Shown piece by piece: positions 1 through 64,000 of a stretch of 64,000 nt of DNA. A program made the translations under genes and the position numbers. Position 1 is the stretch's first letter, and each line of letters starts with the position of its first letter. The notes under the pieces are model-generated. The model did not search any database and was not told the origin of the DNA. It saw only the letters and a program-made list of their open reading frames with translations. The stretch comes from Gammaproteobacteria bacterium (GTDB lineage Bacteria > Pseudomonadota > Gammaproteobacteria > Poriferisulfidales > GCA-002705445). Location: NCBI GenBank assembly GCA_029268385.1, contig JAQWPG010000009.1, positions 6,077 to 70,076 of the forward strand, given 5' to 3'.

Positions 1-396
1 AATCAAAGTTGATATTCCCGCCTCCGAAGCTTCGCGCGCAAGCGTCCCGATAACATCGTCAGCCTCAACCCCATCAATTATGAGTACCGGCAGACCCATG
101 GCCCGTACTATTCTATGGATTGGGGCTATCTGGACTTTTAATTCATCTGGCATGGGAGGGCGATGAGCTTTATAGTCATCGTATAGATCGTTGCGAAATG
201 TTTTACCTTTAGCGTCAAAAACTATTACTACGTTACTGTCCGGATTGCTTTTAATCATACTCCTAATCATATTAATAACGCCTTTAACAGCACCGGTTGG
301 TATCTGCTTACTGTTCACTAGCGGCGGCAAGGCATGGAAAGCACGAAATAAATAAGAAGATCCGTCAACGAGTATTAATCTCTTATATTCAGTCAT
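1..396 (-). CDS. polA: DNA polymerase I, N-terminal 5'-3' exonuclease domain. Partial: the gene runs off the left edge of the window.
   Basis: The reverse-strand translation from the ATG at 396 reads [50 protein letters not shown]...[67 protein letters not shown]. This is the canonical Pol I 5'-nuclease N-terminus. The frame stays open to position 1. Confidence 0.85.
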
Positions 397-732
397 CAAG
401 GTGTCCTTTGTTCATAAGCGCTTGAATAATTAAAACTTAAACTATCTTGGTATCAAACAACTTGAAAGGCCTTTTGCTGTTTGTTTTATAAAGTTACCAT
501 ATCTACCAAGCGCAATTTGAATATCGTGCCGTAGAATATTAATTTCGTTGTCAATAACTTGAAAACCATTAAGCGTCAATTATAGTACCGATTGGTCAAT
601 ATCTGGCAAAACGAGAAGGTATTTGAGCCTTTTCACTTTAGCATTTTGGCCCCGGTAAGGTGGCAGCGGCAATCACTTTGTATTGTCTTGCTCTGGTTAC
701 AACTCAAGATTTGCAAAGGAATTAAAGTTTAT

Positions 733-1479
733 CTAATTAACAATCATGTGGTTGTCCGAAATTACAGTAAACGCATCAAGGAGATCTTCGCTTCTGTGCG
801 GCGAACGAATGACGCCCACGTGCTCCCCGTTTTTGTTTATTATTGAAATGTGGCCGCTATGAGTAATCATATTGGCGCGCTCGGGAGGAAACTCTGAGTG
901 ACGGTGCTCTTCCGTGTTGTCTTGGCTCTCTATGAGGGATGCGGTATCAGAGTAGGAAACAAAAAGCTCTGCTGCTAGAGAGGAAACACCAAAGCTAAGT
1001 TCCTCATCGGATGTGTTCTTTGACTGGTCGATATCGGAAAGGCCAAAAATTTTGGCAGAGTACGAGTCTAGGTAAGAGGAAATCACCTCAGGAGAATCAG
1101 TATTAGGGTCTACCGAGACGAAATAAAAATCAATTGAATCTGCTATGGTTGCAAATTCTTTCATTAAAAAAGCGTTGTTATATTCCCGTAAGGTTATCGG
1201 ACAAATATCAGGACATTCAGTAAAACCAAAAAAGAATAAATTAAGTGGTTTTCGGAGACTAGCTTTGCTGAAAGGCTGGTTTGAGGTATCTCTCAAAGTA
1301 AATGGTTTAAGGGTTCGGGCGTTTTCGAAAATCGTTACACCCAGCCTTCTTAAATCTTCTTCCTCCCGTATCGACTGCCGGAAATCGATTAGATTCTTAA
1401 AAACAAAAAAAATCGAAATGTTAACAAGTATGACGGAAGCTATAATAAGTGTACGGGAACCACTCACTTTTTTCCCCAC
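733..1479 (-). CDS. SCO1/SenC family copper chaperone (thioredoxin fold). Assembly factor for the CuA site of cytochrome oxidase.
   Basis: 248-aa ORF with the FFFGFTECPDICP CxxxC motif and an N-terminal hydrophobic anchor. It lies next to ctaB and the cox genes. Confidence 0.8.
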   Translation of the reverse strand: MGKKVSGSRTLIIASVILVNISIFFVFKNLIDFRQSIREEEDLRRLGVTIFENARTLKPFTLRDTSNQPFSKASLRKPLNLFFFGFTECPDICPITLREYNNAFLMKEFATIADSIDFYFVSVDPNTDSPEVISSYLDSYSAKIFGLSDIDQSKNTSDEELSFGVSSLAAELFVSYSDTASLIESQDNTEEHRHSEFPPERANMITHSGHISIINKNGEHVGVIRSPHRSEDLLDAFTVISDNHMIVN

Positions 1480-1482
1480 TCT

Positions 1483-2367
1483 CTAAAACGTGTAATGATC
1501 GACTATTAGCGCAATAAATATTGCGGCGAGGTAAACAATAGAAAAGCGAAAAGTGTCCATTGCAGTAGTTTCGGTCGGTCGGTACAAAAGCTTTACGGAC
1601 CAGTATACGAACCTCGCGCCAAAAATCAGGGCGGATGCAAAGTAAAGCGGGCCGCTCATACCCGTAAAAAATGGAAGTACTGTAACAATGACCAGGCCAA
1701 GAGTGTACGCAAAGATGTGCACCTTTGTGACCCTTACTCCATGGGTTACCGGTAGCATCGGGATACCTGATTTCGCGTATTCATCCTTCCTGTGTATGGC
1801 GAGCGCCCAAAAGTGAGGCGGAGTCCAAGCGAAAATAATTAGCACTAGGATAAGAGCGTTAGGATCGACCGTGTTGGTTACGGCAGACCATCCCAAAAGA
1901 GGAGGCATTGCGCCTGCGAGTCCGCCAATCACTATATTTTGTGGTGTTGCGTGCTTGAGGTACCCCGTGTAAATAAACGCGTATCCAATAAACGAGGCAA
2001 GAGTCAACCAAGCACTCAACGGGTTGACCCAGATCATCATAATTGCCATACCAAGTGTTCCAATGACTAGAGCAAATAATCCGGCTTGTGTCTGACTCAC
2101 CCTTCCTTGAGCGACTGGCCGGTGATGCGTGCGAGACATTTGTATGTCGATTTTGTGATCGATTAAATGGTTTACGGCTGCCCCAGAGGAGGCTACCAAC
2201 GCAATACCAAAATTTCCCAACAAAAGAATATCGAGTGGCACCATTCCGGGAACTGCTAAGAACATCCCAACAACAGAGGTTAAGAGCATCAGGAACACAA
2301 CCCGAGGCTTGCACATATCGTAATAATCACGCCACGTGGCGGGTTTATGAGAAACTAGCTCGGACAA
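1483..2367 (-). CDS. ctaB: Protoheme IX farnesyltransferase (heme O synthase)
   Basis: 294-aa polytopic membrane protein. The N-terminus (MSELVSHKPATWRDYYDMCKPRVVFLMLLTSVVGMFLA) and overall UbiA-fold pattern match CyoE/CtaB. It sits divergently upstream of the oxidase structural genes. Confidence 0.85.
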   Translation of the reverse strand: MSELVSHKPATWRDYYDMCKPRVVFLMLLTSVVGMFLAVPGMVPLDILLLGNFGIALVASSGAAVNHLIDHKIDIQMSRTHHRPVAQGRVSQTQAGLFALVIGTLGMAIMMIWVNPLSAWLTLASFIGYAFIYTGYLKHATPQNIVIGGLAGAMPPLLGWSAVTNTVDPNALILVLIIFAWTPPHFWALAIHRKDEYAKSGIPMLPVTHGVRVTKVHIFAYTLGLVIVTVLPFFTGMSGPLYFASALIFGARFVYWSVKLLYRPTETTAMDTFRFSIVYLAAIFIALIVDHYTF

Positions 2368-2571
2368 GTGACTACTCTCTTGGATTGAATCTTAAATACA
2401 ATTAAATGCTCTGGTCAGCGATCAACGTTTCCGCTTTTGCCAGAGAGCGAGTTTAGTGCGCAGCATTCAATCACGATTGTTATTTGAACTCAAGGTAAAC
2501 GCCGATCAGTAGCAACTAGATTTATTGAAAAGGGCGGCCAAGTCGATACAGCTTTTTTCTCAGACAAGGAC

Positions 2572-2587
2572 TGACAGAAAGCTGTCA
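2572..2587. promoter_or_regulatory. Perfect palindrome TGACAG-N4-CTGTCA in the ctaB/coxB divergent intergenic region. Candidate operator.
   Basis: Inverted repeat seen directly in the roughly 540-bp intergenic region between divergent ctaB and coxB. No T-run follows it, so it is not a terminator. Confidence 0.2.
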
Positions 2588-2911
2588 AAAACACCTGATT
2601 TTTCGACAGTTTTCCTCTTAAACAGGGCTATTAACTTGCGATCATATACATTCTTCTATAGCATTAGATCCGAAAAAATTAATTGGTTTGGAACAGTCAA
2701 CTAAAAATCGAGTTGCCGGTAAAAATTTTGCTTATCTGTGCGTAAAACGCATTGCAAGGTAGATTTTGGAATTTGCAAACTACAGCAACAATATAGAAAA
2801 AGAATGGTAGTTTGACGCTCTTGAACGCGGCGAGAAATACGAACAGAAACGTAAAAGCAGCTTGTTGTCGTTTTTAATTTTAGTTTCACTTTTTAAGGAA
2901 AAGGTTAGGTT

Positions 2912-4270
2912 ATGGCTCTAGCAGTTGTCATTTTTGCGCTGGTTATAGGATCTGTGATTTTTCACTTCGCAAGCCCATGGTGGTTTACAGACATCATTTC
3001 AAACTGGCAGTCCATCGATACCACAATCCTGATTACATTTTGGGTAACTGGCACTGTATTCGTTGTGATTAATGCTTTCATGGCGTATTGCGTTTACAAA
3101 TTCCGGCATCGTTCAGGTCAAAAAGCAGCCTATGAGCCGGAGAACCACAAACTGGAAGGCTGGTTGTCTGCCATTACTACAGTCGGCGTCGTTTTGATGC
3201 TTGCCCCGGGCCTTTTTGTTTGGGCAGATTTCGTTCAACCACCGGAAAATGCAACTGAATTCGAAGTTTTAGGCCAGCAGTGGCAGTGGAATTTCCGTTA
3301 TCCCGGCGCGGATGGCAAATTAGGGACAGCCGATACTGAATTTGTAAGCGAGGAAAATCCATTCGGAGTCAATCCTGAAGACCCAAACGGTCAAGACGAC
3401 GTGATTGTAAATGCCCCAGAGATGCATTTGCCAGTTGGAAAACCAGTCAAAGCGCTCCTCAGGTCAAACGACGTATTACACAACTACACGATCGCCCAGC
3501 TCAGGGTTAAAATGGATCTCGTCCCAGGGTTGACCAGTTACCTCTGGTTCGAACCAGAAGTAACTGGTCGTTATGACATTCTGTGCGAAGAACTCTGTGG
3601 GGTAGGACACTTCATTATGCGCGGTGCCATTGTTATAGACACTCAAGACGATTACGACGCTTGGGTTGCCTCGCAGCCCACATTTGCACAAACGCAACAA
3701 GCGGCAGAACCCGACCTAGCAGCAGGTCAAGCATCATATGCGGTTTGCGCGGCGTGCCATGGCGTAAACGGAGAAGGCAATCAAGCACTCAATAGCCCAA
3801 AGCTTGCCGGACTCCAAGACTGGTACGTCGAACGTCAGTTAAATCACTTCAAGCAAGGTATTCGCGGTGGGGAAGGGGATGTTAATGGAGCGGCCATGAT
3901 TGGTATGGCAAATATGTTGGTCGATGATAATGCGGTTCGTAACATGGCCGCATACGTCAGCACCTTTCCCGACATTCCTGCAACACCGACCATTGTTGAA
4001 GGGAATATTGAAAACGGATTTGACATTTATGACCGAAATTGTGCGGCATGCCACTTGGACAGTGGTAGCGGAACCTGGTACACCGATGCGCCAAAATTAG
4101 CTGGGATGAGCGACTGGTATTTTGTCACACAAATCAGTAATTTCAGAGCTGGTATCAGAGGCTTACACTCAGCAGACCCGTATGGAGAACAAATGGTTTC
4201 TATGGCTACAGCCATGTCTGGTTTGAATGAGATTCGAGATGTAGCTGCTTATCTCGGCACCTTAAGATAA
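2912..4270 (+). CDS. coxB: Cytochrome c oxidase subunit II fused to a C-terminal di-heme cytochrome c (caa3-like)
   Basis: 452 aa. Two N-terminal TM helices, the CuA motif ...YDILCEELCGVGHFIM..., then two CxxCH haem-binding motifs (CAACHGVNGEG and CAACHLDSGSG). Confidence 0.85.
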   Translation: MALAVVIFALVIGSVIFHFASPWWFTDIISNWQSIDTTILITFWVTGTVFVVINAFMAYCVYKFRHRSGQKAAYEPENHKLEGWLSAITTVGVVLMLAPGLFVWADFVQPPENATEFEVLGQQWQWNFRYPGADGKLGTADTEFVSEENPFGVNPEDPNGQDDVIVNAPEMHLPVGKPVKALLRSNDVLHNYTIAQLRVKMDLVPGLTSYLWFEPEVTGRYDILCEELCGVGHFIMRGAIVIDTQDDYDAWVASQPTFAQTQQAAEPDLAAGQASYAVCAACHGVNGEGNQALNSPKLAGLQDWYVERQLNHFKQGIRGGEGDVNGAAMIGMANMLVDDNAVRNMAAYVSTFPDIPATPTIVEGNIENGFDIYDRNCAACHLDSGSGTWYTDAPKLAGMSDWYFVTQISNFRAGIRGLHSADPYGEQMVSMATAMSGLNEIRDVAAYLGTLR

Positions 4271-4319
4271 GCGCGATACTTTAAAAAATTTTTTATGCAG
4301 TTTAAGTAAGGAGGTTCAA

Positions 4320-6074
4320 ATGGCTTACGTACCATTGGCTGATCAAGACAACGAAGCTGATCTTCATCACCCACACAGCTGGGTAACAAAGTATGTCTGG
4401 AGTCAGGATCACAAAGTAATTGCTATTCAGTACGGAGGTACAGCAATTCTAGTTGGAATTGCAGCCCTGATGCTCTCTTTATTGATGCGTATGCAACTTG
4501 GTTTTCCTGAAACCTTCGACCTCATCGATCCAAATGCCTATTACCAATCGGTGACGATGCATGGGATGATCATGGTCGTTTATATGCTGACTGCGCTCTT
4601 GCTTGGGGGGTTCGGCAACTACATGGTTCCGTTGATGATCGGAGCTCGAGATATGGTATTTCCTTTTCTCAATATGCTGAGCTTTTGGTTCTACCTAGCG
4701 TCAGTTTTGATTTTAATGGCGAGCTTTTTAGTTGGCGGCGGTCCAACTGGAGCAGGTTGGACATTGTATCCACCGCAAGCAACCTTGGCTGGTACACCCG
4801 GCCATGATATGGGCATAATTTTAATGCTTATGTCTCTTGCTGTCTTCGTTGTCGCATTCACCATGGGTGGTCTAAACTACGTAACAACAATACTTCAGAA
4901 CCGCGCTAGGGGAATGACCTTGATGCGGATGCCGCTCACCGTTTGGGGCATCTTTGTAGCGACAGTTCTAGGCCTATTTGCCTTTCCAGCGCTTTTAGTC
5001 TCTGTGATCATGATGACTTTTGATACGCTACTGGGCACAAGTTTCTTTATGCCCGCAATCATCGAATCCGGAACAGCGCTAGATCATAACGGCGGCAGTC
5101 CGGTACTTTTCCAGCATCTTTTTTGGTTTTTTGGTCACCCTGAAGTGTATATAGTAGCGCTGCCAGCCTTCGGCCTTGTATCCGATGTATTGAGTACTCA
5201 CGCTCGGAAAAATATTTTCGGCTATCGGATGATGGTTTGGGCGATCATTGCAATTGGTGGATTGAGCTTCATTGTATGGGCTCACCACATGTATGTCAGT
5301 GGGATGAATCCATATTTTGGCTTCTTCTTTGCCACTACCACTTTGATAATTGCGGTGCCCACTGCATTGAAGGTATATAATTGGGTTCTCACGCTGTGGG
5401 AAGGTGATATACGCTTAAACGCACCAATGTATTTTGCCATAGGATTCATTTTCACTTTTATTCACGGTGGGCTAACAGGCTTGTTTCTGGGTAACGTGGT
5501 TATTGATTTACCACTTTCGGACACATATTTTGTAGTAGCTCACTTTCATATGGTAATGGGTGTGTCCCCCGTTCTCGTCATTTTTGCCTCGCTCTATCAC
5601 TGGTATCCTAAAATGTCTGGGCGCATGTATCACGAAGGGCTCGCTAAACTCCACTTTTGGATCACATTCCTTGGGACTTATGCAATATATTTACCGATGC
5701 ATTACCTTGGCTTTCTCGGAGTTCCGAGGCGCTATTACGCGCTAGGCCAGACAGATTTTATTCCTGAATCTGCGCAAGACTTAAACGCCGGCATCACTAT
5801 CGCAGCGCTTATCGTTGGCTCTGCTCAGATACTTTTTTTCATCAACATTCTTTGGAGCCTTCGTAACGGTAAAAAAGCAGAGAGCAACCCTTGGGGTGCT
5901 GCTTCCCTGGAATGGCAGACCCCAGATACTCCGCCCATTCACGGCAATTGGGGAAAGGAGTTACCAACCGTTTACCGCTGGGCATATGATTACAGTGTTC
6001 CTGGCGCCAAAGAAGATTTTATCCCACAAAATATGGCTGATGCCGACGTGGAGATGGAATCGAAGAGTGACTAA
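4320..6074 (+). CDS. coxA: Cytochrome c oxidase subunit I
   Basis: 584 aa with 12 or more TM helices and the conserved haem-copper oxidase stretches (GHPEVYIVALPAFG, WAHHMYVSGM, HFHMVMG...). Confidence 0.95.
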   Translation: MAYVPLADQDNEADLHHPHSWVTKYVWSQDHKVIAIQYGGTAILVGIAALMLSLLMRMQLGFPETFDLIDPNAYYQSVTMHGMIMVVYMLTALLLGGFGNYMVPLMIGARDMVFPFLNMLSFWFYLASVLILMASFLVGGGPTGAGWTLYPPQATLAGTPGHDMGIILMLMSLAVFVVAFTMGGLNYVTTILQNRARGMTLMRMPLTVWGIFVATVLGLFAFPALLVSVIMMTFDTLLGTSFFMPAIIESGTALDHNGGSPVLFQHLFWFFGHPEVYIVALPAFGLVSDVLSTHARKNIFGYRMMVWAIIAIGGLSFIVWAHHMYVSGMNPYFGFFFATTTLIIAVPTALKVYNWVLTLWEGDIRLNAPMYFAIGFIFTFIHGGLTGLFLGNVVIDLPLSDTYFVVAHFHMVMGVSPVLVIFASLYHWYPKMSGRMYHEGLAKLHFWITFLGTYAIYLPMHYLGFLGVPRRYYALGQTDFIPESAQDLNAGITIAALIVGSAQILFFINILWSLRNGKKAESNPWGAASLEWQTPDTPPIHGNWGKELPTVYRWAYDYSVPGAKEDFIPQNMADADVEMESKSD

Positions 6075-6077
6075 AGC

Positions 6078-6689
6078 ATGAGTTTATTTAAGCAAATAAC
6101 CGACAAGCCTTGGGAGCGCACCGGAATCATCGGCGGGCTCCGAGCGGAGGGCACTTTTTCTGCGCCTCCAGAAAAAGTCGCGTTGGTTTTCTTCCTCGTG
6201 GCGGCCTCGATTGTTTTCTCTCTGTTTGGAGTGAGTTATGTCATTCGCATGGAATTGCCGGACTGGGTGCCAGTATCAGAACCCTCTCAACTTTGGTTTA
6301 ACACAGCTCTTTTAGTTGTTAGTAGTTTTTTATTTCAACGATCAAAAGCCGCAGTCTCAGCTGGGAAAAAGAGTGTCAAGTCGACCTTTGCGGCAGGCGG
6401 AATCTTCGCCATATTGTTTATAGCCGCTCAAATGGTGACTTGGCAAAATCTGCAAGCCCAAGGGTTATTTATGACGTCAAACCCAGCGAACTCTTTTTAT
6501 TACCTGCTAACCGGACTTCATGCACTGCATATTTTGGGAGGGCTATGGGTTTGGAGCAAAAGCTTATTGCGGCTTTTATCTGGGGCAAAACCAGAGGAAC
6601 TTCGGCTTAGTATCGAGCTATGTACAGTCTACTGGCACTTTCTTTTGATTGTGTGGATAGCAGTATTCGCTGTTCTCTCTAATACTTAG
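6078..6689 (+). CDS. Cytochrome c oxidase subunit III-family paralog (short, CoxO/CoxP-like)
   Basis: 203-aa membrane protein whose C-terminus carries subunit-III signatures (HALHILGGLWVW...YWHFLLIVWIAVF). It has no CFCF motif, so it is not Cox11/CtaG. Confidence 0.55.
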   Translation: MSLFKQITDKPWERTGIIGGLRAEGTFSAPPEKVALVFFLVAASIVFSLFGVSYVIRMELPDWVPVSEPSQLWFNTALLVVSSFLFQRSKAAVSAGKKSVKSTFAAGGIFAILFIAAQMVTWQNLQAQGLFMTSNPANSFYYLLTGLHALHILGGLWVWSKSLLRLLSGAKPEELRLSIELCTVYWHFLLIVWIAVFAVLSNT

Positions 6690-6732
6690 GTAATGGCACT
6701 AATTAAAAGTACAAAGCATACACAGGAAGTTT

Positions 6733-7407
6733 ATGATGAGTGAATCAGTAGTTGATGGAGTTCCTTCAGGAGTAACCGGCTTAGTAGAAGACTGGGCTAG
6801 CGATAAGCAGGCTTACAATGTCCCGTGGGGCAAGGCCATGATGTGGATATTTCTGGTATCTGATACCTTCATATTCACTTGCTTTTTGACAGGTTATTTG
6901 AACGTTCGTCTTACGACGACCGAACCGTGGCCGCTCCAAACTGAGATTTTTGCGCTCACTCTGTTCGGTCAATCAGTGCCACTAGTTTTAATTGCAATTA
7001 TGACCTTTATCCTAATTACAAGCTCTGGCTCAATGGCCTTGGCAGTTAATTTTGGATATCGTAGAGACAAAACAAAAACCTTCTGGTTAATGGTTGCGAC
7101 CGCCTTGCTAGGAGCCTCCTTCGTCGGCATGCAAGCATTTGAGTGGACCAAATTGATACAAGAAGGGGTGAGGCCGTGGGCCAACCCTTTCGGGGCCGCT
7201 CAATTTGGCTCCGTTTTTTTTATGGTTACAGGATTTCATGGCTTACATGTGACCGGTGGCGTTATCTACCTTCTCGTTGTAGCGAACAAGATTCGGAAGG
7301 GGCATTACGACAAGAAAGGATTTGAAATCGTTGAAATTGCCGGCCTTTACTGGCACTTTGTCGACCTTGTGTGGGTCTTCATTTTTGCCTTTTTCTATTT
7401 ACTTTAA
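6733..7407 (+). CDS. coxC: Cytochrome c oxidase subunit III
   Basis: 224 aa with GFHGLHVTGGVIYL...YWHFVDLVWVFIFAFFYLL, the classical subunit III C-terminus. Confidence 0.8.
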   Translation: MMSESVVDGVPSGVTGLVEDWASDKQAYNVPWGKAMMWIFLVSDTFIFTCFLTGYLNVRLTTTEPWPLQTEIFALTLFGQSVPLVLIAIMTFILITSSGSMALAVNFGYRRDKTKTFWLMVATALLGASFVGMQAFEWTKLIQEGVRPWANPFGAAQFGSVFFMVTGFHGLHVTGGVIYLLVVANKIRKGHYDKKGFEIVEIAGLYWHFVDLVWVFIFAFFYLL

Positions 7408-7421
7408 AGAGAGAATTAAAC

Positions 7422-7814
7422 ATGTCATCTGACGTAGGACAACAACACCCGCTCGGTATATATTATAAAATTTGGGTTCTACTTTTCGTGTTAAGCGGGT
7501 TTTCATATGCCGTCGATTACTTCCATGTTGAGGGCGCGCTTCGCTGGTTTTTAGTGATCCTTTTCATGACTCTAAAAGCTGGTTTCATTGTTGCAATTTT
7601 TATGCACGTGGTTTGGGAACGCCTTGCCTTAGTTTGGACAATATTAGGTCCACCCATAGTATTGTTAGTCTTGATCGGTTTTATGGCGATAGAGGGGAAT
7701 TACACGGAAGGAACCCGATATCAATATCGCGGCGATGACCCAACTCTTCAGCCTCTATCTCCCAGTGACTTGCATCACGAAGAATCGGGCGACGCTACCT
7801 TGAACGAGCATTAA
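7422..7814 (+). CDS. Small membrane protein of the prokaryotic cytochrome c oxidase subunit IV type
   Basis: Internal ATG at 7422 preceded by the RBS aaagagag. It encodes about 130 aa with 3 to 4 TM helices (MSSDVGQQHPLGIYYKIWVLLFVLSGF...) and is the last gene of the cox cluster. The ORF-track start at 7371 overlaps coxC and is less likely. Confidence 0.5.
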   Translation: MSSDVGQQHPLGIYYKIWVLLFVLSGFSYAVDYFHVEGALRWFLVILFMTLKAGFIVAIFMHVVWERLALVWTILGPPIVLLVLIGFMAIEGNYTEGTRYQYRGDDPTLQPLSPSDLHHEESGDATLNEH

Positions 7815-7825
7815 GACTCTAGATC

Positions 7826-7840
7826 AGAAGAAGTTCTTCT
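7826..7840. terminator. Short palindrome AGAAGAA-G-TTCTTCT between convergent cox cluster and aroE. Possibly a weak bidirectional terminator.
   Basis: Inverted repeat seen in the sequence. The stem is short and there is no strong T-run. Confidence 0.2.
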
Positions 7841-7871
7841 ACTTAGCGCCCCTCGTATATTTCCCGAAAAT

Positions 7872-8687
7872 TTACCTCGCTCCTCTGAGTTTCTTGAGTA
7901 ACGGAGTGGTTGTTGGACGAAAACCCCGCCATAAAAAAAATGCCTCGGCCGCCTGCTCAACCAGCATCCCAAGCCCATCCATAGTATGCAAAACTCCATT
8001 CTGTTTAGCCCATCTAACAAAAACTGTATCTTCTTTAGAATACATCATGTCATAACAACAGCAATTTGGAGCGAGCATTGCTGAGCAAATAGGGGGTAAC
8101 TCCCCAACTAAACTAGATGACGTTGCATTTATAATCAAATCAAACTCCTTCTCAAATGCAGATCTAATCTCAAGCGCTTTTATATTAAACCTCTTCGCCA
8201 GAGCTTCGGCCTTGTGATGAGTTCGATTAACAATCGATACTAAGGCCGGATTACAGCTAATTAGGTCATAAATAACACCCCGAGCCGCACCACCGGCGCC
8301 GATAATTAAGATGCTTTTATTTGATATTGCGATGCCGTGGTTATCTACAATATCTCTTACTAACCCAAGGCCATCAGTATTTTCTCCGCATAACAGCCCT
8401 TGATTATCCATAAACAGGGTGTTTACAGCTCTCGATAACGTAGCGCGCTCAGATAATTTATCACACAATAAAAACGCTGATTCTTTGTGAGGCAAAGTGA
8501 TATTTAAACCGGCACCACCGGATTCAAAAAAATTCATCACGAAAGTTTGCAAACTGGCCTCATCAATTCTTTTTGCTTCGTAATGGATCGAGTCTGCCTG
8601 CTGATCAGCAAAGAATTTATGTATTTCTGGTGATCTACTGTGTTTTATCGGGTCGCCAATAACGCAATACAAAGGAGTTCTTTTCAA
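7872..8687 (-). CDS. aroE: Shikimate dehydrogenase
   Basis: 271 aa starting at TTG. The N-terminus MKRTPLYCVIGDPIKHSRSPEIHKFF... and the Rossmann motif IIGAGGAARGV are typical AroE. Its start overlaps the hemF stop. Confidence 0.9.
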   Translation of the reverse strand: MKRTPLYCVIGDPIKHSRSPEIHKFFADQQADSIHYEAKRIDEASLQTFVMNFFESGGAGLNITLPHKESAFLLCDKLSERATLSRAVNTLFMDNQGLLCGENTDGLGLVRDIVDNHGIAISNKSILIIGAGGAARGVIYDLISCNPALVSIVNRTHHKAEALAKRFNIKALEIRSAFEKEFDLIINATSSSLVGELPPICSAMLAPNCCCYDMMYSKEDTVFVRWAKQNGVLHTMDGLGMLVEQAAEAFFLWRGFRPTTTPLLKKLRGAR

Positions 8688-8690
8688 AAT

Positions 8691-8940
<250 letters not shown>

Positions 8941-8945
<5 letters not shown>

Positions 8946-9267
8946 TTTATATATTGGCAATGTTGATTTAATGATCTATGAGGTTGACCGTTCATTCACA
9001 ATCTTATTCATGCTAATTATTGGAGGTCTTGGTTCTATATCAGGGTCATGGTTAGGAGCAATATTTGTTTACGAATTCCCAATTATATTTACATGGGTAG
9101 GCGATTTTATATTCCAAGGTGCATTCAATACGGCTGTTGTAGAAAATGTTTCTAATATGGTTTATGGTGTATTTATTATTGCACTATTAATTAGAGAGCC
9201 GGGTGGTTTTGCGGCATTATGGGCAACAACAAAACAAAAATTAAGAATGTGGCCATATCCACACTAA
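8941..9267 (+). pseudogene. Branched-chain amino-acid ABC transporter permease (LivH/LivM family), C-terminal roughly 100 aa only. The N-terminus is absent.
   Basis: The frame encodes ...DRSFTILFMLIIGGLGSISGSWLGAIFVYEFP...FIIALLIREPGGFAALWATTKQK, the typical C-terminal end of LivH/LivM permeases. No start codon or N-terminal TM region is present, and the frame is closed by a stop that lies inside hemF-derived sequence. It sits immediately upstream of livF. Confidence 0.7.
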
Positions 9268-9285
9268 AAAATAAGAGGAAAAAAA

Positions 9286-10086
9286 ATGTCTAAATCTTTA
9301 TTAAAAATTAACAATATTGAAGTTGTATACAACCATGTAATTCTTGCATTACGCGGTGTTACATTAGACGTTGAAGAGGGTAAAGTTGTTTCTCTATTAG
9401 GCGCAAACGGTTCCGGTAAAACAACAACATTAAAAGCATGCTCAAATTTATTACATGCAGAGCGTGGCGCAATAACAAAAGGATCTATTGAATATCAGGA
9501 TAAAGATATTTCTAACACTGACGCATATAATCTTGTAAAAGATGGTGTTGTTCAAGTTTTAGAAGGAAGACATTGTTTTTCTCATCTTACAGTAGAAGAA
9601 AATATAATGACGGGTTCGTTTATTAGAGAAAATTCAAAAGAAGCAAAGCAAGACCTTGAAAGAGTATACGATCATTTTGAAAGAATTAGGATTAGAAAAA
9701 AAAGTTTAGCTGGATTTACATCTGGTGGAGAACAACAAATGATTGCTATGGGTAGAGCATTAATGTCTAGACCAAAATTAATCTTATTAGATGAGCCTTC
9801 AATGGGTCTAGCCCCGCAACTTGTTGAAGAAATATTTGCAATCGTAAAAGCATTAAACAAAGAAGGTGTTAGTTTCTTAATAGCTGAACAAAACGCTATG
9901 GTTGCTTTAAAATATGCTGACGAAGGATATCTTATAGAAAATGGCAGGGTTATTCTTAAAGGAAAAGCGCAGGAGCTTCTTGATAGGCCTGATGTTAAAG
10001 AAATGTATTTAGGCGTTGGAGATGAAGGGCAAACAAGTTTCAGAGATATTAAGTACTATCACAGAAGAAAACCTTCTTTTAGCTAA
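9286..10086 (+). CDS. livF: Branched-chain amino-acid ABC transporter ATP-binding protein
   Basis: 266 aa with Walker A (GANGSGKTT), the signature LAGFTSGGEQQM and Walker B (LILLDEP). The KINNIEVVY N-terminus is LivF-like. Confidence 0.85.
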   Translation: MSKSLLKINNIEVVYNHVILALRGVTLDVEEGKVVSLLGANGSGKTTTLKACSNLLHAERGAITKGSIEYQDKDISNTDAYNLVKDGVVQVLEGRHCFSHLTVEENIMTGSFIRENSKEAKQDLERVYDHFERIRIRKKSLAGFTSGGEQQMIAMGRALMSRPKLILLDEPSMGLAPQLVEEIFAIVKALNKEGVSFLIAEQNAMVALKYADEGYLIENGRVILKGKAQELLDRPDVKEMYLGVGDEGQTSFRDIKYYHRRKPSFS

Positions 10087-10576
10087 TTTTTAACTCTTTC
10101 TTACTGATGACAATACCATCCTGATCTGCATAAACATATTCTCCAGGATTAAAAGTTACCCCCATAAAATTAAGAGAAACATTGGTATCTCCAAGACCTT
10201 TCTTTACGCTTTTAATTGGTATAGAGGATAGAGCGAATACACCAATATCTATAGTTTCTATTACGTCTGAGTCTCTAATACACCCATTAACAATAATCCC
10301 GGACCAATTGTTCTTGCAAGCAGCCTCTGCAAGCATATCTCCCAGTAATGCGCATTTTAATGACGCATTACCATCGACAACAAGTACCTTATTGCAACCA
10401 TTTGTATTTACGGCTTCCCTTACTTTTGAATTATCATCCTGACACTTAATTGTATGAATTTCACCACAAAATGAGCTAATATTCCCATAGCTTCTAAATT
10501 GTTGATGCATTATTATCAACTCATCACTGTAATCGTCGCATAGGTCTGCAGTCTTAAATATTTTTTTATTTTTCAT
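10079..10576 (-). CDS. rraA: RraA family protein (regulator of RNase E activity A / 4-hydroxy-4-methyl-2-oxoglutarate aldolase-like)
   Basis: 165 aa. ...LCDDYSDE...KVLVVDGNASLKCALLGDMLA...GIIVNGCIRD...NFMGVTFNPGEYVYADQDGIV aligns along the full length with RraA/MenG-like proteins. Confidence 0.85.
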   Translation of the reverse strand: MKNKKIFKTADLCDDYSDELIIMHQQFRSYGNISSFCGEIHTIKCQDDNSKVREAVNTNGCNKVLVVDGNASLKCALLGDMLAEAACKNNWSGIIVNGCIRDSDVIETIDIGVFALSSIPIKSVKKGLGDTNVSLNFMGVTFNPGEYVYADQDGIVISKKELKIS

Positions 10577-10801
10577 ATATATTAATAGTTTATGGTTGTT
10601 ATTTAAATTATTAGTTAAGTAATTTGTCTTGATTAACCTCAGTATATTATATTTCTATCAAAGATATCAAAATTTTTAAGGACTAAAGGCAAATAAATTG
10701 GTAACATACGCTCGCGAAAAGACTCTATATTTCAATAAATATTCGGTTAAATTAAAGAATTAATTTTAAAATATTATTTCTGCATACATCAGGAGACCAA
10801 G

Positions 10802-12106
10802 ATGGATAGAAAAGAACAGATTAAGCAATTAGAAAATGAATGGAAAACAAATCCCAGATGGGCAAATGTAAAAAGAGGCTATACTGCAGAAGATGTTGTA
10901 AGGCTTAGAGGTTCATTTGTACCAGAGTGTAGTTTAGCAAAAAAAGGCGCTGATAAACTATGGTCCTTAGTAAATGGAAGCGCTAAAAAAGGTTATGTAA
11001 ATAGTCTTGGTGCCTTAACAGGTGGACAAGCGATGCAACAAGTCAAAGCAGGTATTGAAGCAATTTATTTATCAGGTTGGCAAGTTGCTGCTGATGCAAA
11101 TACTTCAGAAACAATGTACCCAGACCAATCATTGTATGCATATGATTCTGTGCCAACAGTTGTAAGGAGAATCAATAATAACTTTAAAAGAGCAGATGAA
11201 ATTCAATGGGCAAAAGATATAAATCCTGGGGATAAGGAATATGTAGATTATTTCGCTCCGATCGTTGCCGATGCAGAAGCCGGGTTTGGTGGAGTTTTAA
11301 ATGCTTATGAACTTATGAAAAACATGATAACAAATGGTGCGTCCGGTGTTCATTTTGAAGACCAGCTAGCTGCTGCAAAAAAATGTGGCCATATGGGCGG
11401 TAAAGTTTTAGTTCCTACCCAAGAAGCTGTGCAAAAACTTATTGCTGCAAGACTAGCATCAGATGTTATGGGCGTCCCAACATTGTTGTTAGCTAGAACT
11501 GATGCGGAAGCTGCTAACTTAATTACTTCTGATGCTGATGAATACGATAAACCTTTTTTAACTGGCGAGAGAACAGACGAAGGTTTTTATAGAACAAAAA
11601 ATGGTATAGACCAAGCAATTTCAAGAGGATTAGCTTACGCTCCTTATGCAGATTTAATTTGGTGTGAAACAGGAACACCTGACCTAGAGTTCGCGAGAAC
11701 TTTTGCAGAAGCAATTAGAGCAGAATATCCAGATCAACTACTTGCTTATAACTGTTCACCTTCTTTTAACTGGAAGAAAAATTTAGATGATGCAACTATA
11801 GCTAAATTCCAAGACGAGTTAAGTGCCATGGGATATAAATATCAATTTATTACTTTAGCCGGTATCCATAACATGTGGTACAACATGTTTGACCTAGCGC
11901 ATTCATATGCTGCTGGCGAGGGAATGAAACATTATGTTGAAAAAGTTCAAGAGCCAGAATTTAATGCTGCTGACAAAGGTTATTCGTTTGTAAGTCATCA
12001 ACAAGAAGTTGGGGCTGGTTATTTTGATGACGTTACTACTGTGATCCAAGGTGGAAAATCATCTGTAACAGCTTTAACAGGCTCTACAGAAGAAGAGCAG
12101 TTTTAA
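10802..12106 (+). CDS. aceA: Isocitrate lyase
   Basis: 434 aa with the KKCGHMGGK catalytic loop and an ICL N-terminus ([32 protein letters not shown]). Confidence 0.95.
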
Positions 12107-12137
12107 TAGCTAATAAATAACTTGGAAATATTAAATT

Positions 12138-13463
12138 ATGTTTGATCATATAAAAGTCCCTGACGATGGAAGCAAGATTTATTTTGATGATAAAAATAAT
12201 CTAGTTGTGCCGAATAATCCCATTATCCCTTTTATTGAGGGAGATGGGATTGGTTTTGATATTACCCCAGTGATGCAAAATGTCGTAGATAGCGCTGTAA
12301 AAAAAGCATACAAAGGCGAAAAAAAAATTCATTGGATGGAAGTGTTTGCTGGTGATAAAGCAGTGAAAAAATACGGAAAGCATAATTACCTTCCTCAAGA
12401 AACATTTGATGCAATAGAAAAATTTGTTGTTGCAATAAAAGGACCATTGACTACTCCTGTTGGAGAAGGCTTGCGATCTTTAAATGTTGCAATAAGACAA
12501 GAGATGGATCTTTATGCATGTGTCAGACCAATTAAATACTTTCCAGGAACTAGAACCCCTTTGAAGAGTTCTAGTACAACTGATATGGTAATTTTTAGAG
12601 AAAACACAGAAGATATATATGCTGGAATAGAATGGGCCGCCCAAACAGGTGAAGTTAAAAAAGTTTTAGACTTTCTTATTAAAGAAATGAAAGTAACAGG
12701 AATTAGGTTTCCAAACACATCTGGCATAGGAATTAAGCCGGTTTCAAAAGAAGGATCAGAGAGACTAATTCGAAAAGCTATTCAATATGCAATTGATAAT
12801 AATAGAAGATCTGTATCATTAGTTCATAAAGGTAATATTATGAAATTTACTGAGGGGGCTTTTAGAAATTGGGGTTATGAATTAGCTACAAATGAATTTA
12901 GTGGAGAAGAAATAGATAATGGGCCATGGTGTAAAGTAATTAACCCAAATAATGGAAACGAAATAATCATAAAAGATGTAATAGCAGATAATTTTTTACA
13001 ACAAATTCTTTTGAGACCAGAAGAATATGATGTTATTGCAACATTAAATCTGAACGGTGATTATATTTCAGATGCCTTAGCAGCTCAGGTTGGTGGTATA
13101 GGTATTGCTCCTGGAGCAAACATATCAGATAAAGTTGCAGTTTTTGAAGCAACTCATGGGTCTGCACCAAAATACGCAGGAAAAAATAGAGTTAACCCAG
13201 GATCAATAATCCTTTCAGCCGAGATGATGTTACGTTATATAGGTTGGAATGAAGCTGCTGATAATGTTATGAATGGAGTTGCTCAAGCAATAGCAAATAA
13301 AACTGTAACATATGATTTAGCTAGAGTAAGAGCCGGCATGCAAACACTTGTAAAAAAACATGAGCATGGTCAGGAAATCGTAAAAGAGCTTGAGGAATTG
13401 ATGCCTGGAGCAACATTAGTAACATGTAGTGGATTTGGCGATGCTATTATAGACTGCATGTAA
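12138..13463 (+). CDS. icd: Isocitrate dehydrogenase (NADP-dependent, homodimeric Icd type)
   Basis: 441 aa with ...[15 protein letters not shown]...[33 protein letters not shown]...[26 protein letters not shown]..., the classical Icd signatures. Confidence 0.95.
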
Positions 13464-13473
13464 AAAAGAAATT

Positions 13474-13809
13474 ATGAGTCAAACTTTTAAAATAATCTAC
13501 TTTAATCATAATTCAGTTTATGAAATATACTCAAAAGAAGTGTATCAATCAGATATGTATGGTTTTATAGTTGTTGAAAATTTAGTTTTTGGCGAAAATA
13601 CAAGTCTTGTTGTAGATCCTAGTGAAGAGAAATTAAAAACTGAATTTAAAAACGTAAAAAGATTTTTTATTCCAGCCCACAACATAATTCGTATAGATGA
13701 GGTTGAAAAAGAGGGTGTTTCAAAAATAACTACAGCAGATGGAAATATCAAGCATTTCCCATCAGGTAATTTTACTATTCCTCCTAGTTCAAATAACACT
13801 GACAGCTAA
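13474..13809 (+). CDS. Hypothetical protein (111 aa), no recognisable family
   Basis: Intact ORF with AT-rich codon usage matching its neighbours. No signal peptide and no motif I can assign. Confidence 0.4.
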   Translation: MSQTFKIIYFNHNSVYEIYSKEVYQSDMYGFIVVENLVFGENTSLVVDPSEEKLKTEFKNVKRFFIPAHNIIRIDEVEKEGVSKITTADGNIKHFPSGNFTIPPSSNNTDS

Positions 13810-13873
13810 AGGCGTATAAGTTTATCAAAAATAAGAAGTTCTTTTATTTTATGTTAGAATTATAAATTCTTAC

Positions 13874-13960
13874 GGAGAGGTGTCAGAGTGGTCTATCGTG
13901 CTACCTTGGAAAGGTAGTGTTGAGTCAAATCAACCGTGGGTTCGAATCCCTCCCTCTCCG
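13874..13960 (+). tRNA. tRNA-Ser (anticodon GGA)
   Basis: GGAGAGG acceptor stem pairs with CCTCTCC. Anticodon stem CTACC/GGTAG with loop TTGGAAA. Long variable arm, T-arm GGTTCGAATCC, discriminator G. CCA is not encoded. Confidence 0.85.
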
Positions 13961-13980
13961 CAGACCACATTAAAGAAATT

Positions 13981-14427
13981 ATGGATGAAAAAAAGATTAA
14001 GCTACAAAAGTCAATACGAAGCAGCCTAGCAAAACAAGCTGTTGACTTCTTAGTGCCATATATAAGTTCTGTAGTAAACATTCTAACATCAAAAGAATTT
14101 AATGCTTTTGAAGTAAAAACTGAGTTAAAAAAACTAAAAATAAAAAATATAAGAACAAAAGAGAATCAAATTGAGGCGCAAGTAAGAATTTTAGATTTTA
14201 GAATTTATATTTTATATGCAGGTGTTAGGAATTATATTTTTAAAGTTGAAGGGTTGGATCATTATGCAGGATTTTCTTTTATGGAGACAAATAAAGGTAT
14301 GATAGTTCATGATAACGTAGTTGATAATCCAAAATTACTTGCAAAAGATTTAAAAAACTTATTCTCAAAAAATTATAAAAGTCCTTACCCAGTAACTGAT
14401 ATTTTTTTAAATTTCATTAACTCATAA
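13981..14427 (+). CDS. Hypothetical protein (about 148 aa)
   Basis: ATG at 13981 just 3' of the tRNA. The ORF-track start at 13936 would lie inside the tRNA and is rejected. Lys- and Glu-rich, no recognisable family. Confidence 0.4.
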   Translation: MDEKKIKLQKSIRSSLAKQAVDFLVPYISSVVNILTSKEFNAFEVKTELKKLKIKNIRTKENQIEAQVRILDFRIYILYAGVRNYIFKVEGLDHYAGFSFMETNKGMIVHDNVVDNPKLLAKDLKNLFSKNYKSPYPVTDIFLNFINS

Positions 14428-14451
14428 TCTTTTGAGAATAGATAAATATTA

Positions 14452-15372
14452 ATGGATATTTTTTTTTCAATACTTTATAAAATTTTGCCTTTATATATAT
14501 TTGTTATTATAGGATTTATAGGTGGAAGATTTTTAGATATTGATGCAAAAGGAATAGGAAAATTAATAATTTATATAATTGCTCCATTTGTAATATTTGA
14601 AGCAATAACACACTCAAGCTTATCTTTGAGTACATTCATATTGCCTTTGATAGCTTTTTTATTATGTTCTTTTATCGCATTTATATTTTATAAATACGGA
14701 AAGCTTATATACGGTGATGCTAGAGCAAATGTATTAGCTATAGTTTCAGCGGAAGGTAACACTGGATATTTTGGTATTCCAATAGCGTTACTACTTTTTA
14801 ATCAGAGTATTTTTGGTATTTATATTTTGGGTACGCTTGGGGTAACAATATTTGAAAATACGGTGGTATATTATTTAACAGCAAGAGGAAGATACACCGT
14901 AAGTGAGTCTCTTGGTAGATTAAAAAAGCTCCCGGCTATATATGCATTTATTTTTGCAATAATATTTCTGTATTTTGACTTAAAACTTCCAAATTCACTT
15001 GATAATTTCGTCAGCAATATGCAAGGAGCATATGTAGTTTTGGGAATGATGTTGATAGGTTTTGGGATTTCTAAAATTAACAATTTCTCTTTTGACTACA
15101 AATTTATAGCTTTATCATTTTTAGGAAAGTTTATATTATGGCCAATATCTATGATGATATTAATACTTTTAGACCAGTATTTTTTTCATATTTATGATAA
15201 ACAAATTTATAAAGCTTTTGTTTTATTATCTATAGTTCCAATAGCAGCTAATACAGTCATATTTGCTACTGTACTTAATGTGCATCCAGAAAAAGTTTCT
15301 TCTGCTGTGCTTTTTTCTACAATTTTTGGCTTGATATATGTCCCAATTATAATTGTATTTTTATTCAAATAA
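14452..15372 (+). CDS. AEC (auxin efflux carrier) family transporter
   Basis: 306 aa with 10 predicted TM segments. N-terminus MDIFFSILYKILPLYIFVIIGFIGGRF and a two-half repeat architecture typical of the AEC/malate-permease family. Confidence 0.7.
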   Translation: MDIFFSILYKILPLYIFVIIGFIGGRFLDIDAKGIGKLIIYIIAPFVIFEAITHSSLSLSTFILPLIAFLLCSFIAFIFYKYGKLIYGDARANVLAIVSAEGNTGYFGIPIALLLFNQSIFGIYILGTLGVTIFENTVVYYLTARGRYTVSESLGRLKKLPAIYAFIFAIIFLYFDLKLPNSLDNFVSNMQGAYVVLGMMLIGFGISKINNFSFDYKFIALSFLGKFILWPISMMILILLDQYFFHIYDKQIYKAFVLLSIVPIAANTVIFATVLNVHPEKVSSAVLFSTIFGLIYVPIIIVFLFK

Positions 15373-15413
15373 TCTGCTAATTAGAATCATATTTGTGATA
15401 GCATAATTTCAAT

Positions 15414-17006
15414 ATGAGTAATACTGTACTAGCAACAAAATGGCGTCCAAAATTATTTTCTGACCTTATTGGTCAAGACCCAGTGGTTACTGCGCTTGAA
15501 AATAGTTTGGACAACCAAAGACTCCATCATTCCTATTTATTCACAGGAACTAGAGGGGTAGGGAAAACGACCTTAGCAAGAATATTAGCGAAGTGCCTAA
15601 ATTGCGAAACAAACAATATAAGCTCAAAACCTTGTGGTGACTGCTCAAGTTGTATATCTATAGATTTAGGACAATTCGTAGACCTGTATGAAGTTGATGC
15701 AGCCTCAAGAACAAAGGTAGAAGACACAAGAGAGCTGTTAGAGAATGTTCAGTATATGCCTACCCAAGGCAGGTACAAAATATATCTTATTGATGAAGTT
15801 CATATGCTTTCGACACATAGTTTTAATGCGCTTTTAAAAACTCTTGAAGAGCCGCCAGAGCATGTTAAATTTATATTAGCTACTACAGACCCTCAAAAAA
15901 TTCCAAGCACAATATTATCAAGATGTTTGCATTTTAGCTTAAATAGAATAACTCCAGAAACGATCAAAACACAATTGGAAAATGTATTAAAAAAAGAAAA
16001 TATTACTTTTGAAGAGGACGCGATAAAAAATATATCAAAGATTGCTGATGGCAGTATGCGAGATGCATTAAGTATAGCAGAACAATGTATCTCTCACGGA
16101 GATAATAAAATTACTTATAACAATATATGTAAAATACTTTGTTTAATGCCAGTAGAAAATATAAATCAAATAGTATCAATGATAATAAATGAAAATACTG
16201 ACAAACTATTAGCAGACGTAGAAAAAATGTATTACCAGTCAGCAGACTTTAAATATATTTTAGAAGAATTAATATCAATTTTTCATCAAACAGCAATCTT
16301 TAAAATTACAAATAATTTAAATGATAGTGTTTATGCTGAAAGCATCAAGAATTTATCACAAAAGTATAATGAAGAAGAGATTCAAATTTTATATCAAATA
16401 GGGGTTACTAATTTAAGAGATATAGAGCTTGCACCAGATTATAAGAGCGGGTTTGAAATGGCATTAGTCAGGATGATTTTATTTACACCCTTCAAGTTTG
16501 ATAATAATCTCAAGGTTGATAAAAATGAAGATAAGGTAAAAAGCCGAGAACTAGAAAATGACAGATCAATACCTAAAAAAAAAATCTTAGAAAAGAATAA
16601 CGAGCCTAGTAATGAAACTTTGTCATTAGAAAAAAATTGGGACATTATAGTAAAAAGACTTGATGCAGACTCAATTACAAAAAATTTAGCAAATAATATA
16701 AGTTTTGAATCAAAGAATGATAATATTTTGAATTTTTTAATTTCAGAAAGCCTTTTAAGCGTTGCTACAGAAAAATCAAAGAGTAAGCTTCAGGAAGCTT
16801 TATCAAATTATTTTAAAAAGACCATAAATATAAAAATTATAGTATCAGATACAGAGCTTTTAACTCTTCATAAAAAGAATGAAGAAGAATATAATAATAA
16901 AATAATTGATGCAGATGAGAAGATTGAGAGTGATAATTTTATAAAAACTATAAAAGAAAAATTTAATGCAACTACAGTAAAAAATTCTATTCAAATTAAA
17001 GACTAA
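15414..17006 (+). CDS. dnaX: DNA polymerase III subunit gamma/tau
   Basis: 530 aa. ...LIGQDPVVTALENSLDNQRLHHSYLFTGTRGVGKTTLARILAKCLNCE...CGDCSSC... is the AAA+ clamp-loader N-terminus with a zinc module. Confidence 0.9.
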   Translation: MSNTVLATKWRPKLFSDLIGQDPVVTALENSLDNQRLHHSYLFTGTRGVGKTTLARILAKCLNCETNNISSKPCGDCSSCISIDLGQFVDLYEVDAASRTKVEDTRELLENVQYMPTQGRYKIYLIDEVHMLSTHSFNALLKTLEEPPEHVKFILATTDPQKIPSTILSRCLHFSLNRITPETIKTQLENVLKKENITFEEDAIKNISKIADGSMRDALSIAEQCISHGDNKITYNNICKILCLMPVENINQIVSMIINENTDKLLADVEKMYYQSADFKYILEELISIFHQTAIFKITNNLNDSVYAESIKNLSQKYNEEEIQILYQIGVTNLRDIELAPDYKSGFEMALVRMILFTPFKFDNNLKVDKNEDKVKSRELENDRSIPKKKILEKNNEPSNETLSLEKNWDIIVKRLDADSITKNLANNISFESKNDNILNFLISESLLSVATEKSKSKLQEALSNYFKKTINIKIIVSDTELLTLHKKNEEEYNNKIIDADEKIESDNFIKTIKEKFNATTVKNSIQIKD

Positions 17007-17020
17007 AGAAGGAGAAAAAT

Positions 17021-17353
17021 ATGCTTAAAGGACTTGGTGGTATGGGTGACATGATGGGCTTAATGAAACAAGCTCAAAAAATGAAAAAGGACATGAAAAA
17101 ATTAAAAAAAGAAATATCTAAAACAAATATAACTGTATCTGATAAAAATAATATGTTAACCGTTGTGATGAATGGAGACCACGTCCTTCAAAAAATTAAT
17201 TTTTCAAATGACTTTGAATATTCTAATATAAAAAATATTGAGGCTCTTATAAAAGATGTTGTTAATAAAGCCTCTAAAGAGGTTGACAAGATGTCTTCTG
17301 ACAAAATGTCAGTTTTATCAAAACAGGGCTTGCCTTCAGATTTGCCGTTTTAA
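17021..17353 (+). CDS. ybaB: Nucleoid-associated protein YbaB/EbfC
   Basis: 110 aa. MLKGLGGMGDMMGLMKQAQKMKKDMKKLKKEI... and its position between dnaX and recR match YbaB. Confidence 0.85.
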   Translation: MLKGLGGMGDMMGLMKQAQKMKKDMKKLKKEISKTNITVSDKNNMLTVVMNGDHVLQKINFSNDFEYSNIKNIEALIKDVVNKASKEVDKMSSDKMSVLSKQGLPSDLPF

Positions 17354-17357
17354 GATA

Positions 17358-17957
17358 ATGCCAAAGAGCAAAACATTAATCAATGATTTAATAGAAGCCC
17401 TAACATGTTTGCCAGGTGTAGGAAAAAAAACAGCGCAGAGAATGACTTATCATCTTTTGCAAAGAGCCAAAAAAGATGCATTAAATTTATCTGACGTTTT
17501 AAAAGATGTTGTAACAAATACAAAGAATTGTAAATTATGTAGAAACCTGTCCCAAGATGATGTCTGTGATTTATGTTCAGATGATGGGAGAAGAAATGAT
17601 ATGTTATGTATTGTTGAGAGTCCAGCAGATGTTTTTAATATTGAAAATAGTACAAATTACACTGGTAAGTATTTTGTTTTATTGGGCAAGCTATCGCCAT
17701 TAGATGGTATCGGTCCTAAAGAAATTGGACTGGACTCTTTAGAAGCCAAAATTTCATCAGGTTCTATAAATGAATTAATTCTTGCTGTTAACTATACTGT
17801 TGAAAGTGATGTTACAGCTCATGTTATTAGTGAGATTGCCTTAAAAAATTCTGTCAAGGTTACAAGACTAGCGCAGGGTGTTCCAGTTGGCGGAGAGCTT
17901 GAATACCTCGACCAATATACTTTATCTAAAGCTTTTGATAAAAGAACAATATATTAA
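17358..17957 (+). CDS. recR: Recombination protein RecR
   Basis: ATG at 17358. ...LINDLIEALTCLPGVGKKTAQRMTYHLLQ... carries the helix-hairpin-helix, the C4 zinc finger (CKLCRNLSQDDVCDLC) and a Toprim domain. Confidence 0.9.
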   Translation: MPKSKTLINDLIEALTCLPGVGKKTAQRMTYHLLQRAKKDALNLSDVLKDVVTNTKNCKLCRNLSQDDVCDLCSDDGRRNDMLCIVESPADVFNIENSTNYTGKYFVLLGKLSPLDGIGPKEIGLDSLEAKISSGSINELILAVNYTVESDVTAHVISEIALKNSVKVTRLAQGVPVGGELEYLDQYTLSKAFDKRTIY

Positions 17958-17998
17958 TTTAAACAGAAATATAATAATCAATGTGATATGTTAGCCCT

Positions 17999-18544
17999 AT
18001 GAAAAAGAATTCAAAAAATTTAATATGGATTGATTTAGAAATGACAGGGCTTGATACTTTTAATGATAAGATTATTGAAATAGCAACCATTGTTACAGAT
18101 AAAGATCTTAATATTTTAGAGGAAGGGCCTGTTATTGCTATCAACACCCCCCAAGAAGCTCTTGATGCTATGGATGAGTGGAATACAAACCAACATAATA
18201 AATCAGGACTCGTTGAAAGGATTTTAAAAAGTAGTTATTCATATCTAGATGCGCAAGAGATCACAATAGAGTTTTTACAAAAATACGTTGATCACAACAA
18301 GTCTCCTATGTGCGGAAGTGGAATATGTCAAGATAGAAGGTTTTTAGCAAGATTAATGCCCGATTTAGAAAATTTCTTTCATTATAGAAATCTTGATGTT
18401 AGTACTATAAAAGAGCTTGTGAATAGATGGTACCCAAATGTAAAGTTTAGAAAAGACCCTCAACATCTTGCTTTGCAGGACATCAAAGACTCTATAGAGG
18501 AGCTAAATTTTTATAAAAAAACTATTTTTCTTGATATAACTTAA
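17999..18544 (+). CDS. orn: Oligoribonuclease
   Basis: 181 aa. [12 protein letters not shown]...[10 protein letters not shown]... is the DEDDh exonuclease signature. Confidence 0.9.
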
Positions 18545-20060
18545 TATTATTTTTAATATTTGTATTTATTATTGTGTCTAACGCTTTTTTGTTTGTATTA
18601 GGGTAGTCAAGATTGTAATGAAGGCCTCTACTCTCTTTTCTTGATAATGCAGATGTAATAATTATTTCTGCAATATATACAAGATTTCTAAGCTCTATAA
18701 GATCACTCGATATAACATTTTTACTAAAACACTCTTCTATTTCTTTTTTATACATTGATACTCTTATTTTAGCTTTAAGTAACCTTTCGTCAGTTCTTAC
18801 TATGCCAACATAATTCCACATCAGTGTTCTAATTTCTTCCCACGAATGCTTAATTATTACTTCTTCACTTACCTTTTTATTTTTATTATTCTCTAAATCA
18901 TTATATATATCTATGTGCTCTTCGTTTTTACATTTATTAATATCTTCTAAAACTTTCCTTGAAAAAAATATACACTCAAGCAGAGAATTACTTGCCATTC
19001 TGTTAGCGCCATGTAACCCCGAATGTGCTACTTCTCCTATAGCGTATAAATTTTTAATATTCGTTCTAGCATTTATATCAATATTAATGCCGCCGCAAGT
19101 ATAATGAGTTGCTGGAACAACTGGTATTGCATTTTTGGTAATATCAATATTAAATTTTAAACATTTTTCATAAATATTTGGGAACCTCTTTTTAACAAAA
19201 GAGCTTTTTTTATGAGAAATATCTAAAAGCACATAATCGAGTCCATGTATTTTCATCTCGCTATCTATAGCTCTCGCTACTATATCTCTTGGCGCTAAAA
19301 CACCTCGAGAATCGTATTTATGCATAAAAGGTTTGCCGTTAGGTAATAATAATTGACCTCCTTCTCCGCGTACTGACTCGCTCACAAGAAATGATTTTGC
19401 TTTTTGGTGAAAAAGACAAGTGGGGTGAAATTGCATAAATTCCATATTTGTAATATCGCAGCCAGCTCTATAAGCCATTGCAATACCGTCACCAGATGAA
19501 GTATCAGGATTACTTGTGTAAAGATAAACTTTATTTGCACCACCTGTTGCAAGAACAATAAATTTAGCCTGAAAAACACTTATGAGATTATTTTTTTTAT
19601 TAAGCACATAAGAGCCAATGCATTTCTTTTTGTTTGTTTCTTTTTCATTTGACGTAATTAAATCTATAGCAACGTGATGTGTAAATAGCTTAATATTCGA
19701 CTGTTCCTTTACTTTCTTAATTAGGCTGTCTTGGATAGCTTCACCAGTTTTGTCAGCAGCATGCACAATTCTAGGATATGTATGACCACCTTCTTTCGTT
19801 AAGTGTAATTTACTATGCTTGTTTGATTCATTTTTTGTAAATTCGACGCCTTGTTTTAATAGCCAGCTAATTATATCTTTGGATTCCTTGGCTACTGACT
19901 TTACAATGTCTTCTTTGCATAGTCCTGCTCCAGCTTCCATTGTGTCTTCAACATGCTGATCTATAGAATCAATTTTGCTTAGTACTGCAGAAATACCACC
20001 CTGAGCATAATAAGTACTGCCTTCATGCAGTTCTGTTTTTGAAATTAAGCCTACTGACAT
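18522..20060 (-). CDS. nadB: L-aspartate oxidase
   Basis: 512 aa with an FAD-binding N-terminus (DVLIIGSGAAG) and ...YAQGGISAV...RGEGG..., the fumarate-reductase/L-Asp-oxidase fold. Confidence 0.9.
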
Positions 20061-20217
20061 GGTTTTTGGTAATTGTAGAGCAAGACTGTTTCCGGCAGCT
20101 CCACTGCCAATAATTAGGACATCAAAAATGTTTTTATTTTCAACTTGTTTTAAAATTTTGCCTGACCTTTGTGGTAGAATAGATACAATCTAATACAAAA
20201 AATGAACTAAGGCAAAT

Positions 20218-21639
20218 ATGAAAATTCTAATTAAATATATTCTTAACTTGACATTATTTTCTTCTGTATTAATTAATTCTGTAATGGCAAATAGTGTTGA
20301 ATTACCTGACTTTACGAAGTTAGTTGAAGACAATAAGGCTAGCATTGTTAATATAAGTACTGTAAGAAAAAAAAATAACTCCAATAGTGTTAACCCAGAT
20401 ATACAAAACGAAGAATTAAATGACTTTTTGAAAAAGTTTTTTGGAGATAAGGGCTTCGAGGAGCCTAATAAGAAAAAACCAAAAAGATCGCAATCCATGG
20501 GTTCAGGTTTTGTATACTCTTCTAATGGATATATCATTACCAACCATCATGTTATTGCGGATGCTGATCAGATAATAGTTAAGCTAAATGACAAAAGAGA
20601 ACTTGATGCAAAACTTATTGGATCTGACCCATCTAGTGATATTGCTTTGTTAAAAATAAAAGCAAAAAATTTAAAACCCGTAAAGATAGGTAAGTCTGAA
20701 AATGTAAAAGTTGGGCAATGGGTTTTAGCAATAGGCTCACCCTTTGGTTTTGAAAGTACGGTTACAGCAGGTATTGTTAGCGCTATTGGAAGAAGTCTAC
20801 CCAATGATAATTATGTGCCTTTTATTCAGACAGACGTTGCAATTAATCCAGGCAATTCCGGAGGACCATTGTTTAATTTAAATGGTGAAGTAATAGGTAT
20901 AAATGCCCAGATTTTTAGTAGATCAGGTGGATTTATGGGCCTATCATTCGCGATACCTATGGATGTAGCAGATAATGTTGTTACGCAAATTAAAAAATCT
21001 GGGAAGGTTTCAAGAGGATGGCTTGGCGTATATATTCAAGAAGTCACAAATAACTTAGCAAAATCATTTGGTATGAAGAATCCATCTGGGGCGCTAATAT
21101 CTAAAATAATATCAGGAGGGCCAGCATCAAAATCAGACTTAAAAGTAGGCGACATAATATTAAAATTTGATAATAAAAAAATTGATACATCTTCATCATT
21201 GCCTCCAATAGTTGGTAACACAAGAGTTGGAAAAAATGTAAATATTGAAATACTTCGAAATGGAAATAGAAAAAAAATTAAGTTTAAAGTTGAAGAACTT
21301 CCTGTTCAAACAGCAAGTAAAAATATAAAAAAAAATAATCCTAAAAAAATATCAAAAAATATTTTAGGTATGACAATTGAAAATATGTCAGATGAAGATC
21401 GTAAAATTTTAGGTATTGATAATGACCTTGGTGTTAAGGTTAGAGAAGTCTCGGGAAATCCCGCTTACGAATCAGGTTTGCTAAAAAATGATATTATATA
21501 TCAAATATCTGGAAAAAATGTCATGAACGTTAAGCAATTTGAGGGCATTATTAAAAAAATGAAAAAAGGAGATTTCGCCTCGTTATTAGTAAGAAGGTCT
21601 CAAGGAAATTCAATTTATCTTGCTATTAAAATAGAGTAA
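20218..21639 (+). CDS. Periplasmic serine endoprotease of the DegP/HtrA family (two PDZ domains)
   Basis: 473 aa. Signal peptide, trypsin-like core with catalytic GNSGGPL, then two PDZ repeats. Confidence 0.85.
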   Translation: MKILIKYILNLTLFSSVLINSVMANSVELPDFTKLVEDNKASIVNISTVRKKNNSNSVNPDIQNEELNDFLKKFFGDKGFEEPNKKKPKRSQSMGSGFVYSSNGYIITNHHVIADADQIIVKLNDKRELDAKLIGSDPSSDIALLKIKAKNLKPVKIGKSENVKVGQWVLAIGSPFGFESTVTAGIVSAIGRSLPNDNYVPFIQTDVAINPGNSGGPLFNLNGEVIGINAQIFSRSGGFMGLSFAIPMDVADNVVTQIKKSGKVSRGWLGVYIQEVTNNLAKSFGMKNPSGALISKIISGGPASKSDLKVGDIILKFDNKKIDTSSSLPPIVGNTRVGKNVNIEILRNGNRKKIKFKVEELPVQTASKNIKKNNPKKISKNILGMTIENMSDEDRKILGIDNDLGVKVREVSGNPAYESGLLKNDIIYQISGKNVMNVKQFEGIIKKMKKGDFASLLVRRSQGNSIYLAIKIE

Positions 21640-21645
21640 TTATAG

Positions 21646-23457
21646 ATGTCGGAGATTGATAAAGATTTAATTAGAAATTTTTCTATAATAGCCCATATTG
21701 ATCATGGAAAATCTACTTTAGCAGATAGATTTATACAGATATGTGGTGGTTTGTCAGAAAGGGAAATGAGTTCGCAAATTTTAGATTCCATGGATCTTGA
21801 AAAAGAGCGTGGCATTACTATAAAAGCTCAAAGTGTTAGATTATATTATAAGGCATTAGACGGAAGAACCTATCAATTTAATATAATAGATACACCTGGG
21901 CATGTTGATTTTTCATATGAAGTTTCAAGATCGCTAGCGGCGTGTGAGGGAGCGCTTTTAGTTGTTGATGCTTCTCAGGGTGTTGAAGCACAAAGTGTTG
22001 CTAACTGCTATAAAGCTATTGAACTTGATTTAGAGATTCTCCCAGTATTAAATAAAATTGATTTACAATCCGCAGATCAAGATACAGTTAAAAATCAAAT
22101 TAAAGAAATTATTGGTATTGAAACTAAAGATTCTGTAGGTGTAAGTGCAAAAACAGGCATTGGTGTAGAAGATCTTCTGGAATCAATTATAGATAAAATT
22201 CCACCTCCTAGAAAATCAAGCAGTACAAAATTAAAAGCGCTCATAATAGATTCTTGGTTTGATAATTACTTAGGTATTGTCTCTCTAGTTAGAGTAATGA
22301 ATGGATCTCTTCATTTAAAACAAAAAATTAAATTAGCATCAACTGATGCAGTTTACCAAGTAGAAGAACTAGGATGTTATTCACCAAAAAAAAATAAGTT
22401 AAAAGTAATTAATGAGGGAGAAGTTGGGTATTTGGTAGCTGGAGTCAAAGACATTGCGTCTGCAAAAGTTGGAGATACTGTTCTGCTATCTGACGACATT
22501 GATAGCGAACCACTTGATGGGTTTAAAGAGATTCAACCAAAAGTTTTTGCAGGTTTATTCCCAATCAATAGTGATGATTATAAAGATTTTAGGGACGCTT
22601 TGGAAAAACTTGAGCTTAATGATTCGTCGTTCGACTATGAACCCGAAACATCAAAAGCCTTAGGCCATGGATTTAGATGTGGTTTTTTAGGCATGCTACA
22701 CATGGAAATAATACAAGAAAGATTAGAAAGGGAGTATAAGCTAGACTTAATTTCCACATCTCCAACAGTTATCTATAAAGTAATTCAAAAAAATGGAAAA
22801 ACTATTAATGTTGATAACCCAAGCTCTCTTCCAGACCCATCAAGTATAGAAGAAATTCATGAGCCAATAATTTCTGCATCTATGCTAGTACCTAATGAGT
22901 TCATCGGAAACGTAATAACACTTTGTGAACAGAAAAGAGGAAAGCAGATAAAAATCTCGTACGCAGGCGGCCAAGCACTTATAGAATACTATCTCCCATT
23001 AAACGAAGTTGTATTAGATTTTTTTGACAAGTTAAAATCTTGTACTAAAGGATACGCCTCATTTGATTATTATATTCATTCGTTCGAGCAGTCTGACTTA
23101 CAAAAATTAGATATATTAATAAATAGTGAAAAAGTTGACGCGTTATCTTTAATCGTACACAAATCTAGATCTTTAAGTATTGGCAGGAAACTTGTAAATG
23201 GAATGAAAGATGTTATACCAAGACAAAACTTTGATATAGCTATTCAAGCAGCAATTGGATCACAAATAATATCAAGAGCAACCACTAAGGCTTATAGAAA
23301 AGATGTGACAGCAAAATTATATGGCGGGGATGTAACAAGAAAAATGAAATTACTTAAAAAACAAAAACTAGGAAAAAAAAGAATGAAGCAGGTTGGTAAA
23401 GTAGAGTTGCCACAAGAAGCTTTTATGGCAGTTTTAAAAATTGATACAAATGATTAA
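21646..23457 (+). CDS. lepA: Elongation factor 4
   Basis: 603 aa. ...[20 protein letters not shown]...[16 protein letters not shown]... with GTPase motifs, and the LepA-specific C-terminus. Confidence 0.95.
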
Positions 23458-24340
23458 ATATTTTTTAATAGCTTTATTATTTTTTAGTAATGCGCACGCT
23501 AGCGATATTATCAATATAACTTTCCTTGGAACCGGCACACCTAGACCAGATATTAATAAGCTTGGACCTTCAGTATTAATAAAATATGCTAATGAAGAGT
23601 TGTTGCTTGACGTTGGAAGAGGTTCCGCATTAAGGATTAATCAAATTGGGAATGATTTCTCAAAAATTAGTAATATTTTCATTTCTCATATGCATTATGA
23701 CCATATTATTGGAATTGCTGATTTGTGGTTAACAAGTAATTTATGGCAGAGAAAAAAAGATATTAATATTTTTGGACCAAATAGCATAAAATCATTTTGT
23801 GATAATTTAATGAAGTCATATTCAGAGGATATTAAATATAGATACAAAGAAAATAATTATTCTAAATTAAATTGTTTGAAATTTTCAGAAAGAAATCACA
23901 AGTCAAATAATATAGAAATAATTGAATTTACAAACAATCATGGTCATATTGATAACTCATATGGTTTTAAAATAAACTATAAAAATAAAAGTATTGTATA
24001 CTCTGGAGACACAACATACTCTGAAAACGTTATAAAAAATTCTATGAATGCAGACATATTAATACATGAAGTTATTGCTGCTTCACCTAAGATATACGAA
24101 AGCAACCACAAGTTGAAAAAAGTTTTTAGTACACATACCAGCATTGAGCAGCTAGTAAAAATACTTAGTTTATGCAAGCCTAAATTGACTATATTAAATC
24201 ATGCGTTATTATTTGGTATCAGCGAAGAGAGGGTTCTCTCAGAAATTAGGAAAAATTATTCTGGGGATGTAATTTTTTCTAGAGATCTAATGTCTGTAGA
24301 CTTAGGCGAAGAAATTAATATTTTTAACATTGGGAAATAA
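23450..24340 (+). CDS. Secreted metallo-beta-lactamase-fold hydrolase (RNase Z/ElaC-like HxHxDH motif)
   Basis: ATG at 23450 overlaps the lepA stop (ATGATTAA). Signal peptide [17 protein letters not shown], then ...[14 protein letters not shown]... and downstream His/Asp ligands. Confidence 0.7.
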
Positions 24341-24345
24341 TAAAA

Positions 24346-25170
24346 ATGTCATATAGTTTAGATTTTACGAAACCAATAATTATGGGTATTTTAAATGTAA
24401 CACCTGATAGTTTTTCTGATGGGGGCTCATACCCATCTTCTAAATCAGCGGTTGACAAGGCTATGATAATGGTTGAGCAAGGTGCATCAATAATAGATAT
24501 TGGTGGTGAGTCTACTAGACCAGGATCTGAGAGAGTTTCACCAATCGAACAAAAAAGAAGAATCATAGATGTAATATCACAATTAAGGATTAATTTGCCT
24601 GAAGGTGTAATTATTAGTGTTGACACAACATCTTCAGAAGTAGCAGAAGCGGCAATAAGCCTTGGCGTTGAGATGATAAATGACGTTAGTGGGGGGAAAG
24701 ATGATGATAATATGATGGCTTTAGTCGCTAAACATAATCTTTATTATTGTATAATGCATATGCAAGGTTCTCCAAAAACAATGCAAGACAACCCAACTTA
24801 TGACAATGTAATTTCTGATATAGTCAAGTTTTTAAACCTTCAAGCTGATAGAGCAGTCAATTTAGGAATTCAAAAAGAAAAAATTATTTTAGATCCAGGA
24901 ATAGGCTTTGGAAAAAAAACAGAACATAATCTAGATATTTTAAAAAATTTAGACGTATTTGCAAATCTTGGTTACCATACTCTCTTAGGCACAAGTAGAA
25001 AAAAAATATTTAGCGAAGTATCTAGTAATAATAATCCAGAGGATAGAGTTGCAGGAACGTGCGCAACGTCAGCATTGGGAGTGATATCAAATATTAATAT
25101 TTTCAGAGTCCATGATGTTTGGCAAAACAAGCAGGCAATAGATATTGCATTTGCAATTAAGAATAGCTAG
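24346..25170 (+). CDS. folP: Dihydropteroate synthase
   Basis: 274 aa. ...IMGILNVTPDSFSDGG...GASIIDIGGESTRPG...HMQGSPKTMQ... are the pterin-binding domain signatures. Confidence 0.9.
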   Translation: MSYSLDFTKPIIMGILNVTPDSFSDGGSYPSSKSAVDKAMIMVEQGASIIDIGGESTRPGSERVSPIEQKRRIIDVISQLRINLPEGVIISVDTTSSEVAEAAISLGVEMINDVSGGKDDDNMMALVAKHNLYYCIMHMQGSPKTMQDNPTYDNVISDIVKFLNLQADRAVNLGIQKEKIILDPGIGFGKKTEHNLDILKNLDVFANLGYHTLLGTSRKKIFSEVSSNNNPEDRVAGTCATSALGVISNINIFRVHDVWQNKQAIDIAFAIKNS

Positions 25171-25230
25171 CCCTTACAATTGCAATATGTTATGTTTTAA
25201 AAATATATCTAATTAACCATTTAAGAAATT

Positions 25231-25569
25231 ATGACTGAAGAACTATCTAATAAAAAATGTATCCCTTGTGAAGGTGGAATACCTGCTTTTGATTTAGACC
25301 AGATTAATAATTATTTGAAAAAAGTTGATAATTGGTCTGCAAAAGAAGACGAGAAGAGCAATTATTATTTAATTAAAGAGTTTGCCTTTAATGATTTTGT
25401 AAGTAGTCAAAATTTTGTTAACAAGGTTGGTGATATTGCTGAATCAGAAGGACATCACCCAGACATATCTTTTGGCTGGGGTTATGCAAAAATTAAAATA
25501 TATACGCATGCAATTAATGGTCTTGCGGAAAGTGATTTTATTTTAGCTTCAAAAGTTGACAAAATTTAA
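25231..25569 (+). CDS. phhB: Pterin-4a-carbinolamine dehydratase
   Basis: 112 aa. ...EGHHPDISFGWGYAKIKIYTHAINGLAESDF is the PCD/DCoH signature. Confidence 0.85.
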   Translation: MTEELSNKKCIPCEGGIPAFDLDQINNYLKKVDNWSAKEDEKSNYYLIKEFAFNDFVSSQNFVNKVGDIAESEGHHPDISFGWGYAKIKIYTHAINGLAESDFILASKVDKI

Positions 25570-25635
25570 ACAGAACAATATTTTGCTCTGAAAGCACTAG
25601 TAATAATTTAGATAAATAAAAAAAATAATTTATAA

Positions 25636-26307
25636 ATGGAAGAAATTTTATACAACGCCACGTTTATATCAATATTGCAAATTATTGCTATAGATATTAT
25701 TTTAGGTGGTGACAATGCAATTATTATTGCCCTTGCGTGTAAGAATCTTCCAGAAAACAAAAGAAAACTAGGGATATTCTATGGCGCCATGGGAGCTATC
25801 GTTTTAAGAGTGATAATGGTTTTTTTTGCAACATCACTTTTAATGATTTCTGGTCTAAAGATTGCAGGTGGAATCCTTTTACTTTGGATAGGAGCTAAAC
25901 TTATTCTTGATAATAATAAAGAGAATATTATTAATGTGAGTCAAGAAAAAAATTTAATAGGTGCAATAAGAACTATAATAATAGCGGATTTTGTTATGAG
26001 TTTAGATAATTCAGTGGCAATTGCAGCTGCGGCTGATGGCAATATGTACCTCGTATTATTTGGTTTATTGCTTAGTGTCCCAATAATAATATGGGGAAGT
26101 AGTTTTATTTTAAAACTTATTGATAAATTTCCAATAATTATCTATCTTGGGTCTGCGTTATTAGGTTGGATTGCAGGTGATATGATTTTAACAGATATAT
26201 TTATTTCCGAAAATTTTAAGGGGATTAGTAATCATAGCATTCTACCTATTTTGGGAAGTCTGTCTGTATTAACTTTTTGTTTTTTATATAAAATAATTAA
26301 GAAATAG
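25636..26307 (+). CDS. TerC family integral membrane protein
   Basis: 223 aa with 6 or 7 TM helices and paired ...GGDNAIIIA... / ...DNSVAIAAAA... motifs typical of TerC/YjbE. Confidence 0.8.
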   Translation: MEEILYNATFISILQIIAIDIILGGDNAIIIALACKNLPENKRKLGIFYGAMGAIVLRVIMVFFATSLLMISGLKIAGGILLLWIGAKLILDNNKENIINVSQEKNLIGAIRTIIIADFVMSLDNSVAIAAAADGNMYLVLFGLLLSVPIIIWGSSFILKLIDKFPIIIYLGSALLGWIAGDMILTDIFISENFKGISNHSILPILGSLSVLTFCFLYKIIKK

Positions 26308-26312
26308 TTTGA

Positions 26313-26897
26313 TTATTGTAACGGCAGATTTTTTACATCTTTCATTAAATACCTATTTACATATTTGAAAAATTCTTCAAACGGTGTGCCAGGCATAAAA
26401 ATCTTTTCAACATTATTATCTTTATTAAGCAAATACATATTAGCAGTATGATTAACAGTGTAGTTTTCAACTTCATCTTTATTTTGGTAGCTATAATAAA
26501 CATGGTACTGGTTCGAAACATTTTCAATTTGATCTTGTGTGCCTGTTAAGCCTATTATTCTTTCGTCAAAAAAAGCTAAATAGTTTTTCAATAATTCGGG
26601 CGTATCTCTAGTAGGGTCTACGGTAATAAAAATTGGTTCAATATTCTTTGACAAGCCATCAAGTTTATTTAATAAACTAGAGACCTCTGAGAGAGCCGTA
26701 GGACAAATATCTGGGCAGTTCAAAAAGCCAAAAAATACTATTTTAATTTTAGATGATTGCGAAAGGGTGTAGATGTTGTTATTTTGATCTTTGAGAGTAA
26801 AGTCACCTCCAATTTCAGCGTTTGCATAATTACATAATGTTAAAACATATATTAAGAATATATACTTAATGTATTTTCTTAAGTTTAAAATTTTCAT
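26313..26897 (-). CDS. SCO1/SenC family copper chaperone (periplasmic, thioredoxin fold)
   Basis: Internal ATG at 26897 with the RBS aaagggg upstream. Signal peptide, then FFGFLNCPDICPT CxxxC motif. It is divergent from mtoX. Confidence 0.8.
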   Translation of the reverse strand: MKILNLRKYIKYIFLIYVLTLCNYANAEIGGDFTLKDQNNNIYTLSQSSKIKIVFFGFLNCPDICPTALSEVSSLLNKLDGLSKNIEPIFITVDPTRDTPELLKNYLAFFDERIIGLTGTQDQIENVSNQYHVYYSYQNKDEVENYTVNHTANMYLLNKDNNVEKIFMPGTPFEEFFKYVNRYLMKDVKNLPLQ

Positions 26898-27017
26898 AAT
26901 GCGCCCCTTTTTTATCTCAATATAGTTAATTATCACAATATTAGACTATAATTATAATTAATACGAAAGCTTTAGATGTCATTGATGCGAAAGCTGTCAA
27001 TATATTGTCTTATAGCC

Positions 27018-27046
27018 TTGACGTTAAAGCTTAATCGTTCATAATA
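27018..27046 (+). promoter_or_regulatory. Candidate sigma70 promoter for mtoX: TTGACG, 16-17 bp spacer, CATAAT
   Basis: Seen in the sequence about 40 bp upstream of the mtoX ATG. Two CGAAAGCT direct repeats lie just upstream, at 26964-26971 and 26988-26995. Confidence 0.35.
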
Positions 27047-27081
27047 CAATATTCAAGAACTATAACGAATGAGGAAAAGCT

Positions 27082-28437
27082 ATGCATTTAAGAAAGTTTG
27101 GAGTTTCAATACTTGGAGCAATTTTACTAGCAATAAGTTCAGTAACTGTTGCGGATGAGACATGCATGTCTCCATATATGGCTAAAATTGTAGGTCAAGA
27201 AGACTACGTTTATGTTTGGACTTTGGGTGTTGAAGGCCTTGGTGACGAACAAGACAAGCTAGTTACAATCGATGTTAATCCTAAATCAAAAACTTACGCT
27301 AAAGTAGTAAGTGTGCTTTCAGTTGGCGGTAGAAACGAAGCTCATCATTCAGGCTTAAGTGATGATAGGCATTATCTATGGGCTGGCGGATTAGATAGTA
27401 ACAAAATTTTTATCTTTGACGTTCACTCAAACCCAAGAAAACCAACCCTTCATAAAGTTATTACAGATTTCGTTGAGAAAACAGGCGGAATCGTAGGCCC
27501 ACATACATTTTATGCGCTACCAGGCAGAATAATGGTATCTGGCTTATCAAATAATAAAGATAATGGTGGTAGAACAGGACTTGCAGAATACAACAGCAAG
27601 GGTGAATTTATTGCTACACATTGGCTACCAACAGACGGTGATCTTAGAGGAGCTAAGAAGGAAGGTCAATTTGCTGATGGTTATGGATATGATGTTCGTG
27701 TTCAACCAAGAAGAAATGTAATGCTTACATCTTCATTTACAGGCTGGTCTAATTATATGATGGACTTTGGTCAAATGTTACAAGATGGAGAAGCAATGAA
27801 AAGATTTGGTAATACTATGGTTGTTTGGGATCTACACACAAGAAAACCTAAGAAAGTTATCGATGTCCCAGGAGCACCTTTAGAAATTAGATGTGCATGG
27901 GGAGCGAATAATAATTATTGCTTTACAACAACAGCTCTAACTTCAAAAATTTGGTTAATATATGAAGATGATAATGGTGAATGGCAAGGTAAAGCAGTAG
28001 CAGATATTGGTGATGCTTCAAAAGTTCCTCTGCCTGTAGATATCTCTATAACAGCTGATGATAAAGGACTTTGGGTTGATACATTTATGGATGGTAAAGC
28101 AAGATATTTTGATATTACTGATCCATTTAACCCAGTGCAAAAATTTGAAGAGCAGATAGGCTCGCAAGTTAATATGATATCTCAAAGTTGGGATGGAAAA
28201 AGAGCTTACTTCTCAACATCTCTTTTAGGTAATTGGGATAAAACAGGAGAAGCAGACGAGCAATGGGTCAAATTGTATGCTTGGGATGAAGATAAATTAT
28301 CTTTAACACACAAGTGGACAATTGATTTTTATAAAGAAAAACTTGGAAGAGCACACCAAATGAGATTTGGTGCTTATTCTTTATATTCAAGTAAAAATCA
28401 AAACAAAGGAAAAGACATAACATTATTAGATAAGTAA
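27082..28437 (+). CDS. mtoX: Selenium-binding protein 56 family, periplasmic. Candidate Cu-dependent methanethiol oxidase MtoX.
   Basis: 451 aa with a signal peptide. It aligns to SELENBP1 along its length (...LVTIDVNPKSKTYAKVV...EAHHSG...IFIFDVHSNPRKPTLHKVI...DVRVQPRRNVMLTSSF...YFSTSLLGNWDK...). It is flanked by SCO1 and MauG-like genes, as in described mto loci. Confidence 0.85.
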   Translation: MHLRKFGVSILGAILLAISSVTVADETCMSPYMAKIVGQEDYVYVWTLGVEGLGDEQDKLVTIDVNPKSKTYAKVVSVLSVGGRNEAHHSGLSDDRHYLWAGGLDSNKIFIFDVHSNPRKPTLHKVITDFVEKTGGIVGPHTFYALPGRIMVSGLSNNKDNGGRTGLAEYNSKGEFIATHWLPTDGDLRGAKKEGQFADGYGYDVRVQPRRNVMLTSSFTGWSNYMMDFGQMLQDGEAMKRFGNTMVVWDLHTRKPKKVIDVPGAPLEIRCAWGANNNYCFTTTALTSKIWLIYEDDNGEWQGKAVADIGDASKVPLPVDISITADDKGLWVDTFMDGKARYFDITDPFNPVQKFEEQIGSQVNMISQSWDGKRAYFSTSLLGNWDKTGEADEQWVKLYAWDEDKLSLTHKWTIDFYKEKLGRAHQMRFGAYSLYSSKNQNKGKDITLLDK

Positions 28438-28467
28438 TTTATTAATTTCTTACAAAGTGTTAAAATT

Positions 28468-28496
28468 AAGGCTAACTTGTGTTAGCCTTTTTTTTA
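28468..28496 (+). terminator. Rho-independent terminator after mtoX
   Basis: Stem AAGGCTAAC, loop TTGTG, stem TTAGCCTT, followed by a T8 run. Confidence 0.6.
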
Positions 28497-28499
28497 TTT

Positions 28500-28540
28500 G
28501 AAACTTACGAAACTTACGAAACTTATGAAACTTATGAAAT
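28500..28540 (+). repeat. Tandem 9-bp repeat (GAAACTTAC/T), about 4.5 copies, spanning the start codon region of the downstream gene
   Basis: GAAACTTAC GAAACTTAC GAAACTTAT GAAACTTAT GAAAT. It is in frame and encodes (KLT)(KLT)(KLM)(KLM)K. Confidence 0.8.
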
Positions 28541-29241
28541 ATATATTAATTATGTTTGTTGTTATTAGTTTTACTCAAAAAATATCTTATGCAGATAACG
28601 ATATAAAAAAAGAGAGAGAAAAAATTAAAAACGAAAGAAATAGTTTGGCAATTGGCTGGAGAGATAATCTTGGATACGAATTACCAAAACCAGGGTCTTA
28701 TGATCTTTATAACATAAGAATTTCTGGTGATGGGAAAATCATTGACGAAAATGGAAAAGAAAATACTTTACATAATTTAATGGATGGGAAAATAACCTTA
28801 TTAAGCTTTATTTATAGTAATTGTACAGATACAAATGGTTGCCCATTAGCAACATCTGTATTCTATAAAATACAGGAAAAAATTAAAAAAGATAATAAAT
28901 TATTATCAAGTTTGAAAATGATAAGTTTAAGCTTTGATCCAGAATACGATACTCCGCAAATAATGTCGCTGTATGGTAAAGATTTAAGTTATATTAAGGC
29001 AAACTGGGATTTTCTCACCACATCTTCACTTGAAAACCTAGATCCTATACTTAAAAGCTATGACCAACCAGTAATTAGAAAATATAATGAAGATGGTAGC
29101 TATGATGGCGTTGAATCACATTTGCTTCGTGTATTTCTTATTGATGATAAAAAACTTATAAGAAATGTGTACAATGTTGACTTCCTGCATCCAGACCTAT
29201 TGATAAACGATATAAAAACTCTATTATTAAGTAATGAGTGA
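28525..29241 (+). CDS. SCO1/SenC-like thioredoxin-fold protein (variant C-x5-C motif), periplasmic
   Basis: Signal peptide MKLMKYILIMFVVISFTQKISYA. ...LLSFIYSNCTDTNGCPLATSVF... resembles the SCO motif region. The start is ambiguous among TTG 28498, ATG 28525 and ATG 28534 because of the tandem repeat. Confidence 0.55.
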   Translation: MKLMKYILIMFVVISFTQKISYADNDIKKEREKIKNERNSLAIGWRDNLGYELPKPGSYDLYNIRISGDGKIIDENGKENTLHNLMDGKITLLSFIYSNCTDTNGCPLATSVFYKIQEKIKKDNKLLSSLKMISLSFDPEYDTPQIMSLYGKDLSYIKANWDFLTTSSLENLDPILKSYDQPVIRKYNEDGSYDGVESHLLRVFLIDDKKLIRNVYNVDFLHPDLLINDIKTLLLSNE

Positions 29242-30568
29242 GAATTTCTTCGATAATAAAATACAAAAAATAGCAAAGGTTCTAATATTAATTTTATTTT
29301 CTTGCAATATATTCGCGGGCGATGATATTGATAGTTACTTGGGTCCTGGTGACAACAAGGAAGGTTATGATTCAAAAAATTATACAACTAATTCAATAAG
29401 TCTTGATGATAGAAAAGGAAAAAAAGCAGACTTATTGCAATATGTAACAATAAAACAATTAGGATTGCCTGAATTAATCATTCCTGAAAATAATAAAATT
29501 ACAAAAGAAAAAATTGAATTGGGTAAAAAACTTTTCTTTGATAGAAGATTGTCTTTAAATAATACAATGTCTTGCGGTATGTGCCATGTGCCGGAACAAG
29601 GTTTTACAAATAATGAAATTAAAACAGCTGTAGGGATAGAAGGTAGGTCCAATTTAAGAAACACACCAACAATTCTCAATGTTGCATTTAACAAATTTTT
29701 ATTTCATGATGCGCGCGAATTTTCATTAGAGAATCAAGTTTGGCAACCAGTATTAGCTCATTCTGAAATGGCAATGCCGTCATTTGGCTTCACTATCAAA
29801 AAATTAGAGCTAATACCAGGCTATAAAGAAATGTTTGATAATGCATTTCCGGGCGAGGGCATTAATATGGAAACTTTTGGAAAAGCGATTGCAAGCTACG
29901 AAAGAGCACTAGTATCTGCTAATTCGTCTTTTGATAAATGGTACTTTGGAAAAAATGAAGAAGCTGTAAATGATAATGTAAAAAAGGGTTTCGAAGTGTT
30001 TGTTGGAAAAGGAGGATGTTCAAGTTGCCACCAAATAAATAAAAATGAAGCCTTATTCTTTGATAATAAGCTTCATAATACTGGTATTGGATATGCAGAA
30101 TCTATGGGTGTTTTAAAGAAGATTAAAACTAAAGTTCAGTTGGCGCCAGGAGAATATGTAGAAGTAGATAATGAAATTATAAATAGTGTAAACCAGCAAA
30201 AAAGAAACAATGATTTAGGCTTGTATACCATTACTGAAAATCCAGAACACAGGTGGTTATTTAAAACCCCAAGTCTTAGAAATGTATCTTTAACTGCACC
30301 TTATATGCATAACGGTATTTTTGGTACTCTAGATGAGGTAATTGACTTTTATAATGGCGGTGGATTTAGTAACGAATTACTTAGCCCAATGATAAAAAAA
30401 TTGAATTTAACCAAAGATGAAAAAAATAATCTAAAATATTTTTTAGAATCTTTAGTTGGTGATAATATAAATATTTTAGTAGCTGATGCATTATCTACTC
30501 CTGTTGGAGATTTGACGAAAGATGATCCAAACTGGGCAAATGAGAATGATATGGGGTATAATAAATAG
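29234..30568 (+). CDS. Di-haem cytochrome c peroxidase family protein (MauG-like)
   Basis: 444 aa. Signal peptide and two CxxCH motifs (CGMCHVPEQGF, CSSCHQINK) with spacing and length typical of bacterial CCP/MauG. Confidence 0.85.
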   Translation: MSENFFDNKIQKIAKVLILILFSCNIFAGDDIDSYLGPGDNKEGYDSKNYTTNSISLDDRKGKKADLLQYVTIKQLGLPELIIPENNKITKEKIELGKKLFFDRRLSLNNTMSCGMCHVPEQGFTNNEIKTAVGIEGRSNLRNTPTILNVAFNKFLFHDAREFSLENQVWQPVLAHSEMAMPSFGFTIKKLELIPGYKEMFDNAFPGEGINMETFGKAIASYERALVSANSSFDKWYFGKNEEAVNDNVKKGFEVFVGKGGCSSCHQINKNEALFFDNKLHNTGIGYAESMGVLKKIKTKVQLAPGEYVEVDNEIINSVNQQKRNNDLGLYTITENPEHRWLFKTPSLRNVSLTAPYMHNGIFGTLDEVIDFYNGGGFSNELLSPMIKKLNLTKDEKNNLKYFLESLVGDNINILVADALSTPVGDLTKDDPNWANENDMGYNK

Positions 30569-30569
30569 C

Positions 30570-31085
30570 ATGAAAACAACATCTTGCTTCTTTTTGCCAA
30601 TATTATTTCTACTATTAGCATCCTGTGCTGATGTTAAAGAAAGTCCTATGTTAAAAGTAGATGGTGGAAAATATTCAAATTTTAATTTGCCAAACCTAAA
30701 AGGTAAATATATTAGCTCAAATGATTTTAAAGGTAATTACGTTTTGGTTAACTTCTGGGCTACATGGTGCGCCCCTTGTGTTAAAGAACTTCCTTCTCTC
30801 AATAGTCTTAATAGTGAATTTAGTAATAGTAAAAATTTTAAAATGGTTGCTATAAATATTGGGCAAAATAAAGAAGTTGTAGAGAAATTTTTTGCTGACA
30901 AATCTACTCAAATTAATTTTACAGTTCTTCTTGATGAAAATATGGAGCTTTCAGAATGGAGTGTTCAAGCAATACCAACTACATTTTTAATTAATGACAA
31001 AGGTAAAATTATTTATAAAGTAGAGGGAGAGAAAGAATGGGACAGCCCTGAGTTTGTCTCATTTATAAGTTCTATTATTAACTAA
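30570..31085 (+). CDS. TlpA-like thiol-disulfide oxidoreductase lipoprotein
   Basis: ATG at 30570 with the lipobox LLLASC. It carries the WATWCAPCVKE thioredoxin active site and abuts the end of the MauG-like gene. Confidence 0.8.
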   Translation: MKTTSCFFLPILFLLLASCADVKESPMLKVDGGKYSNFNLPNLKGKYISSNDFKGNYVLVNFWATWCAPCVKELPSLNSLNSEFSNSKNFKMVAINIGQNKEVVEKFFADKSTQINFTVLLDENMELSEWSVQAIPTTFLINDKGKIIYKVEGEKEWDSPEFVSFISSIIN

Positions 31086-31095
31086 AAAAAATAAA

Positions 31096-31368
31096 TTATT
31101 CAGATGTAGTTGGGTCTATAGTTTTCGTAATTGCACTAATCTTATTTGCAGGAAAACCACCTTCTTTTGCGTGTTCCTTTATTAGCTCTTCATTTGGAGC
31201 AATATAAACACAATATACTTTATCTTTTGTGACATAACTTTCAACCCACTGAATCTCAGTTCCGAGTTTTTTTAGAATCGAGCATGATTTTTGTGAAATC
31301 CCCTGAAGTTCATCTGTTGTCAAAGAACCAGCATCATTAATATCTCTTTCAATTATAAATTTAGGCAT
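31096..31368 (-). CDS. Small DUF4242-like protein (90 aa)
   Basis: MPKFIIERDINDAG...DKVYCVYIAPNEELIKEHAKEGGFPANKISAI resembles the SCO4226-type DUF4242 family. Function unknown. Confidence 0.45.
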   Translation of the reverse strand: MPKFIIERDINDAGSLTTDELQGISQKSCSILKKLGTEIQWVESYVTKDKVYCVYIAPNEELIKEHAKEGGFPANKISAITKTIDPTTSE

Positions 31369-31407
31369 TTTTTCCCCTTGTGTATTATTTTAATTATTAA
31401 TTACTTA

Positions 31408-32094
31408 TTAATCATCACCACCCATAAAAGCAGCCAAAATATGTAGAAGACTAGTAAACAGGTTATATATAGATATGTATAGTGTTACAGTCGCCATTAC
31501 ATAATTATTTTCTCCACCGTTTATTATAGCGCTTGTTTGGAATAAAATTAGACCACACATCAAAAGAGCAAATAAACTAGAAATGCCAAGCATCATGATT
31601 GGGAAATAATACCCCATCATTGAGGAAACTAGTAATACAATGCTGGCAGCAAAGGCCAGAATTATTCCAGATGTTATAAATCCTCCCATAAAACTAAAAT
31701 CTTTTTTTGTGTAATTAACGTAAGCAGACAGAGATAGAAAAATTGTGCCAGTAAGTAATAACGCAGTTGCAACAATCTCTGAGCCATTACTAAGATTATT
31801 CATATAAATATTTAGAATAGGGCCTAATGTAAAGCCAAGTACTCCAGTTAAGCAGAAAACCCAAAAAATTCCAGACGCATTATTTTTGTTTTTAGTTGTT
31901 AAATAAAGCGTAACAAAATATAATCCAAGCGTTATGAATGGGTTAACAACGGATATATTCATCATGTAGCTTACAAGCGCAGAAAAAGCACTAAATAATA
32001 GAGTCATTGATAAAAGTATGTATGTATTTTTAAGAACTTTGTTAGTTACAGTTGTTCTTGCTTGTCCTCTAACTGTTGTATTGCTATTATTCAT
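31408..32094 (-). CDS. Bax inhibitor-1/YccA family membrane protein
   Basis: 228 aa with seven TM helices and a charged C-terminal tail (...AFMGGDD), the BI-1 architecture. Confidence 0.8.
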   Translation of the reverse strand: MNNSNTTVRGQARTTVTNKVLKNTYILLSMTLLFSAFSALVSYMMNISVVNPFITLGLYFVTLYLTTKNKNNASGIFWVFCLTGVLGFTLGPILNIYMNNLSNGSEIVATALLLTGTIFLSLSAYVNYTKKDFSFMGGFITSGIILAFAASIVLLVSSMMGYYFPIMMLGISSLFALLMCGLILFQTSAIINGGENNYVMATVTLYISIYNLFTSLLHILAAFMGGDD

Positions 32095-32188
32095 ATATAG
32101 GCTCCATTTTTAAATTTTATATTACATTAACGTTTTATTGCTTATTTGTAAATATATACGAATTTATTATTACGACCTATTTTAGTGT

Positions 32189-32276
<88 letters not shown>

Positions 32277-32300
32277 TTGTTTTGCAATATAGGAGGAAAA

Positions 32301-32453
32301 ATGATGATGATAATTTTAACAATAATATGCATAGTTATTATGTTAATTTTGTTTTCTATTAGTAAAAGCTTGGATTCGATAAATGAACAATTAGATCAGA
32401 TCGTAGAAACAAACAAAAAATTAGTTGAAAATACAAAAGATAATTCTGAGTAA
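32301..32453 (+). CDS. Small single-pass membrane protein (51 aa)
   Basis: Strong SD (AGGAGGAAAAATG). [24 protein letters not shown]..., then a polar coiled tail. The ORF-track start at 32232 lies inside the tRNA and is rejected. Confidence 0.4.
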
Positions 32454-32507
32454 TAATTATTTAGAAGTTTTTTATGTAGTATTAAATTTTGAATAAAGAC
32501 GTAAAAT

Positions 32508-32897
32508 TTATTTGTAATCGTCAATAATCCCAATTTTCTTCATCCATTCCTTAAAACCGCCTTTCATATGAGATACTTTGTTATAGCCCATGTCCTTAAG
32601 AGTTTTAGACGCAAGAGCTGATCTTGCTCCAGAGTGACAATATAGAATAATATCTTTTTCCTTGTTAAAAAAATCTTTGTAATATTCGCATTTTGGATCT
32701 GCAAAAAACTCAAGATGTCCTCTTGAAGCATGATATGAGCCAGGGATAATGCCATTTTCAATGAGCTCCGATGTATCTCTTAAATCTATTATATTGGCAT
32801 TATTTGAATTTAGTATATTTTCAACATCATTAACTGAAAGCTCATTAAGATTCTTTTTTGCTTTTCTTATCATTTCTTCAACAGTGGTATTTTCCAT
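32508..32897 (-). CDS. Single-domain rhodanese (sulfurtransferase)
   Basis: 129 aa with the active-site loop CHSGARSA. Confidence 0.8.
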   Translation of the reverse strand: MENTTVEEMIRKAKKNLNELSVNDVENILNSNNANIIDLRDTSELIENGIIPGSYHASRGHLEFFADPKCEYYKDFFNKEKDIILYCHSGARSALASKTLKDMGYNKVSHMKGGFKEWMKKIGIIDDYK

Positions 32898-33018
32898 TAT
32901 TAATGCCTTAATATATTAAAATTATAGTTATTATATAATTATTCTTATATTAGATGTATGTTTTTTGTATTATTATAATAGTAAATATTATATAAATTTT
33001 AAGAAGAATTTCACAATT

Positions 33019-34056
33019 ATGAAGCTAGGAAGATTAATAATTGATATCCATGGATTAGAGTTGTCTAAAGATGATATAGATCTTTTAAAACATCCTTCAA
33101 TAGGTGGTATAATTTTATTTTCTAGAAATTTTAATTCAGTACAGCAAATAACAAATCTTATTGATAGTATTAAGATATTAAGGTCTCCTTCATTAATTAT
33201 TTATGTAGATCAAGAGGGTGGTAGAGTTCAAAGATTTAAGGATGATATGACAAAAATCCCTAATATTGAATTGCTTGGTGAGAAATATAAATCTGACCCA
33301 CATGGTGCTATAAATTTATCAGAGGACATAGGCTGGTTAATAGGCCATGAATTAAGATGTATTGGTATAGACGTTAATACTGCACCAGTTCTTGATATCA
33401 ACTATAGTAGAAGTAATATTATGAGCGGCAGATGTTTTTCTAATACTCCAAAAAAAGTTTCTGCGCTTTCGAAAGCTTTTTTATTAGGTGCAAAAAAAAG
33501 TGGCATATCCAGTATTTGCAAACATTTTCCTGGGCATGGTTTTGCTAGAACAGATTCCCATGTTGAACTCCCGAATGATAGTAGAGATTTAAAGACCATA
33601 TACAATGAAGATATAATTCCTTACAAAGAAGCGATAAATTTAAATATTGAGGGGGTTATGACATCGCATGTATTATATAAAAATGTTGATAAGTATCCAC
33701 CAACAATCTCTAGTAAATGGTTACAGATATTAAAAAATGATTTAAGATATAAGGGTTTAATTTATTCGGACGATCTAAGTATGCAAGCTCTAAGAGAATT
33801 TGGTGATATGAAGAGTAATGTTGTAAAATCATTAGAATCAGGATGTGATTGCATATTTATTTGTAACGATAGAGAAATAGTAGAACGCGTTGTAGATGAA
33901 GTAACTTTTAAAACAAGTGAAGAATTAAACTATAAACTTATAAAGTTAAGTAAAAATAAAATTATTGATGATTTTAATAAGAATAAAAAAGTTTTATCTA
34001 CGAGAGAAAATATAAAAAAAATATTAGAAAAAAAACAAATTGAAATAAAACTATAA
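33019..34056 (+). CDS. nagZ: Beta-N-acetylhexosaminidase (peptidoglycan recycling)
   Basis: ATG at 33019. ...KLGRLIIDIHGLELSKDDIDLLKHPSIGGIILFSRNF...YVDQEGGRVQRF...KHFPGHG... is the GH3 NagZ signature. Confidence 0.85.
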   Translation: MKLGRLIIDIHGLELSKDDIDLLKHPSIGGIILFSRNFNSVQQITNLIDSIKILRSPSLIIYVDQEGGRVQRFKDDMTKIPNIELLGEKYKSDPHGAINLSEDIGWLIGHELRCIGIDVNTAPVLDINYSRSNIMSGRCFSNTPKKVSALSKAFLLGAKKSGISSICKHFPGHGFARTDSHVELPNDSRDLKTIYNEDIIPYKEAINLNIEGVMTSHVLYKNVDKYPPTISSKWLQILKNDLRYKGLIYSDDLSMQALREFGDMKSNVVKSLESGCDCIFICNDREIVERVVDEVTFKTSEELNYKLIKLSKNKIIDDFNKNKKVLSTRENIKKILEKKQIEIKL

Positions 34057-34062
34057 AACATA

Positions 34063-35124
34063 ATGGAAAATTTACTTCAAGAATATAATATAAATCATTG
34101 GCTAATAAAATTTGTTTTAATTATATTTATTATAATTTTTATTAATATTTCAACAAGAGTCATTTTAAGTACTTTAAAAAAACAATTCAGTAAAACAAAT
34201 AATATTTGGGATGATTGTATTATAGACTCTATATACAAGCCTTTTACGATATTAATTTGGATTCTTGGCATAGTTTTTACGTTAGAAGCTTTTAATAGTG
34301 ATTTTAAAATTTTTAATATTTCCAATGATTTTTTAATTAATTTAAAAAGAGCTGGAATTATCTTATCTATAGCCTTATTTTTAAATAATCTTTCAAGAAA
34401 TTTTCAGTTTGCAATAATTAAAAATAACAAAACAAAAAATATTGATGTTGATGAAGCGACCTATGAGGCTATAACTAAAATCATTAGGCTTTCCATTATC
34501 GTTACATCAGGACTAATTATTCTTCAAACTTTTGGTTTTAGTATATCTGGAGTTCTTGCTTTTGGCGGAATTGGAGGTGTAGCAGTAGGTTTTGCTGCAA
34601 AAGACATGTTAGCTAACTTTTTTGGTGGTCTGATGATTTATTTAGATAGACCATTTCGAAAAGGAGACTGGATTAGATCTCCGGATAGAGAGCTTGAAGG
34701 TACTGTTGAAAATATTGGCTGGAGACAGACATCAATTAGAAATTTTAGAAAAAATGTAATTTACATTCCTAATTCAGTATTTATGAATATAATAGTTGAG
34801 AATCCATCAAGAATGACTCACAGAAGGATAAGAGAAGTTATAGGATTGAGATATAAGGATCTTCCAAAAATGTTATCAATAGTTGAAGATGTAAAAATAA
34901 TGATATCAAATCATAGTGATATTGATCATAATCAAACTACAATAGTCAACTTCGATAGCTATAACGATAGTTCAATAGACTTCTTTATAATTACATACGC
35001 AGATACAACAGAATGGGCTCGATATCATGAAATTAAGCAAGATGTGCTAATGAAAATTGGTGAAATTATTGAAAAAAATAATGCTGAAATAGCTTTTCCC
35101 ACAAGAGTTGAAATCCAAGAGTAA
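34063..35124 (+). CDS. Small-conductance mechanosensitive channel (MscS family)
   Basis: 353 aa with N-terminal TM helices and an MscS beta-domain core (...FGGLMIYLDRPFRKGDWI...EGTVENIGWRQTSIRN...). Confidence 0.85.
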   Translation: MENLLQEYNINHWLIKFVLIIFIIIFINISTRVILSTLKKQFSKTNNIWDDCIIDSIYKPFTILIWILGIVFTLEAFNSDFKIFNISNDFLINLKRAGIILSIALFLNNLSRNFQFAIIKNNKTKNIDVDEATYEAITKIIRLSIIVTSGLIILQTFGFSISGVLAFGGIGGVAVGFAAKDMLANFFGGLMIYLDRPFRKGDWIRSPDRELEGTVENIGWRQTSIRNFRKNVIYIPNSVFMNIIVENPSRMTHRRIREVIGLRYKDLPKMLSIVEDVKIMISNHSDIDHNQTTIVNFDSYNDSSIDFFIITYADTTEWARYHEIKQDVLMKIGEIIEKNNAEIAFPTRVEIQE

Positions 35125-35125
35125 A

Positions 35126-35797
35126 TTAAATATTTTTAATTTTTTTAACTTTAATTATAACTCCAAAATTATCACGATCAATATAAGTTGTTTTATTCAA
35201 TTTTATGTTTTGAATAATATTATGTTCTTTAGAAACTAATGCATCGCTAGAAAAAAACCCTTCTTGTTTCATTTTCATTCTTTCTAGAATATTTAAGTGT
35301 ATCTTAAAAAATTTATTTTTTCTTATACTAATATGGCCATCATATTTATTTATTGCGCCTTCACTAAGAATATTAAAGTCAAGAATTTCTAAATTTTCAT
35401 TAAAAATATCTTCACTGTAATCGTAACCACCTTTTATTTTAATATTATAAATGCTATCCATATTTTGAACCCATTCTTTATGAGATATTACTTTTAGCCC
35501 GCTGTCTTTATCTATAATTTCTATATATTTATTAAAGTTTTCCAGTTTGTAATCTTTTTCGTATTTAACACACAAATTACTTTTATCAATAATACAATTA
35601 TTGTCTTTAATTTTTATTTTTTTTATATCGTTATATGGATCGCTAATAAAATCTGAAATTTTATCTAAATAATTTGATTTAGCATGCGATACAAGGATAA
35701 ACTGTACCTGGTAGATGTTTTTATTTTCGTCAACGTCATTGGCAAAAGAAAAGTTTATTATTAAAAAATATATTAGAAGAACATTTATTATTTTCAT
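35126..35797 (-). CDS. Hypothetical secreted protein (223 aa)
   Basis: Signal peptide MKIINVLLIYFLIINFSFA. Lys/Asn/Asp-rich, no family I can assign. It lies immediately downstream of mfd on the same strand with a 2-bp gap. Confidence 0.4.
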   Translation of the reverse strand: MKIINVLLIYFLIINFSFANDVDENKNIYQVQFILVSHAKSNYLDKISDFISDPYNDIKKIKIKDNNCIIDKSNLCVKYEKDYKLENFNKYIEIIDKDSGLKVISHKEWVQNMDSIYNIKIKGGYDYSEDIFNENLEILDFNILSEGAINKYDGHISIRKNKFFKIHLNILERMKMKQEGFFSSDALVSKEHNIIQNIKLNKTTYIDRDNFGVIIKVKKIKNI

Positions 35798-35799
35798 TA

Positions 35800-38700
35800 T
35801 TATATTATTTTATTAATCACATCTGTTATTACGATTTTTTTATCTCTTATACTATTAAAGTGTTTTTTATATATAAGTATATTGTCTTTAGTAAATGATA
35901 CATTATTTTGGCTATTATTAATAAAATTTAAAAGCTTTTCGTTATTTACTTTAGCATCCTTCTGAAATGAAATTCTTAGAGCGTTTTTTGATACTGTAAG
36001 CTTTTTTATGCCAATTTTTGAGTATTTAATCTTCATTTTTGTTACATCTATAAGGTTGTAAACTTCTTTTGGGAGATTTCCAAATCTATTAATTAACTCT
36101 ATAACTATATTATCTAAGCTATCTGCATCTTCAGAATTAGCTATTTTTTTATACATAATAAGTCTTTGATTGATATCATTAATATACATTTCAGGTATTA
36201 GAGCAACTTCATTGATATCAACTTCCGTTATTGTGTCAAGCGGATTATCAATATTAGGTATTTTCCCTGATTTTAAGGATGCTATTGCTTTAGCTAATAT
36301 GCGGTTGTATAGAGAAAAGCCAATTTCTTGTATTTCTCCACTCTGCGACTCTCCTAGAAGTGCTCCAGCACCTCTAATCTCTAAGTCTCTAGATGCGATT
36401 GAAAATCCAGATCCCAAGTCTTCCATATTTTCCAAAGCCTGTAGTCTTTTTTTGGCATTTTCTGTTATATGATTTTTATCAGGAACTAATAAATAACAAA
36501 AAGCTTGTTTATCACTTCTTCCAACTCTGCCCCTAATTTGATGCAATTGGGATAATCCAAATTTATCAGCTTTGTTAATAATTATTGTATTTGCATTTGC
36601 TATATCAATTCCGTTTTCAATAATGGTTGTTGAAAGAAGAATATTAAATTTTTTATTATAAAATTCTAATATAATTTTTTCTAATTGCGATGAGCTCATT
36701 TGAGCATGAGCAATTTTAATAGAATAACTGGGCATCAATTCTTGTAATTCGTTATAAATTAAATTTATGTCATTTACTCTATTATGTAAGAAAAAAATCT
36801 GTCCACCACGATTTATTTCTCTATCGCATGCTTCTTTGATAACAGTTTTTTTCCAATCTGATATATATGTTTTTATAGGCATCCTATTTTCTGGTGATGT
36901 AGCAATAATACTTAGATCTTTTATACCACCTAAAGACATATTTAATGTCCTAGGTATTGGTGTAGCAGTAAGAGTAAGAACATTAATTTCATTTCTTAAT
37001 TTTTTTAAGAATTCTTTATGTTTAACTCCAAACTTTTGTTCCTCGTCAATAATTAAGAGACCAAGTGAGTTATAATTTATATCTTTTTGAATTACTCTAT
37101 GAGTTCCAATAATTATATTACAGTTTCCAGAATTTATTTCAGAGATTATACTTTCCTGTTCTTTCCTTGTTTTAAATCTTGATAGACATCTTATTTTAAA
37201 AGGCCAGTTTTTAAACCTAGATTTAAATGTTTTCTCGTGCTGTTCAGCTAATAGAGTCGTTGGTGTTAATACTACAACTTGTTTAAAATTTGACGCGCAT
37301 AGAAAAGCAGCTCTTAAAGCTATTTCTGTTTTTCCAAAACCTACATCACCACATACCAGTCTGTCCATTAATTTTTCTGATGTTAAATCAGTAATTACAT
37401 CGTTAATGGCATTCAATTGGTCATCAGTTTCATCGTATATAAATTCACTTGCAAACTGATTATATTCAAGTTCGTTAATAGTGTATTTCAATGATTTTCT
37501 TAGTGCTCTTTTTGCATTTATCTCTAGAAGTTCTGCAGCTATATCATATGCTTTTTTCGTTGCCTTCTTTTTAGCAGTGCTCCAAGAAAAACCTCCTAAC
37601 TTGTGAAGTGGGGCAGTTTCATCCTCAACAGTATTGTACTTATTAACGAGGTGTAAGGATGCTACTGGAACATACAATTTATCATTATCTTCATATAATA
37701 TTGTTAAGTATTCATTATTTAAACCCCCGGTATCAAGACTTTGAAGTCCATTGTATCTCCCAACACCATGTATTTCATGAACAACAGGAGAGCCAATCTC
37801 TAAATTTTTTAACTGATCTATGAAAAAAGTCGATTTTGAATTCTTTTTTCTTGAAGTTTGTTTTATCTTTTCTTTGATAATATCATTGGAATTAATGAAC
37901 GATATTCGTATATCGTTAATTTTAAAAGACTCCCCTAAATATCCACTAATAATAAAAAAATTATTTTTATTTGTATAAATTTCATCTAAAGAATTTATAA
38001 GCTTGTATGATATATCATGATCGTGAAATATATCTTTAAATTGAGTAATTTTTTTTTGATCGTTGCAAAACAAAATCGTACAAGACTGCATTTCAATATG
38101 TCTACGTAAATCTTCAATGGGTTTATCAAGATATGGCTTTATTGATATGTCCGGTATTGCAGAAATATTGAAATTATATGAGTTTTTATCTAATATTTTA
38201 TCTTTATATACATTAAGTATATTTTTCTGACTAATATTTTCATTTATAAAGCGTTCCTCTAAAAATAAAAAACTAGGTTCTAGAATATTTTCCCCATTCT
38301 TTTTTAAATCTTCAAATTTTTCATTTATTTTTTCACTATGCTCTTTCAGTCTTAAATGAGTTGAGTTAAATAATATTACGTATTCTATATTTTGAAAATA
38401 ATCAATTATTGTATCTATAGTATTATAGAATAATGGAAAATAATTATTTATACCTTGAGGAATTATATTATTACTTATTCCAGAATATATTTCGCTATCG
38501 TTTGGATTTCCTTCAAAAATTTCTCTATATTTTTTTCTAAAATTTGTAATATTATTTTCTTTAGTTATTACATTATTCATTGGAACAATATAAATTTTTT
38601 CAGATATTTTTTCACCAAAAGTAATTTGAGTATCAGTATTAAAATATTTCATACTATCAACTTTGACATCATCAAGATCAATTCTTATTGGATATAAGTA

Positions 38701-39243
38701 ACCCCCAGGAAATATATCAATTATTGATCCTCTGATTGTATATTCACCACAAAAATTAGTTTGCGGGCTATTTACATAACCTATCGACACTAAATTGTTT
38801 CTTATAGTATTTATGTTCAAATTTTCATTTTCTTTAAAAAAAATAGTCTCACTTAGTAATACATCTTTTGGTATTATTTTTTTTCTTAAATTTTTAATTG
38901 TTGTAATAACTGTAATATTATCTGAAGTTGATTTTAATAATTTTATAAGATTTAAATTTTTACTTGAACTTAAGAATTTATCTGAATCGACCATGTCATA
39001 TGGCATTTCTTCTGTTCCGGGAATAAATATTATCTCACTATTGTCGTTGTGACTTCCTAATACTTTTAGCTCTTTATATATTCTTTTACCTTCGTTGTTG
39101 CTTTCAACGACAATAAGCTTTTTCTTAATTTTTTTTGAGAATATAAAAAGCGAGTCAGAAGAGTAACTTAGACCGTCAAAAATTGAAGATTTAGAATTAT
39201 TAAAAAAAGAATCAATCTTATTTTCTATTGATATTGCGCTCAT
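35800..39243 (-). CDS. mfd: Transcription-repair coupling factor
   Basis: 1147 aa with a UvrB-homology N-terminus, an RNAP-interaction domain and a superfamily-2 translocase core (GDVGFGKTE...DEEQKFGV...). Confidence 0.95.
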   Translation of the reverse strand: MSAISIENKIDSFFNNSKSSIFDGLSYSSDSLFIFSKKIKKKLIVVESNNEGKRIYKELKVLGSHNDNSEIIFIPGTEEMPYDMVDSDKFLSSSKNLNLIKLLKSTSDNITVITTIKNLRKKIIPKDVLLSETIFFKENENLNINTIRNNLVSIGYVNSPQTNFCGEYTIRGSIIDIFPGGYLYPIRIDLDDVKVDSMKYFNTDTQITFGEKISEKIYIVPMNNVITKENNITNFRKKYREIFEGNPNDSEIYSGISNNIIPQGINNYFPLFYNTIDTIIDYFQNIEYVILFNSTHLRLKEHSEKINEKFEDLKKNGENILEPSFLFLEERFINENISQKNILNVYKDKILDKNSYNFNISAIPDISIKPYLDKPIEDLRRHIEMQSCTILFCNDQKKITQFKDIFHDHDISYKLINSLDEIYTNKNNFFIISGYLGESFKINDIRISFINSNDIIKEKIKQTSRKKNSKSTFFIDQLKNLEIGSPVVHEIHGVGRYNGLQSLDTGGLNNEYLTILYEDNDKLYVPVASLHLVNKYNTVEDETAPLHKLGGFSWSTAKKKATKKAYDIAAELLEINAKRALRKSLKYTINELEYNQFASEFIYDETDDQLNAINDVITDLTSEKLMDRLVCGDVGFGKTEIALRAAFLCASNFKQVVVLTPTTLLAEQHEKTFKSRFKNWPFKIRCLSRFKTRKEQESIISEINSGNCNIIIGTHRVIQKDINYNSLGLLIIDEEQKFGVKHKEFLKKLRNEINVLTLTATPIPRTLNMSLGGIKDLSIIATSPENRMPIKTYISDWKKTVIKEACDREINRGGQIFFLHNRVNDINLIYNELQELMPSYSIKIAHAQMSSSQLEKIILEFYNKKFNILLSTTIIENGIDIANANTIIINKADKFGLSQLHQIRGRVGRSDKQAFCYLLVPDKNHITENAKKRLQALENMEDLGSGFSIASRDLEIRGAGALLGESQSGEIQEIGFSLYNRILAKAIASLKSGKIPNIDNPLDTITEVDINEVALIPEMYINDINQRLIMYKKIANSEDADSLDNIVIELINRFGNLPKEVYNLIDVTKMKIKYSKIGIKKLTVSKNALRISFQKDAKVNNEKLLNFINNSQNNVSFTKDNILIYKKHFNSIRDKKIVITDVINKII

Positions 39244-39373
39244 TTAGTAAAATATTGTTATTTAGGACGGGTATTTTACATTATAATTTTGCAAAATGTC
39301 TTAACAAGTACAATTTATATAGATAATTTCATATGGTATTATCATAGAATAAATTAAAATATGGAATAATAAT

Positions 39374-40006
39374 TTGAAAAGTACTGAAATCTCTGTGAAT
39401 TCAGCAACATGCTATAAAAATAACAATTTAATTTTTAGTGATGTTAGCATTTCCTACAATGATGGCGATATTGGTATCATTATGGGACCAAATGGTTGCG
39501 GAAAAACCACATTAATTAGGTCGATTTGTGGCATCCAAGCCTTAGATGAAGGGCAAATATTATTAGATAAAATAGATATAAAGAACCATAATAATAATTA
39601 TATGGATAAAATTATTTATATTGGTCATAAAAATAGCCTAAATAATGATTTTTCAGTTTATGAAAACCTTGAGTATTTAAGCGCATTTGATTCTTCATCT
39701 AAAATTAATAAAATTAATGAGGCCATGAAATACTTTGATATATATAAATATAGAAACTATATGGTGTCAGAGATTTCTGAAGGAAACAAAAAAAAGGTTT
39801 CTTTAGCAAGATTGCTTATATCACAAAAAAAAGTTTGGATATTAGACGAGCCTTTGAGTTATCTTGATGATACAGCAGTGAATATTTTTACTAACTTGGT
39901 ACTAAATCATCAGAAAAAGGGTGGAATTACAATAGCCTCAACTCATTATGATTTTTCAAAAAATATAAACAATGTTAAATATTTAAATATGGACCCTGGA
40001 AGGTAA
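39374..40006 (+). CDS. ccmA: Cytochrome c biogenesis haem-exporter ATPase
   Basis: 210 aa ABC ATPase (GPNGCGKTT...LSEGNKKKVSLARLL...WILDEP) heading the ccm operon. Confidence 0.85.
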   Translation: MKSTEISVNSATCYKNNNLIFSDVSISYNDGDIGIIMGPNGCGKTTLIRSICGIQALDEGQILLDKIDIKNHNNNYMDKIIYIGHKNSLNNDFSVYENLEYLSAFDSSSKINKINEAMKYFDIYKYRNYMVSEISEGNKKKVSLARLLISQKKVWILDEPLSYLDDTAVNIFTNLVLNHQKKGGITIASTHYDFSKNINNVKYLNMDPGR

Positions 40007-40008
40007 AA

Positions 40009-40671
40009 ATGATTAATATGTTAGTGAAAAAAGAATTAGCCTTGTATTTTAGGAATTTAAATAATATATTTTTACCTCTTGTATTTTTTTTCTTAATTAT
40101 ATCAATATTTCCTTTGGTATTAGGTCCTGAGAAGAATTTATTTGACAAAATTATTCCAGGTATAATTTGGATAACAGCTATATTAACAACAATTTTAACT
40201 TCTAATAATTTTTTTAAAGATGACTTTAATAATGGAATTATTGAAATATATCTAACATCTGATATGTCAGTCGAATTAGTTCTTTTTTTAAAAATAATTT
40301 CGTGCTGGTTTTTTACATGTTTTCCAATTTTAATTTTTATACCTTTGGTATCGTTATTATTTAGCATACCATTTCAAAATTCTATGGTTATATTGTTAAC
40401 CTTGTTTATTGGAACTCCTGTTCTTATATCAATTGGAATATTTGGATCTGCTTTAACTTTAGGCTTAGCTAAAAATAATATTTTGACTCCTGTTATAATT
40501 ATTCCTTTTTATATTCCGGTATTAATATTTTCTGCCAGTGCAATTGAGGCGGTGTCAACTGGGCTGCCTTTTGAAATGCAAATTTATATTTTGGCTGCGC
40601 TTTTAATTCTCGTGCTGCCTATAATGCCATATTTGCTAAAATATACCTTGGGGCTTAGTATTAACAACTAA
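40009..40671 (+). CDS. ccmB: Haem exporter protein B
   Basis: 220-aa six-TM protein in the canonical position. Confidence 0.85.
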   Translation: MINMLVKKELALYFRNLNNIFLPLVFFFLIISIFPLVLGPEKNLFDKIIPGIIWITAILTTILTSNNFFKDDFNNGIIEIYLTSDMSVELVLFLKIISCWFFTCFPILIFIPLVSLLFSIPFQNSMVILLTLFIGTPVLISIGIFGSALTLGLAKNNILTPVIIIPFYIPVLIFSASAIEAVSTGLPFEMQIYILAALLILVLPIMPYLLKYTLGLSINN

Positions 40672-40673
40672 TT

Positions 40674-41402
40674 ATGAATATTTCTAAAATTGCAAATTTA
40701 AAGTTTTTTTATACTAATACTAGAAAAATTTCTTATTACATGTCTTTTTTTGTAATGATTTTATTTATTATTGGAATTTATTGGGGTTTATTTATTGCGC
40801 CAGAGGACTATTTGCAAGGAGATAGTTATAGAATTATGTATATGCATGTACCTGCGGCATGGTTATCTTTACAAACTTATATGGTAATGGCTATAACAGG
40901 CTTTATAGCGTTAGTGTGGAAAATCAAAATTATGGAAATTATAAGTATCCAATGTGCCCCTATTGGAGCTCTTTTTACTATAATTGCTTTAGTTACAGGA
41001 ATGGTTTGGGGTAAACCAACTTGGGGCACATACTGGGTTTGGGATGCCAGGTTAACGTCGGAACTAATATTATTATTTTTATATATCGGCGTAATGGTTT
41101 TGTACGCTTCAATTAATGATAAAAGACAAGCTGTTAAAATTACTTCACTATTAGCAATAATAGGACTTATTAACATTCCGATAATTCATTATTCAGTAGA
41201 ATGGTGGAATACATTACATCAGGGTCCAACAGTGACTAAATTTGACAAACCCTCAGCGCACACAACAATGCTTTACCCACTTTTATATATGTTTATTGTA
41301 TTCAATATATATTTTATTACCGTAATTATAAAAAGGGTAAGACTTGGAATATATGCACGTGAAAAAAACAGTAAGTGGATGGAGGAGTATACAGATGATT
41401 GA
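40674..41402 (+). CDS. ccmC: Haem exporter protein C
   Basis: 242 aa with a WWD-type tryptophan-rich periplasmic loop (...VEWWNTLHQG...). Confidence 0.9.
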   Translation: MNISKIANLKFFYTNTRKISYYMSFFVMILFIIGIYWGLFIAPEDYLQGDSYRIMYMHVPAAWLSLQTYMVMAITGFIALVWKIKIMEIISIQCAPIGALFTIIALVTGMVWGKPTWGTYWVWDARLTSELILLFLYIGVMVLYASINDKRQAVKITSLLAIIGLINIPIIHYSVEWWNTLHQGPTVTKFDKPSAHTTMLYPLLYMFIVFNIYFITVIIKRVRLGIYAREKNSKWMEEYTDD

Positions 41403-41550
41403 GTTTTTAAGTATGGGAAAACATACAGCATTTGTTTACATAGCATATATATTTTCAATTGTAGTACTATTATTAGGCTATTACTTACCGCATTATGCGC
41501 TAAAAAAAGAAATAAGAATAAAGAATGATAAAAATAACAAAAACAAATAG
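41395..41550 (+). CDS. ccmD: Haem exporter protein D
   Basis: 51 aa with a single TM helix, starting at the ATG that overlaps the ccmC stop (ATGATTGA). Confidence 0.6.
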   Translation: MIEFLSMGKHTAFVYIAYIFSIVVLLLGYYLPHYALKKEIRIKNDKNNKNK

Positions 41551-41977
41551 AAAAAGAATAGTAAAAATTTCTATTTTCTTTTTTGCTATATCAAGTTTTA
41601 GTGCTTTATTAATATATGCTTTTAGTAAAAATATGGTTTATTTTTATACGCCAACTCAAATTATTGAAAAAGAAGCGCCCATGAATTCTTTTATAAGAAT
41701 AGGGGGTATGGTAAAAGAAAACTCATTAGTTAAATCAAATGATAGTTTAAAAGTTTCATTCAAGATTCATGATCTAGAGCAAGTTATAAATATAACCTAT
41801 GACGGAATACTTCCAGATCTATTTGCTGAAGGGCAAGGTGTTGTGATGACAGGAACACTAATAAATGAAGATACATTTATCGCCGATGAGGTTCTTGCAA
41901 AACATGATGAGAATTATATGCCACCCGAGGTCGCCGATATGATGAAAGAAAAAAACGGAGTTTTGTATAAAAAATGA
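41525..41977 (+). CDS. ccmE: Cytochrome c-type biogenesis haem chaperone
   Basis: 150 aa with an N-terminal anchor and OB-fold region (...FYTPTQIIEK...FRIGGMVKENS...LPDLFAEGQGVVMTG...). Confidence 0.85.
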   Translation: MIKITKTNRKRIVKISIFFFAISSFSALLIYAFSKNMVYFYTPTQIIEKEAPMNSFIRIGGMVKENSLVKSNDSLKVSFKIHDLEQVINITYDGILPDLFAEGQGVVMTGTLINEDTFIADEVLAKHDENYMPPEVADMMKEKNGVLYKK

Positions 41978-43914
41978 TCACTGAAGTTGGTAATTTCATT
42001 TTAAGTATTTCAGCAACGCTTTCCTTGTGTATGTTTTCTGTTATTTTCTTCAAAAAATATGTGGGCATTAATTCTAGGTACACTTTCTGTAAAATAATCT
42101 CTCTTACTATATCGTTTTTAATCCTTGTTTCTTTTATTTTACTAGCTTACGCCTTTTTGACTGATGATTTTTCTTTAAGGTACGTTGCAAATAATTCTAA
42201 TATATCTCTAGATACTATATATAAGTTTTCAGCTGTATGGGGTGCACATGAGGGGTCAATTCTACTATGGGTTTTAGTTTTATCAGTTTGGGCATCATGC
42301 ATACCCATATTATCTTCAAATATGCCTAAAAATATTATCATTGATATGCTTTCCATCATGGGAATATTAATTTTGTTTTTTTTGACATTCATTCTTTTTA
42401 GTTCAAATCCATTCGATAGAATCTTTCCTATACCATTAAATGGTAGAGACCTTAATCCACTTCTTCAAGACCCTGGTTTGATAATACATCCTCCCATGCT
42501 TTATATTGGTTATGTGGGTACAAGTGTGCCTTTTGTTTTCGCGGTTGCTGTACTGTTAAATGGACATATAAACACAGAATGGATTTCTTGGCTTAGAAAG
42601 TGGGTAGTAACATCATGGGTTTTTCTAACTATCGGAATATCTCTAGGGAGTTGGTGGGCTTATCACGAATTAGGTTGGGGTGGATGGTGGTTTTGGGATC
42701 CAGTAGAAAACGCATCTTTTATGCCTTGGCTTGCCATAACAGCTCTTTTGCATTCATTAATAGTATCTGAGAAGAGAGAATTATTTATAAATTGGACTAT
42801 ATTATTGGCAATACTAACTTTTTCGTTGAGTTTACTTGGTGCGTTTTTGGTAAGATCAGGGATATTAGTATCTGTTCACGCTTTTGCAAATGACCCAGAA
42901 AGAGGTTTGTATATATTATTATTTTTATCGTTAGTGATCGGATTATCATTAGCATTGTATTTTTTAAAATCAAAATTATTAATTTCAAATAACCAATATT
43001 CAATTACTTCAAAAGAATTTATACTTCTATTGAATAATTTATTTTTGACCATTACAACATTCTCAATTTTATTAGGTACATTATATCCATTGATAACCAG
43101 CTCACTGGATTTAGGTAAAATCTCTGTTGGTGCACCGTATTTTAACTTTATTTTTTCAGCATTAATGTTACCGATAGTATTTTTAATGTCATTTGCTATA
43201 TATTCAAGTTGGAGTAAAACAAATTATAGTTATTTAATAAAGAAACTAGGGTTGTTGTTATTTTACTCTGTTATTATTGTTTACATATATATGAATTTTT
43301 ATCTCCAAAGTGATATTTTTGTTGTTTTCTTAGCATTATCTTTAGCAATTTTTACAATTTTTTCATCATCAATAAAAATTTTACAATTCTTATATAATTC
43401 AGGATGTTCAAATATATTAAAAAGTATTTTTTCATTGCCTAGTTCTATGGTATCAAATATATTTGCCCACATTGGTATAGGTGTATTAATTATTGGTATT
43501 ACAATGAGTAATTATTACTCGATCCAGAAAGAGGTTGTAATGAAAAAAAATTCTCAAGTAACAATAAAAGATACTTCGATTAAATTTATAGGTGTAAAAA
43601 ATAAAATTTCTAATAATTATGCTTCGCAAGTAGGAATATTTGATGCATATAAAAATAATAATTACCTTATTTCATTCTTTCCAGAGAAAAGAACATATAA
43701 TATTCAAAAAAATATTATGACAGAAGCAGCTATAAACTCTACTTTAACAAGAGATATATACGTTGCTTTAGGTGAAAGTCTTTCGAATGACTCTTGGGTA
43801 GTAAGGATTTATTACAAGCCTTATATTCAATTACTGTGGTATGGAGTTGGATTAATGATTTTAGGAGGTTTATTTGGTATATTTGGAAGAAATAAATTAG
43901 AAAATATTAAATAA
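41974..43914 (+). CDS. ccmF: Cytochrome c haem lyase subunit
   Basis: 646 aa polytopic protein with the WWD motif (...WWAYHELGWGGWWFWDPVEN...). Confidence 0.9.
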   Translation: MITEVGNFILSISATLSLCMFSVIFFKKYVGINSRYTFCKIISLTISFLILVSFILLAYAFLTDDFSLRYVANNSNISLDTIYKFSAVWGAHEGSILLWVLVLSVWASCIPILSSNMPKNIIIDMLSIMGILILFFLTFILFSSNPFDRIFPIPLNGRDLNPLLQDPGLIIHPPMLYIGYVGTSVPFVFAVAVLLNGHINTEWISWLRKWVVTSWVFLTIGISLGSWWAYHELGWGGWWFWDPVENASFMPWLAITALLHSLIVSEKRELFINWTILLAILTFSLSLLGAFLVRSGILVSVHAFANDPERGLYILLFLSLVIGLSLALYFLKSKLLISNNQYSITSKEFILLLNNLFLTITTFSILLGTLYPLITSSLDLGKISVGAPYFNFIFSALMLPIVFLMSFAIYSSWSKTNYSYLIKKLGLLLFYSVIIVYIYMNFYLQSDIFVVFLALSLAIFTIFSSSIKILQFLYNSGCSNILKSIFSLPSSMVSNIFAHIGIGVLIIGITMSNYYSIQKEVVMKKNSQVTIKDTSIKFIGVKNKISNNYASQVGIFDAYKNNNYLISFFPEKRTYNIQKNIMTEAAINSTLTRDIYVALGESLSNDSWVVRIYYKPYIQLLWYGVGLMILGGLFGIFGRNKLENIK

Positions 43915-44432
43915 TGATTCATAAGTTATCTGTCTTGCCAATATCAATTTTTTTAGTAATACTTTATTTCCTTTTTAGTGGTTTAAGTAAAGATCCAACA
44001 CTTATACCATCACCATTAATAGGAAAGCCAGTTCCTGAATTCTCATCTACGACATTATTTGAAAAAAAAACCATTACCAACACGGATCTTTTGGGTGAAA
44101 CATATCTCCTTAATGTATGGGGAAGTTGGTGCTATGGTTGTAGTATAGAGCATGACTTCATAATGGACATCAATTCAAAGAAAACCATAAAAATATATGG
44201 TTTAAATTATAAAGATAAAAGATTCGCTGCTATAAATTGGCTTGAAAAAAAAGGCAACCCATATAAAAGTATTATTTTTGATGACACAGGATCTATAGCA
44301 ATTGATTTTGGAGTTTATGGAGCGCCTGAAACGTTCTTAATAAATGATGAAGGAATAGTTATACATAAACATATAGGCCCAATTGATCAAGCTTATTATA
44401 AAAAAATAATTTTACCAGTAATTGAAAAATGA
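43914..44432 (+). CDS. ccmG: Periplasmic thiol:disulfide interchange protein DsbE
   Basis: 172 aa with N-terminal anchor and the WGSWCYGC active site. Confidence 0.85.
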   Translation: MIHKLSVLPISIFLVILYFLFSGLSKDPTLIPSPLIGKPVPEFSSTTLFEKKTITNTDLLGETYLLNVWGSWCYGCSIEHDFIMDINSKKTIKIYGLNYKDKRFAAINWLEKKGNPYKSIIFDDTGSIAIDFGVYGAPETFLINDEGIVIHKHIGPIDQAYYKKIILPVIEK

Positions 44433-45331
44433 ATAGACATATAGTTTTTATTTTAATTTTAATTTTCAATATTAGTGCAACTTATGCTGAAAATAATAAC
44501 GAATATAATAAAATTATTGAAAATTTAAGATGCTTAGTTTGTCAAAATCAATCCTTGTCAGAATCTGATTCTAATTTAGCAAAAGATTTGAGAAGTAAAG
44601 TAAAATCAATGCTTGATTCAGGAAAATCAGAAAAAGAAATATATAAATTTATGTCTGATAGATATACAGACTATGTTCTATATAACCCACCGCTGAAAAA
44701 AAGTACATTTTTTCTTTGGTATGGTCCATTTTTAATATTAATTATCTCTATTATATTTTTGATCAGGTTCTCTGGCAATAGTGGAAAATCTTCATTTAAA
44801 AGTAAGAGTGTTAATAATGATAATGAAAAACTAAAAATTAATTCACCCAAAAAAAACAAAAAATATTTTTATTTGATCGCATTTCTTTTCATTCCAGTTT
44901 TGACGCTTTCTATATATTCTTACTCGAGCGAGTATATGAGGTATAAAATATCGTACTATTTTGAATCTAAGGACCCAATAATTGATATTACAATAACAAT
45001 TCATAATGATATTTTAAGTAATATTTCTGGCAATGAGGTATTATTTGTTTATGCTAGAAGATCAAATGGCATGAGAGTTCCTTTAGCAATAGATATATTT
45101 GATGTTACTAAATCAAAAAAAAATTATAATGTTAGATTGGATAACACAATGAGTATGATTAAAGCGCAAACACTTGCTTCAGCTGATGAGGTGATTGTTG
45201 AGGCAAGAATATCAAAACACAAAAAAGCTATGACTATGCCAGGTGACTTTATTGGTACCTCAGGTGCATTTAAAATAAAGTCATCGAATTACATAATGCT
45301 TAAAATAAACTCAGTGGTAAAAGAGGAATAA
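44429..45331 (+). CDS. ccmH: Cytochrome c-type biogenesis protein CcmH (with extended C-terminal domain)
   Basis: 300 aa with signal peptide and the LRCLVCQNQSLSES (LRCxxC) motif. Confidence 0.75.
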   Translation: MNRHIVFILILIFNISATYAENNNEYNKIIENLRCLVCQNQSLSESDSNLAKDLRSKVKSMLDSGKSEKEIYKFMSDRYTDYVLYNPPLKKSTFFLWYGPFLILIISIIFLIRFSGNSGKSSFKSKSVNNDNEKLKINSPKKNKKYFYLIAFLFIPVLTLSIYSYSSEYMRYKISYYFESKDPIIDITITIHNDILSNISGNEVLFVYARRSNGMRVPLAIDIFDVTKSKKNYNVRLDNTMSMIKAQTLASADEVIVEARISKHKKAMTMPGDFIGTSGAFKIKSSNYIMLKINSVVKEE

Positions 45332-46575
45332 TGAATAATGCATCACTTTATATAGCCTATAAATTTCTGAGATCAAAGAAAAGTAGTCGATTTACATCTA
45401 TAATTTCTAAATCATCTATAGTAGGCATATCGCTCGGTATAGCAGCTGTTATAGTTGTAATGTCAATAATGAATGGTTTTCATAGTGAGATGAGAAACAA
45501 AATATTAAGTATGGTATCACACGTAATAGTTACAGAAAAAAATTATACGTTAAAGAATTGGGATAAATTAAAGTACAAGATTGACAGGAATAATCTTATA
45601 CAAGGTTCATCTCCTTATGTTGAAGGCCAGGCGATGATAAGCTTTAGAAATAATGTTCATGGAATTCAAGTAAAGGGAATAATTCCAGAATATGAAAAAA
45701 AAGTTACTAGTTTGGCAGAAAATATAATAGAGGGAAGCTTGGATAATATTGGAGTTAAGCCGTACCAGATATCTATCGGAATAGATCTAGCCAAAAAAAT
45801 GGATTTAGCTGTTGGAGATAAAATAACATTAGTTATTCCAAGAGCAAATTCTACAATGATAGGAATAGTCCCAAGAATAAAAAGATTTGAAGTTTCTTCA
45901 ATATTTAATTTTGGAATGCAGCAATATGATAAAAATTTAGTTTTTATAGATATTGATGAGGCGCAGCTACTATATGGTTTAGGAGAAAATGTTACTGGAT
46001 TAAGATTGAAATTAAATGATCTTTTTTTGTCAAAAAAAATGTCTAAAATAATTAGAGAAAACTATAATAACAATTTTATTGTTATAGATTGGACTATGAT
46101 GAATAAAAATTTTTTCAAAGCTCTGCAAATGGAAAAAACTATGCTTATGCTCCTTATGCTTTTGATAGTATTAGTTGCAACATTTAATATTATATCATCT
46201 TTATTTATGGTTGTTTCAGAAAAAAAATCAGATATTGCGATTTTGAAAACTATAGGCATGAGCTCAAAAAATATTATGCATATTTTTATACTTCAAGGAA
46301 CATTTCTTGGTTTAGTTGGTATTATTTTTGGTTTATTTTTAGGTATAACAATATCTTTAAATCTAGATCATATAGTAAATTTCATAGAGTATATTTTGGG
46401 GTACAGTCTTTTAGATTCTGATATATATATGATAAGTTCTGTTCCTGCAAAAATAGAAATTTTAGATTTATTTTATGTTTCAATTGTATCCTTTTTACTT
46501 TCAATATTGGCAACAATATACCCATCTATAAATGCATCTAAAACAATGCCAGCAGAAGCATTGAAAGGTAACTAA
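45331..46575 (+). CDS. Lipoprotein-releasing system permease (LolC/LolE family)
   Basis: 414 aa with FtsX-like topology, a large periplasmic loop and four TM helices. It is followed by lolD. Confidence 0.8.
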   Translation: MNNASLYIAYKFLRSKKSSRFTSIISKSSIVGISLGIAAVIVVMSIMNGFHSEMRNKILSMVSHVIVTEKNYTLKNWDKLKYKIDRNNLIQGSSPYVEGQAMISFRNNVHGIQVKGIIPEYEKKVTSLAENIIEGSLDNIGVKPYQISIGIDLAKKMDLAVGDKITLVIPRANSTMIGIVPRIKRFEVSSIFNFGMQQYDKNLVFIDIDEAQLLYGLGENVTGLRLKLNDLFLSKKMSKIIRENYNNNFIVIDWTMMNKNFFKALQMEKTMLMLLMLLIVLVATFNIISSLFMVVSEKKSDIAILKTIGMSSKNIMHIFILQGTFLGLVGIIFGLFLGITISLNLDHIVNFIEYILGYSLLDSDIYMISSVPAKIEILDLFYVSIVSFLLSILATIYPSINASKTMPAEALKGN

Positions 46576-46577
46576 AT

Positions 46578-47252
46578 ATGTTAATTTGTAAAAATATTTG
46601 CAAAGCTTATGATGACGGAAATACGAAGGTTAGCATTCTTAATAATTTAAATTTGGAAATAAAAAGTGGCGAATCAATTTCTATTATAGGAGCTTCTGGG
46701 AGCGGAAAAAGTACTTTATTACATGTTTTGTCATCACTAGACAGAGCAGACTCCGGGGATATAATTTTAGATAATTTATTTTTATCAGAAATAAACGAGA
46801 ATGAATTATGTAAAATTAGATTACGAAAAATTGGATTTATCTATCAATTTCACCACTTAATAAATGAGCTAACAGTTAAGGAAAACATAGCTTTGCCTTT
46901 AATGATAGATAAAAAGAACAAATCTGAAATTTCCAGTAGTGTAAATAAGGTAATTGAGCAAGTTGATTTAAAAAAAAGAGAGAATTTTCAAATAGAAAAA
47001 TTATCTGGCGGAGAAAGGCAGCGGGTTGCAATTGCAAGATCTATTGTACACGATCCAAAAATAATTTTTGCAGACGAGCCTACAGGTAATCTTGATAAAA
47101 ATAATGCTAGAAATATATTTGCGCTACTAAATGATTTGGCTAATTATAATAAATCTAGTCTATTGATGGCAACACATGATTTAGATATTGCATCTAAGTT
47201 AAATAAAAGTTTAATTCTAGAAAACGGAACATTAATTGAAGGAAATATTTAA
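46578..47252 (+). CDS. lolD: Lipoprotein-releasing system ATP-binding protein
   Basis: 224 aa ABC ATPase (GASGSGKST...[14 protein letters not shown]...[11 protein letters not shown]). Confidence 0.85.
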
Positions 47253-47752
47253 TTTTTTTTTCTTTTTGACCAAACTTTTATCACATAATACCTCCAATAA
47301 GATCTTATAATTATATAGCTTAAAATTGATCCTAATACTGCCAAGATTAGAGAACCAATTAATAATGGTTCCCATATAAGCATTATATCTGAAAAAATGT
47401 TTATCTCGTTATCATCTAACTTATAGTCTATATCAGTATTTACAAAAACTTTGCCAATTTTGTAAGCAAAATAAAATATTGGTGTATAAGTCAAAGGATT
47501 TGTTATCCATGTCAAAATAACAGCTATCGGTATGTTTGCTGCAAAAGTTATAGAGAGAAATGATGCTAATATCATCTGCCCTGGTATAGGCAAGAATGCG
47601 CAAAAAGCACCTATTGCAAAAGCTCTTGAAACTGATTTTTTATTTATATGCCATAAATTTGGTTGAAGTACTGCAGGCCCAAAAATTTTTAAAATTTTTT
47701 CTTCTTTTACTGTATCGATTTTAGGGAATAATCTTTTGATTACATTTTTAAT
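47249..47752 (-). CDS. DUF2062-like membrane protein
   Basis: Start taken at the internal MIKNVIKRL. The longer ORF-track start would overlap msbA. It has 3 or 4 TM helices and is convergent with lolD with a 4-bp overlap. Confidence 0.45.
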   Translation of the reverse strand: MKNVIKRLFPKIDTVKEEKILKIFGPAVLQPNLWHINKKSVSRAFAIGAFCAFLPIPGQMILASFLSITFAANIPIAVILTWITNPLTYTPIFYFAYKIGKVFVNTDIDYKLDDNEINIFSDIMLIWEPLLIGSLILAVLGSILSYIIIRSYWRYYVIKVWSKRKKN

Positions 47753-47784
47753 CATTGATGTAAAATAAGTAGTTAAATGTATTA

Positions 47785-49551
47785 ATGGAAGTATATAAGA
47801 AATTGAAAGAAAGTACTCAAAAAAATGGTTGGAATATATATAAAAGACTAATTCGTATAGCCTTAAAGAATAATGGCACTCCACTTGCATTGGCGGTCAT
47901 TGGAATGATCATAACCGCATTGAGTGATCCTGCTTTATCAGCAATCATGAAGCCAATATTAGACGGTGGTTTTATAGAAAGAGATCAAAGTGTAATTAGT
48001 TTATTACCCTTAGGTTTATTTTTAATATTTTTTTTAAGATCAATTGGTATATTTTTAACAATATATTATATGGCAAAAGTAGGACGATCTTTAGTATATA
48101 GACTAAGAGAAATGATGTTTGAAAAATTATTAAGCTTACCAATATCATTTTACGACAAATCATCATCAGGTGACTTAATGTCTAGAATATCTCATAACGT
48201 CGAATTATTATCTTCTGTAGCAGCAAGAAGTTTAATAATCTTGATAAGAGATACAATAACAATAATTGGTCTTTTAATATGGATGTTTTATTTAAGCTGG
48301 GAATTAACATTATTTTTTATTACAGCTTCCCCATTTATAGTTTTTCTTGTAAGTGCGTTAAACAAAAAGTTTAGAAGATTAACGCATGATGCTCAAAATT
48401 CTATTGGAAACATAATTCATGTTGCACAAGAAGTTATGCAAGGAAATAAAATAGTTAAAATTTTTAATGGATATTCGAGGGAAACAAAAAGGTTTTCAAA
48501 AACAAACATGTTTAATAATAATAGTCATATGAAATTAGCATTTACAGAAGGAATTAATAGTAGCGTAATAATGCTGATAGTTGGTTCCTCATTATCTGGA
48601 ATAATTCTTCTTTCAACATTTGATTTTATTCTTGAATCAATTTCAGTTGGGTCTTTTGTATCATTTATGTTTGCAATGTTTATGATTTTGGGGCCAGCAA
48701 GAGGACTTGCAAGTATTAACGCAAGACTTCAACAGGGAATAGCAGCAGGTGAAAATGTTTTTGAGCTTATTGATCAAAAATCAGAAATTGATAAAGGGGT
48801 AATTAATAAAATTGATATTAATAATAATATTGTATTTAAAAATATTAATTTTAAATATGAAAATTCAGAATCAAGTATTTTAAAAAATATAAACTTAACT
48901 ATTGAAAATGGTAATTTTGTTGCACTAGTTGGTATGTCTGGGTGCGGAAAATCAACACTTGTTAACTTAATTCCAAGATTATATAACCCTGTTTCAGGGT
49001 TTATATCTATAAACGGGATTGACATTCAGGAATTAAATATTGAAACTTTGAGATCTAATATAAGCTATGTTGGACAAGATACTATTTTATTTAACGACAC
49101 TATTAAGAATAATATTTTATATGGTAAAAACAATATTGATGATAAGGAGATTTTGCAGGCTTTAAAAAACTCATATTCAATGGATTTTATTGAAGATATG
49201 CCGGATGGTATTGATACAGTAATTGGAGAAAATGGAGTTTTGTTGTCAGGTGGACAAAGACAAAGATTAGCTATTGCTAGAGCATTTTTAAAAAATTCAC
49301 ACATATTAATTTTTGATGAAGCAACATCATCATTAGATTCAGTTTCTGAAAAATATATACAAAAAGCTTTGAATGCGTTAAAAAAAGGTAAAACAACCAT
49401 AGTTATTGCACATAGGCTGTCAACAGTGGAAAATGCTGATAAGATTGTGGTTGTTAATGATGGAGAAATTGTAGAAATGGGCAGGCATAAGGAATTAATC
49501 AATAAGAAAGGCTATTACTTTAATTTGTATAACTCGCAAACATTTCAATAG
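47785..49551 (+). CDS. msbA: Lipid A export ABC transporter (fused permease/ATPase)
   Basis: 588 aa with six TM helices plus an NBD (GMSGCGKST...LSGGQRQRLAIARA...LIFDEATSSLD). Its N-terminus aligns with E. coli MsbA, and it is followed by lpxK. Confidence 0.9.
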   Translation: MEVYKKLKESTQKNGWNIYKRLIRIALKNNGTPLALAVIGMIITALSDPALSAIMKPILDGGFIERDQSVISLLPLGLFLIFFLRSIGIFLTIYYMAKVGRSLVYRLREMMFEKLLSLPISFYDKSSSGDLMSRISHNVELLSSVAARSLIILIRDTITIIGLLIWMFYLSWELTLFFITASPFIVFLVSALNKKFRRLTHDAQNSIGNIIHVAQEVMQGNKIVKIFNGYSRETKRFSKTNMFNNNSHMKLAFTEGINSSVIMLIVGSSLSGIILLSTFDFILESISVGSFVSFMFAMFMILGPARGLASINARLQQGIAAGENVFELIDQKSEIDKGVINKIDINNNIVFKNINFKYENSESSILKNINLTIENGNFVALVGMSGCGKSTLVNLIPRLYNPVSGFISINGIDIQELNIETLRSNISYVGQDTILFNDTIKNNILYGKNNIDDKEILQALKNSYSMDFIEDMPDGIDTVIGENGVLLSGGQRQRLAIARAFLKNSHILIFDEATSSLDSVSEKYIQKALNALKKGKTTIVIAHRLSTVENADKIVVVNDGEIVEMGRHKELINKKGYYFNLYNSQTFQ

Positions 49552-50549
49552 TGTCTAATAAATCAAAATTACCAATATTAAAAAAATTATATATATATTC
49601 TCTAGATAATATTTATATACTCAACGTTCTTCTAATTCCTTTTTCATTTATATACTTTTTAATTAATTTGATAAAAAAATATTTTTTTTCAAACAATAAA
49701 GCTAACACCGTGCCAGTTATCGTCATTGGAAATTTAACAGTAGGTGGAACAGGAAAAACTTCCCTAGTAATATGGCTTTGTAACTATTTTTCATCAAGAA
49801 AGTATAATATAGGAGTTATTTCAGGAGGATATAAAACAAATAAGCCAAATGAGTTGGAGATAGTTGGAAAGTACTCTAAAGCAAATAATGTTGGTGATGA
49901 GGCTATACTGATTTATAAAAAAACAAACGCAATTATTTGTAAATCTAAGAATAGAAAAGATGCATATGAGTATTTAGTTGATAATTATAGTTTAGATATA
50001 ATTATTTCTGATGATGGTCTGACACATTACAAACTAAACAGAAATATTAATATTGTTATCGTTAAAGAAACCAAACCATTTGGAAATGGGTTGTTATTAC
50101 CCGCAGGCCCTTTAAGAGAAATTCCTTATTCAATAAGTAAATATGATAATATTATTTTTAATAAAAGTAAAAATTCAGATCTTCCGGGTTTTTTTTATGA
50201 GATTTCTAACGTAAAATCATTATCAAACAACCAAGAAATTAGAATATCTGAATTAAGCGGAACAACAGTTCATCTTGTTACAGCAATAGCAAATCCTGAT
50301 TTATTAGTAAAAAGTTTAAAAAAATTTAATATTGACCTCATCCTTCATATTTATCCAGATCATTATTTGTTGAGTAAGGATGACTATAATTTTAATGACA
50401 ACTACAAAATACTAATGACTGAAAAAGATTTTGTTAAATGTGCTAATTTCAATCTTAAAAATGCGTTTTATATACCAACAAAAATTGTTGTTGATAATGA
50501 TATTAAAATAATGTTGAATAATAAAATATCTAATTTACTTAAGTTGTGA
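49551..50549 (+). CDS. lpxK: Tetraacyldisaccharide 4'-kinase
   Basis: 332 aa. ...VPVIVIGNLTVGGTGKT... is the P-loop. Confidence 0.85.
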   Translation: MSNKSKLPILKKLYIYSLDNIYILNVLLIPFSFIYFLINLIKKYFFSNNKANTVPVIVIGNLTVGGTGKTSLVIWLCNYFSSRKYNIGVISGGYKTNKPNELEIVGKYSKANNVGDEAILIYKKTNAIICKSKNRKDAYEYLVDNYSLDIIISDDGLTHYKLNRNINIVIVKETKPFGNGLLLPAGPLREIPYSISKYDNIIFNKSKNSDLPGFFYEISNVKSLSNNQEIRISELSGTTVHLVTAIANPDLLVKSLKKFNIDLILHIYPDHYLLSKDDYNFNDNYKILMTEKDFVKCANFNLKNAFYIPTKIVVDNDIKIMLNNKISNLLKL

Positions 50550-50555
50550 GAATTT

Positions 50556-50765
50556 ATGAATAAAAATCTTTTAAATATGCTTGTATGCCCAGTTACAAAA
50601 AGTAAACTTTACTACAATAAAGATTCCAATGAGCTTATATCGTTGCCAGCAAGACTTGCTTTTAAAATTAAGGATGATATTCCTGTTATGCTTGAAGATG
50701 AGGCAAGGCAAATAGATCACGATGAGTATGAGAAGTTTAAAGAGTTATTTCTTAAATATGAGTAA
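50556..50765 (+). CDS. ycaR: Trm112-like small protein (UPF0434 family)
   Basis: 69 aa. ...[16 protein letters not shown]...[12 protein letters not shown]. Its position between lpxK and kdsB matches E. coli. Confidence 0.7.
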
Positions 50766-50770
50766 AATTT

Positions 50771-51475
50771 ATGAAGTTTAAAGTTATTATACCGGCAAGA
50801 TATGATTCTTCTAGGTTCCCAGGAAAAGTTTTAAAGTTGATTGATGGTAAAACAATGCTCGAGCATGTGTACGATAATGCTAAAAATTCTCAAGCAGATG
50901 ATGTATTTATAGCTACAGATAGCGATATTGTTTATGAAGCAGCTTCAAAATTTACCAAAAATATTTATATGACTTCAAATAACAATAAAAATGGCACAGA
51001 AAGAGTTGCTGAATTATCAGAAGCTCTTAATTGGTTGCCCGAGGATTTAGTAATTAATCTTCAGGCAGACATGCCTGAATTGAAATTTGATAATATTAAT
51101 CTTCTTGCAGAAAAGTCTTTTAACAATCGCGGGCTATCCACTTTATATTATAATCTCGTTGATACTAAATTGTTAAAAGACAAGAATACAGTTAAAATTC
51201 TTGTAAAAGATAAGAATATTAATTTTTATAGACATTATGATGGAGATAATATCGATGATATATTTAAGCATGTTGGTATATATGCATATATTGTAAAAGA
51301 CTTGATTTTATATCAGGCGCTTCCTCAGTCTATTAATGAAAAGAACTTAAGTCTTGAACAGTTTAGGTTTTTAGATAATGGCTTTAAAATATCTGCATAT
51401 TATGCTTCAAGCAATCCTGGCATTAGTATTGATTCTATTGATAACTTAAATGACATTAATGGTGTAAATAATTGA
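50771..51475 (+). CDS. kdsB: 3-deoxy-manno-octulosonate cytidylyltransferase
   Basis: 234 aa with N-terminus MKFKVIIPARYDSSRFPGKVL. Confidence 0.9.
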   Translation: MKFKVIIPARYDSSRFPGKVLKLIDGKTMLEHVYDNAKNSQADDVFIATDSDIVYEAASKFTKNIYMTSNNNKNGTERVAELSEALNWLPEDLVINLQADMPELKFDNINLLAEKSFNNRGLSTLYYNLVDTKLLKDKNTVKILVKDKNINFYRHYDGDNIDDIFKHVGIYAYIVKDLILYQALPQSINEKNLSLEQFRFLDNGFKISAYYASSNPGISIDSIDNLNDINGVNN

Positions 51476-51849
51476 AAAAAAACAAAAAAGCTCTTCTTCT
51501 TGTGGCGCACGGAAGTAGAAAAAAAGTCTCAAATATTGAGATTCATCAACTAGCTGGCAAAATAGCCTCATCCTCAAGGTCATTTGACATTGTGGAAGCA
51601 TGTTTTTTAGAAATTGCAGCGCCTTCAATCCCGCAAGGGATAGCCTCTTGCATAGAGCAAAATGTTGCTGAAGTAATAATAATGCCTTACTTTTTAGCTG
51701 CCGGAAGGCACGTTATTGAAGATATACCCACTATTGTGGATAAAGAAAGTTTTAAATACCCTGATATATCAATAAAATCTTTACCATATTTTGGTTCAAG
51801 CCCTGTGATTGTTGACATACTTAGGACTCTAGCGGAAAATAACACTTAA
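51472..51849 (+). CDS. Small CbiX-family chelatase-like protein (125 aa)
   Basis: ...LLLVAHGSRKKVSNIEI... and the overall length match single-domain CbiX/SirB. It overlaps the kdsB stop by 4 bp. Confidence 0.55.
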   Translation: MKKNKKALLLVAHGSRKKVSNIEIHQLAGKIASSSRSFDIVEACFLEIAAPSIPQGIASCIEQNVAEVIIMPYFLAAGRHVIEDIPTIVDKESFKYPDISIKSLPYFGSSPVIVDILRTLAENNT

Positions 51850-51887
51850 TAAATTGAATAATTTTATATTACATGGAAGGAGATACG

Positions 51888-53171
51888 ATGTTTAACGAAG
51901 ATATGAAAATAGAGGGTTACGACCCAGAATTAGCAAAAGCTATTAAAAACGAAATTAAAAGACAAGAAGAACATATTGAACTTATAGCATCCGAAAATTA
52001 TGCTAGCCCAAGAGTAATAGAGGCTCAAGGTTCAGTGTTAACAAACAAATACGCAGAGGGTTATCCAGGAAAAAGATATTATGGTGGTTGCGAGAACGTT
52101 GATGTCGCAGAACAATTGGCCATTGATCGATTAAAAGAAGTATATGGAGCAGATTATGCAAATGTTCAGCCTCATTCTGGATCTCAAGCTAATGCTGCAG
52201 TTTATTTGGCATTATTAAATGCCGGAGATACTATTTTGGGAATGAGTTTAGACGCTGGTGGTCATTTAACCCATGGATCTAAAGTGAACTTTTCTGGAAA
52301 GTTATTTAACGCTGTTCAGTATGGTATTGATGATAATGGAATGCTTGATTATGATGAAATAGAAAGGTTAGCTATGGAGCATAAACCAAAGATGCTCGTA
52401 GGAGGCTTTTCTGCTTATTCTCAAGTTATTGATTGGGAAAGAATGTCTCAAATAGCAAAAAAAGTTGGCGCTTATTTTATGGTTGATATGGCTCATGTAT
52501 CAGGCTTAGTTGCCGGAGGTGTTTACCCTTCACCAGTCCCATTTGCTGATGTAGTAACATCAACAACACACAAAACATTAAGAGGGCCAAGAGGAGGCAT
52601 TATAATTTGTAAATCTAATCCAGATTTAGAAAAGAAATTTAATTCTCTTGTATTTCCTGGAACCCAAGGTGGGCCATTAATGCATGTTATTGCTGCAAAA
52701 GCAGTTGCTTTTAAAGAAGCTTTAGAGCCAGAATTCAAAGAATATATGAAACAAGTTGTTCTTAATGCAGATACTTTGGCTAAAACTATAATTGGAAGAG
52801 GGTTTGATATTGTTTCTGGAGGAACTAAAAATCACTTAATGTTAGTTAGTTTGGTTAAGCAAGGTTTGACTGGCAAAGCAGCAGATGCTGCGCTTCATAA
52901 AGCAAATATTACTGTTAATAAAAACTCTGTTCCTAATGATCCACAAAGTCCATTTGTTACAAGTGGAATAAGATTGGGGACAGCCGCAATAACCACAAGG
53001 GGCTTTAAAGAGGCAGAGACAGTAATACTTGGTAATTTAATATGTGATGTGCTTGATGATATCGAAAATGAGTCAACCCTAAAATCTGTGAGAGAGAAGG
53101 TATTGAATTTAACCTCCCAATACCCAGTGTATGCAAAATCAGTAGCGTTAAATGCTGCTTCCGCTGCATAA
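51888..53171 (+). CDS. glyA: Serine hydroxymethyltransferase
   Basis: ATG at 51888 with the RBS ggaagga. ...[42 protein letters not shown]... plus the PLP lysine region [14 protein letters not shown]. Confidence 0.95.
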
Positions 53172-53188
53172 AGGGAGTATTGTGCTAA

Positions 53189-53707
53189 ATGCATTGTCCA
53201 TTTTGCAATTTTCGTGATACAAAAGTAGTTGACTCGAGGCTTGCTGTAAATAATTCTTGTGTAAAAAGAAGAAGGGAATGTGTTAGTTGCGGACATCGTT
53301 GGTCTACTATGGAAACCGCCGATTTAAATTTACCTAGAGTTGTTAAAAAAGATAACTCTAGGGAAGATTTTTCAGAAAGCAAAATTGAGAGAGGAATAAT
53401 AAGAGCGTTAAATAAAAGATCAGTCGATAAAGACTCTATTGATATAGCAATTCAAAATATAAAAAACAAGTTAAAAGCTATCACGGATAAAGAAATAATA
53501 TCTTCACAAATAGGTATATTAGTTATGCAGGAACTTAGAGAATTAGATCAAGTGGCTTATATTAGATTTGCATCTGTATATCATAGCTTTGAAGATCTCC
53601 AAGCATTCCAAGATATAATAAGAATTATAGAAAAAGACCTAACTCCAGAAATGATTAAGACGCAGCTCAAATTAATCGATGACGAAAAAATAAATAACAA
53701 AAAGTAA
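53189..53707 (+). CDS. nrdR: Transcriptional repressor NrdR
   Basis: 172 aa. MHCPFCNFRDTKVVDSR...CVSCGHRW is the zinc ribbon, followed by an ATP-cone. Confidence 0.9.
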   Translation: MHCPFCNFRDTKVVDSRLAVNNSCVKRRRECVSCGHRWSTMETADLNLPRVVKKDNSREDFSESKIERGIIRALNKRSVDKDSIDIAIQNIKNKLKAITDKEIISSQIGILVMQELRELDQVAYIRFASVYHSFEDLQAFQDIIRIIEKDLTPEMIKTQLKLIDDEKINNKK

Positions 53708-54798
53708 TGAAGCCAAAAATTCATTTTATGGAACGTGCCATTGAATTAGCAAAAAAAGGTATGTTTACAGTTACACCAAATCCAATGGTAGGATGTATAA
53801 TTACTCAAGGGGAAAAAATATTAAGTGAAGGGTATCACTCAAAGGCTGGTACAGACCATGCAGAAATTGTAGCCTTAAAAAATCTAACAAAAAAAGTTAA
53901 TAGTAAAATGGTTATGTATGTAAATTTAGAACCATGTTGCCATCAAGGTAAAACAGGACCATGCTCAAACGCAATAATAGACTCCGGTATTAAAAACGTT
54001 GTTGTATCAATGTTAGATCCAAATCCAGTAGTAAAGGGCAAAGGTGTTAAGGCGCTTAGATCAAAAGGTATTAATGTAGATGTCGGTTTGTGTAAGAATA
54101 AATCGAAATATATTAACAAGGGATTTATCTCAAGAGTCACAAAAAAAATTCCAAATATTCTTATGAAGCAAGCAATTAGTATTGACTTTAAAATTACTGA
54201 TCCAAAAAATAAATGGATAAGTAATAAAGAATCAAGAAAAGATGTTCAGTTTATTAGAGCAAAATCTTGTGCAATATTAGTTGGGTCTAATACTATAATT
54301 AAAGATAATCCAAAATTAACAGTAAGATTAAGTAAAAAAGAACTAGGTACTGTCGAAAAAAGAAGAAATCCAATGAAAGTTGTTTTAGACACAAATTTGG
54401 ATTTAGATATTAATAAGTATAATTTTTTTGATGGTAGAGAGAAAAAAATTGTTTTTAACTCTATGTCTACAATATATGATACAGATAAAAATATTGATTA
54501 TATAAAAGTTAAAAAAAATAAATCGGGTCTTAAATTGGATTCTATATTTAATATATTGGCGGAAAAATATGAGATTAATAATTTAATGATCGAGCCCGGA
54601 AGAAAACTATCCACCATATTGTTATCTGAAAATTTATTAAATGATCTTGTATTATATGTATGTCCAAAAATCATTGGCAAATATGGATTATCAGCATCTT
54701 CATCGGTAAATAATTTAAGCAGTAGTGTTATAAAGATTGACTCTATCAAGAAATTCTCTAATGATGTTAGAATACATTATAAATTTTTGAGAAAATAA
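53707..54798 (+). CDS. ribD: Bifunctional riboflavin biosynthesis deaminase/reductase
   Basis: 363 aa with a CMP/dCMP deaminase zinc motif (HAEIVAL...PCCHQGKTGPC) and a reductase C-terminus. Confidence 0.9.
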   Translation: MKPKIHFMERAIELAKKGMFTVTPNPMVGCIITQGEKILSEGYHSKAGTDHAEIVALKNLTKKVNSKMVMYVNLEPCCHQGKTGPCSNAIIDSGIKNVVVSMLDPNPVVKGKGVKALRSKGINVDVGLCKNKSKYINKGFISRVTKKIPNILMKQAISIDFKITDPKNKWISNKESRKDVQFIRAKSCAILVGSNTIIKDNPKLTVRLSKKELGTVEKRRNPMKVVLDTNLDLDINKYNFFDGREKKIVFNSMSTIYDTDKNIDYIKVKKNKSGLKLDSIFNILAEKYEINNLMIEPGRKLSTILLSENLLNDLVLYVCPKIIGKYGLSASSSVNNLSSSVIKIDSIKKFSNDVRIHYKFLRK

Positions 54799-55397
54799 TG
54801 TTTACTGGATTAATAGAAAAAATAGGAGAAGTGAAGTCTATAAATAGTCATCACGGAGATATTCAGGCAATATTATCTATAGATAACGATCTTGCATTAA
54901 CGATCAAAGAAGGTGATAGTTTGTCTGTAAATGGAGTATGTTTAACCGCATATAATGTTAATAAAGATAATTTTTCAGTAGATATATCAAATGAGACTCT
55001 AGATACATCTAGTCTTACACAGTTGAATACCGGCTATAAAGTTAATATTGAGACATCATTAAGCCTTCAAGATAAACTTGGTGGTCATTTAGTTAGCGGC
55101 CATGTAGACTGTATTGCTCAAGTAATAGAGTTATACGAAGACGCCAGATCTTATAGGCTTGGTTTTAAATTAGGCAATAATGAACTTTCTAAGTATATTG
55201 TAAAAAAAGGATCTATATGTGTAGATGGTGTAAGCTTGACGGTTAACAAAGAATCTAAAGATAGTTTTTTTGTAAATATCATACCTTTTACATGGAATAA
55301 TACCATTATGAAGTTTTATAAATTAGAGACTGTTGTTAATATCGAGGTTGATAGAATAGCACTTCATGTTGAAAAATTGTTAAATAACAAAGGTTAA
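54798..55397 (+). CDS. ribE: Riboflavin synthase
   Basis: 199 aa with a duplicated MFTGLI.../...GDSL..NGVCLT lumazine-binding repeat. Confidence 0.85.
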   Translation: MFTGLIEKIGEVKSINSHHGDIQAILSIDNDLALTIKEGDSLSVNGVCLTAYNVNKDNFSVDISNETLDTSSLTQLNTGYKVNIETSLSLQDKLGGHLVSGHVDCIAQVIELYEDARSYRLGFKLGNNELSKYIVKKGSICVDGVSLTVNKESKDSFFVNIIPFTWNNTIMKFYKLETVVNIEVDRIALHVEKLLNNKG

Positions 55398-55405
55398 AGA
55401 AATTA

Positions 55406-56494
55406 ATGTTATCGAATACAGAAGAAATTCTTGAGGAGCTAAAACAAGGGAAAATGGTTTTAATCGTAGATGATGAGAGCCGGGAAAATGAAGGTGATTT
55501 TATAATGGCCGCATCTAAAGTTACTCCAGAAGATATTAATTTCATGAGCAAGTATGCAAGAGGATTAATCTGTTTAACTTTAACCAGAGAAAGATGTAAG
55601 CAAATAAATTTACCATTAATGAAGAATGACACAGATTCAAATCATGAAACCAATTTTACTATTTCCATAGAGGCGTCAGAAGGTGTTACTACAGGTATAT
55701 CTGCATACGATAGAGCCCATACAATCCGAACCGCTGTAATGCCAGATGCGACACCGAGTGATATTTCTAGACCGGGTCATATATTCCCTCTTATGTCTCA
55801 ACCAGGTGGAGTTTTAACAAGAGCCGGCCACACAGAAGCAGGATGTGATCTTGCAAGAATTGCTGGCTTCGAACCAGCTGCTGTAATAGTGGAGATCATG
55901 AGCGAAGATGGCACAATGGCTAGGTTGCCAGAACTTAAAAAGATTGCAAAAGAACATAATATTAAAATTGGAACTATAGAAGACTTAATAAAATATAGAA
56001 CGAAACATGAAAAGACTGTAATTAGAAGAAATGAGACAATAATAAATACAGAATTTGGCGAGTTTAATCTAGTTTCTTACGAAGACTTATTGTCAGACAC
56101 AGCGCATATCGCTCTAGTTAAGGGAGATATAAAAGGAAATAAATCCACTTTTGTTAGAGTGCATATTCAAAATACTATTAAAGATATTTTAAATTCATCG
56201 CATCATTCTGGATGGCCACTAAAAAATGCTATGCAAAGAGTAAATAAAGAAGGAAATGGTGTAATATTGATATTGAGATGGAACGAATCAGTTAGCGACA
56301 TAACAAAAGATATTGATAAAATTAGAGGTTTGAACGAAGAATTTTCTCAAGATTTTGATAGGAGAACTTTAGGTGTAGGTGGACAGATATTATCAGATCT
56401 AGGTGTGACTAAAATGAAGTTATTGAGTTCCCCAAAGACTTTTTATGGGCTCGGTGGATATGGCTTAGAAATTGATGAATATATAACGGAATAG
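55406..56494 (+). CDS. ribBA: Bifunctional DHBP synthase / GTP cyclohydrolase II
   Basis: 362 aa. ...[16 protein letters not shown]...[16 protein letters not shown]... is the RibB part, followed by a C-terminal cyclohydrolase-like region. Confidence 0.9.
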
Positions 56495-56496
56495 TA

Positions 56497-56961
56497 ATGA
56501 ATAAAGAAAGATATAATATTTTTGTAATTAGTTCAGATTTTAACAATGATATTGTTGAAAATTTATTTTTAGGTGTTAATAAATGTTTTAAAGACAAAAA
56601 ATTTTCTGGAAACATAATACGTGTTAATGTTCCAGGTGCTTTTGAATTACCTTATATGGCAAAACAGATAGTAGAGTCTAAAAATGAAAATGTTGATTGT
56701 ATTATAACTTTAGGGTGTGTAATAAAAGGGGAAACAGCACATTTTGAATATATATCAAACGCATGTACGCAATCACTAGCTAATTTAACTATACAAAGTA
56801 ATGTGCCCATTATGTTTGGTGTCATAACAGCATACAATAAAGAACAGGCTATTAAAAGATCGGGAACAGATTTTGAAGAAGAGACTAATTATAACATTGG
56901 TTACAATGTTGCTAGTGCAGCAATAAAAACAATAATATCAAAAGAAAAAAATAATCTGTAA
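56497..56961 (+). CDS. ribH: 6,7-dimethyl-8-ribityllumazine synthase
   Basis: 154 aa in the canonical position with a lumazine synthase fold pattern. Confidence 0.9.
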   Translation: MNKERYNIFVISSDFNNDIVENLFLGVNKCFKDKKFSGNIIRVNVPGAFELPYMAKQIVESKNENVDCIITLGCVIKGETAHFEYISNACTQSLANLTIQSNVPIMFGVITAYNKEQAIKRSGTDFEEETNYNIGYNVASAAIKTIISKEKNNL

Positions 56962-56963
56962 TA

Positions 56964-57404
56964 ATGAATATAAATAATGCTATGCGTAATAATAATCGCA
57001 ACATTTGGTCACGCAGATTAGCTGTTCAGGCAATTTACTCTTGGACAATTAATAATTGTGAGTTTAACAATCTTTATAGTATTTTTAAAGATGATGAAAA
57101 TTTTAACAAATCTGACAATGATTACTTTAAAGATATTGTATCTGGCGTAATTGATAATATTACCAGTATTGATAATTATATATCTGATTTATCAGAAACA
57201 GATATTAATATGATTAATTATGTGGAGCTAAGTATAATAAGATGCTTTATATACGAGCTTGGATTCAGTAAAAAATTTCCAAATGAAGTGCTTTTAGCTG
57301 AATCTGTTAAATTAGCAAATAAATTTGGGGGCCAGGATAGCTATAAATTTATTAATGCGTTTCTTGAGAAATATATCAAAACTATTCCTAATGAAAATAA
57401 GTGA
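56964..57404 (+). CDS. nusB: Transcription antitermination factor NusB
   Basis: 146 aa. ...RRLAVQAIYSW... is the N-terminus, and the gene lies after ribH as in most gammaproteobacteria. Confidence 0.85.
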   Translation: MNINNAMRNNNRNIWSRRLAVQAIYSWTINNCEFNNLYSIFKDDENFNKSDNDYFKDIVSGVIDNITSIDNYISDLSETDINMINYVELSIIRCFIYELGFSKKFPNEVLLAESVKLANKFGGQDSYKFINAFLEKYIKTIPNENK

Positions 57405-58317
57405 AAAAGATATAATTGAGATAATTTCTAAAAATAATAATTTCAGAGAAGAGATTCTTGTAGAAATAGGTCAAGATGCCAGTGTAATATTTCCAAAACA
57501 AGATTCATATATTATTACAACAACAGACACAATGGTTTTAAATACACATTTCGAATCAAATATTAAGCCATATGATCTAGGTTACATTGCAGCCGCATCA
57601 AATATTAGCGATCTTTCAGCTATGGGAGCGCATCCCGCATTCGCACTCATTAATCTCACCATTGAAAATCCAACAAAAGAATACATAGAAAATATTGTTG
57701 ATGGATACAACAGCGTTTTTAAAAATTATCCTGTCTCAATAATAGGAGGTGACACTACATTTGGCCCAACTAGCTTAACAATGACATTGATAGGATACTC
57801 TAACGATGATAATTTTATGCCAACTTCCAATGCAAAAGTAGGGGACATAATATTGGTATCTGGATATATTGGCGAGAGCTTGGCGTTAAAGAAAGAAAAA
57901 AAATACAACCTACCCATTTGCAGAAATGAGCTGGGAAAAATTCTCCCTGAGTACGCAAATTGTTGTACAGATATGTCAGACGGAATATTCGCTTCGCTAA
58001 ATTCAATAATGGAAAAGAGTGCTATAGGAATAGATATTCAAGTTGAAAATATACCAATTAGTAATAATGTAAAAAATTTGCTAAATAATAATAGTATAAC
58101 ATGGGAAGATATTTTAAGTTATGGAGAGGATTACGAACTCATTTTTACTATAAATGAAGAAAAGATAAATATTTTTAAATCGTTATGTAAAAATATTGGT
58201 ATAGATATTTATGAGATTGGAAAAATAAGAAAACATAAAAAAATAAATATAAATCTTAATAATAAATTAATGAACATTAATACAAAAAAGAAATTTGAGC
58301 ATTTTAGAAATGATTAA
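57391..58317 (+). CDS. thiL: Thiamine-monophosphate kinase
   Basis: ATG at 57391 overlapping the nusB stop. AIR-synthase-related fold (...DLSAMGA.P...GGDTT...). Confidence 0.85.
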   Translation: MKISEKDIIEIISKNNNFREEILVEIGQDASVIFPKQDSYIITTTDTMVLNTHFESNIKPYDLGYIAAASNISDLSAMGAHPAFALINLTIENPTKEYIENIVDGYNSVFKNYPVSIIGGDTTFGPTSLTMTLIGYSNDDNFMPTSNAKVGDIILVSGYIGESLALKKEKKYNLPICRNELGKILPEYANCCTDMSDGIFASLNSIMEKSAIGIDIQVENIPISNNVKNLLNNNSITWEDILSYGEDYELIFTINEEKINIFKSLCKNIGIDIYEIGKIRKHKKININLNNKLMNINTKKKFEHFRND

Positions 58318-58768
58318 CAAGCTTGTTAAATTTATCTTAACCGGATTTTATTTTGGCAATGTAAAATTCATGCCGGGGACATTAGGTACAGTGCCCGCAG
58401 TAATCATATATTATTTTATATCTTGTAATAATATATTTAATAATATTATTTTAATTTTAATCTTATTTATAGTTTCTATAATTTTATTAAATTATTCATA
58501 CAAAAATTCTTTATTTTCTGAGATAGATGATAAGTCCATAGTTATAGATGAAATTATAGGATACTTATCTTTTATGATTTTTTTTGAAAATAATTTTTAT
58601 AATATTATTATTGGTTTTATTATTTTTAGATTATTTGATATTTTAAAGCCTTTCCCTATAAATATTGTTGATAAGAAAATTAAAAATAGTTTTGGTGTTA
58701 TTTTTGATGATTTATTAGCAGGCATATACTCTGGCGTAACGTTATATTCGATTAATTATGTTCTTTAG
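58295..58768 (+). CDS. pgpA: Phosphatidylglycerophosphatase A
   Basis: 157 aa. ...GFYFGNVKFMPGTLGTVPA... is the PgpA signature. It overlaps the thiL end. Confidence 0.8.
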   Translation: MSILEMINKLVKFILTGFYFGNVKFMPGTLGTVPAVIIYYFISCNNIFNNIILILILFIVSIILLNYSYKNSLFSEIDDKSIVIDEIIGYLSFMIFFENNFYNIIIGFIIFRLFDILKPFPINIVDKKIKNSFGVIFDDLLAGIYSGVTLYSINYVL

Positions 58769-59642
58769 CGATGTTTTCTTTAAATGGTTTTATTTTGTTT
58801 TATTAGTTGCTTTCTTTGGAAGCGCTTTTATGCTTATTGAAATTTCCTTAAAATCTTTCACTCCACACTTAATTGCTTTTATTAGGGTTACCATTGCTGC
58901 CTTGATACTTTTTATATATTCTATGATATTAAATAAATCCTATTCTTTCATAAGAGAAAATTTTGTTTTGCTTTTTATACTGGGCTTAACTGGTACGTCT
59001 ATACCATTTTACCTTATTAGCTGGGCTCAAATTACTATAAATAGCGGTGAAACAGGAATTCTTATAGGATTTATGCCATTATTTACTATAATTGGATCAC
59101 ATTATTTATTTAAATATGAGAAATTAAATACAGTAAAAGTTTTTGGTTTTATATTAGGCTTTATTGGTTTATTTATACTTTTAATAAATAATCAGAGTAG
59201 TGAAACATTAAGCGGTAATATAATTGCAAAAATTGCAGTTATACTTGGTGCTTTTTTCTATGCTTTAAATGCATTACTAGTTAAAAAAATTAATAATGTT
59301 GATGTTTTAGCATTATCTGCGACTGTAATGGCTTTTTCAGCTCTGCAACTATTTGTTTTGTGTATATTTACATATGAAAAAGCATTTTTTATAGAGTCTA
59401 TATATATAGACTCTATAATCGCATTATTATTTATGTCAATATTTTCTACCGCAATTGCAACCGTTATATACTACAAAATTATTCATGATTATGGTCCTAA
59501 TTTTTTAAGTTTAGTTAATTATCCAATTCCAGTATTCGCTTTTTTTATCGGAGTTATTTTTTTAGGTGAAGAAATTAATATTTATACAATACTATCTTTA
59601 CTTTTAGTTATTGCAGCTATTTATATATCTCAAAAAAAATAG
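58758..59642 (+). CDS. EamA/DMT-family transporter
   Basis: 294 aa with 10 TM helices in two EamA repeats. Confidence 0.7.
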   Translation: MFFSDVFFKWFYFVLLVAFFGSAFMLIEISLKSFTPHLIAFIRVTIAALILFIYSMILNKSYSFIRENFVLLFILGLTGTSIPFYLISWAQITINSGETGILIGFMPLFTIIGSHYLFKYEKLNTVKVFGFILGFIGLFILLINNQSSETLSGNIIAKIAVILGAFFYALNALLVKKINNVDVLALSATVMAFSALQLFVLCIFTYEKAFFIESIYIDSIIALLFMSIFSTAIATVIYYKIIHDYGPNFLSLVNYPIPVFAFFIGVIFLGEEINIYTILSLLLVIAAIYISQKK

Positions 59643-59643
59643 T

Positions 59644-60297
59644 CTATTTTAGTTTTAAAAATAAGCTAAAATTATTGCTAATAGCATTTATTACTAGGTT
59701 ATTTTTTTTATCAATATATGCCATTCCTGAGTAGGTGCCGTCTGAAATTCCACATGAAGCTATATCAAAATCAATACCATAAATTTCCTCATTTAATATT
59801 TGTAGTTTTCCATAATAATTACAATTATTGCTATCTTTACCTGAAATTAAAAAATCTTTTATAATTAATGTATGTAAAATTTTATTTTCAATAGAAACCC
59901 ATGGTTTATTAATTATCTTCTTGGTACCCGATGCTACATTACTCTTATCTTTTATCAAATATATATTTCCATAGTCTTTTGCTGGTTCGGTTACCCATTT
60001 GCCACTCATTATATTTCCATCAATTATTTTTCCAGTTATTTCTGCTGTTCCAAATTTATTGCCATCCTTGAGATACATTGAGAGATTCCACTTAAATTTA
60101 TTTTTATAAGTTGTTATTTTGCCTTTGTATACTACTTTAGCCTTTTCAGTATATGCCGTTGCCATTTGATCTGAAATTAGGCCTGTGAAATCATATTTAC
60201 CATGTCCGTTAATATCAAATATGCCAGTCCAAATCCCATCATTTGATAAAACTTGGGTTGTTAAAGCAAAAAGAATAATTAGTTTTATAACTTTCAT
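59644..60297 (-). CDS. Hypothetical secreted protein (217 aa)
   Basis: Signal peptide MKVIKLIILFALTTQVLS. Gly/Lys/Tyr-rich, probably beta-rich. No family I can assign. Confidence 0.4.
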   Translation of the reverse strand: MKVIKLIILFALTTQVLSNDGIWTGIFDINGHGKYDFTGLISDQMATAYTEKAKVVYKGKITTYKNKFKWNLSMYLKDGNKFGTAEITGKIIDGNIMSGKWVTEPAKDYGNIYLIKDKSNVASGTKKIINKPWVSIENKILHTLIIKDFLISGKDSNNCNYYGKLQILNEEIYGIDFDIASCGISDGTYSGMAYIDKKNNLVINAISNNFSLFLKLK

Positions 60298-60411
60298 CTT
60301 ATATATATCTAGTGTTTACTTTTTAAAACTCTAACATCCTTTTTTAATAAATGTTAATATATTATTCAAATGATTGATCCGTAGCTTTTTGAGTCTATGG
60401 CTCATAAAATC

Positions 60412-60484
60412 GGGGCTATAGCTCAGCTGGTAGAGCATTTGCATGGCATGCAAAGGGTCGGCGGTTCGAGACCGCCTAGCTCCA
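60412..60484 (+). tRNA. tRNA-Ala (anticodon GGC)
   Basis: GGGGCTATAGCTCAGCTGGTAGAGC... with anticodon loop ATGGCAT and T-arm GGTTCGAGACC. The G3:U70 pair characteristic of tRNA-Ala is present. CCA is not encoded. Confidence 0.85.
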
Positions 60485-60501
60485 CAATTTAATTAATTAA
60501 G

Positions 60502-61512
60502 ATGAATATAACAGATAAATTTTCACGAAAATTAAGAGACGTTAGAATATCAGTTACAGACAGGTGTAATTTTAGGTGTTCTTATTGCATGCCTAAAGAT
60601 ATTTACGATTCTAATTACAAGTTTTTTAAAAAAACTGAAATCTTAAGCTTTGAAGAAATTATTAGGCTTACTAAAATTCTTGCTGATCTAGGAGTCAAAA
60701 AAGTACGACTTACAGGCGGTGAGCCGCTATTAAGAAAAAATATTCATGTGTTAATAAGTCATATCAAAAATATCAAGGGTATTGCAGATATAAGTATGAC
60801 AACAAATGGTGTATTGTTATCTGAAAAGAAAGCCTTTTTGTTAAAAGAATCAGGCTTAAATAGATTAACTGTTAGTCTTGATTCGTTAGATAAAGGCAGA
60901 TTCCGTGAAATAAGCGGAAGTAATTATGTTCCCGATGATGTGTTAATAGGAATTGAAAATGCAAAAAAAGCTGGGTTCCATAATATTAAAATTAATATGG
61001 TTGTTAAGAAAAATGTAAATAATCAAGATATAATACCAATGTTAGAAAATTTTTATGGGTCAGATTGTATAGTTAGGTTTATAGAGTTCATGGATGTTGG
61101 TAACGTAAATTTTTGGAATAAGAATGAAGTTATTTCATTAGAAAATATTTTAAGTGTGATTTCAAAAAAATATAATATAAAAAGCTTAAAAAAAAATTAC
61201 ACTAGTGAAGTTGCAAAAAGATGGTCTTTTAGTGGCGGTGAATTTGGAGTTATAAGTTCAATCTCTAATCCATTCTGTGGAGACTGCTCAAGAATTAGGT
61301 TAACAGCAGAAGGTAAGTTATTTACATGCTTGTTTGCAGAAAAGTCACATGATATTAAAAGTTTAATAAGATCATCCAAATCTGATGTCGAAATAAAAAA
61401 TTATTTAACAAGTATGTGGTCTGCAAGAGATGATAGGTATTCTGAAACGAGAACTACAAGCGTGGATAGTAAAATTATCAAGAAAGCGGAAATGTCATAT
61501 ATAGGTGGCTAG
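60502..61512 (+). CDS. moaA: GTP 3',8-cyclase (molybdenum cofactor biosynthesis protein A)
   Basis: 336 aa. ...DRCNFRCSYCMP... is the radical-SAM cluster motif, and a C-terminal second Cys cluster (CGDCSRIRLTAEGKLFTC) is present. Confidence 0.9.
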   Translation: MNITDKFSRKLRDVRISVTDRCNFRCSYCMPKDIYDSNYKFFKKTEILSFEEIIRLTKILADLGVKKVRLTGGEPLLRKNIHVLISHIKNIKGIADISMTTNGVLLSEKKAFLLKESGLNRLTVSLDSLDKGRFREISGSNYVPDDVLIGIENAKKAGFHNIKINMVVKKNVNNQDIIPMLENFYGSDCIVRFIEFMDVGNVNFWNKNEVISLENILSVISKKYNIKSLKKNYTSEVAKRWSFSGGEFGVISSISNPFCGDCSRIRLTAEGKLFTCLFAEKSHDIKSLIRSSKSDVEIKNYLTSMWSARDDRYSETRTTSVDSKIIKKAEMSYIGG

Positions 61513-62018
61513 TCATTTAATCTCGGTATTAATTCTACAAGATTGCATGGTTTATTATCTGAATTAAGCTGGTGTTGAATTATGTCTGTCCAAGCATCTT
61601 TACAGGCGCCAGGAGAACCTGGTAAACAAAAAATGTAAGTAGAATTTGCAACACCTGCAATAGCTCTTGATTGTATAGTAGATGTTTTAATTTTCTTGTA
61701 GGATAAATATCTAAAAATTTCTCCAAAGCCATCAATTTTTTTATCTAAAAGAACATTAACAGCCTCTGGTGTACCGTCTCTTCCAGTAACCCCTGTACCT
61801 CCAGTTGAAACTATAACGTCAATATCTTTACTATCAATCCATTTAGATATTATATTTCTTATGGAATATATATTGTCTTTTACAATAGAACGTTCAATTA
61901 TAGAATGGCATGACTCATCTATTAACTTGTATAACATGTCACCAGATTTGTCAGAATCTAAAGTCCTAGTATCCGAAATTGTTAAAATAGCAATATTTAA
62001 TTTAATTTTTTCACTCAT
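61509..62018 (-). CDS. mog: Molybdopterin adenylyltransferase / MoaB-MogA family
   Basis: 169 aa. ...IAILTISDTR...VIVSTGGTGVTGRD... is the MogA/MoaB fold. Confidence 0.8.
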   Translation of the reverse strand: MSEKIKLNIAILTISDTRTLDSDKSGDMLYKLIDESCHSIIERSIVKDNIYSIRNIISKWIDSKDIDVIVSTGGTGVTGRDGTPEAVNVLLDKKIDGFGEIFRYLSYKKIKTSTIQSRAIAGVANSTYIFCLPGSPGACKDAWTDIIQHQLNSDNKPCNLVELIPRLND

Positions 62019-62037
62019 AAAGTGATAATATTATTTA

Positions 62038-62505
62038 TTGAAACAATATACAATAAACAATGAGCATATGGATACTGTAATACTATCTTCAAAAAAAATT
62101 AATTCTTACGAGCTTATAAGTGATTATGAGGGCAATAATTGCGATTTAGCTATATCTGGCGGTCAAAGTATATTTATTGGCTATATGAGAAAAACTAACT
62201 CATGTAGAAACGATATAACATCAATGATATTGGAATTTTATCCTAAAATGACACAGAAGTATCTTGAAAACCTATGCGATAAAGTAAAACATGACTTTTG
62301 TTTAGACAATATTTTAATAGCACATAGGGTGGGGGAGGTTTTCCCTGAAGATTGCCTCGTAATAATAGCATGCTGGTCAAAGCATAGAAAAGAATGTACT
62401 CAAGCAGTTCAAATAATCCTTGAAGATTTGAAACACAATGCGCCGCTTTGGAAAAAAGAATTTTATTCTAATCAAGATTCAAATTGGGTTGAAAAAAATA
62501 CTTAA
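62038..62505 (+). CDS. moaE: Molybdopterin synthase catalytic subunit
   Basis: About 150 aa. ...ILIAHRVGEV.PED..VIIACWSKHRKE...LKHNAPLWKKE is the MoaE signature. The start may be the internal ATG near 62068. Confidence 0.8.
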   Translation: MKQYTINNEHMDTVILSSKKINSYELISDYEGNNCDLAISGGQSIFIGYMRKTNSCRNDITSMILEFYPKMTQKYLENLCDKVKHDFCLDNILIAHRVGEVFPEDCLVIIACWSKHRKECTQAVQIILEDLKHNAPLWKKEFYSNQDSNWVEKNT

Positions 62506-63752
62506 ATATAATTTTTAAATTTTATAACTTTCACAACATCTTCTTTAAAAACCCTACCGCTTTCAATAGGTAGATAGATAAGACAGTTAGCTTTATTCAT
62601 AGAGCTAAGAATCCCCGATCCTTGTTCGCCAACGCTTGTAACAAATTGTTTATTTTTTTTATTAGTTAAAATACCTCTTTGAAATTCAGCTCTCCCTTGT
62701 CTTTTTTTTAGATCACATTCAAGAATTGCTTCATTCATCTTAAGTTCTTGAACAATTCCTTTTAAAGCATTTATAGACGGTAATACAAATAAAAGAAAAG
62801 TTATCATAACCGAAACTGGATTACCTGGTAGACCAAAAAAAATTGTATCTTTTATTTTACCAAAAGCAAGTGGTCTTCCTGGTTTTACAGCCACTTTCCA
62901 AAAATTAATATCACCAAGAGAGTCAACAACATCTTTTATATAATCTGCATCTCCTACAGATACTCCTCCAGTAGAAATAACAATATCGGATTTTTTTATT
63001 GCATCATTAAACTTTTTTTTTATGTCTTTAATACTATCTTTAGCATGCCCCAGATCAATAATATCTATATTATTTTTTGACAACATGCCTTTCAATGTGA
63101 ATCTATTACTATCGTAAACTTTACCCTTGGGAAGTTTTTTATTTACTGGCACTACTTCATCTCCAGAAGTAAAAAAAGAAATTCTTGGATTTTTAAAAAC
63201 TTTTACTTTATGTATCCCTTGAGAGGCTAGTAATCCCATGGAAGAAGAGTTTATAACTTCATATTTCTTTAATAATACTTTGTTAGGTTTTATATCTTCC
63301 CCGGAAAATCTAATATTTTGGTTAATATTAATATTTTTCGAGTGTATTATTATACTTGAGTCTACTTGTTCCACTTCTTCTTTCATGACCACAACATTAC
63401 AGTTTTTTGGTAATACTGCTCCTGTCATAATTTTTACACATTGATTTTTACCTATCTTACCCTTAAAAGGTTTGCCAGCTAATGAAGTTCCAATAACTTT
63501 AAAATTCCTATTATTATTTTTTAAGTATTTAAAATTTATAGCATAGCCATCCATTGCCGAATTATCAAAGTTTGGAACCTCTAATTTAGACTTAATACTT
63601 TCATATAAAATTCGGTTATGAGAATCAATTAGGTTTGTATACTCAAAAGCATTAATTGTTTTTGATAACTTTCTAATTTTCTTAAGAGCATCTTCAATAG
63701 TTATTGAGTTAGGATCATAATCATCCATGCAACTATATATTTTTTTCTTCAT
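62502..63752 (-). CDS. moeA: Molybdopterin molybdenumtransferase
   Basis: 416 aa with the gephyrin-E-like domain order and ...GGVSVGDADY.... Confidence 0.9.
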   Translation of the reverse strand: MKKKIYSCMDDYDPNSITIEDALKKIRKLSKTINAFEYTNLIDSHNRILYESIKSKLEVPNFDNSAMDGYAINFKYLKNNNRNFKVIGTSLAGKPFKGKIGKNQCVKIMTGAVLPKNCNVVVMKEEVEQVDSSIIIHSKNININQNIRFSGEDIKPNKVLLKKYEVINSSSMGLLASQGIHKVKVFKNPRISFFTSGDEVVPVNKKLPKGKVYDSNRFTLKGMLSKNNIDIIDLGHAKDSIKDIKKKFNDAIKKSDIVISTGGVSVGDADYIKDVVDSLGDINFWKVAVKPGRPLAFGKIKDTIFFGLPGNPVSVMITFLLFVLPSINALKGIVQELKMNEAILECDLKKRQGRAEFQRGILTNKKNKQFVTSVGEQGSGILSSMNKANCLIYLPIESGRVFKEDVVKVIKFKNYI

Positions 63753-64000
63753 AATTCTTGGTTTATTTTTTTTAATTGAATATATACAGCGCCAGTCCCT
63801 CCATCTTTCTGCTGAGCAGAATGATAAGCTAATATATTTGGGTTGTATTGTAAATACTGATCCACAAAGTTTTTTAGTTTTGGCCCATTTGGACCGGAAC
63901 CATATCCTTTGCCATGAATTATAATCCCAACCAAATTATCTTCCATTTGTAATTTTGGTAGCCAAATATCTAGAAAATTTTCAGCTTCAATAAGATTTTT
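63749..64000 (-). CDS. Smr-domain protein, C-terminal part. The gene continues beyond the right edge.
   Basis: The reverse frame is open from 64000 and reads ...LDIWLPKLQMEDNLVGIIIHGKGYGSGPNGPKLKNFVDQYL.... This is the Smr motif (L-D-L/I...IIHGKG). The ORF-track start at M 63946 is internal. Confidence 0.55.
   Translation of the reverse strand, partial: KNLIEAENFLDIWLPKLQMEDNLVGIIIHGKGYGSGPNGPKLKNFVDQYLQYNPNILAYHSAQQKDGGTGAVYIQLKKINQEL

Follow-up and report, generated by a model that had tools for sequence, protein, structure and literature searches.

A probable mtoX operon of the published type in a gammaproteobacterial contig, and covariation of its MauG-like gene with Trp222 of methanethiol oxidase

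What is the gene cluster around an SBP56-family gene in this gammaproteobacterial contig for, and how far do the genes beside it belong with the enzyme? The DNA analysed, hereafter the window, is a stretch of 64,000 nucleotides from an uncultured marine gammaproteobacterium, and the features on which the answer depends are as follows.

26313-26936, minus strand: canonical SCO1/SenC copper chaperone (Pfam SCO1-SenC, 147 bits; CPDICP and distal His)
26937-27081, no strand assigned: divergent intergenic region with an mtoX promoter-like site (consensus scan and sequence reading)
27082-28437, plus strand: mtoX, SBP56-family methanethiol oxidase (Pfam SBP56, 180 bits; NCBIfam NF052453, 749 bits)
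28468-28499, plus strand: hairpin and T-run resembling an intrinsic terminator, after mtoX and ahead of the accessory genes (terminator scan)
28498-29241, plus strand: SCO-family protein of the mtoX operon (Pfam SCO1-SenC, 47.7 bits; C-TDTNG-C-P, Cx5CP)
29234-30568, plus strand: MauG/MbnH-like di-haem enzyme (Pfam CCP_MauG, 168.7 bits; CGMCH, C114-H118; CSSCH, C262-H266)
30570-31085, plus strand: TlpA/ResA-family thiol-disulfide oxidoreductase lipoprotein (Pfam AhpC-TSA, Redoxin and Thioredoxin_8; WCAPC; lipobox LLAS/C)
31096-31368, minus strand: DUF4242 (SCO4226-like) small cytoplasmic protein, a possible associate (Pfam PF14026, 96 bits)
32508-32897, minus strand: rhodanese (74 bits)

The locus is, with good confidence, an mtoX operon like those already published, comprising an exported copper-dependent MtoX, a hairpin and accessory genes with inferred roles. 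Its copper-chaperone, MauG-like and TlpA-like helper genes are the usual set for a bacterial mtoX cluster. All five open reading frames of the first-pass annotation lie where it placed them and fall in the families proposed for them when searched with Pfam and NCBIfam profiles, and its interpretation is largely correct but not novel. The mtoX-SCO-mauG operon and the idea of a MauG-made tryptophan cofactor are already in Eyice et al. 2017 (PMC5739008), and Kroeber and Schaefer 2019 (PMC6548844) reported tlpA downstream of sco1/mauG in Methylophaga. What is new here is a comparative result over 129 loci that links MauG, MtoX Trp222 and the form of the SCO loop.

The SBP56 homologue was proposed to be MtoX and to be exported, and both proposals hold. 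It exceeds the 650-bit cut-off of the MtoX equivalog model NF052453, and is 65% identical to R. pomeroyi MtoX, an annotated methanethiol oxidase whose gene is genetically required for methanethiol oxidation (PMC5739008). In the alignment every proposed key residue is conserved, namely Cys28 (within TCMSPYM), His88, His89, His141, His425, Trp222 and Trp385. Signal peptide cleavage is predicted after Ala24, so that the mature protein would begin with DETC, identical to the N-terminus sequenced from Hyphomicrobium MTO. The only PDB relative is 2ECE. By sequence MtoX is thus identified as a Sec-exported, periplasmic, copper-dependent methanethiol oxidase. For the products, formaldehyde stands as first suggested, whereas a report of sulfane sulfur challenges H2S and H2O2, leaving the reduced-sulfur product in dispute (PMC10936201 versus PMC13603461).

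Chance does not account for the clustering of mtoX, SCO and MauG, because mtoX is followed by SCO and then MauG in 67 of the 74 related loci with sufficient flanking sequence. The trio is also found in unrelated genomic settings, neighbouring operon genes overlap or abut (the MauG-like gene starts 8 nt inside the SCO gene), and SCO::MauG fusions occur in several lineages. The neighbourhood comparison therefore upholds a tightly coupled, conserved set of SCO, MauG-like and TlpA-like genes downstream of mtoX, while constancy across loci, firm for the trio, does not extend to the TlpA-like gene (41/70) or to the canonical SCO1 (25/73). The relative standing first given to the two SCO genes, with the canonical SCO1 as the main chaperone and the C-x5-C protein as a second variant, is reversed. 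It is the C-x5-C protein that is the standard mtoX partner, both in those 67 loci and in R. pomeroyi, where SPOA0270 also carries a Cx5CP loop (CGDVNGCP). The operon SCO has a signal peptide and retains a distal His208, lacks the canonical CX3CP motif, and in alignment to B. subtilis Sco (1XZO) shows a two-residue insertion in its putative copper-binding loop. The loop does not vary among 69 homologues from the loci, nor among 119 of 120 from the database; the odd one out, CGDEKGCP, is still Cx5CP. The canonical SCO1, divergent from mtoX and carrying a signal peptide, probably starts at ATG 26897; CPD[IV]CP is kept in 28 SCO1 homologues found divergent from mtoX, but the loci holding this gene all belong to one lineage. 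It is a lineage-specific extra whose place in the mtoX module is uncertain, and it may provide a second copper supply or serve another cuproenzyme.

The TlpA-like gene follows MauG in its 41 loci, some with a different downstream flank, and is missing from the remaining 29 and from alphaproteobacterial operons. Its mechanical open reading frame opens at 30522, and the start is probably ATG 30570, 2 nt past the MauG-like stop. The protein scores 102 bits against the ResA and 86 bits against the TlpA NCBIfam models, both under cut-off, and its nearest PDB entries are 3KCM, ResA (1ST9) and TlpA (1JFU). The operon SCO and the TlpA-like protein are extra copies, as the window has its own cox-linked SCO at 733-1479 (31% identical to the canonical SCO1) and its own CcmG at 43914-44432 (26% identical to the TlpA-like protein). 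The accessory set had been thought richer than that of described loci. Given the published Methylophaga tlpA after sco1/mauG (PMC6548844), this is so only for the upstream SCO1.

Two non-coding elements flank mtoX. On consensus match alone, a promoter-like site lies at 27018-27045 (TTGACG, a 16 nt spacer, CATAAT) and a putative ribosome-binding site, GAGGA, about 7 nt ahead of the mtoX ATG. Downstream, a hairpin with a 9-bp stem (AAGGCTAAC/GTTAGCCTT) and a 4-nt loop precedes a T-run and folds at -16.2 kcal/mol (z = -4.6; 0/200 shuffles as good). About 50 of some 70 loci likewise have a hairpin and T-run at this place, though their stem sequences differ, and the element probably reduces read-through from mtoX into the accessory genes. 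For the operon SCO the likely start is ATG 28525 or 28534, past both hairpin and T-run. At the far end, the DUF4242 gene converges on the TlpA-like gene with 10 nt between them. DUF4242 recurs near mtoX, in two or more arrangements, at 32 of 61 loci, and Table S7 of Eyice et al. 2017 (PMC5739008) already names it as an mtoX neighbour. Of four distant homologues at 71-73% identity, all four lie away from mtoX. The rhodanese, proposed to handle sulfide from the module, is present where it was placed. A functional tie to mtoX is unsupported, since the protein is cytoplasmic and lacks a signal peptide, three genes and a tRNA-Ser separate its oppositely oriented gene from the module, and it occurs in 7 of 61 loci, the closest syntenic relatives only.

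Covariation of MauG with MtoX and SCO residues was examined across 129 loci, 92 with MauG and 37 without. MtoX Trp222 is retained in all 92 MauG-containing loci and replaced in 12 of the 37 MauG-less ones; the SCO loop C-x-[D/E]-x-x-G-C-P is likewise present in 92/92 and found in none of the 37. The association of MauG with Trp222 (p = 9e-7 at 90% dereplication, p = 6e-5 at 80%) and with the SCO loop form (p = 5e-19 at 90%) reflects few independent events on the MauG side, as SCO-retaining MauG loss falls in one clade of a rough neighbour-joining tree. Given that the other proposed MtoX active-site residues are invariant across the 129 loci, this covariation points to Trp222 as the candidate MauG-linked residue of MtoX. 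What the MauG-like protein does there need not follow MauG. Its NCBIfam scores for MbnH (231 bits) and MauG (200 bits) are both under cut-off, and alignment with MauG, MbnH and peroxidases places an axial ligand at Tyr373 and His158 at the position of the MauG inter-haem Trp93. None of 95 MauG-like homologues has Trp at that position, and 91 of them have the axial Tyr. Without the inter-haem Trp and with scores below both cut-offs, MauG-type bis-Fe(IV) chemistry is not to be assumed. Nor is a MauG-made cofactor strictly required: R. pomeroyi MtoX produced in E. coli without MauG is reported to be active, and MtoX homologues lacking both MauG and Trp222 keep all the other active-site residues.

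We propose that the operon SCO protein would load copper into apo-MtoX in the periplasm, with the TlpA-like reductase keeping the SCO cysteines, and perhaps those of MtoX, reduced before metallation. The precedent is Bradyrhizobium, where TlpA reduces ScoI and CoxB ahead of copper insertion (PMC6669012). The MauG-like enzyme may carry out oxidative chemistry tied to MtoX Trp222, and the hairpin may hold the accessory proteins below the level of MtoX. Mature MtoX would then convert methanethiol to formaldehyde and reduced sulfur. The Methylophaga mto clusters, which include tlpA, are induced on DMS (PMC6548844).

Other readings of individual genes carry different weight. That the SBP56 homologue does something else, for instance binds selenium or oxidises a different thiol, is very improbable: SELENBP1 and RdMTO do also convert related alkyl thiols, but the equivalog-level score, the identity to a proven MtoX with full catalytic residues and the common operon context stand against it, as does the lack of detected selenium in Hyphomicrobium MTO (PMC5739008). 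Less remote, though still unlikely, is that the MauG-like protein is a dedicated periplasmic peroxidase that clears H2O2 released by MtoX and has no part in maturation. By family it is a di-haem cytochrome c peroxidase, bacterial peroxidases are its best sequence matches in the PDB, H2O2 release by MTO has been reported (PMC5739008 among the sources), catalase and peroxiredoxin are induced on DMS in Methylophaga (PMC6548844), and the reported activity of R. pomeroyi MtoX without MauG fits too. However, peroxidases have Met where this protein has Tyr373 and conserve the inter-haem Trp that it lacks, one study saw no H2O2 at all from MtoX, and neither covariation with Trp222 and the SCO loop nor fusion to SCO in several lineages is expected of a simple scavenger. 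Oxidative chemistry tied to Trp222 is preferred.

The partners of the two remaining proteins are less settled. The TlpA-like protein could act mainly on MtoX rather than SCO, on a C271/C280 pair or by keeping or regenerating the Cys28 thiol (for example from Cys28-S-S-CH3), a reading we hold as a tentative minority view. Cys28 reportedly enters a mixed disulfide with methanethiol and is reportedly needed for activity. Every TlpA-like gene sits in a locus whose MtoX carries the C271/C280 pair (40/40), and none of the nine loci without the pair has one, a pattern that tracks the gamma/alpha split and is therefore confounded by phylogeny; moreover, in 32 loci the pair occurs with no TlpA-like gene alongside, and the documented TlpA substrates are ScoI and CoxB (PMC6669012). 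SCO remains our favoured client. For the upstream SCO1 the balance is almost even, with a slight lean away from its being merely a synteny-kept neighbour outside the module that works for a different cuproenzyme, for instance a terminal oxidase. Its confinement to one syntenic gammaproteobacterial lineage (FolP-PCD-SCO1-mtoX), its loss from syntenic relatives that retain everything else, its absence from alphaproteobacterial, methanotroph and other mtoX operons and its fully canonical CX3CP motif would all suit an outsider. Against this, it is directly divergent from mtoX at a distance of 145-185 nt, which makes co-regulation possible, the window already holds a cox-linked SCO, and Hyphomicrobium MTO has been modelled with two Cu per monomer (PMC5739008).

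The closest known systems are the operons of Hyphomicrobium sp. VS and Ruegeria pomeroyi DSS-3 (SPOA0269-0271; PMC5739008), which share the order mtoX-SCO-MauG-like. R. pomeroyi MtoX resembles that of the window in its signal peptide, DETC mature N-terminus, Cys28 motif, His ligands and two Trp, and its MauG-like protein (45% identical) in the axial Tyr and the His at the Trp93 position. Here no IclR regulator lies upstream and no glutathione-dependent formaldehyde dehydrogenase downstream, and the window adds the TlpA-like lipoprotein, the divergent canonical SCO1, the MtoX C271/C280 pair and the hairpin after mtoX. Compared by description, mto clusters 1 and 2 of Methylophaga thiooxydans (mtoX, sco1::mauG, tlpA, pdo, sqrB; PMC6548844) are also gammaproteobacterial, have a TlpA-like gene after SCO and MauG, and encode products that are all predicted to be exported. 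There SCO and MauG are fused, whereas in the window they are separate, overlapping genes, and no persulfide dioxygenase, sulfide:quinone reductase or sulfate permease gene comes after them.

More distant parallels concern the accessory proteins. MauG, which acts in TTQ biosynthesis on pre-methylamine dehydrogenase, is likewise a c-type di-haem protein in which one haem is six-coordinate with His/Tyr ligands (MauG Tyr294 is the counterpart of Tyr373), encoded beside the enzyme proposed for maturation. True MauG is about 33% identical to the window protein, which falls below the TIGR03791 cut-off of 444 bits and has His for Trp93; the locus lacks MADH, MauD, MauE and amicyanin genes, and here the di-haem protein would act on a beta-propeller copper enzyme. 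MbnH (TIGR04039) is the best NCBIfam match, under its cut-off of 363 bits, and Methylocystis MbnH is about 28-32% identical. MbnH/MbnP likewise pairs a di-haem enzyme, with the axial Tyr in both, with an adjacent copper-binding protein, although here there is no MbnP gene and the adjacent copper protein is of the Sco family. MbnH is said, in work by Manesis et al. from 2021, to turn an MbnP Trp into kynurenine, building a copper site. The TlpA-ScoI-CoxB pathway of CuA assembly in Bradyrhizobium diazoefficiens differs in its client, which here is presumed to be MtoX and not cytochrome oxidase, in its Sco loop (Cx5CP here, CX3CP there), and in its reductase, which here is lipid-anchored, has WCAPC in place of CVPC and scores below the TlpA equivalog cut-off of 230 bits. 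Window proteins nevertheless match ScoI (4WBJ, 4TXO) and TlpA (1JFU, 4TXO) in PDB sequence searches, and both systems pair a membrane-tethered thioredoxin-like reductase with a Sco chaperone in the periplasm before copper insertion (PMC6669012).

Our comparison provides a modest new lead that reaches beyond the window: the MauG-like gene, Trp222 of MtoX and the loop of the adjacent Sco protein vary together across mtoX loci. The locus itself carries the five open reading frames that the first-pass annotation had placed here, all of which are confirmed with their families and motifs, together with the neighbours that it discussed or that proved relevant:

26313-26936, minus strand, canonical SCO1/SenC (Pfam PF02630, 147 bits; CPDICP)
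27082-28437, plus strand, SBP56 protein MtoX (NCBIfam equivalog NF052453)
28498-29241, plus strand, mtoX-linked SCO (PF02630, 47.7 bits against a gathering score of 22.8; loop C-TDTNG-C-P)
29234-30568, plus strand, MauG-like di-haem protein (CCP_MauG family; CGMCH and CSSCH)
30522-31085, plus strand, TlpA-like thioredoxin-fold lipoprotein (WCAPC; lipobox LLASC)
31096-31368, minus strand, DUF4242 (SCO4226-like) gene, convergent to the TlpA-like gene
32508-32897, minus strand, rhodanese (gene confirmed)

The true starts are likely ATG 26897 for the canonical SCO1, ATG 28525 or 28534 for the mtoX-linked SCO and ATG 30570, 2 nt past the MauG-like stop, for the TlpA-like gene. In the MAG's own annotation, PGAP names the proteins as SBP56-related protein, cytochrome c peroxidase and DUF4242 protein. 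The window proteins are met again on many contigs from Tara, JGI and ENA.

Bacterial SBP56 was established by Eyice et al. 2017 as a periplasmic, copper-dependent methanethiol oxidase encoded in a conserved mtoX-SCO1/senC-mauG operon, SCO::MauG fusions included, and MauG was proposed to form tryptophan tryptophylquinone (TTQ) from a conserved pair of Trp lying close to four His copper ligands, with strict conservation of both Trp assumed (PMC5739008). Kroeber and Schaefer 2019 described two clusters of mtoX, sco1::mauG, tlpA, pdo and sqrB in Methylophaga thiooxydans, in which tlpA encodes a TlpA-like protein of the periplasm (PMC6548844). Because of these two studies the main interpretation of the first-pass annotation, its cofactor proposal and its TlpA partner had already been published, and its view that two SCO genes plus TlpA make a set richer than described loci no longer stands, except for the upstream canonical SCO1. 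Its observations hold, as does part of the interpretation, most of it anticipated in print; the roles it assigned to the two SCO proteins and its rhodanese link do not. For the neighbourhood comparison that it proposed, 80 loci were fetched from species-representative genomes, all gammaproteobacterial MAGs or SAGs with an MtoX 72-97% identical to that of the window, and counts are restricted to loci with enough flanking sequence. In 67 of 74 loci an SCO, in some cases fused as SCO::MauG, and a MauG-like gene come after mtoX, and the trio is also present in unrelated genomic contexts.

The HMM searches that it proposed likewise returned SCO1/SenC, CCP_MauG and thioredoxin-fold matches and place the SBP56 protein, by sequence, in the copper-dependent methanethiol oxidase clade: MtoX scores 749 bits against the NF052453 cut-off of 650, covering model positions 1-407 of 408, and is 65% identical to R. 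pomeroyi SPOA0269, annotated mtoX. Its signal peptide is predicted to be cleaved between SVTVA and DETCMSPYM to leave the mature N-terminus DETC, whose DETx start aligns with the sequenced N-terminus of Hyphomicrobium MTO, DETxNSPF. Cys28, which is required for R. pomeroyi MtoX activity according to a 2024 study (PMC10936201), lies within the TCxSPYM motif, and the proposed copper ligands His88, His89, His141 and His425 (the His424/425 position) are all present. Both Trp222, in the peptide SSFTGWSNYMMDFGQMLQDGEAMK, and Trp385 are found (223 and 386 by R. pomeroyi numbering). None of the 172 MtoX sequences departs from Cys28, the four His or Trp385. The sole solved relative in the PDB is the archaeal SBP56 2ECE, with no matured bacterial MtoX structure among the entries. 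Two or three copies of mtoX are present in some genomes (loci L063; L014, L061 and L065 of a single MAG; L028, L031, L033 and L035 of the comparison set), the extra copies being solitary, without SCO or MauG, and retaining Trp222; these may depend on accessory genes elsewhere in the genome.

The di-haem protein resembles both MauG and MbnH and by these criteria belongs to neither, since it scores below both curated cut-offs (MbnH TIGR04039, 231.3 against 362.85 bits; MauG TIGR03791, 200.6 against 443.85) and has His at the inter-haem Trp position. That residue is Trp93 in P. denitrificans MauG numbering. Where MauG and the peroxidases carry it within F-W-D-G-R, the window protein reads L-F-H-D-A-R, and 95 mtoX-linked homologues have H, L, Q, A or another residue there, never W. 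Tyr373 aligns with the axial Tyr of true MauG and MbnH and occupies the axial Met position of the peroxidases in alignments with 1NML and 2C1U, so that the His/Met ligation pattern of the high-potential haem is lacking. No mau genes, including the methylamine dehydrogenase partner, are found in the window, and whereas an MbnH would be expected beside an MbnP, the neighbour here is a Sco family protein and no MbnP adjoins it.

The canonical SCO1 has the family domain, the CX3CP motif and the distal His in VNHTANMYL. In the mtoX-linked SCO, whose closest match in the PDB is B. subtilis Sco 1XZO, the motif is instead Cx5CP, with a clean two-residue insertion in alignment with BsSco CETICP; its distal His208 aligns with the BsSco histidine and is invariant in both SCO types. 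The insertion is present in every SCO between mtoX and mauG (69/69 loci; 120/120 database homologues), in R. pomeroyi SPOA0270 (CGDVNGCP) and in SCO::MauG fusions. Described as the characteristic motif of ScoI proteins (PMC6669012), CX3CP is lacking in this subfamily, and a literature search found no description of a Cx5C Sco variant. In the first-pass annotation the expected chaperone was the canonical SCO1, with the C-x5-C protein taken for an additional variant; the 69 of 69 loci reverse the two roles, and it is the canonical SCO1 that is the addition, confined to one lineage. In the mtoX-linked SCO reading frame a 9-nt unit, GAAACTTAY, is repeated four times in tandem at the 5' end (28499-28534) and encodes (K-L-T/M) repeats before the signal peptide. 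Its copy number may be variable among strains, and since the repeat is in frame it is not expected to switch the gene off.

The TlpA-like protein has a Redoxin/AhpC-TSA fold, with a lipobox following a hydrophobic N-terminus as befits a membrane-tethered CxxC protein. Scores below the curated cut-offs for TlpA (NF047696, 85.8 against 230 bits) and ResA (NF002854, 102.3 against 170) mean that it is best described, at the level of sequence, as a TlpA/ResA/DsbE-family member. Its gene follows the MauG-like gene in 41 of 70 loci, 17 of these with two paralogues, and is still attached in Porisulfidus loci, where the downstream flank differs. In the many relatives with two paralogues behind the MauG-like gene (L010-L030, L044, L046 and L063) the C-x-x-C of the first is preceded by S, K or E, not W, and the single window copy is nearer the second (40-47% identity) than the first (30-35%). 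An association of the gene with a C271/C280 pair in MtoX proved to be a one-way implication only, confounded by phylogeny.

Further downstream, DUF4242 lies near mtoX in 32 of 61 loci, arranged in two or more ways; in methanotroph-type loci (L072, L075, L078-L080, L127, L168, L173 and L177) it immediately precedes mtoX and shares its strand. Its conservation equals that of MtoX (62-99% identity). As a new module component it was rejected, being already an operon neighbour in Eyice Table S7 (PMC5739008), and 4/4 distant homologues (71-73% identical) lie away from mtoX, a 443-aa gene upstream of one of them being unrelated to MtoX; it is a possible associate of the module. A role for the rhodanese in handling sulfide or sulfane from the module was discarded: that gene, cytoplasmic and on the opposite strand, is found in 7 of 61 loci, solely closest syntenic relatives, and is separated from the module by DUF4242, YccA and tRNA-Ser. 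The tRNA-Ser(UGA) gene (32189-32276) lies between YccA and the rhodanese, and a 73-aa open reading frame overlapping it (32232-32453) is probably no real gene.

Elsewhere the window holds its own oxidase and cytochrome c maturation genes:

733-1479, cox-linked SCO, in the oxidase cluster
1483-2367, haem O synthase, in the oxidase cluster
2912-4270, CoxB with a C-terminal di-haem cytochrome c domain, in the oxidase cluster
4320-6074, CoxA, in the oxidase cluster
6078-7407, CoxC-like genes, in the oxidase cluster
43914-44432, CcmG/DsbE (WCYGC), 26% identical to the module TlpA-like protein

Since the window has both a cox-linked SCO and its own CcmG, the operon SCO and TlpA-like genes are additional, not housekeeping, copies. 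The canonical SCO1 is ruled out as the sole housekeeping Sco by the gene at 733-1479, and the TlpA-like protein as a general cytochrome c maturation reductase by the full ccm operon (39374-45331; CcmA, B, C, E, F, G and H/I). The oxidase cluster (window 1-8000) has a GC content of about 43-46%, against about 24-35% elsewhere in the window, a difference that horizontal acquisition, strong codon constraint or an assembly join could explain. Isocitrate lyase adjoins isocitrate dehydrogenase (10802-13463), an adjacency suggesting that this small low-GC genome has a glyoxylate shunt.

Ahead of mtoX lie a promoter-like site and a ribosome-binding site, GAGGA; the MauG-like and SCO genes overlap by 8 nt, and a hairpin with a 9-bp stem and a T-run lies between mtoX and SCO (28468-28499; folding energy -16.2 kcal/mol, z = -4.6, with 0/200 shuffles folding equally well). 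About 50 of about 70 loci have a hairpin and T-run at this position, and since the stem sequences differ by clade while the position is kept, this speaks for a conserved structure. The simplest reading is a partial terminator that would reduce accessory-gene expression. Rfam searches for regulatory RNA across the window returned only three tRNAs, and no rRNA.

The families, export signals and gene order of the module are established, as are its coupling and conservation. Apo-MtoX would receive copper from Sco in the periplasm, with the MauG-like enzyme carrying out Trp222-linked oxidative chemistry. The TlpA-like lipoprotein would hold the Sco cysteines reduced, possibly those of MtoX as well, by analogy with TlpA, which acts on ScoI and CoxB (PMC6669012). 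It is this analogy that favours Sco as its partner; in the alternative the TlpA-like protein acts on MtoX, not on Sco. The MauG-like protein may alternatively be an H2O2 scavenger. That role would fit the copper-dependent production of formaldehyde, H2S and H2O2 reported by one group (PMC13603461) and would have little to act on under the account of another, in which sulfane sulfur is a product and H2O2 is not (PMC10936201); the reaction products are disputed between the two. The Tyr at the peroxidase Met position and the covariation with MtoX and Sco residues argue against a simple scavenger. For the canonical SCO1, a divergent gene present in 25 of 73 loci, the rival is an unrelated neighbour; its occurrence and its fully canonical CX3CP motif are consistent with this.

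The covariation first appeared in two plasmid-borne mtoX loci, of Skermanella and Microvirga, without MauG, which have a Cx3CP Sco and no Trp222. A homologue search was seeded by Skermanella MtoX, six context look-ups turned out as predicted (6/6; non-Trp variants without MauG, Trp variants with it), and a metagenome scan was seeded by Trp222-less variants. The combined set holds 172 MtoX genes, and for 129 of these the sequence extends 2 kb or more downstream. Every MauG-containing locus (92/92) combines Trp222 with the SCO loop C-x-[D/E]-x-x-G-C-P. Among the 37 MauG-less loci, position 222 is L, K, R, T, A, F or M in 12 and the loop is found in none (0/37): 17 have another Cx5CP form (e.g. 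CAAPKACP), 5 have Cx3CP, 2 have an SCO without a recognisable loop motif and 13 lack an adjacent SCO. After dereplication at 90% identity the association of MauG with Trp222 gives 63/0/19/11 (p = 9e-7; p = 6e-5 at 80%) and that with loop form 63/0/0/19 (p = 5e-19). In a rough and admittedly crude NJ tree the MauG-less loci that retain SCO form one clade of 25, so that MauG loss with SCO retained is essentially one event, with at least five replacements of Trp222 within it. The remaining MauG-less cases are solo mtoX genes, all with Trp and some from genomes holding the full operon elsewhere. A further caveat on the covariation is that MauG could act in trans. Genomes with SCO and without MauG were already listed in Eyice Table S7 (PMC5739008).

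An initial rule equating MauG-less loci with a Cx3CP Sco was refined, as the locus L098 and a large CAAPKACP class have MauG-less Cx5CP loops; Asp and Gly of the Sco loop, not loop length, track MauG. In these MauG-less five-residue loops (L098:6318-7025, L112, L114, L115 and others) Ala replaces Asp and Gly (CAAPKACP, CSDPRACP), and they look like intermediates between the MauG-linked loop and canonical CX3CP. We read the loop Asp and Gly as tied to MauG, in agreement with the recurrent SCO::MauG fusions, and Trp222 as constrained only where MauG is present, which makes Trp222 rather than Trp385 the likely MauG-linked residue. An essential TTQ cofactor is unlikely, because MtoX proteins lacking both MauG and Trp222 keep all other active-site residues and because R. 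pomeroyi MtoX produced in E. coli without MauG is reported to be active (PMC10936201), as are cytoplasmic MauG-less homologues, human SELENBP1 among them (PMC13603461). The MauG-linked modification therefore looks like an accessory feature of periplasmic MtoX. It is conceivable, if on balance somewhat doubtful, that the MauG-like enzyme targets MtoX Trp222 with a co-adapted C-x-D-x-x-G-C-P Sco as an optional upgrade, by a chemistry that would differ from that of MauG because the inter-haem Trp is missing.

The locus shows the complete known MtoX system in an oceanic gammaproteobacterium that is abundant, uncultured and low in GC. In marine DMSP and DMS turnover methanethiol is a major intermediate, and the locus is relevant to gene-centric sulfur-cycle surveys, the overall picture being unchanged. 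What MauG does for MtoX has been a question since 2017, and the covariation gives experimenters a specific residue, peptide and Sco variant. If true, the Trp222 reading would revise the 2017 TTQ proposal and define a third client class of MauG-like enzymes, after MADH and MbnP.
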